Shown here: piece after piece, positions 1 to 32,000 of the stretch | How positions within the stretch are numbered: the stretch's first letter is position 1 | Layout of the letters: every line of letters begins with the position of its first letter | NCBI GenBank assembly: GCA_964647905.1 | Contig: CAZYJR010000030.1 | Span: forward strand, 5,042-37,041 | Reading direction: 5' to 3' | From: an uncultured Desulfobacterales bacterium | GTDB taxonomy: Bacteria; Desulfobacterota; DSM-4660; Desulfatiglandales; HGW-15 | DNA length: 32,000 bases | Notes under the pieces: generated by a model | What the model was told of the DNA's origin: nothing | Databases searched by the model: none | The model's input: the letters and a program-made list of their open reading frames with translations, nothing else | Position numbers and translations under genes: made by a program

Positions 1-574
1 CGAATAATATGGTCAGCAGGGCGCCCGGGACAATGCCGGCTGCGAAAAGCCTGCCGATGGACTGTTCGGTCATGATTCCGTAAATGATCAGGATGACACT
101 GGGTGGAATCAGGATTCCCAAGCTCCCACCCGCAGCCACAGTGCCTGCTGCAAGGCCCATGTCATACTTGTACCTTTTCATTTCGGGCAGAGCAACTGTG
201 GCCATAGTGGCTGCCGCAGCATTTGTTGAGCCGCAGATAGCTGCAAAACCCGCACATGCCCAGATAGTGGCAATCGCCATACCACCGGGAAGATGACCCA
301 AAAAGGTATATGTAGTGTCATAGAGGCGGCGGCTGATGCCCGCGTGGAAAGCGATTTGGCCCATGAATATGAACAGGGGGACCACGGTCAGGTTGTAAGA
401 TCCGAAGGTAGAGAAGAAGTCTTTGGCCAGAAGCCTTAGCCCAGCCGGAGGAGTCACTATGTAGCTGAACCCTACCAGCCCTACAAGAGCCATCACAAAA
501 CCAACGGGCATCCTGGAGAACAGCAGGACAATCAGGACTATCAGTCCTATCACTCCAACCGTTGTGGGTTCCAA
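1..574 (-). CDS. dctM: TRAP transporter large permease (DctM-like), truncated by the left window edge; probable TTG start
   Basis: Manual translation of the minus strand gives VGVIGLIVLIVLLFSRMPVGFVMALVG...VPLFIFMGQIAFHAG...GCxx-type AAICGSTNAAAATMATVALPEMKRYKYDMGLAAGTVAAGGSLGILIPPSVILIIYGIMTEQSIGRLFAAGIVPG, typical of DctM. Not in the supplied ORF track because it is open at the edge. Confidence 0.93.
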   Translation of the reverse strand, partial: MEPTTVGVIGLIVLIVLLFSRMPVGFVMALVGLVGFSYIVTPPAGLRLLAKDFFSTFGSYNLTVVPLFIFMGQIAFHAGISRRLYDTTYTFLGHLPGGMAIATIWACAGFAAICGSTNAAAATMATVALPEMKRYKYDMGLAAGTVAAGGSLGILIPPSVILIIYGIMTEQSIGRLFAAGIVPGALLTILF

Positions 575-617
575 CTCCTATCCCCCCGGCTATAGAGCTT
601 AGATAAATGAAAAAAAG

Positions 618-1121
618 TCACTTCGGCCATCCATGCCATGCTTCTTCTTTTTCGGTTATAACCAAAAGTATATCGGTAACAAGGATCAACACTACAATTA
701 GAGATGAAAAAGCAATACCATATAAAACCGGATAAAAAGGCAAGCGTAAGGTATTAGATACTTCACCGGCTTCCTTAAGGGCATTTCCGTATTTTACGCA
801 TTCAATTGTAAGCAGTATGAACAACAACAGGCTAAGAGTATGAGTCAATAGATAGATGAATTTTTGAGCCCGGTAAGGGCAGCGGTCAACAATTAGTTGA
901 ACGGCTACATGAGCCCGATCCAAGGTTGTCGGCACCAAAGCAAATCCAACAGCTATGGCTCCCAAAAATCCCACTATCTCCCAGGTTCCTACAATGGGGT
1001 GCCGGAGAAAGCGAAAAGTTATATCCGCACACGTCAGCACCATCATAGCCATAAGGCTGAACACGGCAATCCAATGCAGGGCTCGACTAAGCATCCTGAG
1101 AATCGCCAAGAAGCCGTACAT
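618..1121 (-). CDS. dctQ: TRAP transporter small permease (DctQ-like)
   Basis: 167 aa, four hydrophobic segments, ADITFRFLRHPIVGTWEIVGFLGAIAVGFALVPTTLDRAHVAVQL; between dctM and dctP. Confidence 0.88.
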   Translation of the reverse strand: MYGFLAILRMLSRALHWIAVFSLMAMMVLTCADITFRFLRHPIVGTWEIVGFLGAIAVGFALVPTTLDRAHVAVQLIVDRCPYRAQKFIYLLTHTLSLLLFILLTIECVKYGNALKEAGEVSNTLRLPFYPVLYGIAFSSLIVVLILVTDILLVITEKEEAWHGWPK

Positions 1122-1214
1122 TTTTCACCTCGCATACGCCTCATTGGTTGAGCAGCACGGCTGTCTAGTAAAATGTTGGCCAGGAGACGGGCGTCCCGTC
1201 CCCTAGCCCCCCTT

Positions 1215-2228
1215 TCATTGGTGGGCGCTCAAATAATCGAGACAGAACTCTAGGGCCTCTGCTGCTGGGAGACCCATAGCTTCTTTTTCTTTCACATAGT
1301 TGTCTAATATTGGGCGGAGCCTGCTGGCCCAACGGTCGTTCTCTTCCTCCGATAGGGTGATAACCTCCCCGCCGTTTTCGACAAAGAACTGTTTCCCTCC
1401 CTCATCCAACTCATCCCAGAGCCTCCCCTGCTTTTCCATCCATTCTCGGTTGATCTCGTTAATGGTCTCTTGCACTTCTTGCGATAAGCTGTTCCACTTA
1501 TCCTTATTCATAACCACGTAGGCGGCGTTGACATAGGCCGAATCAAAGATAGTCGAATAGCCCACGACGTCGGCCAATTTGAACCCCTTGAGTGCTTCGA
1601 AGGGTGCGGCAACGCCTTCAGCTACACCTTTGCTGATGGCATCGTAAGCCTCGCCCATGGACATGGCTACAGGGGCCCCACCCAAGGCTGCAACAACCTC
1701 GGCACTGGTTCCAGTTGACCGAACTTTCCGCCCTTTTAAATCTTCCAGCCTTCTTATCGGCATTTTCATGTTGATACGGTGAGGAGGAGAGGTGTGTAGA
1801 TAAATGAGTTTAACGTCCTTAAAGCCACTGGGTTTGAATTTATCAAAATAAGCATTGGCCATTTTGGTAGCTATATAAGCATTCTTGTACCCGAGAGGTA
1901 GATCCAAGACTTCTGACAACGGGAAACGCCCGGTAGTATAGGAGCAGAAGCTTAGTCCCACGTCGGCCATGCCTATTTTTACCGCCTCAAAGGTCTCAGG
2001 TGCACTGACAAGGCTTCCACCAGGATAACACTCCACCTTAACCTTTCCGTTTGTCCTCTTCTCAACCTCCTTGCCCCATTCTTCGCCCAGTTTGGAGATT
2101 GGGTGGACCGGCGGAAAGAAGTTTGCATACCTGAGCGTCATGCTGTCGGCTCGGGTTTCTCGCGGACTAAGCCCCAGGACTAAGAGAGTGAGCAAGATTA
2201 TGGGCAGGCTTCGGATAAATCCTTTCAT
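1215..2228 (-). CDS. dctP: TRAP transporter substrate-binding protein (DctP-like)
   Basis: Signal peptide MKGFIRSLPIILLTLLVLGLS; LRYANFFPPVHPISKLGEEWGKEVEKRTNGKVKVECYPGGSL; typical DctP length and adjacency. Confidence 0.93.
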   Translation of the reverse strand: MKGFIRSLPIILLTLLVLGLSPRETRADSMTLRYANFFPPVHPISKLGEEWGKEVEKRTNGKVKVECYPGGSLVSAPETFEAVKIGMADVGLSFCSYTTGRFPLSEVLDLPLGYKNAYIATKMANAYFDKFKPSGFKDVKLIYLHTSPPHRINMKMPIRRLEDLKGRKVRSTGTSAEVVAALGGAPVAMSMGEAYDAISKGVAEGVAAPFEALKGFKLADVVGYSTIFDSAYVNAAYVVMNKDKWNSLSQEVQETINEINREWMEKQGRLWDELDEGGKQFFVENGGEVITLSEEENDRWASRLRPILDNYVKEKEAMGLPAAEALEFCLDYLSAHQ

Positions 2229-2366
2229 GGTGACACCTCCCTATTCGGTTGCTAAAGATTACAAGAATATCAACAATCATTAATCGTTCTTCCTGATTCA
2301 CCCTCCTTTCTTTGTGTCAATAATTTCCGATAGTCGTGATCCCAATAAGGTCTCTGATTACTCCTT

Positions 2367-3698
2367 TCAGCCTTCTTCATAAAGCTTCCGAATGAGCTTG
2401 GACTTCATCTCGAAACGCGGAAGGGTGCCCTCTGGAACCAACTCCACGTCGGCCCGGAAGACGAGCCTTTTCCTCAAAGCGGCCTCCAGCTCCCTTTTCA
2501 GTTTATCCAGCGCCTTTTCCCCTTCGGCGTACTCCACTTGGATCCTAACCGGTGGCTGGACGCGCGGTCCCGGCTCATCCAGCAGGACTTGCATATCTCC
2601 TGTCGTTCTGGGGTGGAATCCGGTGACTACGTCCTTTATGGCTGACGGGAAAACATTGACACCAAGGACTATCAACATGTCGTCTGTCCGGCCGGTGCAT
2701 CTTATTCGGAAGCTTGTTCGGCCGCATTCACAAGGGCTGGTGTATACGACGATTCTGTCACGAGTACGGAAACGAACTACCGGGCAGCATTCCCTATCGA
2801 TAAGGGTATAAACCAACTCACCTTCAGCCTCATCCTTCATTTCAATGACCTCACCCGATTCAGGGTCGATCAGCTCCGGGAAAATGTATTCCTGCGCACA
2901 AAAGTGCATCCCCTGCTGGGCGGGGCATTCCCCGAAAATTATGGGGGCTGCGTCTGAGTTCCCCATCCCTTCACTAACCAAGGCCTGATATTCTTCCTGC
3001 AAACGTTTCTTGATTGAAGGAACGCCTCCTCCGGGCTCGGCTCCCACCACAAGTTTTCTGAAACCGAGATCCGCCGGTTCTATATTGCTGTTCCTGCGCA
3101 CATAGTCCGCCAAGTAGATGGCATAGGAGGGGGTGCAATGGATCAAATTGCCGTTCAGCCGTTTCGCGGTCATGATCACGCGATCTGACGCTCCTGTACC
3201 GATGGGGACAAAGGCCGCTCCGATATGCTCTATGGCGTCCTTGACGGGAAGGCCTCCGACAAAAAAGGTCAGTCCTACGGCGTGGATGACCACATCGTTA
3301 GGGCGTACGCTCTTGCAATAGAGGGAACGCGCCGTGATGTCAGTCCAGATCTTGTGGTCGTGCCTCGTAATGCCCACAAAGGTGGGAACCCCTGTCGTGC
3401 CGGATGATGAGTGGATGCGGATAATGTTTTCAATAGGAGCGACACAGTGAGAGCCCAGTGGAGGGTATTTTTTTTGACTTTCTCTAAGCTCGTCCTTTTC
3501 AGTAAACGGAAGCTTGGAAAGATCTTGCAATTTCCTGATGTCGCCTCTTTCCAGGCCATGTTCTTCAAATTTTTCTTTGTAAAATAACGAATTATCAAAA
3601 ATATAGTCAAGCTGCCTCAGGAATTTGCTTTCCTGTAGCTCATATATTTCATCCGGTTTCATTGTTTCGATATTCTCGTTGAATAGATCTCTCTTCAT
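2367..3698 (-). CDS. Phenylacetate-CoA ligase family (PaaK-like) aryl-CoA ligase
   Basis: 443 aa; AMP-binding motif IIRIHSSSGTTGVPTFVG, FRTRDR, GRTDDMLIVLGVNVFPSAIKDVV, typical of PaaK-type ligases. Confidence 0.9.
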   Translation of the reverse strand: MKRDLFNENIETMKPDEIYELQESKFLRQLDYIFDNSLFYKEKFEEHGLERGDIRKLQDLSKLPFTEKDELRESQKKYPPLGSHCVAPIENIIRIHSSSGTTGVPTFVGITRHDHKIWTDITARSLYCKSVRPNDVVIHAVGLTFFVGGLPVKDAIEHIGAAFVPIGTGASDRVIMTAKRLNGNLIHCTPSYAIYLADYVRRNSNIEPADLGFRKLVVGAEPGGGVPSIKKRLQEEYQALVSEGMGNSDAAPIIFGECPAQQGMHFCAQEYIFPELIDPESGEVIEMKDEAEGELVYTLIDRECCPVVRFRTRDRIVVYTSPCECGRTSFRIRCTGRTDDMLIVLGVNVFPSAIKDVVTGFHPRTTGDMQVLLDEPGPRVQPPVRIQVEYAEGEKALDKLKRELEAALRKRLVFRADVELVPEGTLPRFEMKSKLIRKLYEEG

Positions 3699-3754
3699 CT
3701 CAATGGGACCCTCACTATTCTAATGTTTAGACATATTATATGATTATGTATTTG

Positions 3755-3769
3755 ATACTAATTTAGTAT
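3755..3769. promoter_or_regulatory. Perfect 6-bp inverted repeat (ATACTA-ATT-TAGTAT) in the AT-rich region upstream of the PaaK-like gene; candidate operator
   Basis: Read directly: atacta att tagtat, inside the intergenic gap 3699..3808. Confidence 0.35.
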
Positions 3770-3808
3770 TAAGAATAGAGTGGTAGAAATAATATATTAG
3801 GTGAAGGC

Positions 3809-4405
3809 TTAGCTTGAAAAAAAGGGGATGCGCTTGTAATTAAACATAACAGCCAAAAGCTTTGCCTTCTTCTCTCCTATACTTCTCCCACTATGAGGAA
3901 CAGAAGCATCAAAATATACACAATCTCCTTCTTCCATGACGTATTTCTGGCCGTCATAAATTAGTTCATGCTTTCCTTCAAGAACAAACATGAATTCTTC
4001 ACCATCATGTTGAAAAATGGCTTCTTCGTCGAAGGAAGGTTCAATAATATACGGCTCCATGTTCTTCCCAGGCTTGTCAGCCGCCAGGGCTTCATACGCA
4101 TATCTGAAAAGCGACCCTTCTGAAAGTGAACCAATACTTCGGATCGGCTTTCCTTGGTGTCGCTTTGTTAATGATATTCGGACATCCTTTGAATCTTGGG
4201 GGTCTTCATGCAGCAGGTACGCGGCATCCACTCCCAAGGCCAAAGCAATTCGGTTTAGGGTCGAGTATGGAGGGGCTTTCTTGGCCCTTTCGATCTTCGA
4301 AAGATACCCCTTGGTAAGACCAGTCAGCTCGGCCAGCTTCTCCAGCGTCACTTTTTTCTCTTTGCGCAGCATCTTGATATTGTTGCAGATCAGCTCTTCA
4401 TCCAT
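3809..4405 (-). CDS. XRE-family regulator with C-terminal cupin domain
   Basis: N-terminal HTH IKMLRKEKKVTLEKLAELTGLTKGYLSKIERAKKAPPYSTLNRIALALGV; C-terminal cupin HDGEEFMFVLEGKHELIYDGQKYVMEEGDCVYFDASVPHSG. Confidence 0.9.
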   Translation of the reverse strand: MDEELICNNIKMLRKEKKVTLEKLAELTGLTKGYLSKIERAKKAPPYSTLNRIALALGVDAAYLLHEDPQDSKDVRISLTKRHQGKPIRSIGSLSEGSLFRYAYEALAADKPGKNMEPYIIEPSFDEEAIFQHDGEEFMFVLEGKHELIYDGQKYVMEEGDCVYFDASVPHSGRSIGEKKAKLLAVMFNYKRIPFFSS

Positions 4406-4673
4406 TGAGCGCGGCTACTCCATTAATGTTCGGTTGCGCTTGTCGGCCCATGCAATCGCGGGGGCAGTGAATGTTTCCTGTTTGGATACGTATAGCGAAA
4501 CCTGTTTCGGCTCCCACGAACTGATATCCCGCTTTTCATGAGGTTCTTCGAGGAAAATTAATCAAAGTTTGACCAGAAGTTTCCATTCTGTCAACAAAAA
4601 AATCAGGCAAAGGCGGGCTTCGTCTTTCTGCTTGGTGTACAGACCATCAGGGAGGATCGAGGGGCGGGGAGAG

Positions 4674-4707
4674 CAAGGGGGCGGGGCTTTGCAGCCCAGC
4701 CCCCTTG
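4674..4707 (-). terminator. Strong hairpin just downstream of the end of the long minus-strand operon
   Basis: CAAGGGGGC-G-GGGCT-TTGC-AGCCC-A-GCCCCCTTG: 9+5 bp stem with one mismatch, 4-nt loop; no clear U tract. Confidence 0.5.
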
Positions 4708-4726
4708 GTTCGGACGGATTCGGTGG

Positions 4727-7090
4727 CTACTTCTTTTCCGGCTTGCCCCGGTTCTTGATGGCGGTGTAGACCCGCTCAGGGGTGAGCGGGAGCTCGTGGA
4801 TGCGGACGCCCACTGCGTCGTAGACCGCGTTTAGGATCGCCGGGATGGTGGGCATGATCGCCCCCTCCCCGACCTCCTTGGCCCCGAAGGGGCCGTTGGG
4901 CTCGTTGCTCTCCACTATGATGGCCTCGACGTTGGGCATGTCCAGGGCGGTGGGGATCTTGTACTCCCCCAGGTTGGCGTTCAGTATCCGCCCCTTGTCG
5001 TCGAACTTGACCTCCTCCATGAGGGCCTCGCCCAGGCCCATGGAAAGGGACCCCTGCATCTGGCCCTCGACCGAAGTCACATTGATGGCGAAGCCGCAAT
5101 CGTGGGCGTCGGTCATACGCTCCACCCTGACCTTGCCGGTCCCCGGGTCCACGCTCACCTCCACCACCTGGGCGCTGGGCCCGTAGGCCGGGGAAGTACC
5201 CACCGCGGCTCCCTTGAACTTGCCGCCGAGTTCGCCGGGCTTGTATTTGCCCGTGCCCACTATGGTCCCCCGCTCCAGGTAGGCGATGCGCGCGGCCTCC
5301 TTGAAGCTAAGGGCCTCTTCCTCGGGCGGGTTGTCAGTGAACCCACGGTGTTCCTTGATGTAGCGGTTCCTGACCGGGCCGAAGTCCGGGTTCTCGCCCC
5401 TGAAGGTGATATAGCCCTCCTTTACGTCCATATCGGACACAGGGACCTTGAGCTGCTCTCCCAGGACCTCCAGGACTTGCTGTTTGACCGATTCCGCGGC
5501 TTCCTTTGCAGCGTGGCCGGTCATCAGGGTCTGCCTGCTGGAGTAGGCGCCCAAGTCCACGCCGTGCTCCGTGTCCCCGGAGCTCACCCGGATGTGATCC
5601 AGCGTGACTCCCAAGCCCTCGGCCGCGATCATGGCAAGAGCGGTGTCCGAGCCCTGGCCTATCTCCGCCGACCCTGTGAGCAGGTGGGCGGTGCCCCCGT
5701 CTTCGCTCAGCTTGAGCACCACCGTGGAGTGGGCCGTATCCGAGCGGTATATGGGGTACCCGGCCCCGGAGACGAAGAATCCGCAGGCCACCCCGATGCC
5801 GCGGTGCTCGCCTGTCTTGCCCTTTAGGTTTTTCCAATCCGAGTCCTTGTAAACCGCCTCCAGGCATTCCTTCATGCCGAAGCTGCTGACATTGAGGTCG
5901 TTGCAGGTAATGTCGCCCGCGCTCATGGCGTTCTTGAGCCTGAGCTCCAGCGGGTCGATGCCCAGCTCCTCGGCTATCATGTCCAGTTGCTGCTCCCAGG
6001 CGGCCCTGGCGGCCACCCCGCCGTGGCCTCTCTGGGCCCCGCAGGCTGGCTTGTTGGTGTAGATGCGCCACCCGTCGAACTTCATGTTGGGCAGCCTGTA
6101 CGGCGCGGCCAGCAAGGAGCCCGCGTAGTACACCGTGGCTATGCCGAAGCTGGTGTAAGCGCCGCCGTCCATGTAGCACTCGTTGGTAAGGGCCATCAGG
6201 GTGCCGTCCTTCTTGACCCCGGTTGTCAGGGTGTGCTTGAACTGGTGCCGGGCCCTGGAGAAGAAGAACACCTGCTCGCGGGTGTAGTTCATCTTGACCG
6301 GCCTGCCTGTCTTCATGGAGAGCAGGCAGGAGGCGATCTCCATGGTGTTGGTGCCGGCCTTGGGTCCGAAGCCTCCCCCCACGTAAGGCTTCTTTACGCG
6401 CACCTTTCCGATGGGAACGCCCAGGACCATGGCCACTATCCTCTGCACGTAGTGGGGGACCTGGGTGGATGAGTACAGGGTCAGGAAGCCGTTTCGGTCA
6501 TAGTCCCCTATGCAGGCCTGGGGCTCGAGGAAGGCGCCGTCCTGGCGCTTGTTCAGGAAGGTGTCGGTCCGGATCAGGTCGCAGTCCTTGAAGGCCGCCT
6601 CCACGTCGCCGAACTCCTGGTGGACCTCGCCGCAGATGTTCCCCGGGTATTTGTCGTGGAGCTGGGGGGCTCCCTCGGCCATGGCGTCTTCAACGGTCAG
6701 GAGGGGAGGAAGCTCCTCGTAGTCCACCTTGATCAAGGAAACCGCCTCGATAGCGGTTTCCAGGTCCACGGCCGCCACCGCGGCCACGTCGTCGCCCACG
6801 TGCCGGACGCGGTCGTGGCAGAAGACGTTCTCATCGTAGCGGGCCGGGCTTACCCCGTACTTTATGAAGCCCGCGTCCTCGGCCGTAACCACTGCCTTGA
6901 CCCCCGGGAGCCTCCGGGCCGCCGAGGTGTCGATATTCAATATCCTGCCGTGTGCGATGGGGCTCTGGAGGAGTGCACCGTAGAGCATCCCGGGCAGGGT
7001 CATGTCGTCGATATAGGTGGCGCGGCCCGTGGCCTTGTCAGGTGTGTCCAGCCTGGGGGCCCGCCTGTTTATGACACTGTAAGAGGCCAT
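4727..7090 (-). CDS. Xanthine dehydrogenase family molybdopterin-binding subunit; 4-hydroxybenzoyl-CoA reductase alpha-like
   Basis: 787 aa; RLDTPDKATGRATYIDDM, GGGFGPKAG, GSAEIGQGSDTALAMIAAEGLG, VGEGAIMPTIPAILNAVYDAVGVRIHELPLTPERV. Confidence 0.92.
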   Translation of the reverse strand: MASYSVINRRAPRLDTPDKATGRATYIDDMTLPGMLYGALLQSPIAHGRILNIDTSAARRLPGVKAVVTAEDAGFIKYGVSPARYDENVFCHDRVRHVGDDVAAVAAVDLETAIEAVSLIKVDYEELPPLLTVEDAMAEGAPQLHDKYPGNICGEVHQEFGDVEAAFKDCDLIRTDTFLNKRQDGAFLEPQACIGDYDRNGFLTLYSSTQVPHYVQRIVAMVLGVPIGKVRVKKPYVGGGFGPKAGTNTMEIASCLLSMKTGRPVKMNYTREQVFFFSRARHQFKHTLTTGVKKDGTLMALTNECYMDGGAYTSFGIATVYYAGSLLAAPYRLPNMKFDGWRIYTNKPACGAQRGHGGVAARAAWEQQLDMIAEELGIDPLELRLKNAMSAGDITCNDLNVSSFGMKECLEAVYKDSDWKNLKGKTGEHRGIGVACGFFVSGAGYPIYRSDTAHSTVVLKLSEDGGTAHLLTGSAEIGQGSDTALAMIAAEGLGVTLDHIRVSSGDTEHGVDLGAYSSRQTLMTGHAAKEAAESVKQQVLEVLGEQLKVPVSDMDVKEGYITFRGENPDFGPVRNRYIKEHRGFTDNPPEEEALSFKEAARIAYLERGTIVGTGKYKPGELGGKFKGAAVGTSPAYGPSAQVVEVSVDPGTGKVRVERMTDAHDCGFAINVTSVEGQMQGSLSMGLGEALMEEVKFDDKGRILNANLGEYKIPTALDMPNVEAIIVESNEPNGPFGAKEVGEGAIMPTIPAILNAVYDAVGVRIHELPLTPERVYTAIKNRGKPEKK

Positions 7091-7162
7091 CTCGTTCCTC
7101 CTTGTCTGCTGTTCTCTTGCTTCTTATGTACGTTCTAGTGAAGCCTCCGCGTGAGGGGTTGC

Positions 7163-7633
7163 TCATCCCCTCATGGACCGGCCTGCGGCCTGAATGGCCT
7201 CAACGATCTTTTGATAGCCGGTGCACCGGCAGAGGTTGCCGGATATGGCGGTGCGGATCTCGCCCTCGTCAGGCTCCGGGTGGCGGTCCAGGAGGCTCTT
7301 TCCGCTCAAGAGCATCCCCGGGGTGCAGAACCCGCATTGAATGGCCCCGTGTTCCACAAAGGCGGCCTGCAAGGGGTGCAGGCCCTCGTCGGTCTCCAGC
7401 CCCTCGACCGTTGTCACCTCCCTGCCCGCCGCCTGTACGGCCAGGACCAGGCAGGAGTTCACCGGTTTGCCGTCCAAGAGAACCGTGCAGGAGCCGCAAT
7501 CGCCCACCTCGCATCCCTTTTTGGTACCCGTCAGCCCCATGTCATAGCGGAGCATGTCGGCCAGGGTGCGGTTGGGCGCAACAGCGATCTCTTCGGCCCG
7601 GCCGTTGACGGTGGTCTGAATAAGCTTCTTCAT
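7163..7633 (-). CDS. (2Fe-2S)-binding subunit of xanthine-oxidase-family enzyme (hydroxybenzoyl-CoA reductase gamma-like); the ORF extends to 7678 but MKKLIQ at 7633 follows a GGAGG site
   Basis: GCEVGDCGSCTVLLDGKPVNSC and QCGFCTPGMLL...GNLCRCTGYQKI motifs. Confidence 0.93.
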   Translation of the reverse strand: MKKLIQTTVNGRAEEIAVAPNRTLADMLRYDMGLTGTKKGCEVGDCGSCTVLLDGKPVNSCLVLAVQAAGREVTTVEGLETDEGLHPLQAAFVEHGAIQCGFCTPGMLLSGKSLLDRHPEPDEGEIRTAISGNLCRCTGYQKIVEAIQAAGRSMRG

Positions 7634-7674
7634 CTTGTTCCTCCGGTAAGAAAAGCCCGCTCTCGAGCCAGTGT

Positions 7675-8541
7675 TCATCCGATCCTTTGGAGTGCGCTCT
7701 CCAGGGTCCTCCTGGTGAGCACCGCCACCATGTCGCGCCTGTAGGCGGCGGAGGCCCTGAAGTCGTCTATGGGGCGTGCGTCTTGGGCCGCCGCCCGCGC
7801 CGCCTCCTCAAAGAGGGCCTCGCTGGGCCTCTCCCCCCTGAGGACATCCTCGGCGGAGCGGGCCCGGATGGGCGTGGGCGCCACGGCGCCCAGGACGATT
7901 CTTGCGCTGTTTATGGTATCCCCGTTCATGCCGATGTAGGAGGCCACGTTCACGATTGATATCTCCAGGGTCTCCCGTATGCCGAGCTTCAGGTAGGCCC
8001 CTCCGTGGCGCTCCGAGTCCGGGGTGATCCGAATGGATGACAGGATCTCCTCCTGTCCCATGACCGTGGAGCCGGGACCCTCGAAGAATTCCTCCAGTGG
8101 AACGCTTCTTGACCCCGCGGGGCCGCTCAGGGCCACCGCGGCCCCGTAGGCCATGAGAGGGGGGGGCAGGTCAGCGGCGGGTCTTGCCGATACCAGGTTG
8201 CCGGCCGCAGTGGCCAGGTTCCTTATGAGGGGGCTCCCGAGTCTCGAGGCCCCCTCGGCCAGGGCGGGAAACCGCTCTCTCACCAGGGGGGAGTCGGCCA
8301 GCTCGGCCGCTGTTATGCAACCGCCGAGCTCCAGTCCGCCGCCGGCGTCTTCGATTCGGCGGAGCTCCTCCAGCCTGGTGAGTCCGATCAGGTGATCGGC
8401 CTCCATCACCTTCTTTTTCAAGTTAACGATAAGGTCAGTCCCGCCGGCAAGCGGCCTGGCCTTTTCTCCCAGTTCGCCCAAGAGGCGGCAGGCCTCCTCC
8501 AGGCTCTTGGGCTCGTGGTAATCGAACCGGGGTAAAAGCAT
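7675..8541 (-). CDS. FAD-binding subunit of xanthine-oxidase-family enzyme (CoxM/HcrB-like)
   Basis: 288 aa; PLAGGTDLIVNLKKK, GSPLIRNLATAAGNLVSARPAADLPPPLMAY. Confidence 0.9.
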   Translation of the reverse strand: MLLPRFDYHEPKSLEEACRLLGELGEKARPLAGGTDLIVNLKKKVMEADHLIGLTRLEELRRIEDAGGGLELGGCITAAELADSPLVRERFPALAEGASRLGSPLIRNLATAAGNLVSARPAADLPPPLMAYGAAVALSGPAGSRSVPLEEFFEGPGSTVMGQEEILSSIRITPDSERHGGAYLKLGIRETLEISIVNVASYIGMNGDTINSARIVLGAVAPTPIRARSAEDVLRGERPSEALFEEAARAAAQDARPIDDFRASAAYRRDMVAVLTRRTLESALQRIG

Positions 8542-8603
8542 GGGTTCCTCCTATTCTCTTTCATATCCGATTGGAGCGGCCGTGGAGGCCGCAGTCTTGC
8601 GGG

Positions 8604-9167
8604 CTAGTCACCCCAGCGCTTGAAGAGCCGGTGTTCTATCCCTAGGTAATCAAAGACCTTGCCTATGGTCTGGTCCAGTATGTCCTCGATTGTGCTGGGC
8701 CTGTGATAAAACGACGGCACAGGGGGGAGGATATGCGCCCCCAGCTCCGCGGCCAGGCTCATCAGGCGGAGGTGCCCGGCGTGGAGAGGGGTCTCTCTGA
8801 CCACCAGGACCAGCTTTCTCTTCTCCTTGAGCGTCACGTCTGCAGCCCGGATGAGCAGGTTGGTGGTGAAGGAGTTGGATATGCCGGAGAGACTCTTTAT
8901 GGTGCAGGGGGCCACCACCATGCCCTCGGTCATGAACGACCCGCTTGCAAGGGCTGCACCCACGTCCCGGTTGTCATAGACCACCGCGGCCATCCCGGCC
9001 ACCTCCTCCGGGCTGTACCGGGTCTCGATCTCGATGTTCCGCTTCCCGGCCTCGGAAAGGATCAAGTGGGTCTCCACATCGGTCTCTTTCAAATGCTCCA
9101 GGAGCCTCACTCCGTATATCACCCCGCTCGCCCCGGATATCCCCACCACCAGCCTTCGCGCCATCAC
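8604..9167 (-). CDS. ubiX: UbiX-family flavin prenyltransferase
   Basis: RLVVGISGASGVIYGVRLLEHL; VVAPCTIKSLSGISNSFTTNLLIRAADVTLKEKRKLVLVVRETPLHAGHLRLMSLAAELGAHILPPVPSFY. Confidence 0.95.
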   Translation of the reverse strand: MMARRLVVGISGASGVIYGVRLLEHLKETDVETHLILSEAGKRNIEIETRYSPEEVAGMAAVVYDNRDVGAALASGSFMTEGMVVAPCTIKSLSGISNSFTTNLLIRAADVTLKEKRKLVLVVRETPLHAGHLRLMSLAAELGAHILPPVPSFYHRPSTIEDILDQTIGKVFDYLGIEHRLFKRWGD

Positions 9168-9179
9168 TTATTCCACCCT

Positions 9180-9830
9180 TCATCCATTGCGCCGCACCAC
9201 CTCCAGTATGTTGAATCCTCGCTCCTTGAGCGTCTCGTTCACCCGTTCCAGGCCTTCCTTGTCCAGGCGCAAAAGCAGCCGCCGCTTCCCGGTCTCGGGG
9301 TCCTTAAGGGTGAAGAGGCAATGAAGCCTCCCGCCTGCGGCGAATGCCGCCTCCACTATCTCCCGCACCATCTCCCCGTCGGGCCGATCGAGCTCCACTG
9401 TCAGCCCGGAGTAGCTCTCCGCCACACCCAGTATCTGGTAGAGGGAGTTGAATATGTCGAGATCCGAGACCGTCCCGACCAGCTTTTCCCCGTCCATGAC
9501 CGGGAAGAAGCTCCTGCCGAACTGCTTGCCCTGCTCCAGTGCGGCCTCCACGGTATCGTCCATGGAGAGGCAGACCGGCTTCCTGACCATCAGGTCCTTC
9601 ACCTTGACCCGCTCGTTGAAGAACTTCATCTCGTGGGGACTTTGCGTGGCCGTGACCGACGATGCCGCCTCGTTCAAGTCCTTGCGGGAGAGGATACCCC
9701 TGAGCCTGCCCTCGTCAACCACCGGGATGAACCTCTCCCTGATCTCGCCCAGGATCCGCAGGGCCTCGCTGGCCGGGGTGTCGCTGGTAATGGTGGCCGG
9801 GGACTTCTTCATCCAGTTCTTTATGAGCAT
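9180..9830 (-). CDS. Two-CBS-domain protein, phenylphosphate synthase gamma-like; true start probably MLIKNWMKKSP at 9830 (ORF open to 10100)
   Basis: 216 aa from MLIKNWMKKSPATITSDTPASEALRIL...VKDLMVRKPVCLSMDDTVEAAL...FFPVMDGEKLVGTVSDLDIF. The upstream extension is low-complexity Arg-rich and overlaps the next gene. Confidence 0.85.
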   Translation of the reverse strand: MLIKNWMKKSPATITSDTPASEALRILGEIRERFIPVVDEGRLRGILSRKDLNEAASSVTATQSPHEMKFFNERVKVKDLMVRKPVCLSMDDTVEAALEQGKQFGRSFFPVMDGEKLVGTVSDLDIFNSLYQILGVAESYSGLTVELDRPDGEMVREIVEAAFAAGGRLHCLFTLKDPETGKRRLLLRLDKEGLERVNETLKERGFNILEVVRRNG

Positions 9831-9895
9831 GGCGTTCTCCGTGAAATGAGGATTATGCCAGAAAACATTTCTCCGGGTAAAGCACTTCGGGGCTG

Positions 9896-11134
9896 TTATC
9901 CGGTGTCTTCCGCGGCCTTTGCTCCGAAGAGCTCCATGGCCGCGCTGATCACGGCCTCTCCGAAGGCCGGATCCTCCATGTTGGCGTCCACTTCCGAGAC
10001 CTTGATCTCCGGCCTCAGTAGGGCGCGAAGCTCGTTTACAAAGATCCGGTCCTCTGCGGGGTCGTGGGTGGGGTTGCCGGGCGCGTCCACGGACGACCAT
10101 CCCCTCGTGGGGATCACCACCCTCACCGGGCCCTTCGCCCTATTGAGCTTGTCCGCGAATACGGCGGCCACCTCTGAGAGCTCCTCGGGCGAGTGGCGGA
10201 TCCAGGTGCGGTAACGGTCCAGGTCGTACTTTCGCCGCTCCTTGTACTCCGGCTTGTACCTGGACTTGGCCGGCGTCATGTGATTCACGCTGCAGACGGA
10301 CACCACCTGGGGGATGCCCAGGCTCCCTGCGGTCTCCAGCCTGTTGGGGCCCGCGTCCCTCATGAATCCGTAGTGGTGCTCTCCCACACCTCCAGGGGCG
10401 AGATCCACCACCCCGTGGAAGAGGCCCTGGGCTATCATGTCCTCCATGGCCCTGTCCCCGATCCCTGCAGCGGAAAACCCTATCACTTGGAATCCTTGTG
10501 CTTCCAGGCCTTGCCGAACCGAGCTCGCGCATTTCTCGCACGGCCCCAACATGGTGAGCGCTATGCTTCGACCGGATTCGGAGCCGGGAGGGGCCGCCCG
10601 GCCTCTTATCATGCCCGCCGCCGCTCCCGCGCCCCGGTCGAGGACGTTTTTCAGCAGATCGGTCACCCCGGAGATCTCTATTACCGAGTGGAACAGGGCT
10701 ATGTCCCCGGTCCCTATGTACCGCGTGGAGAGGCCGGGGAGGGCGGCGGTCGATGAGATCATGAGCTTGGGGACCCCGAAGGGAAGGGCTCGCATCACCT
10801 CGGTGGCCATCAGGGTGCCCGTGGAGCCGCCCAGGCCCACCGCGCCGTGGATCCCGCCCTCGGCTTGGAGCCGCTTGGCAATGGCAGAGGCCCCTTGGAT
10901 GGTGATGTTGGTGATCCGCGAGCGCTCCCTGGAGGAGTGGATCTCCTCCAGGGAGCTCCCGCCGGCCGATGCCACCTCGGCCGGTCCCACGTCGGCCGAG
11001 GGATGCCCGTCCCCCCGCATGGAGAGGTCCATCAAGAGAGTCCCCAGGCCCAACGCCTCCAACCTCTCCCTGAGATACATGGTCTCCGGGCCCTTGGTGT
11101 CCATGGTGGAAAGGATCAGGACCGTATGCTCCAT
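9896..11134 (-). CDS. Tm-1-like ATP-binding domain protein (UPF0261 family), copy 1
   Basis: MEHTVLILSTMDTKGPETMYLRERLEALGLGTLLMDLSMRG; GAVGLGGSTGTLMATEVMRALPFGVPKLMISSTAAL; VIPTRGWSSVDAPG. Confidence 0.88.
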   Translation of the reverse strand: MEHTVLILSTMDTKGPETMYLRERLEALGLGTLLMDLSMRGDGHPSADVGPAEVASAGGSSLEEIHSSRERSRITNITIQGASAIAKRLQAEGGIHGAVGLGGSTGTLMATEVMRALPFGVPKLMISSTAALPGLSTRYIGTGDIALFHSVIEISGVTDLLKNVLDRGAGAAAGMIRGRAAPPGSESGRSIALTMLGPCEKCASSVRQGLEAQGFQVIGFSAAGIGDRAMEDMIAQGLFHGVVDLAPGGVGEHHYGFMRDAGPNRLETAGSLGIPQVVSVCSVNHMTPAKSRYKPEYKERRKYDLDRYRTWIRHSPEELSEVAAVFADKLNRAKGPVRVVIPTRGWSSVDAPGNPTHDPAEDRIFVNELRALLRPEIKVSEVDANMEDPAFGEAVISAAMELFGAKAAEDTG

Positions 11135-11163
11135 TAGTCGGTGCTCCCTTCGGCTTTGCTCCC

Positions 11164-12819
11164 TCAGGATTGCTCGGCCTCTATCTTGGCCGCCATTTCC
11201 TTCTTGAGCGTCTCCTTGTTCACCTTGCCCGAGTCGCCCACGGCCGGGAACTCGTCCATTATCTCCAGGCGCTCCGGGAGCTTGAACTTGGCGAGCTTCT
11301 TGGCCTTGAGGAACTCCACCATCTCATCGAAGGTGAAGGTCTCCCCGGCCCTGGGGATCACACAGGCGCAGCACCGTTCGCCCATCTCCCTGTCCGGGTA
11401 GCCCACTATGGCCACTGACGAGACCTTGGGGTGCTCGTTCAGGAGCCCCTCTATCTCCGCGGGGTATATGTTCTGACCGCCCCGAATGATCATGTCCTTG
11501 GCCCGGCCCAGGATCCAGAGGCAGCCCTGGTCGAACTTGACGATATCCTCGGTGGTGGTCCAACCGTCGCTGTCGAACACCGTCGCGGTAAGCTCCTCGT
11601 CGCGGTAATAGCCGGCCGGTGCATGGGGCCCCCTGAAGTAGAGAATCCCCGGCTCCCCGTCAGGGACCGTATCGCCCTTTTCGTCGACCAGCCTCACCTT
11701 GTTCCCAGGGAGCATGCGGCCCACGGTTCTGCGGCGCAGCTCCTTGCTGTCCTCCACCCGGCATCCCGAGACCGAGCCCTTGTCCTGTGTGCCCAGGTCG
11801 CTGGTGATCACCGCCTGGAAGGCCTCCTCTGCCTCTTCGGCCACCTGGGGGGAGAGATAGCCGCCCGCCGAGCGGATGAAGCGGAGCGAGCTCAGGTCGT
11901 ACCTGGAGGGATCCGCTTCCAGCATCCTTATCAAGTGGGTCGGCACCACTCCGATGGCGGTCGCCCGCTCCTTTTCGATCAGGGAAAGCGCCCCTTCAGG
12001 GGTGAATTCCTCGAGCATCACGGTCTTGGCCCCGGCAAGGGGGGCGGCGAAGTAGGTAAGGGTGCCGGCGGCTCCGCCCGCATGGGGTGCGATCGCCATG
12101 GTGATGTCGTCCTTGTTCAGGCCCCAGATGTCCACCCTGGCCTTGGACGTGCAGACCCTGGGCGCGGTCGGCCATTCCACCAGCTTGGGAAGGCCCGTGG
12201 TGCCGCTGGTGGTGGTGAGCAGGGCGACGTTCCAGATGGCATCCAGCCTGCGCTCCGCCAGCACGGCCTCGTCCACCGGCTCGGCTGCGCGCTCATGGGC
12301 CATGGTGGTCAGGGAGTGGGTCCCCTCGGGCGCTCCTTGCGGCACCTTGTCATCGAAGAGAAAGATCCTTTCCAGATGGGAGAAGCGCTCCTGGAGCTCG
12401 CGGTACATCTCCAGGTAGTCGAACTTGCGGTATACATGTGGGATGACTACGGCTGAGGCCTCCGTCCTTTCCACCATGTACTCGAGCTCCCGCTCGCGCA
12501 GGTAGGGATAGACCGTGAGGGAGATCAGCCCGGCCCTCTCGGCCGCCACACGGGCCAGGAACCCGAAGACGCTGTTCGGCGACTGGATGATGATTCGGCT
12601 GAACTTGGGAAGGCCCATCTCCACCCAGGAGGCGGCAATGGCGTCCACCAGGCGTTTGGCCTCGGCCCAGGTGACCCTGTAGCGGGAGTCCACCAGGGCC
12701 TCGCGGTCGCCCATCTCCCGGGCGTTCCGGTCATAGAAGTCGTAGAAGAGCTCCTGGGTCCAGTGTCCGTCCCGGACGAACTCATCGACCATCTCCTGGG
12801 TATAGCGAATCGGTCTCAC
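11164..12819 (-). CDS. AMP-dependent aryl/acyl-CoA ligase (2,3-dihydroxybenzoate-AMP ligase/benzoate-CoA ligase type)
   Basis: 551 aa; LLTTTSGTTGLPKLVEW, DGWTTTEDIVKFDQGCLWILGRAKDMIIRGGQNIYPAEIEGLL, GKVNKETLKK. Confidence 0.92.
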   Translation of the reverse strand: MRPIRYTQEMVDEFVRDGHWTQELFYDFYDRNAREMGDREALVDSRYRVTWAEAKRLVDAIAASWVEMGLPKFSRIIIQSPNSVFGFLARVAAERAGLISLTVYPYLRERELEYMVERTEASAVVIPHVYRKFDYLEMYRELQERFSHLERIFLFDDKVPQGAPEGTHSLTTMAHERAAEPVDEAVLAERRLDAIWNVALLTTTSGTTGLPKLVEWPTAPRVCTSKARVDIWGLNKDDITMAIAPHAGGAAGTLTYFAAPLAGAKTVMLEEFTPEGALSLIEKERATAIGVVPTHLIRMLEADPSRYDLSSLRFIRSAGGYLSPQVAEEAEEAFQAVITSDLGTQDKGSVSGCRVEDSKELRRRTVGRMLPGNKVRLVDEKGDTVPDGEPGILYFRGPHAPAGYYRDEELTATVFDSDGWTTTEDIVKFDQGCLWILGRAKDMIIRGGQNIYPAEIEGLLNEHPKVSSVAIVGYPDREMGERCCACVIPRAGETFTFDEMVEFLKAKKLAKFKLPERLEIMDEFPAVGDSGKVNKETLKKEMAAKIEAEQS

Positions 12820-12842
12820 ATCGAACCTCCGTGCTTGAAAAG

Positions 12843-12871
12843 CCGCCGCCCGGCGGCAAACCGGGCGGCGG
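12843..12871 (-). terminator. Terminator-like hairpin between the ubiD-like and ligase genes (possible attenuator/processing element)
   Basis: CCGCCGCCCGG-CGGCAAA-CCGGGCGGCGG: perfect 11-bp arms, 7-nt loop; on the minus strand followed by CTTTTC. Confidence 0.5.
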
Positions 12872-12880
12872 TCTAAAGGT

Positions 12881-14281
12881 TTAGAGCCCCAGCTCGGACC
12901 ACCTGGACTCCACTTTCTTCACCATGTCCGGGTCCAGCTCGATGGGAATGGGCTTCTTCTTCCACTCGTATGGAATGGTGGCGTCCATCAGCATGCGGCC
13001 GGTAATCTCCCGCGCGTCAATGGGCAGGGAAGGGTCGAGAGGGGTGGAGCGCCCGCGCTTTATCACCTGGCTGCGGTTCGGCTGGAACCGGAAGCTCAGG
13101 GCGTACATCACCCGGGGGATGTCCCACGGGTCTATGTCGTCGTCGACCGCAATCACGGTTTTAAGTCCGTAGGCGCCCATCTCCGTGGAGACGGCCGCGG
13201 TGAGCACCTGGTCCGTATGGCCCGGGTACATCTGCTTGAGCGAGATGATTGCCAGGAACCGGCCGGATCCCTCGGGCGGGCAGTAGACCGCCTGTATGCC
13301 CGGGATCTTCATGTCTTCCAGTTGCTGCCACAGGGTGGCCCCGTAGGTGAGGGCCATGGTCATGTGGGTGTCGGTAACCGCCCTTCCCACGGTGGTTCCC
13401 CAGAAGATGGGGTTGTTCCTGTAGGTGACGCATTTTACATCTATAAAGTTCCTGGGGTCGGTGCCCACGCCCGAGTAGTAGCCGGTGTACTCGCCGAACG
13501 GGCCCTCCTCCATGAACTTGTCCGCGTCCACCTCGCCCTCGACCACGATCTCGGCCGTGGCCGGGACCGGAAGATCGTTGGTCTCCGCCTTTACCACCTC
13601 GATGGGCCCCCCGCGAATGGTGCCTGCAAAGTCATACTCCGACTCGAACGCGGAGAGTCTGGAGGCCCCCATGAGAAAGAGCAGGGGATCGCAGCCCACC
13701 ACCGCGCAGACCGGCATGGGTTTGCCCATGGCCTGGTATTTCTTGAGCATGATATCCGCGTGCTTGCCCTTGATGAACTGGGTCCCCAGCTTGTCCTTTC
13801 CCAGGAGCTGGAGCCGGTAGGTCCCGAGATTGACCCAGCCGGTCTCCGGGTCCTTGCTCAGGACGAAGTGGGCCGTACCGAAGTACCTCCCCCCGTCCAT
13901 CGGGTAGAACTTGGGCACCGGAAACTTGTTGAGGTCCACCTGGTCGCCCATCATGATGTTTTCCTTGCAGGGCCCGGTGTCCACCATCTTGGGAGGGATC
14001 ATGGTCTCCCGCTTTTCCACCCACATCCTCATCAGGTCCACCAGGCTGGAGTCCTCGGGCATGCCCATGATCAGGGCCAGCCTGGCCGTGGAGGTGCAGA
14101 CACTGGTTATCACCGGCGAGTCGTAGCCTTTGACATTCTCGAAGAGCAGGGCCGGTCCCTGCCTCTCCTCGTTGATCTTTGCAATGTGGGAGAGCTCCAG
14201 GTCCCAGTCCACCTCCGCCTTGATGCGGTGGAGCATGCCCCTCTTTTCCGCCTCGTCAATGAAATCCCTCATGCTCTTCAT
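12881..14281 (-). CDS. ubiD: UbiD-family (de)carboxylase, candidate phenylphosphate carboxylase-type subunit
   Basis: 466 aa; MRDFIDEAEKRGMLHRI, GPALLFENVKGYDSPVI, EGPFGEYTGYYSG, NPIFWGTTVGR, STPLDPSL. Confidence 0.92.
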   Translation of the reverse strand: MKSMRDFIDEAEKRGMLHRIKAEVDWDLELSHIAKINEERQGPALLFENVKGYDSPVITSVCTSTARLALIMGMPEDSSLVDLMRMWVEKRETMIPPKMVDTGPCKENIMMGDQVDLNKFPVPKFYPMDGGRYFGTAHFVLSKDPETGWVNLGTYRLQLLGKDKLGTQFIKGKHADIMLKKYQAMGKPMPVCAVVGCDPLLFLMGASRLSAFESEYDFAGTIRGGPIEVVKAETNDLPVPATAEIVVEGEVDADKFMEEGPFGEYTGYYSGVGTDPRNFIDVKCVTYRNNPIFWGTTVGRAVTDTHMTMALTYGATLWQQLEDMKIPGIQAVYCPPEGSGRFLAIISLKQMYPGHTDQVLTAAVSTEMGAYGLKTVIAVDDDIDPWDIPRVMYALSFRFQPNRSQVIKRGRSTPLDPSLPIDAREITGRMLMDATIPYEWKKKPIPIELDPDMVKKVESRWSELGL

Positions 14282-14329
14282 AAACCCTTCTCCCTCCCTT
14301 TTTGAATTCTGTTTAACAATGGTTGCCCC

Positions 14330-15412
14330 TTATTTGATCTTCTTGCCGCTGACCAGCCCTGCCACAATGTGCTCAAGGGCGGATTTCTTTGGTTTGGATA
14401 CGGGCTCCCTCTGCCTGTGGCCCCAGACCGTCTCGGGCCGGCTCTGGAGGATCAAGACCCTGCCTGCAGCCGGCATGTCCTTGTCTATGGCCCACTCGAT
14501 GTCCATGGGTTTTCCGTAGTGCTTCTCTATGAGCTTGCCCACCCGGGCGAGCTCCACCACGTCCTCGTCGATCATGCACTGGTTGTTTCGCCTCTCCTGT
14601 GGGATCTCGTGCCTCTCCACCTCGTTGGTCTCCGGGTTGGCCGTGTACAGGCACTCCTTGGGTGAGATCTTGCGCTTTATTATCTCCAGGGTGACCTTGC
14701 TGACCACGAAGTGGTCCGGGGTGCACTCGCCGCTCACCACGCTCTCGCCGAACCCCCAGTTGGCGTCTATCACTATGGTGGAGGGGTCCCCGGTGGCGGG
14801 ATTGATGGTGAACATCACCCCCGCGGTCCAGGAGTTGGCCATCTTCTGGATGCCCACCGAGATGCCCACCGCATCGTGGGGGAAACCCATTCGCGCCCGG
14901 TAGGCGATGGCCCGGGGAGTGAACAGGCTGGACCAGCATTTGCGAACGTGCTCCAGGACGTTGTCCACCCCCCTGACCCACAGGAAGGTCTCCTGCTGGC
15001 CGGCGAAGCTCGCATCCGGCAGGTCCTCGGCCGTGGCGCTGGATCTCACCGCCACGGGTACGGCGGGGACGTGGCACTGCTCGGAGAGCCTCCTGTAGAA
15101 CTCCCCTATGTAGTCCTCTATCTCTATACTGACCGGCGCCCCCTCTATGAGCTCCCTCACCTCCCTGCTCGCCTTCTCTCCCGTATTTGTGTCCTCCGCC
15201 CTGACTCCTCCCAGGATCCTGTTGATCTCCTCGCGGATGCCGGTTTCCTTCAGGAACCTGTAGTAGGTCTCGGTGGTGACGGCGAACCCCGGGGGGACGG
15301 GGATGCCGGCCTTGAGGAGCTCTCCCAGGCTGGCGTTCTTCCCTCCCACCCGCGGGACGTCGTTCATGTCGCATTCCTGGAACCAGAGCACGTAATTCAT
15401 GCGCTCTTTCAT
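14330..15412 (-). CDS. PEP-synthase N-terminal-type ATP-binding protein; phenylphosphate synthase beta-like
   Basis: 360 aa stand-alone ATP-grasp half: VGGKNASLGELLKAGIPVPPGFAVTTETYYRFL, VAVRSSATAEDLPDASFAGQQETFLWV, DIEWAIDKD...VLILQSRPETVWG; no phospho-His domain. Confidence 0.92.
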   Translation of the reverse strand: MKERMNYVLWFQECDMNDVPRVGGKNASLGELLKAGIPVPPGFAVTTETYYRFLKETGIREEINRILGGVRAEDTNTGEKASREVRELIEGAPVSIEIEDYIGEFYRRLSEQCHVPAVPVAVRSSATAEDLPDASFAGQQETFLWVRGVDNVLEHVRKCWSSLFTPRAIAYRARMGFPHDAVGISVGIQKMANSWTAGVMFTINPATGDPSTIVIDANWGFGESVVSGECTPDHFVVSKVTLEIIKRKISPKECLYTANPETNEVERHEIPQERRNNQCMIDEDVVELARVGKLIEKHYGKPMDIEWAIDKDMPAAGRVLILQSRPETVWGHRQREPVSKPKKSALEHIVAGLVSGKKIK

Positions 15413-15418
15413 TGGATA

Positions 15419-17257
15419 CTACCTCTCGATCTGTACATGGCCGGTGTTGCCGTCCACCTTGATATGCATGCCCGTCTTGATGATCGAGGTGGCGTGGCCC
15501 GTCCCCACCACCGCGGGCATACCGTACTCGCGGCACACAATGGCCGCATGGCACATGATGCCGCCCACATCGGTGACAGCGGCCCTGATCTTCTGGAAGG
15601 CGGGCGCCCATGACGGCGACGTGGTGGGCGCCACCAGGATCTCGCCGTCCTTTAGCTGATCCACTTCCTTTACGGACCTGCACACCCTGGCCACGCCTTC
15701 CACCGAGCCCGGGGAGCCCGCAAAGCCGGTGAGCTCGGTGACCTTGTCCGGGTCTCCGATCTCCCGGACCTTGGCCCAGGCGGACATGCTCTCGTTGGTG
15801 ACCCCCCAGAGGACTATGGTGAAAGGCTCGGTTATGGTTTCCGGAGGGGTCCCTACGGCTGGCGGCGGTGACCATTGCCTGAACTTCTCGTAGACGCCCT
15901 TGCGCCACTCGATCTCCTTGGGCCAGTAAGAGGGCCCCCTTGGCTTGCTCCCGGTCGCCCAGGCGGTCACAACGTCCCACAAGGCGTCCTTGATTTCCGA
16001 GCGCTTGAAGAACCAGACGTCCTCTATGTCCTTGATGAACTCAAAGTCCTTGAGGATCGCTGCCACCTCCCTGACCTTGTTCCAGAAAATGGAGTGGAAC
16101 CAGTGCTCCACGTAAAAGAGGTGGTTCTCCACGTAGGGGAAGACCAGCTCGGAGGTCCCCTGGAGCTGGTCGAATGTCTGCTTGTCCTCCTCGGTCGAGA
16201 GCAGCTCCCTGTACTCCTTCCGTATCCTCTCCCGCTCCTCCTTGATCCTTTCCACCGGCCGATCTATGGACTGGCCCTGCTGTATTTTTTCCACGTAGAC
16301 CCGAATGGAGTTCATGGGGACGTTGAGTTCGTCCAGCCAGCAGGCGTCATGGTGGTACCACCCCGTCCCTGTGGAGACATAGAACCACGGGTTCTTCGCC
16401 TTTTCCCACGCCTGCACCCAGGTCCTGCCGTTATCCGACTTTTCCAGGTCCGCCAGGGTGTCCCGGACGTCGCGGCTCTCCAGGATCTTTCCCGCCAGGT
16501 CCAGGTCCACGGCGAGGCGGGCGAGCTTCTTCAGCTCCTCGTCCGGCTGGTAGATGATCACATCGATTCCGCCCACCATCTGGGTGATGCGCTGGAGCGG
16601 GATATCCGGGAAGGCCTTGGTGCAGAAGTCGACAAAGGTGACATAAGACGCATAGCCCAGGTTCAGGAACTCGAAGTGGTACTGCCAGCAGAGGATACCC
16701 ATGTCCAGGAGCTTGTCGTAGGCCCGGAGGAGCTCGTAGCCCTTGGACTTGCCCAGTCCTTCGGTAACCACGGACATGTCCTCCATCTCGGGCAGGCGGG
16801 GGATCTCCAGGGCTTCGAGCTCCTTGATCAGCTCCTTCATCTTTTCTTCCCACTTGTCGTGGAGCTCGTCCCAGTGCTCGTAATAGTAACCCGCACGCTC
16901 CATGAAAAGCGGCACCCGCTCTTCCACCTGCTTGGGATCGGAGACAGGGACTGGGGTGATGTAGACGTTTCCGTTGATGATGCGGTGATCCACGCCCAGG
17001 GCCGGCGGGACCATGAAGATCCTGGTATTGAACTGGCTCAGCGCCAGGAACCAGGCCTCGTCCCAGATGATGTCGAACGGATACATGGGCTCCGGGTAAT
17101 GGAGGCCGTCATTGAACCAGAACATGTTGTTCTCGTACTCTTCGCGCTCCTTGTCCTCTGTGGTGAACTGGTAGTGGTAGGGGTACATCCTCTCCCACCC
17201 CTCGGTCCCCGGGATGGTCTCCACCTCGTGAGGGTTGGGAAACTTGGGCTCGGCCAT
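15419..17257 (-). CDS. PEP-utilizing mobile-domain protein; phenylphosphate synthase alpha-like (copy 1)
   Basis: Start MAEPKFPNPHEVETIPGTEGWERMYPYHYQF at 17257 behind GGAGG. C-terminal phospho-His motif GGIMCHAAIVCREYGMPAVVGTG, His570 codon at 15548..15550; 612 aa. Confidence 0.9.
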   Translation of the reverse strand: MAEPKFPNPHEVETIPGTEGWERMYPYHYQFTTEDKEREEYENNMFWFNDGLHYPEPMYPFDIIWDEAWFLALSQFNTRIFMVPPALGVDHRIINGNVYITPVPVSDPKQVEERVPLFMERAGYYYEHWDELHDKWEEKMKELIKELEALEIPRLPEMEDMSVVTEGLGKSKGYELLRAYDKLLDMGILCWQYHFEFLNLGYASYVTFVDFCTKAFPDIPLQRITQMVGGIDVIIYQPDEELKKLARLAVDLDLAGKILESRDVRDTLADLEKSDNGRTWVQAWEKAKNPWFYVSTGTGWYHHDACWLDELNVPMNSIRVYVEKIQQGQSIDRPVERIKEERERIRKEYRELLSTEEDKQTFDQLQGTSELVFPYVENHLFYVEHWFHSIFWNKVREVAAILKDFEFIKDIEDVWFFKRSEIKDALWDVVTAWATGSKPRGPSYWPKEIEWRKGVYEKFRQWSPPPAVGTPPETITEPFTIVLWGVTNESMSAWAKVREIGDPDKVTELTGFAGSPGSVEGVARVCRSVKEVDQLKDGEILVAPTTSPSWAPAFQKIRAAVTDVGGIMCHAAIVCREYGMPAVVGTGHATSIIKTGMHIKVDGNTGHVQIER

Positions 17258-17306
17258 GCTACACCTCCCTTGATTGTGGTTACCCGTGATTATGGGACGC
17301 CTTTGT

Positions 17307-17329
17307 TGCTCGAAAGACCTTCTCGAGCA
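17307..17329. promoter_or_regulatory. Inverted repeat (7-bp perfect arms, 9-nt spacer) 50 bp upstream of the alpha-like start codon
   Basis: TGCTCGA-AAGACCTTC-TCGAGCA. Confidence 0.35.
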
Positions 17330-17516
17330 CAGGGCGTCACCTGCATACACCCACTCGGGGCGCCGGGCCCCGAGGCGGAACTCTCGGTCAAGGGTTGCGG
17401 CTTGGCCTCTCAAGCATTGCTTTCCAAGGGTGTTCTCTGCTCAGGTACGTTCAGGAGCGCGGGAGAGCTTGCGAGGCTTTGGCTCTTTTCTTGAAGCTTT
17501 CTTAAAGAATTGTCAA

Positions 17517-17540
17517 ATGGATAAATTTTATGTTATCCAT
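17517..17540. promoter_or_regulatory. Inverted repeat (8-bp perfect arms, 8-nt spacer) upstream of the LysR gene; candidate autoregulatory/LTTR site
   Basis: ATGGATAA-ATTTTATG-TTATCCAT in the divergent intergenic region, 67 bp before the LysR ATG. Confidence 0.5.
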
Positions 17541-17607
17541 AAACGCAGGTTATGGCTGACTCCTGAGGATAAGATCTCTTTCCGGGCATCTGCCCGCCCG
17601 CAAGGCC

Positions 17608-18567
17608 ATGCTCAACTTCAACCAACTGCGCATCTTCTATTTCGCCGCCAAGCACCTCAGCTTCACAGAGGCTGCGCGGCGTCTCTTCATAACCCAGCCT
17701 GCAGTGACCGCTCAGATAAAGCACCTGGAAGAGCACTGCAATCTCAAGCTCTTCAGGAAGAGGGGCCGCAGGGTCTGCCTTACCGAGCCGGGGGAGGCGC
17801 TCTTCGAGTACGTCAAAAGGGTCTTCGAGTACGAGCGGGAGATCGAGGACGCGATCGAGGAGCTGCGGGAGCTCAAGCGCGGGGCCCTCAAGATAGGCAC
17901 CACCAAGACCTACGCCCGGCACTTCATGCCTCTCCTGATCACCGCGTTCCACGAGGCCCATCCCGGGATCCGCATCCACCTGGATGAAGGGAGCTCCCTG
18001 GACATGATCCGAAGTCTTTTGGAGCTCAGGAACGAGGTGGCGGTGATCGCGCAGGCCGGCGGGGACCACCCGGATGTCCTTTTCACGCCCTTCAGTCACG
18101 AGGAGATGGTGGTGATCCTTGCCCCCGGCGACCCCCTGGCTCGCCGCCGGCGCCTTTCCCCTGCCGAGGTCGCAGCCCGGCCTATCATCATGAAGGAGGC
18201 CGGTTCAGGGACCCGAAAGGTGGTTAACGAGCTCTTCGAGAAAGCGGATTTGGCCCCCGAGGTCCTCATGGAGACCAGCAACACGGAGTTCATCAAGCAG
18301 TTGGTGATGCGCGGGGAGGGGGTCTCCATCCTGGTGAGGGAGGCGGTGGCCCAGGAGCTCAGGGAAGGCAAGCTGGCCTCGGCCGCCATAAAGGGCCCCG
18401 AGATTTTCCTGGATGTGAGCATCGCTCACCTGAGGGACCAGCACTTCTCCCCCCCGGCCCGCGCCTTCCTGGACATACTGGCAAGACTCAAGCCCGCAGG
18501 CTCGTCCAATGTGGGCATCGGCGCCCTTATGGCCCGCATCCTCGCAGGCAACCGCCGCACCGCCTGA
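17608..18567 (+). CDS. LysR-family transcriptional regulator (copy 1), divergent from the aromatic operon
   Basis: MLNFNQLRIFYFAAKHLSFTEAARRLFITQPAVTAQIKHLEEHCNLKLFRKRGRRVCLTEPGEAL, typical LysR HTH; substrate-binding domain follows. Confidence 0.95.
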   Translation: MLNFNQLRIFYFAAKHLSFTEAARRLFITQPAVTAQIKHLEEHCNLKLFRKRGRRVCLTEPGEALFEYVKRVFEYEREIEDAIEELRELKRGALKIGTTKTYARHFMPLLITAFHEAHPGIRIHLDEGSSLDMIRSLLELRNEVAVIAQAGGDHPDVLFTPFSHEEMVVILAPGDPLARRRRLSPAEVAARPIIMKEAGSGTRKVVNELFEKADLAPEVLMETSNTEFIKQLVMRGEGVSILVREAVAQELREGKLASAAIKGPEIFLDVSIAHLRDQHFSPPARAFLDILARLKPAGSSNVGIGALMARILAGNRRTA

Positions 18568-18587
18568 CGGTCCTCCCGAGAGCATCC

Positions 18588-18713
18588 TCAGGGAGCCAGC
18601 ACTTCGAGCCATTCCTCCTTTTCCAGAAAGGCCAGTTCAGTGGAGCGATGTATGCCGTATTTCTCCCTGAGGTATTTGGGGATGGTGACTTGGCCGCGTT
18701 CGGTTATTCGCAT
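18588..18713 (-). CDS. Small SpoVT/AbrB-type DNA-binding protein (41 aa), not in the supplied ORF track
   Basis: Manual translation: MRITERGQVTIPKYLREKYGIHRSTELAFLEKEEWLEVLAP*. RGQVTIPK..R..YGI is the AbrB/MazE swapped-hairpin signature. AAAGGAGG upstream of the ATG. Confidence 0.8.
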   Translation of the reverse strand: MRITERGQVTIPKYLREKYGIHRSTELAFLEKEEWLEVLAP

Positions 18714-18737
18714 GTAGGCCTCCTTTACGCAATTTTT

Positions 18738-18754
18738 GATAAGAATATCTTATC
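18738..18754. promoter_or_regulatory. Inverted repeat upstream of the AbrB-like gene; candidate operator
   Basis: GATAAGA-ATA-TCTTATC: perfect 7-bp arms, 3-nt spacer, 25 bp before the small ORF start on the minus strand. Confidence 0.45.
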
Positions 18755-18886
18755 TTAGGAGTATGACTCAATACATCACAGGGCTTTCTTCAAGTGTGGC
18801 CGGCATGATAAGTTGAGAAAAGCAGAATGACGAGCAACTGTGATCGGCCCGGGTTTAACAGGCCGAGTAGAGAGGAGCCTTTCCGG

Positions 18887-20152
18887 ATGACGCTTGAGGT
18901 CCATAACACCATGAGCAGGAGGCTGGAGCCCTTCGAGAGCCGGGAGCGAGGCGTGGTCAAGCTATTCACCTGCGGGCCTTCGGTTTACAGGCCTCCTCAT
19001 GTGGGCAACCACCGGACGTTCCTTTTTGAAGACATCCTCCAGAGGTACCTGGAGCATCTGGGATACCGGGTGGATCGGGTCATCAACCTGACCGACGTGG
19101 AGGACAAGGCCATAGAAGAGGCCTCCAAGAAAGGGGTGAGCATAGGGGATCTGACCCGGCCTGTGGAGGACCGATTCAGGCGGGAGGCCGGCCTTTTGGG
19201 GCTCGAGCTTCCCGGGTACCTCCCGCGGTCTTCGACCTGCGTCGGCCAAGCGGTTGAGATCATCAAGGCCCTGCTGGAGCGCGGCTGTGCCTACCGGCAC
19301 GGCGGGGACATATTCTTTGATCCCTTGAAGTTCAAGGGGTTCGGGCGACTCTACGGCCTGGACATGAGCAGGTGGCCCAAGAAGAGGCGGCGGTTTCGAA
19401 AGGACACCTATCCGGGCAGGCGGTGGAACCTCGGAGACTTCATATTGTGGCACGGATACCGGCCCAAGAGAGACGGGGCCTTCTACTGGGAGACCGAGCT
19501 GGGCAGGGGGCGCCCGGCCTGGAACATCCAGGACCCGGCCATCATAACCGAGCATCTGGGATGGAGGATAGACGTTCACTGCGGCGGGGTGGACAACCTA
19601 TACCGTCACCATGACTACACAATAGCCGTGGTCGAGGCCCTGAGCGGGGAGACCCTGGCCCCTTACTGGCTCCATGGCGAGCACGTGCTGGTGGAGGGGG
19701 CCAAGATGTCCAAGAGCAAGGGGAACATAGTGTACTTGGAGGATGTGCTGGAGCGGGGCTTTGAGGCCGAGCATATCCGGTTCCACCTGATCTGCCGGCA
19801 TTACCGGGAAAAGCTGAATCTGACCTGGGAGCGGGTGGAGGCATCGGCCCGAAAGCTCGATCGCTTCAGGGAAACGGTAAAGGCCTTGGGAATAGGGCCC
19901 CTGGGCCCCGGCTCGGTCGAGGAGGACTCTTCGGGCGAAGCGGACCCGGAGCTTGTCTCCCGATTCGAGCAAAGGATGGACCGCGACCTGGATGTGGCAG
20001 GGGCCTGGGATGCGGTGGAGCAGAGGCTCGGGGAGCTTCTGGCGGCCAAAAGAGACGGCCACCTGAATCCGCCCGAGCTGGAATCGGTGAGGAGGGCCCT
20101 GGCACGCATCGACCGGGTCCTCGGCGTCATTCATCCATTGCCGCCGCCTTGA
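18887..20152 (+). CDS. Cysteinyl-tRNA synthetase-like class I synthetase paralog with altered zinc-site residues (ORF open from 18827; likely start MTLEVHNTMSRR at 18887)
   Basis: FTCGPSVYRPPHVGNHRTFLFEDILQRYLEHLGYRV...LTDVEDKAI; PAWNIQDPAIITEHLGWRIDVHCGGVDNLYRHHDYTIAVVEA; KMSKSKGNIVYLEDVLERG. Confidence 0.85.
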   Translation: MTLEVHNTMSRRLEPFESRERGVVKLFTCGPSVYRPPHVGNHRTFLFEDILQRYLEHLGYRVDRVINLTDVEDKAIEEASKKGVSIGDLTRPVEDRFRREAGLLGLELPGYLPRSSTCVGQAVEIIKALLERGCAYRHGGDIFFDPLKFKGFGRLYGLDMSRWPKKRRRFRKDTYPGRRWNLGDFILWHGYRPKRDGAFYWETELGRGRPAWNIQDPAIITEHLGWRIDVHCGGVDNLYRHHDYTIAVVEALSGETLAPYWLHGEHVLVEGAKMSKSKGNIVYLEDVLERGFEAEHIRFHLICRHYREKLNLTWERVEASARKLDRFRETVKALGIGPLGPGSVEEDSSGEADPELVSRFEQRMDRDLDVAGAWDAVEQRLGELLAAKRDGHLNPPELESVRRALARIDRVLGVIHPLPPP

Positions 20153-21212
20153 TCGCCTCCCGCAGGGCCTTCTGATCCAGGGGAGGCGGCTGTGCGCCGG
20201 GTCTTGCCTCAAGCTCTATGGCCCCCTCCGGGCAGCCGGTCGAGCAGACACCGCATCCTATGCAGCGGTCGAGATCCGATTCAGGAGGCCCGCCGTTCAT
20301 CTCGAGAAGGGCGCCGGCCGGGCACCGCTCCACGCAGGTTCCGCACCCGGTGCAGAGATCCCGGTCCCAGACCGGGATGAACCCCGAGTTCATGGCCAAG
20401 CCGGGCTTGGAATCGGCGAGGGCGGTCTTCAGGAGCACACAGTGGCAGGGACAGCAGTTGCAAAGGAAGTCGATCTTCTGCCTGTTCAGCGTGGCATGGA
20501 CCAGCCCGGCCTCTTCGGCGCGTCTGACTATGTCCTTGGCTTCTTCCTTACCGACCCGGCGTCCCATGCCTCGGTCTATTACGAACTGCGCGCCCGCTCC
20601 CAGTTGGAGGCATACCTCGTCCGGGTTGCCGCAATGGTCGCTCTCGTCCAGCAGCCGGGCCTGGTGCCTGCAGTAGCAGGTGGCCACGGCCAGGGGGTCG
20701 CACTCCTCGATATATGAAATGACCTGGTCATAGGTGTGGATGGTGCTGCCCGCCTGGATCTTCCTGCCGACAGGTATGACCCTGGAGGTGGGAAATTTTT
20801 CTCTCGGCGGTCCGGTGCGGGCGTCAAAGGCTTCTTTGTACTCCTTGACCAGTTTGGCGATCCTCCGGTCCCTGTCAGTGGCCGTACCCCGCATGAACTG
20901 ATACTCGAATATCCCGGGGATCAGGGGCAGGGTGGCGTAAAGGGTCTCTCCTTCCTTTGCAATGGAAAAGCAGAGCCCCTTTTCAGCCATGCCCTCCAGC
21001 AAGACCCGGACCTCGCTCTCCTCCCTTCCTGTCTCCTCGGCTATTCGTGCCGCAGTATTGAGCCCCCTGGGCATATTATTGAAGACATCGGCCTCGTCCA
21101 GGGTGAAGAGCTCCTCTGCCAGCGCGTAGAACTCCGGTATGTCCATGCCCCTGTACCTGCCGCCTCTTTGGGCCAGCGTCTCGCAGAGCCGTTTGTAGAC
21201 TTCTCGAGCCAT
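20127..21212 (-). CDS. 4Fe-4S dicluster ferredoxin-type protein with additional Cys-rich motifs
   Basis: CTGCGTCVERCPAGAL and CIGCGVCSTGCPEGAI ferredoxin motifs plus TCYCRHQARLLDESDHCG and FLCNCCPCHC. Confidence 0.85.
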   Translation of the reverse strand: MAREVYKRLCETLAQRGGRYRGMDIPEFYALAEELFTLDEADVFNNMPRGLNTAARIAEETGREESEVRVLLEGMAEKGLCFSIAKEGETLYATLPLIPGIFEYQFMRGTATDRDRRIAKLVKEYKEAFDARTGPPREKFPTSRVIPVGRKIQAGSTIHTYDQVISYIEECDPLAVATCYCRHQARLLDESDHCGNPDEVCLQLGAGAQFVIDRGMGRRVGKEEAKDIVRRAEEAGLVHATLNRQKIDFLCNCCPCHCVLLKTALADSKPGLAMNSGFIPVWDRDLCTGCGTCVERCPAGALLEMNGGPPESDLDRCIGCGVCSTGCPEGAIELEARPGAQPPPLDQKALREAIKAAAMDE

Positions 21213-21215
21213 TTC

Positions 21216-22430
21216 CTATCCTCCTTTCCGGGTGCCCAGCATCTCGTCCATGAGCCGGGCGGCGAGATCGGCGAAGGTCGGGTCGTTTATATGGGACTCG
21301 GTCTCGGTTAGGGGTATACCGGGGTCGAGATCCCTCTTGAGCCTTTCCACAAGGGCCTCGCTTACCCCCGGGTCATGGAGCGGCCCGTCCGGTCCGTCCG
21401 CCTCAGACCAGCCGCCCAGGGGTATCAGGACCCGCACTTCGCCGGGCCGGCGGTTGAGCTTTTCCACCAGTTGTCCGGCGATATTCAGTGTCTCGTCCGT
21501 GCTCAGGCGCACGGCCGAGCGGAAGTCGTAGAAGAAGACCGGGCGTTCCTTGTACTCGGCCGGCACCGTCTCCCGGGTGAATTCCAGGACTGCGCAGTCC
21601 AGGCCTCCCGGGACCACCAGGCGGGGCACCGACCGGCCCGGCACAGGTTCCAGCCTCTCCGGGCCGATTCCACGGCAGTACCCGCCCTTGAGCTCGTCGG
21701 CCAGCTCGTGCGTAGCAAGGTCCAGGATGCCCTGGAACCTCCCCTCGGCGGCCAGCTCCTCCATTGCCATGCCGCCGGTGCCGTTGGCGTGAAACGCGAT
21801 CACCTCGTATCCCATGGCCTCCAGTCGCGCCTTGACCGCCTCGGCTGCGGTTGTTATGAACCCGAACATGGTGAGCGCCACCCTGGGCCTATCGGCCCCC
21901 GGTTTCCACTCGGCCCCGGCCATGCCGCAGACCGCTCCGGCCGCCTGGTCCAATATCGGGCCCAGGAGGCTGTTGACACCGAGTATGTCCGCTACACTGT
22001 GCATCATGGTGACGTCCCTGGTCCCTACGACCGCTGACATGTCCCTGCTGGCCACGGTGGAGACCAGGACCTTGGGGACGCCCACGGGCAGCGCCTTCAT
22101 GATGCCGGCGGCAAGATTGGTCCCGGTGCCCCCGCCGGCCGAGATCATGCCCTGGATTAGTCCGCGCCGGTAGAGGTCCAGGACCAGGTTGCGACCTGCA
22201 TCCATCACCGCCGTAAGGGCCTGATCGCGGCCCCTGCCGCCCTGCGGCAGGGAAAGCACCACGCCGGTGTATAGATCATGGTCCGGCGGGAAGGGCGAAG
22301 GCCCCTTGGTGCCCGCGTGTATTGTGATCGTACGGAAACCGCGGGTCCGGATCCGCTCCTTGAGGAACGAGTGCTCCTCGCCCTTGGAGTCAAAGGTCCC
22401 GAGAACGGCAATGGTCTTTTCCTTTTCCAT
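21216..22430 (-). CDS. Tm-1-like ATP-binding domain protein (UPF0261 family), copy 2; likely start MEKEKTIAVLG at 22430
   Basis: IAVLGTFDSKGEEHSFLKERI; GMISAGGGTGTNLAAGIMKALPVGVPKVLVSTVASRDM; VRVLIPLGGWSEAD. The first codon of this ORF is 3 nt from the Fe-S gene on the downstream side. Confidence 0.87.
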   Translation of the reverse strand: MEKEKTIAVLGTFDSKGEEHSFLKERIRTRGFRTITIHAGTKGPSPFPPDHDLYTGVVLSLPQGGRGRDQALTAVMDAGRNLVLDLYRRGLIQGMISAGGGTGTNLAAGIMKALPVGVPKVLVSTVASRDMSAVVGTRDVTMMHSVADILGVNSLLGPILDQAAGAVCGMAGAEWKPGADRPRVALTMFGFITTAAEAVKARLEAMGYEVIAFHANGTGGMAMEELAAEGRFQGILDLATHELADELKGGYCRGIGPERLEPVPGRSVPRLVVPGGLDCAVLEFTRETVPAEYKERPVFFYDFRSAVRLSTDETLNIAGQLVEKLNRRPGEVRVLIPLGGWSEADGPDGPLHDPGVSEALVERLKRDLDPGIPLTETESHINDPTFADLAARLMDEMLGTRKGG

Positions 22431-22565
22431 TCGCTCCTCCTGTGTTCGGTAAACATAGGGCAAGGACGGTTGGACGGTCAAAAGAATTCTGGAAGGCGCC
22501 TGGGCGCCCCTTGACATCACTGCGGGACCGAGCTAGCTCATGATAATGCCTGAAGGAGGTATGAG

Positions 22566-23006
22566 GTGGATTCACCGGGGATACCCGTTACCGACCGCAT
22601 AGTGATCCCGGAGAATGAAATCGAGGAGCACTTTGTGAGGGCGTCAGGCCCTGGCGGTCAGAACGTCAACCGGGTGGCCACGGCCGTCCAGCTTAGGTTC
22701 GACGCCGCCCGCTCCCCCTCTCTGCCGGATGACGTGCGCCGGAGACTGATGCGCCTGGCGGGGCGGAGGCTCACCAAGGACGGCATTGTAGTGATAGACG
22801 CTCGCAGGCACAGGACACAGGAGCAGAACAGGAAGGACGCCCTGGATCGCCTAGTGGCCCTGATTCGCAAGGCCTCGGAGCCGCCCCGCCCCAGGAAGCC
22901 GACCAAGCCCACACGGGCCTCCCGCAAGCGCCGCCTGGCCGGCAAGACCAAGAGAGGGAGGCTCAAGCGCCTGAGGGCGCCTGTTGAGGGGCCGGACGAC
23001 GCCTGA
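22566..23006 (+). CDS. arfB: Alternative ribosome-rescue factor / peptidyl-tRNA hydrolase ArfB (YaeJ); GTG start
   Basis: RASGPGGQNVNRVATAVQLRFD (GGQ motif), 146 aa, basic C-terminal tail KPTRASRKRRLAGKTKRGRLKRLR. Confidence 0.9.
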   Translation: MDSPGIPVTDRIVIPENEIEEHFVRASGPGGQNVNRVATAVQLRFDAARSPSLPDDVRRRLMRLAGRRLTKDGIVVIDARRHRTQEQNRKDALDRLVALIRKASEPPRPRKPTKPTRASRKRRLAGKTKRGRLKRLRAPVEGPDDA

Positions 23007-23090
23007 CAAAGGCTCTTGTTTCCGGTACCTCAATGACGGCGATTGAGGGTGAGTAGACGCCCCGGAATCGGGAGAGATCATGTTGCCGCG

Positions 23091-23807
23091 CTAGGCCGTC
23101 AGGCTGTTTGCTCGGCCTGAGAAAATATCTTCCGCCATTAGGCTCAAGTCGGCGAAAAAGAGTTCATCATCGGGCTTCGGCTCGATCCACTTGATGGCTG
23201 AGAGTTCCTGCCTTGGAAAGGATTTCAAAAGGTCGTAAAGAACGACCGGATCAAGCCCCGCCTCCTTGGACGAGGCCTCACGGAGAATAGCGGCCCAGTT
23301 GAATCTTTTTGTTTTTGCCAATGCCCATAAGTCAATGACATCCTTAGGTTCTATTCGATATAAGGCAGAGAGCTTATTGGACAAGATATTTCGCCAACTG
23401 TCAATTCGCCCGAGAATGTCATTCCACTCAATATCTCCATAGTGAGGAGCGATGTCATTAACCAGATCAATCCTGAGAACAATATTTCCATGTTCAGGGG
23501 AGTCCTGCTCAACAAAGAGCTGGACATAATCCTCGTACCTCATAATCCTGTCGGTAAGCAAGGTAAACGGCTCGTGTCTGCTCTCTTTTTCCAACTCCTC
23601 ATACAATCGCTCAGACCATTTGGGAAACTCAGGGTCACTATTCACAAAAAGATCAAGGTCATCCGAATAGCGGACAGGGTTATAATGTCTGCTTATTGCG
23701 GTACCACCGGTTAGATAAAAGGGAGCGCTGATACGTTTCACGATGGAGAGGATTCCATCCTGAAAGGGATAAAGGCTCTCCTCGTAATATCCGCCGTATT
23801 CGCTCAT
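23091..23807 (-). CDS. Nucleotidyltransferase AbiEii/AbiGii-type toxin family protein
   Basis: APFYLTGGTAISRHYNPVRYSDDLDLFVN (GGTA-S...SDDLD nucleotidyltransferase signature). Confidence 0.85.
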   Translation of the reverse strand: MSEYGGYYEESLYPFQDGILSIVKRISAPFYLTGGTAISRHYNPVRYSDDLDLFVNSDPEFPKWSERLYEELEKESRHEPFTLLTDRIMRYEDYVQLFVEQDSPEHGNIVLRIDLVNDIAPHYGDIEWNDILGRIDSWRNILSNKLSALYRIEPKDVIDLWALAKTKRFNWAAILREASSKEAGLDPVVLYDLLKSFPRQELSAIKWIEPKPDDELFFADLSLMAEDIFSGRANSLTA

Positions 23808-24066
23808 AACGCTTTCTTTGCCCCGGGAAACGAAGCTTTGCGATTCTTTCCGGAGTAAGGAGCCTTGTAACCCTCTCCTTACCCATGAGTTCCAGGATAT
23901 CGTGCCAAGGGAGCCTTTCCAAGGCTCTTATGAAAGTCCTCTCTTGATCAAACGGGCCTTCTTTTTCACGCTCTCCGAGCAGGACCTCGAGCAGCCTGTC
24001 CTCCCGGACATTATAGTCCCAACATAGGGATTGTAGGATTCTGCGTTTGCGGTCGGGGGTGATCAT
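23680..24066 (-). CDS. Hypothetical protein, probable partner/antitoxin of the AbiEii-like toxin
   Basis: 128 aa ORF immediately upstream of and overlapping the nucleotidyltransferase ORF in the same direction; no motif recognised. Confidence 0.55.
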   Translation of the reverse strand: MITPDRKRRILQSLCWDYNVREDRLLEVLLGEREKEGPFDQERTFIRALERLPWHDILELMGKERVTRLLTPERIAKLRFPGQRKRYERIRRILRGEPLSLSGWNPLHRETYQRSLLSNRWYRNKQTL

Positions 24067-24280
24067 ACGGAAACGAACTCATGAGCTTCTCTGGCCTTCT
24101 CGACCATAGCGACTCTTTACTTCCGGGGTTCCAACTTGGAGTCAAAACAGTACGCAGCACAAGACCCGAAGTCAAGAAAACACGAGCACAATTGAAAGGC
24201 GGCGGGCTTTGCTTTACATGCCGCCCGGAATCATACTAGAGTTTATGACATTAGGGAAATCGGGTTAGGGGTCCATTTCA

Positions 24281-25219
24281 ATGCTCAACCTGAACCAGCT
24301 AAGGGCCTTTTATGAGACCGCCAAGGGCGGGAGCTTCAGCCAGGCCGCGGGCAAGCTCTGCGTGAGCCAGCCGGCTGTGAACACCCAAGTTCGGCTCTTC
24401 GAGCGCGAGTGCGGCCTGAAGCTCTTCGTCAAGAAGGGGAGACTGCTCCACCTGACCGACGAGGGCAGGGCCCTTTGCGAGTTGGCCGCGGATCTCTTCG
24501 AGCAGGAGCGCAGGATAGAAGAGCTGGTGGATCAAATGAAGGGCCTCCGCACCGGGGCCCTGCGCATAGGGACGGCCAGGACCTATGCCAGACACTTCAT
24601 GCCCTATCTCATAAGGGGCTTTCACAAGGTCTACCCGGGCATACGCATCAATCTGGAGGAAGGCAGCTCCCAGGAGATGCTCCGGTCCTTGACGGAGCTG
24701 AAGAATAACCTGGCCGTGGTGGCCTGGGTCGAGGGTTATTCAGGGGTTCGGTTCCTGCCCTTCTGCAGGGAGGAGGTGCTCCTGGTTCTATCGCCCGGCC
24801 ACCCCCTGGCGGGCAAGGGCCGGGTCAGTGCGGAGGACCTTCAGAGGGAGCCTGTGATCATGAAGGAGCGCGGTTCAGGAACCAGGGGGCTGGTCGACCG
24901 CCTGTTCCAATCCCTGGGGACATCTCCCAACATACTAATGGAGAGCAGTGACGCGGAGATGATGAAGCTCTTGGTCCAACACGGCGAGGGCATGGCATTC
25001 CTGGTCAGGGAGGCGGTCTCCAGGGAGCTCGAGGCAGGGGGCCTCGTTTCCCTTCCCTACGAAGGCGGCCCGCTGGAGCTGGAGGTCTGCATTGCCCACC
25101 CAACGGATACCGAGCCATCACCCGCAGCCACGGCCTTTCTCGGCATGCTCGGCCGCGCGTGCGGCCAGTACAAGGCGCCGGGTCCGCTTGCCGGGGTCAA
25201 GGAGGGGCTTCCCGCATAG
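24281..25219 (+). CDS. LysR-family transcriptional regulator (copy 2), paralog of 17608..18567
   Basis: MLNLNQLRAFYETAKGGSFSQAAGKLCVSQPAVNTQVRLFERECGLKLFVKKGRLLHLTDEGRAL; shares TYARHFMP-LI--FH---PGIRI-L-EGSS--M-RSL-EL with copy 1. Confidence 0.94.
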   Translation: MLNLNQLRAFYETAKGGSFSQAAGKLCVSQPAVNTQVRLFERECGLKLFVKKGRLLHLTDEGRALCELAADLFEQERRIEELVDQMKGLRTGALRIGTARTYARHFMPYLIRGFHKVYPGIRINLEEGSSQEMLRSLTELKNNLAVVAWVEGYSGVRFLPFCREEVLLVLSPGHPLAGKGRVSAEDLQREPVIMKERGSGTRGLVDRLFQSLGTSPNILMESSDAEMMKLLVQHGEGMAFLVREAVSRELEAGGLVSLPYEGGPLELEVCIAHPTDTEPSPAATAFLGMLGRACGQYKAPGPLAGVKEGLPA

Positions 25220-25407
25220 CGGGAAAGCCCCTTGGAGACTATTGCCTTTCGGGCCCGGGCTCCTTCAGGGGCCAGAAGTCGAAGCAGCCGGTGTAAATGG
25301 CTATGACCGGGAAGGTGAAGCTCAAGAGGGCCGTTGCCAGCCAGAGTTCGTGTTCATACCCGGGCGGTCCGCCGGGAAGGCCTGCATCTCCTTTCCCCGG
25401 GGCCTTT

Positions 25408-27249
25408 TCAGGCCCTCTCCAGGATCGTTACCAATCCGCTCTCTCCGTCTATCCTGATCAGGTCCCCGGTCTTGATGAACGAGGTGGCCCTGCCGGTCCC
25501 CACCACCGTCGGCAGGGCATACTCCCGGGCGATGATGGCCGCATGGCACATGGACCCTCCCACGTCCGTGACCGCGCCCTTGATCTTGGTAAAGGCGGGA
25601 GCCCAACTGGGGGCCGTGGTGCTCGCCACCAGGATCTCGCCGTCCTGGAGCTCTGCCAGGCCCTCCACGGTCCGGATGACCCGGGCCCTGCCTTCGGCTA
25701 CGCCCGAAGAGCCGGGCGCTCCGACCAGCTCGTTCTCCTCGCCCTCGCCCGCCGGTTCACTGCCGGCAAGCCACTGCTTGAGCACATCCGTTGTAACGCC
25801 CCAGAGCATTATGGTGAAGGGCTCGGTGACCACCTCCGGGGGTACGCCCAGGGCCGGGGGCGGGCTCCACTCCCTGAATTTCTCCAGCACCTCCCTGCAC
25901 CACCTGATCTCCGGCGGCCAATAGGAGGGCCCTCTGGGCTTCACTCCGGTAGCCCAGGCGGTCGCGTAATCCCACAGGGCGTCCCGTATCTCCCCCCGCT
26001 TGAGGTACCAGATGTCCTCCTTGTCCTCCATGAATCCGGCCCCCTGGAGTATGGCCGCCACTTCCCTGACCTTGTTCCAGAAGACGCTGTGGAACCAGTT
26101 CTCCACGTAGAAGATGTGGTTCTCCGCGTAGGGGTATACGAGGCGGGCAATGGAGAGGGTCTTGTCAAAGGTCTCCCGGTCCTCAGGGGTTTGGATCAGC
26201 GAGCGGTACTCATCCACCACCTTGTCCCTCTCCCGGACCAGCCGTCCCGTGGGCCGGTCGATCTCCTTTCCTGACTTGAGGGCGTTTACGTGCATCCGGA
26301 TGGAGGTTATTGGGACATCCAGTTTGTCGTTCCAAGAGGCGTGGTGATGATACCAGCCAGTTCCGGTGGAGATGTAGAACCAGGGGTATCTTGCCTTTTC
26401 CAGCTCGGCCAGCCATTTCCCGCCTTCAGGCTTCTTCTTCAGCTCCTCCATCAGGGTATCCGCTTCCAGCGGCTCCAGGAGCAGATCTTCTATCCCCAGC
26501 TCGAGACCCAGCTTGGCCAGCCTTATCAGCTCCGCATTGGGCCTCATGATCATGGCGTCTATGCCTGATACCATTTTGGTCACCGTCTCCATCGGGACAT
26601 TGGGGAAGATCTGCCGGACGGTGTCGCTGAAGGTGAGAAAGGCCGCATAGCAGAGATTCAGCATCTCGAAGTGGTACTGCCAGCACTTGAAGCCCATATC
26701 AATCAAATTGTCATACTTGCGCATGAGGTGGTATCCGCTCCCGGTGCCCCTGTTCTCGAACACGATGGACTTGTCCTCCACCTCTGGGAGGGGCTGAAAG
26801 GATACCGCCTCGAGCTGGTCCAGGAGCCCCTTCATCCTCCCTTCCCATTCGGAGTAGAGGCTGTCCCAATTGTCATAGTAGTACCCGGCCCGCTCCATGA
26901 ACACGGGCACCCGGGCCTCCACCTCTTTCGGGTCGTCGATGCCTATGGGAGTGATGTACACATAGCCGTTTACGATCCGGTGCTCGATACCCTTTGCCGG
27001 CGGCACCAGAAAGGTCCTGGTGTTGTTCTGGGACAGGGCCAGGAACCAGGCCTCGTCCCAGATCAGGTCAAAGGGCGGGTGGGGCTCGGGATAGTGGAGC
27101 CCGTCGTAGTACCAGAGCTGATTGCTCTCATGTGCCGCCCGCTCCGGGTCGTCCTTGGTGAAGAGGTAATGATAAGGATACATCCTCTCCCAGCCCTCGG
27201 TTCCCGGTATGGTGGGGACATCGTGCGGATCCGTGAATTTTGCAGCCAT
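25408..27249 (-). CDS. PEP-utilizing mobile-domain protein; phenylphosphate synthase alpha-like (copy 2, without an adjacent ATP-binding subunit)
   Basis: 613 aa collinear with copy 1: PHDVPTIPGTEGWERMYPYHYLFTKDD; catalytic motif GGSMCHAAIIAREYALPTVVGTG, His569 codon at 25543..25545. Confidence 0.9.
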   Translation of the reverse strand: MAAKFTDPHDVPTIPGTEGWERMYPYHYLFTKDDPERAAHESNQLWYYDGLHYPEPHPPFDLIWDEAWFLALSQNNTRTFLVPPAKGIEHRIVNGYVYITPIGIDDPKEVEARVPVFMERAGYYYDNWDSLYSEWEGRMKGLLDQLEAVSFQPLPEVEDKSIVFENRGTGSGYHLMRKYDNLIDMGFKCWQYHFEMLNLCYAAFLTFSDTVRQIFPNVPMETVTKMVSGIDAMIMRPNAELIRLAKLGLELGIEDLLLEPLEADTLMEELKKKPEGGKWLAELEKARYPWFYISTGTGWYHHHASWNDKLDVPITSIRMHVNALKSGKEIDRPTGRLVRERDKVVDEYRSLIQTPEDRETFDKTLSIARLVYPYAENHIFYVENWFHSVFWNKVREVAAILQGAGFMEDKEDIWYLKRGEIRDALWDYATAWATGVKPRGPSYWPPEIRWCREVLEKFREWSPPPALGVPPEVVTEPFTIMLWGVTTDVLKQWLAGSEPAGEGEENELVGAPGSSGVAEGRARVIRTVEGLAELQDGEILVASTTAPSWAPAFTKIKGAVTDVGGSMCHAAIIAREYALPTVVGTGRATSFIKTGDLIRIDGESGLVTILERA

Positions 27250-27267
27250 CGTGCTTCCCTCCTTCTC

Positions 27268-27280
27268 TATTCATTGAATA
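27268..27280. promoter_or_regulatory. Short inverted repeat upstream of alpha-like copy 2
   Basis: TATTCA-T-TGAATA, 6-bp arms. Confidence 0.25.
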
Positions 27281-27535
27281 AGAAAGGTCATTGCTTCGGC
27301 CTCACCCTTTTGAAGGAGCAGCAAAGCACAGCAGGTAATGAGCGGACAGGCCGGGTCGTGCCGGATGAGGGGCTATGACGCGCGGGTCTTGCAGTCGGAG
27401 ACTCGGGCTCACTCCGGTTTCCGCCGTACGGTCTCCACTCAGGGCGGAGAGCGGGCCCCGGCCGACCTTAATATTACCTTAAAAGTAGGAATTATGGATA
27501 CTTGAAGGGCCATGGCCCGGCTCTCCTCCGGGAAA

Positions 27536-27567
27536 GGCCTGCGGCGGCGCTGGGGCCGTCGCAGGCC
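27536..27567 (-). terminator. Strong hairpin downstream of the molybdoenzyme stop codon
   Basis: GGCCTGCGGCGGC-GCTGGG-GCCGTCGCAGGCC: 12 of 13 Watson-Crick pairs, 6-nt loop; only TTT follows on the minus strand. Confidence 0.5.
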
Positions 27568-27581
27568 TGTTTCGGTCGGTC

Positions 27582-29791
27582 TCAGCGGGTCAACGGGGTC
27601 TCTCCGGAGAAGTCCTTCACCTTGTAGACCTTGCACTGGTAGGTCCTGAGCGGCCAGGAGCCCAGGGCCTCGTCGCAGGTCTCTTCGGTGCTCGAGGTGC
27701 AGACGTTGATGTTGGACAGCCACACCCCGTGCAGCCACGGCTCCTCTCCCGGCATCTCCGGGTACCACCACCCGTGCTGCCCGTGGACCACCCTGGGATC
27801 CAGGTCTTGGTCCAGGATCGCCTTCTGCATCACTCTTCCGTGCTTGGTCTCTATCCAGACCCAATCGCCGTCGGCTATGCCGAACTCGGCCGCCGTGTCC
27901 GGGTGGATCTGCATCCTGGCCCAGGGATAACGCTTCCTCAGGGTCTCCACCTGCCGGTGCTCGGAGTGGAAGAACGGGTGGAAGCGCCCGCCCGTAATCA
28001 GCACCAGCGGGTAGTCGCTCGCCAGCTCGGGGGTACGGGAGAAGCTCTCCGGCGGTTCGTGGTATCGGGGGAGGGGGTCGTAGCCCAGGGTCTCCATAAC
28101 GGTGGAGTAGAGCTCGATCTTGCCGGTTGGAGTCCCGAATCCGGTCTTTTCATACTTCTTGTACTCGTATTTTTCAGGAGCCCATTTCCCCATTTTCACC
28201 AGCTCTTCGAATGTCTTGCCCATGGGGGAGAGCCTGTAGTCGTAGTAGTCCTCTACGGTCTCCCAGGGCCAGTACTCCTCCTGTCCCAGCCTGATGCCCA
28301 GGCCCCGCCAGAAGTCGAAGTCGTTTCTCCTGTCGTACATCCCGGGTATGGACGCGGGAAGTGCAGCTTCCCCGGCCCTTATCACCGGTGTGGTGTTGTG
28401 GTAGTTCCACAGGAAGGAGCGCTCCAGCCACAAGGCGCTCGGGAGCACGTAGTCCGCCATTTGAGCGCTCGGCGTCATGAAGTAGTCGACCACCACGTAG
28501 AGATCCAGGCTCTTCAGGGCCTTGTGCACCAGCTTGGTATCGGGGATGGTCACCATTGGGTTGGAGGAAAGGGTGATCAAGGCCCGCACCGGGTAGGGGT
28601 CGGAGTAGGCGATGGCCTTATAGAGCGAAGGCGCCGGGGCCATGCAGGTGTAGCCGAACATGTCGCAGCGTTTGCCCCATACCTTCTCCACGTTGCTCTG
28701 TACCAGCTCATAGCCCGGCCATGTATAGAGCCTGAACTGGTTGCCCAGGATCTTCTTCCTCTGCTCCTTGGGCAGGGCCTCGGCCAGCTCTATCTCGTGC
28801 TCCGTGATGAAGGGGGCGGCCCCATGAGCTCTTCTCCGCCCTTTACGTCCACGTTGCCCACTATGGCCGATATGATGTGCCTGGCGGCCAAGGCCCCGTA
28901 GGAGTTGGGTTGATGGGCCACGCCCATCCCCTCCATGGCGCAGGACGGCGTCTCTGTGGCGAACATCCTGGCCGCCTTTACTATCTGCTCGCCCGGGACC
29001 CACGTGATCTCCGAGGCCTTGTCCACCGGGTATTCGGCCGCCCGCTCAGCCAGCTCCTCGAACCCGTGGCACCAGTTGGTCACAAAGTCCCGGTCGTAGA
29101 GTTTCTCCTCGATGATCACGTTGATCATGGACATGAGTAGGGCGCAGTCGGTCCCGGGCCGGATCCTCAGCCACAGGTCCGCGGCCTCTGCGGATTCCGA
29201 CTTCCTGGGGTCCACCACGATCAGCTTGGTCCCTCTCTCCTTTGCCGCCATCACCCCCTCCCATATGGTCTGGTGAGTGTGGGGCGGGTTCCGGCCGATC
29301 AGCATGACGCACCTGGTGCTGCCCAGCTTCTCCGTGTTCATCCAATAGGGCCACCAGCCGTAAAGGGTGGTGGCCACCACCGCTGAGTTGCCGTGGCAGA
29401 TCTGGGCTTGGCCGCACTGGTTGGGGCTGCCGAAAAGGTTCAGGAACCTCGAGTTGAGCTCTTCGTAGGTCCTGCTGGTACCTGCGGTCACGCCCAGGGT
29501 TTCAGCGCCGTAGCGGTCCTTGAGCTCCTGGAGCTTCCACGCGATCTCGTCCAGGGCCTCGTCCCAGGTTATGCGCTGCCACTCGTTCGCCCCGCGGTCA
29601 CCCCGTCTCTTCAGCGGGTAGTTCAGACGGCCCGGGTGATAGAACCTCTCCAGGTCCGAGCAGTACTTGCGGGGGCAGGCCTTGATGGGCGATCTCTCGA
29701 TCTTGACCAAGCGGTTGTCTTCCACTTCCACTGCCAAGCGGCACCTGGGCTTGCACCAGAAACAGATGGAGTGCTTCACTTCCTTGGGCAT
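27582..29791 (-). CDS. Molybdopterin oxidoreductase (DMSO reductase family), interrupted by an apparent 1-nt frameshift in the G run at 28812..28816
   Basis: N-terminal half (ORF 28790..29851; start MPKEVKHSICFWCKPRCRLAVEVEDNRL...KACPRKYC, QAQICHGNS) and C-terminal half (ORF 27582..29003; TEHEIELAEALPKEQRKKILG...ALWLERSFLWNY...LITGGRFHPFFHSEHRQVETLRK) join in frame if one nt is added; 2210 nt plus 1 equals 737 codons. Confidence 0.85.
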
Positions 29792-30013
29792 TACATCACC
29801 TCCTCGGGTAGGGTTTATAAGCGGGAGCTCCATCTCCCGGGCTGAGGTCAAGCTCTCACATGCCGTTGCCGCTGATCAAATCAATTGATTTTTCAGGATC
29901 TCTAAGTTTTTCTTAGAGCCGGCCCCCGGTTCAGCGCCCTTTCCCCTGGACGGCCGGGGAAGGCGTGGGTATGGTTTGCATCAAGTCGGGTCCCATATCG
30001 GAGGAGCGCTCAA

Positions 30014-30763
30014 ATGCGGAGGGGTGAGGCGAGCCGTAGCACCGGGTGGTTCCCGGCCTTGATCCTCTTGGTTCAGGTGACGCTTATTGCCGCCTGCGGC
30101 GGGGACAGGCCTCCTGAGGAGATCCTGGGGAGGTGGATCACCGAGTCCCCACGCTGCCCGATGTGCGCCATGGAGATAGAAAGCGAGACCATCACCTTCT
30201 CAAGGGGCCTGAGTCACATCACCATAAACCCCATAAAGGACGTGGAACGCCGGGCGGAGGCAGGCAAAGTCCTCTACGAGATACACTACGAGGGGCAGGA
30301 CGGAGGGGACTTCGTTCTGAGTCTTTACTACTTTCCGGACCGGGACGTGATCCGGTTCAAGCATCAGAAGGAGATGCTCTGGGTCAGGGGCGAGGAGGAC
30401 CATGCCAATTTCCCCTTGCATTTTCCCGTTTCAAGAGATTTGCTGTGCTGCCGATGGAAAGTGAATAGACCCGACCGGCCTTCCGCCGCCCTCTTGCAAC
30501 TGGAGAATGGCTGTGGACGTGATCGTCACTCACAAGAACACCGACTTCGACGCAGCGGCCTCCGCCTTCGCCGCCCAGGTGATTTACCCGGGGGCCGTTA
30601 CCGTGTTGCCCGCCGACTTGAATCCCAACGTCAAGCAGTTCCTATCCATACACAAGGACCTGTTTGCCTGGTCCCTGCCCAGGGAGATACAGTGGGATCG
30701 AGTCAGCCGCCTGGTGGTGGTGGACACCAACGACTGGAAGCGTCTGGACGGTGTGAGGCTTGA
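30014..30763 (+). CDS. Predicted lipoprotein of unknown function; annotated C-terminus doubtful (reads 257 nt into the next gene)
   Basis: Signal peptide with lipobox LIAAC-GG; CPMCAMEIESETITFSRG. A neighbouring frame would stop at 30468 (...VLPMESE*). Confidence 0.5.
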   Translation: MRRGEASRSTGWFPALILLVQVTLIAACGGDRPPEEILGRWITESPRCPMCAMEIESETITFSRGLSHITINPIKDVERRAEAGKVLYEIHYEGQDGGDFVLSLYYFPDRDVIRFKHQKEMLWVRGEEDHANFPLHFPVSRDLLCCRWKVNRPDRPSAALLQLENGCGRDRHSQEHRLRRSGLRLRRPGDLPGGRYRVARRLESQRQAVPIHTQGPVCLVPAQGDTVGSSQPPGGGGHQRLEASGRCEA

Positions 30764-31814
30764 TACCGAGGCTCCCCCTCCGGAGATCCACCTCTGGGAC
30801 CACCACCTCTCTCCGGCCACCATTGAGGCCGACTGGGAGCACTGCGTGGCCGTGGGGGCCGTCGCCACCCTGTTCGCCCGGCGAATGGAAGACGAGGCCG
30901 TCCCCATCTCGCCCATACAGGCCACGTTATTTCTGGCGGGCATTTACGAGGATACCGGCAATCTCACCTTCCCTTCCACCACACCGGTGGACGCCCGGGC
31001 CGTGGCCTTCCTGCTCAAGAGGAAGGCGGAAGTCGAGATCGTCAACACCTTTCTCAGGCCCGCCTACGGGCCCAAGCAAAAGGACGTACTGTTCGGGATG
31101 CTCCAGGAGGCGGAGCGCTCAAAGGTCAACGGCTACAACGTGAGCGTGAACCACTGCGAGATCAACGGCCACGTCCAGGGCCTGGCCCTGGTGGTGGAGA
31201 TGTACCGCGACATCATGAACGTGGACGCCGCCTTCGGCATCTTCACCGAGCCGGCCAGAAACCGCACCATGGTGATAGGCCGGAGCGCGGTCGACGGCAT
31301 CAACGTGGGGGCGGTCATGCGGGCCATCGGCGGCGGCGGACACCCCGGAGCGGGCTCCGCCCTGATGAAGAAAGCCCCGCCCCCCGAGCACATCCGCTCT
31401 CACCTCCTGGAGCTCATCGAGGGCAACCAGAGACCGGTGGTTCGAATAGGGGACCTGATGTCGTTCCCGGTCTTCACGGTCTCCGAGGACACCCCCATGA
31501 GCGAGGCCGCCCGGATCTTGAGAGACAAGGGATGCACAGGCCTACCCGTGGTCCGGGGCGAGGAGCTTGTCGGGGTGATCTCCAGGCGGGATTTCAAGAA
31601 GTTCCGCGGCCGCGGCAAGAAGGATCCCCCGGTAAAGGCCTTCATGTCCACAAACGTCCAAACCATAGACCCCGCCCAGAGCGTCATGCAGGCGGCCCGC
31701 ATCATGGTCAAGAACGACATCGGCCGCCTCCCGGTCATAGACAACGGAAGGCTCATCGGCATCGTCACCCGCTCCGACACCATGCGCTACTACTACGACC
31801 TCCTCCCCGACTGA
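30507..31814 (+). CDS. DHH-family phosphoesterase fused to two C-terminal CBS domains
   Basis: VIVTHKNTDFDAAASAFAAQVIYPGA, IHLWDHH, GGGGHPGAGSA (DHHA1-like), then CBS repeats IGDLMSFPVFTVSEDTPMSEAARIL...GVISRRDFKKF and KAFMSTNVQTIDPAQSVMQAARIM...GIVTRSDTM. Confidence 0.9.
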   Translation: MAVDVIVTHKNTDFDAAASAFAAQVIYPGAVTVLPADLNPNVKQFLSIHKDLFAWSLPREIQWDRVSRLVVVDTNDWKRLDGVRLDTEAPPPEIHLWDHHLSPATIEADWEHCVAVGAVATLFARRMEDEAVPISPIQATLFLAGIYEDTGNLTFPSTTPVDARAVAFLLKRKAEVEIVNTFLRPAYGPKQKDVLFGMLQEAERSKVNGYNVSVNHCEINGHVQGLALVVEMYRDIMNVDAAFGIFTEPARNRTMVIGRSAVDGINVGAVMRAIGGGGHPGAGSALMKKAPPPEHIRSHLLELIEGNQRPVVRIGDLMSFPVFTVSEDTPMSEAARILRDKGCTGLPVVRGEELVGVISRRDFKKFRGRGKKDPPVKAFMSTNVQTIDPAQSVMQAARIMVKNDIGRLPVIDNGRLIGIVTRSDTMRYYYDLLPD

Positions 31815-32000
31815 CCCCGACGGCTGCAAGCTGGATTCAGGATCCCATCCGGATCGCCGTGGTATCACAATTGCATAAGACAACTGTCAATCCCGGCAAG
31901 GAGAATCGGATCCGGGAGGAAAATCCCCTTTTGAGCGAAGGGTTGAACATGGCCTTGATTCCCTCTTACGGGAGGCAAAGAAAGGGATACCTGGCTGTCG

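Follow-up and report, generated by a model that had tools for sequence, protein, structure and literature searches.

Phenol and aniline degradation in the strict anaerobe Desulfatiglans anilini DSM 4660 is attributed to two parallel gene clusters, i.e. the phenol-induced phe cluster (H567DRAFT_02049-02059; Xie & Muller 2018; Xie et al. 2020) and the ani cluster for aniline, which encodes Pas-alpha/beta, Ppc-beta, an UPF0261 protein, an acyl-CoA synthetase and an HCR-like enzyme. For Geobacter metallireducens, a phenol-induced pps-ppc cluster has been described (Gmet_2100-2102; Schleinitz et al. 2009) which, going by its descriptions in other papers, combines ppsA and ppsB with a ppcB homologue as the only ppc gene, the strict-anaerobe arrangement that is also found in the locus reported here. 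In Thauera aromatica and Aromatoleum aromaticum (PpsABC, PpcABCD, HcrABC), the overall chemistry is the same as that predicted below, with a split dikinase (phospho-His alpha, ATP-grasp beta and CBS gamma subunit) and a UbiD-type carboxylase accompanied by a UbiX-like gene; 4-hydroxybenzoate-CoA ligase and a dehydroxylase of the xanthine-oxidase family complete the set.

The window, a 32,000-nt stretch of DNA of an uncultured Desulfobacterales bacterium, contains ten co-directional genes on the minus strand (positions 4727-17257; Table 1), with a spacing of -4 to 72 nt (in order 6, 48, 61, 29, 65, 12, 62, -4 and 72 nt, the first separating ppsA and ppsB), and all gaps are too small for an additional gene. 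The proteins were assigned to families by Pfam and NCBIfam models with the curated NCBIfam cutoffs; the original prediction had the coordinates and the families of all ten genes right.

Table 1. Features of the predicted operon and its flanks (positions within the window)
Feature	Position	Strand	Basis
PpsA-like alpha subunit of an aryl (phenol-type) dikinase, 612 aa	15419..17257	-	PF00391 (C-terminal); NF006152
PpsB-like beta subunit, 360 aa; ATP-grasp nucleotide-binding half of a PEP-synthase-type dikinase	14330..15412	-	PF01326 PPDK_N
PpcB-type UbiD-family (de)carboxylase, 466 aa	12881..14281	-	UbiD_N/UbiD/UbiD_C; TIGR02724
AMP-forming acyl/aryl-CoA ligase, 551 aa; proposed 4-hydroxybenzoate-CoA ligase	11164..12819	-	PF00501 + PF13193
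UPF0261 (Tm-1-like, MarK-family) predicted ATP-binding protein, 412 aa	9896..11134	-	PF06792 + PF23189 (N- and C-terminal domains)
CBS-pair protein, 216 aa (~24 kDa); candidate PpsC-like stimulatory/regulatory subunit	9180..9830	-	PF00571, two stretches
UbiX flavin prenyltransferase, 187 aa	8604..9167	-	NF004685, TIGR00421
FAD-binding medium subunit of xanthine-oxidase-family reductase, 288 aa, CoxM/CutM-like	7675..8541	-	PF00941 (FAD_binding_5) + PF03450 (CO_deh_flav_C)
Small subunit, two [2Fe-2S] clusters, 171 aa	7163..7678	-	PF01799 + PF00111
Mo-cofactor large subunit, 787 aa	4727..7090	-	TIGR03194, 1rm6_A
LysR-family regulator, divergent	17608..18567	+	PF00126 + PF03466
Operator-like palindromes	17519..17553	.	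Sequence reading; 350-nt LysR-ppsA intergenic region
Probable operon 3' end, hairpins	4596..4708	-	Sequence and RNA fold

The gene set is that of the phe cluster in protein families and, to within a few residues, close to it in protein sizes, on which the comparison with D. anilini rests (the sequence identities given below refer to Desulfatiglandales MAGs): Pps-alpha (615 aa in D. anilini and 612 aa in the window), Pps-beta (358 and 360 aa), Ppc-beta (~52 kDa and 466 aa), UPF0261 protein (403 and 412 aa), '2,3-DHB-AMP ligase' (552 and 551 aa), HcrA (783 and 787 aa), 'CODH medium' subunit (293 and 288 aa) and small subunit (154 and 156-171 aa), with UbiX in both; both clusters lack PpcA, PpcC and PpcD, and a PaaK-type ligase is encoded nearby in each. 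The gene order is different; a 175-aa receiver protein is encoded in the phe cluster only, and a CBS protein in the window only. In D. anilini, these families at nearly the same sizes form a phenol-induced cluster, and the locus is probably a catabolic operon under LysR control, of the 'strict-anaerobe' type, that converts phenol or a closely related phenolic to benzoyl-CoA.

From domain content, motifs, synteny, operator conservation and family affinities we infer the substrate and each catalytic step of the following route. PpsA and PpsB, probably assisted by the CBS protein, would phosphorylate the phenolic hydroxyl with ATP via phospho-His570 to yield the aryl phosphate, AMP and Pi; the PpcB-type UbiD enzyme with prenylated FMN (UbiX) would carboxylate the ring para to the oxygen, with release of the phosphate, to 4-hydroxybenzoate; the 551-aa AMP-ligase would form 4-hydroxybenzoyl-CoA; and the three-subunit molybdenum enzyme would remove the 4-hydroxyl group reductively to yield benzoyl-CoA. 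A fifth component, conserved and in most cases translationally coupled to the ligase, would be the UPF0261 protein.

A single transcription unit, as first proposed, is plausible: a single LysR/operator region lies upstream, the ppsA ATG at 17257 is directly preceded by a strong Shine-Dalgarno sequence (AAGGGAGG), and a hairpin follows the last gene. Terminator-like sites within the cluster (14, against 11.1 +/- 3.8 in shuffled sequence) are not in excess and all lie within genes, with none found in the intergenic regions. A GC-rich hairpin (4674-4708) is located 19 nt past the stop codon of the last gene, followed by a weaker second hairpin and a T7 run (4596-4602), and the 171-nt stretch 4560-4730 folded with -50.7 kcal/mol (z = -2.1). 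Upstream of ppsA, two palindromes (ATAACCTGCGTTTAT at 17539-17553; GGATAACATAAAATTTATCC at 17519-17538) precede a TTGACA (17511-17516); an ATAA-N7-TTAT palindrome is found in the window and also, between the corresponding genes, in 47 of 58 related loci, and most related loci have a divergent LysR gene upstream of the module. The LysR gene in the window is the probable cognate regulator of the ten-gene operon, in contrast to the sigma54-dependent PheR of Thauera and Aromatoleum, from which the window also differs in having all genes in one operon.

PpsA scored 1041 bits with NF006152 (cutoff 723), and His570 in the C-terminal swivelling domain (GGIMCHAAIV) is the candidate phospho-histidine; for the N-terminal ~500 residues, no sequence homologue was found in the PDB. 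PpsB (PF01326, E=2.4e-121) aligns to PEP synthase models only over their first ~365 residues, and its PDB match is a stand-alone ATP-grasp chain (9goj_A, 387 aa; 300 bits). The phenylphosphate synthase of Thauera has subunits of 70, 40 and 24 kDa, beside which PpsA, PpsB and the CBS protein in the window stand at 612, 360 and 216 aa. The start of the CBS gene is likely the ATG at 9830; a longer reading frame to 10100 would overlap the preceding gene.

The ligase (alternative ATG start at 12792) and the UPF0261 protein, both of which had been treated as filler in the original prediction, are conserved core members of the module. The ligase scored below the cutoffs of all NCBIfam equivalog models, including that of any characterised aryl-CoA ligase; by family annotation and size it resembles H567DRAFT_02058 ('2,3-dihydroxybenzoate-AMP ligase', 552 aa), which is strongly induced by phenol and whose function is given as unknown by the authors. 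The UPF0261 protein 02057 of D. anilini, which matches in family and size, was observed almost exclusively in phenol-grown cells. Genes 02057 and 02058 apparently remained unmatched when the ORFs of the Thauera phenol cluster were searched against the D. anilini genome. Among UPF0261 proteins, an activity first became known for MarK (Saro_1862) of Novosphingobium aromaticivorans, an ATP-dependent kinase of phenolic hydroxyl groups (JBC 2025; PDB 9MPY), to which the operon protein is homologous over its full length (E=3.6e-57). The D-T-K ATP motif is retained, and with it the Lys that activates MarK when introduced, and both proteins belong to pathways that start with phenol phosphorylation followed by carboxylation. 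However, MarK residues His219, His304 and His348 are all replaced, position 219 (the ligand of the phenolic oxygen) being Ser in the operon copy and in 50 of 53 orthologues, and the UPF0261 protein here accompanies the PpsAB dikinase and does not replace it. A second UPF0261 copy in the window (21216-22430) retains His219. Most likely, the operon protein is an ATP binder that carries out, or helps with, a phosphoryl transfer foreign to the Thauera paradigm.

Related loci were collected as the best 80 by PpsA (67-79% identity, all at least 67%), and gene-presence counts refer to 56 full-length related loci; none of the 80 is from G. metallireducens. The order PpsA-PpsB-UbiD-ligase-UPF0261-CBS-UbiX occurs in dozens of Desulfobacterota species and is the commonest arrangement among these 80 loci; contrary to the earlier suggestion that it may be, it is not distinctive. 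The module is kept in Desulfobacula, Syntrophobacteraceae, Desulfomonilaceae, Desulfarculaceae and Dethiosulfatarculus; the CBS gene is present in 49 and the UPF0261 gene in 53 of the 56 loci, the latter usually 2 nt past the ligase gene. Two Desulfatiglandales MAG operons (L086 and L087) have the order PpsA-PpsB-UbiD-RR-ligase-UPF0261-UbiX-HcrBCA next to a divergent LysR gene, with a gene for a 175-aa receiver-domain protein between the UbiD and ligase genes and no CBS gene. Seven window proteins are 65-86% identical to their counterparts in these operons (UbiD 76%, ligase 86%, UPF0261 74%, UbiX 85%, HcrB 65%, HcrC 79%, HcrA 84%).

PpsA and PpsB, however, share only 44% and 49% identity with the Desulfatiglandales (D. 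anilini-like) versions and are of another subtype (NF006152, versus NF006153), which could point to the same chemistry with another substrate, i.e. a para-unsubstituted phenolic (catechol, o-/m-cresol, hydroquinone) or an arylamine that would yield a substituted 4-hydroxy- or 4-aminobenzoyl-CoA for dehydroxylation or deamination by the molybdenum enzyme. Such a role is rather unlikely, though it is the foremost of the alternatives. It would be in line with the orphan PpsA paralogue in the window (58% identical to the operon PpsA), with at least two UbiD/ligase subtypes among related modules (~80% and ~52% identity), and with the parallel ani cluster by which D. anilini handles aniline; catechol, too, is reportedly converted by the Thauera phenol enzymes. 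Against another substrate, Pas-alpha has its phospho-His at 512, compared with 569-571 in Pps-alpha, to which it is ~27% identical, and the 612-aa window PpsA with His570 is Pps-alpha-like. Further, the window's UbiD, its ligase, and its UPF0261, UbiX and Hcr proteins belong with operons of phe composition, and the module is very widespread (sediments, peat, groundwater), in line with a substrate as common as phenol.

For the last step of the phenol route, the operon encodes a three-subunit xanthine-oxidase-family enzyme that appears closest to 4-hydroxybenzoyl-CoA reductase (4-HBCR). The large subunit scored 920.9 bits with TIGR03194, slightly under the cutoff (994.55; next family, 604), and 599 bits with 1rm6_A (next PDB entry, 311), and is 43% identical to Thauera HcrA and 84-85% to the Desulfatiglandales operon protein. 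The small subunit (eight Cys; 156 aa if translation starts at an internal Met) scored 190 bits with TIGR03193 (cutoff 258). The FAD subunit has its best PDB match, over the full length, in CutM (1ffv_C), and reached 141.8 bits with TIGR03195 (cutoff 404.55) in two stretches; the ~38-residue offset to 1rm6_B (123-281 aligned to 161-318) and the presence of only two Cys indicate that the [4Fe-4S] loop of the Thauera beta subunit is absent. In lacking this loop, the enzyme departs from the predicted Thauera-type 4-HBCR in one defining feature. This CO-dehydrogenase-like subunit, the scores of all three subunits below the curated 4-HBCR cutoffs, and the occurrence of the Hcr trio after the module in six of the 56 loci only (and alone in Desulfonema magnum) would agree with an enzyme that oxidises or hydroxylates another aromatic or heterocyclic compound, or has a CO-related role as considered by the D. 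anilini authors (Xie and Muller), with dehydroxylation encoded elsewhere. This is very improbable: the similarity of the large subunit to 4-HBCR alpha is roughly double that to any other solved or modelled family member, the CODH active-site motif CSFR is missing from its sequence, phenol induces both the HcrA (783 aa) and the 293-aa medium subunit of D. anilini, the urolithin dehydroxylase Ucd sets a precedent for a xanthine-oxidase-family aromatic dehydroxylase that has no [4Fe-4S] domain, and a phenol pathway reaching 4-hydroxybenzoyl-CoA requires a dehydroxylating enzyme.

The UbiD protein, the only one encoded in the window (as predicted), exceeded the cutoff for the phenylphosphate carboxylase beta subunit (TIGR02724, 527 bits; cutoff 469) and did not reach that for the alpha subunit (TIGR02723, 215; cutoff 565); it contains the motifs NLGTYR and EEGPFGEYTGY and is 75-84% identical to most orthologues. 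UbiX (NF004685, 261.5 bits, cutoff 188; TIGR00421, 237.8 bits) would provide its prenylated FMN. The reverse role, decarboxylation of 4-hydroxybenzoate to phenol in a non-carboxylating cluster, is scarcely credible. It would agree with the reversibility of UbiD enzymes and with hydroxyarylic acid decarboxylases being the nearest models outside the Ppc families, but the protein is over the PpcB and far under the VdcC cutoff (340 bits; cutoff 650), a VdcD-like small subunit gene is absent, and the tight operonic linkage to aryl dikinase, CoA ligase and dehydroxylase genes is sensible in the carboxylating direction only.

Where Thauera and Aromatoleum have PpcABCD, the window has one beta-type UbiD and lacks both the gamma and the HAD-type delta subunit. 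Phenol induces a second UbiD-like protein in D. anilini, which is encoded at another locus, and the aniline system needed two UbiD subunits in vitro. Hence, with PpcA, PpcC and PpcD absent from the ten-gene cluster, the claim that the window holds the whole route has to be withdrawn. Phenylphosphate carboxylase activity was not detected in D. anilini extracts, nor, reportedly, in G. metallireducens; the carboxylation step therefore stays a proposal for this type of enzyme.

The operon represents a further example of the gene set known from Desulfatiglans anilini, which is common in related bacteria.

The operon (window positions 4727-17257) comprises ten consecutive genes on the minus strand, and all particulars of this observation in the original prediction were borne out by the ORF list, the translations, and the Pfam and NCBIfam searches. 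The intergenic gaps, read 5' to 3' on the minus strand, are 6, 48, 61, 29, 65, 12, 62, -4 and 72 nt. The CBS gene most likely starts with the ATG at 9830, because a longer ORF overlaps the preceding gene. The UbiD protein scored far lower with other NCBIfam models (alpha subunit, 215, cutoff 565; VdcC, 340, cutoff 650) than with the beta-subunit model. The operon genes and the neighboring features are summarized in the table.

Operon genes, in order of transcription, and other features of the window, in order of position
Feature	Position	Strand	Length	Annotation
PpsA-like	starts 17257	-	612 aa	sole Pfam domain, C-terminal PEP-utilizers swivel (PF00391); NF006152, 1041 bits (cutoff 723)
PpsB-like		-	360 aa	PPDK_N ATP-grasp, E=2.4e-121; PEP synthase models matched only at N-terminal positions ~1-365
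UbiD		-	466 aa	TIGR02724 'phenylphosphate carboxylase subunit beta', 527 (cutoff 469)
AMP-binding ligase		-	551 aa	no equivalog cutoff attained (NCBIfam)
UPF0261 (Tm-1-like)		-	412 aa	UPF0261 N- and C-terminal domains
CBS-pair protein	from 9830	-	216 aa	CBS pair (Pfam)
UbiX		-		seventh operon gene (Pfam/NCBIfam)
HcrB		-	288 aa	FAD subunit, eighth operon gene
HcrC		-		small subunit; two [2Fe-2S] clusters (PF00111 and PF01799, 8 Cys)
HcrA	ends 4727	-	787 aa	molybdenum-cofactor subunit, last operon gene
TRAP transporter DctP/DctQ	618-2228			low-GC block
PaaK-like aryl-CoA ligase	2367-3698			low-GC block; well under PaaK cutoff
XRE-cupin regulator	3809-4405			low-GC block
T7 run	4596-4602
GC-rich hairpin	4674-4708
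ATAA-N7-TTAT palindrome	17539-17553
LysR regulator	17608-18567	+		divergent from operon
Cysteinyl-tRNA-synthetase-like protein	18827-20152	+	441 aa	269 (CysS cutoff 340)
Fe-S protein	20127-21212	-	361 aa	unassigned Cys-rich N-terminal part, C-terminal 2x[4Fe-4S] ferredoxin domain
Second UPF0261 copy	21216-22430	-	404 aa	35% identical to operon copy
AbiEii toxin	23091-23807			in second low-GC patch (23000-24000)
Second LysR regulator	24281-25219	+		50% identical to first
Orphan PpsA paralogue	25408-27249	-	613 aa	58% identical to operon PpsA; NF006152, 873 bits
Molybdopterin oxidoreductase	27582-29851	-		DMSO-reductase family (Fdh-alpha/PhsA-like); overlapping ORFs 28790-29851 (N-terminal) and 27582-29003 (C-terminal)
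tRNA nucleotidyltransferase-like ORF	30507-31814	+		matches N-terminal half (DHH-DHHA1-CBS, 1-427 of 880) of A-adding model

Terminator- and promoter-like matches inside the cluster showed no excess over shuffled sequence, and every one of them is intragenic; a split of the operon by internal terminators or promoters was rejected on these grounds. The GC-rich hairpin is located 19 nt past the last stop codon, and a weaker hairpin follows further downstream, and then the T7 run; the simplest reading of the sequence is that the ten genes form a single operon. The 350-nt region shared by ppsA and the divergent LysR regulator gene contains a strong Shine-Dalgarno sequence (AAGGGAGG) immediately 5' of the ppsA start codon, two palindromes (ATAACCTGCGTTTAT and GGATAACATAAAATTTATCC) and a TTGACA hexamer. 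Of 58 related loci (L005-L084), 47 also have a palindrome ATAA-N7-TTAT (mostly ATAAG-N5-CTTAT) in the corresponding intergenic region, compared with about 0.005-0.02 occurrences expected by chance for eight fixed bases within ~300 nt, which argues that it is probably a conserved LysR-type operator of the module family, that the divergent LysR protein is the probable cognate regulator, and that the operon is probably under its control. No Rfam families and no tRNAs were found across the entire window.

For the pathway proposed, the dikinase (PpsA/PpsB) would generate an aryl phosphate, a prFMN-dependent UbiD would carboxylate the ring in para position with loss of the phosphate, the ligase would form the CoA thioester, and the molybdenum enzyme would reductively remove the 4-hydroxyl group to yield benzoyl-CoA. 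This four-step chemistry (phosphorylation, carboxylation, CoA ligation, dehydroxylation) is considered likely, while the chances that phenol itself is the substrate are about even; the main rival explanation is identical chemistry with a different phenolic substrate. An aniline (Pas-type) system was largely rejected, as the alpha subunit of that type carries its catalytic histidine at residue 512 and shares only ~27% identity with Pps-alpha, whereas His570 is found in the window. The phenol-type route as originally predicted is correct in outline, and it departs from the Thauera pathway in the single beta-type UbiD, without PpcA, PpcC and PpcD, of the window and in an FAD subunit without the Thauera [4Fe-4S] loop; the operon is an already known kind of system, with no new chemistry.

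The phenylphosphate synthase of Thauera has three subunits, alpha (~70 kDa), beta (~40 kDa) and gamma (~24 kDa). The operon shares the split into alpha and beta, the latter consisting of the ATP-grasp domain alone (360 aa), and a ~24-kDa CBS-pair protein (216 aa) within the operon resembles the gamma subunit in architecture. His570 of the PpsA swivel domain, in the motif GGIMCHAAIV, aligns with the domain that carries the catalytic His in rifampin phosphotransferase/PEP synthase entries, and the catalytic His is at position 569 in Thauera and 571 in Desulfatiglans anilini. [quoted passage not shown] Its motifs NLGTYR and EEGPFGEYTGY are legible, which we take to hold the catalytic Arg and, respectively, the Glu...Glu pair of the Fdc1/UbiD literature. 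A PpcC-type small gamma gene is absent from the operon, where gaps of at most 72 nt leave no room for it, and no HAD-type delta subunit (PpcD) was found among the window ORFs scanned with Pfam or by tblastn in the window. A single PpcB-type UbiD together with ppsAB and UbiX, and without ppcA, ppcC and ppcD in the window, is the strict-anaerobe arrangement, and it agrees with what has been described in G. metallireducens, D. anilini and D. gibsoniae. The orphan PpsA paralogue, tail-to-tail with the second LysR gene, has no adjoining PpsB gene and may provide a second substrate specificity for the dikinase.

The reductase resembles HcrABC of Thauera as a three-subunit xanthine-oxidase-family enzyme. 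Its large subunit matched 1RM6_A best among PDB entries (599 bits; next entry, 311), with 43% identity to Thauera HcrA, i.e. about twice closer to HcrA than to other solved members, and scored 920.9 with TIGR03194, slightly under the cutoff of 994.55; the small subunit carries two [2Fe-2S] clusters, as does Thauera HcrC. The FAD subunit aligns end-to-end with CO dehydrogenase flavoproteins; a CO dehydrogenase was nevertheless rejected, since the CSFR active-site motif is missing and the large subunit is far closer to HcrA. The hallmark of the Thauera enzyme (Unciuleac et al. 2004) is an additional [4Fe-4S] cluster, held by a loop of ~40 residues in the FAD (beta) subunit. This loop is missing from HcrB of the window (288 aa vs 324 aa): approximately 38-45 residues of Thauera HcrB (1rm6_B/TIGR03195) are skipped, and the protein has two Cys in total, and therefore it cannot carry the extra cluster. 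A short HcrB (289-305 aa) was found in all related Hcr sets, including those of Desulfonema magnum and D. anilini (each 293 aa), and the loop-less form is a lineage-wide variant and no defect. Ucd is a precedent for a xanthine-oxidase-family aromatic dehydroxylase without the extra [4Fe-4S] cluster. The molybdenum enzyme of the window is best read as a putative dehydroxylase, with an electron donor that probably differs from that of Thauera.

Among the candidates scored, 3639 relatives of PpsA were found with E <= 1e-20, and matching stretches numbered 498 (one genome per bacterial/archaeal species). The best 80 of these 498 loci (PpsA identity 67-79%), nearly all from Desulfobacterota, were taken for comparison; D. 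anilini is not among these 80, all of which have at least 67% PpsA identity. The loci were analyzed by tblastn and ORFs, and gene counts cover the 56 loci whose sequence extends 7.5 kb or more downstream of PpsA. PpsB was found in all 56, UbiD in 55, UPF0261 and UbiX in 53 each, the CBS gene in 49, the 551-aa ligase in 48, and Hcr genes in six. The gene order was suspected to be distinctive, and it is instead the standard arrangement among related loci: LysR<>PpsA-PpsB-UbiD-ligase-UPF0261-CBS-UbiX is present in Desulfobacula, Desulfotignum, Syntrophobacteraceae, Desulfomonilaceae, Desulfarculaceae and Dethiosulfatarculus sandiegensis, and also in a few Rhodospirillales MAGs. The rarer feature of the window operon is the directly attached reductase trio. 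In Desulfonema magnum (CP061800.1, 7160550-7182910), a stand-alone operon HcrB (293 aa)-HcrC-HcrA (786 aa; 75% identical to HcrA of the window) has no pps or ppc genes nearby; the loop-less reductase therefore forms an independent and mobile unit in Desulfobacterota.

Other genes accompany the module in some of the related loci, of which examples are given here. A HAD-type hydrolase (L023, L030, L008) is a possible functional analogue of PpcD, by homology a generic phosphoglycolate-phosphatase-like hydrolase and no PpcD homologue; a PF21758 PAC_bac protein (L006, L015, L018, L074) may act as an LpdD-like chaperone for prenyl-FMN; a PNPOx-like flavin-binding protein is located between UbiX and PpsA in L044-L072; and an IPP isomerase (L023, L032) and a Nudix hydrolase (L017, L019) possibly supply the prenyl donor for UbiX. 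None of these five had a tblastn match in the window.

The phenol-induced phe cluster of D. anilini (H567DRAFT_02049-02059; Xie & Muller 2018; Xie et al. 2020) encodes Pps-beta (358 aa), Pps-alpha (615 aa), Ppc-beta, a UbiX-like protein, a UPF0261 protein (403 aa), a '4-hydroxybenzoyl-CoA reductase alpha' (783 aa), a 'CO dehydrogenase small subunit' (154 aa) and 'medium subunit' (293 aa), a '2,3-dihydroxybenzoate-AMP ligase' (552 aa), a PaaK-type ligase, and a 175-aa receiver protein. Its authors stated the function of the 552-aa ligase as unknown and did not discuss the UPF0261 protein. Exactly this composition, with the 175-aa receiver (RR) and without a CBS gene, was found in two Desulfatiglandales MAG operons (L086 and L087), in the order LysR<>PpsA-PpsB-UbiD-RR-ligase-UPF0261-UbiX-HcrB-HcrC-HcrA. 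Among the HcrA and UPF0261 hits, none agreed in length and molecular weight with the values of the D. anilini proteome table, and the link between the window and D. anilini rests on protein family, size and induction data together with these MAG operons.

Identities between the window and the two MAG operons are 76% for UbiD, 86% for the ligase, 74% for UPF0261, 85% for UbiX, 65% for HcrB, 79% for HcrC and 84% for HcrA, compared with full-length identities of 44% for PpsA and 49% for PpsB; the NCBIfam sub-models also differ (NF006152 for PpsA of the window, NF006153 for the Desulfatiglandales type). The Syntrophobacteraceae/Desulfobacula type, which is accompanied by the CBS gene, is 77-79% (PpsA) and 70-76% (PpsB) identical to the window, and PpsA, PpsB and CBS together range from 55 to 79% (L006-L013 compared). 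The Desulfatiglandales operons are the best matches (65-86%) of the window genes from the ligase to HcrA, except for CBS, and UbiD is about equally close to both types (75-83%). The operon is therefore a mosaic of a dikinase module of one lineage and a carboxylase-ligase-UPF0261-UbiX-reductase module of another.

The G+C content falls from ~63% to 44-52% right after the operon terminator (window positions 1-4700). An assembly chimera, raised by this drop at ~4.7 kb, was dismissed as a concern: the operon is colinear with independent assemblies (L001-L004, L086 and L087), and the finding is therefore unaffected by a possible chimera. The genes of the low-GC block look like a unit for aromatic-acid uptake and activation, possibly acquired separately; a second low-GC patch contains an AbiEii toxin gene. 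The cysteinyl-tRNA-synthetase-like gene lies just 3' of the first LysR gene on the same strand, overlaps the convergent Fe-S gene by 26 nt at its 3' end, and has no counterpart close to the module in other loci. The molybdopterin oxidoreductase directly upstream of the orphan PpsA paralogue is split in two overlapping ORFs, either as a frameshifted pseudogene or through an assembly error. The tRNA nucleotidyltransferase-like ORF stops 186 nt short of the window end, and may represent a frameshift or a genuinely truncated gene.

A first catalytic function in the UPF0261 family was reported in 2025 for MarK of Novosphingobium aromaticivorans (PDB 9MPY), an ATP-dependent kinase for phenolic hydroxyls; in its pathway, phosphorylation comes first and carboxylation second, as proposed for the operon, and in other bacteria a PpsAB-like dikinase does the MarK step. 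The UPF0261 protein of the operon is a full-length MarK homologue (E=3.6e-57) and has the D-T-K motif of the ATP site (MarK Lys16, Tm-1 Lys20), which is kept in 50-52 of 53 orthologues. The pocket differs: in MarK it contains His219, which hydrogen-bonds the phenolic oxygen, His304 (stacking) and His348, whereas the operon protein has Ser219, Asp304 (MAFFT) or Leu (phmmer), and Val348. Of the 53 orthologues, 50 have Ser219, in 49 of these 50 cases together with the 551-aa ligase, and across related loci the UPF0261 start follows the ligase stop codon at a median distance of 2 nt. His219 is retained in six more distantly related in-module copies (~35% identical to that of the window), and the five that could be scored are all in modules without the 551-aa ligase. 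The second UPF0261 copy of the window has His219, Tyr304, Ala348 and a D-(S/T)-K ATP motif, and is followed after 3 nt by the gene for the Fe-S protein; a His-type UPF0261 adjoins a LysR gene in 27 related loci, without this 361-aa partner.

UPF0261 belongs to the core of the strict-anaerobe module. Almost all detections of the UPF0261 protein of D. anilini (02057) came from phenol-grown cells, and the PpcD-like phosphatase was unexpressed; a comparison of the Thauera phenol-cluster ORFs with the D. anilini genome seems not to have picked out 02057 or the 552-aa ligase (02058). For the operon protein we infer an ATP-linked phosphoryl transfer on a substrate other than free simple phenol. A speculative and rather unlikely extension is that the strict-anaerobe module is more than a trimmed Thauera pathway and that UPF0261 is an essential catalytic component, an idea raised because the protein is usually coupled translationally to the ligase, has a family member in D. 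anilini that was seen almost only in cells grown on phenol, and combines a retained ATP site with a remodelled pocket. It could handle the aryl-phosphate during carboxylation and replace PpcA, PpcC and PpcD functions, or it could phosphorylate the 4-hydroxyl group of 4-hydroxybenzoate or its CoA ester, from which the loop-less reductase would then eliminate phosphate and not hydroxide. Either option, if true, would address why carboxylase activity has gone undetected in extracts of these organisms and how the pathway is energetically affordable for them.

Phenol, commonly formed when tyrosine and lignin are degraded, is also a widespread pollutant, and its removal under anoxic conditions depends on this pathway. 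The module is widespread in Desulfobacterota, and the comparison sharpens a gap: of the Thauera features, three of the four carboxylase subunits and the extra Fe-S cluster of the reductase are missing from the strict-anaerobe version, which carries UPF0261 (53 of 56 loci) and, usually, a dedicated ligase. Since the UPF0261 family includes aromatic kinases as of 2025, this gap is now directly testable, and the remaining interest lies in the UPF0261/ligase pair and in the reductase without the extra Fe-S cluster.
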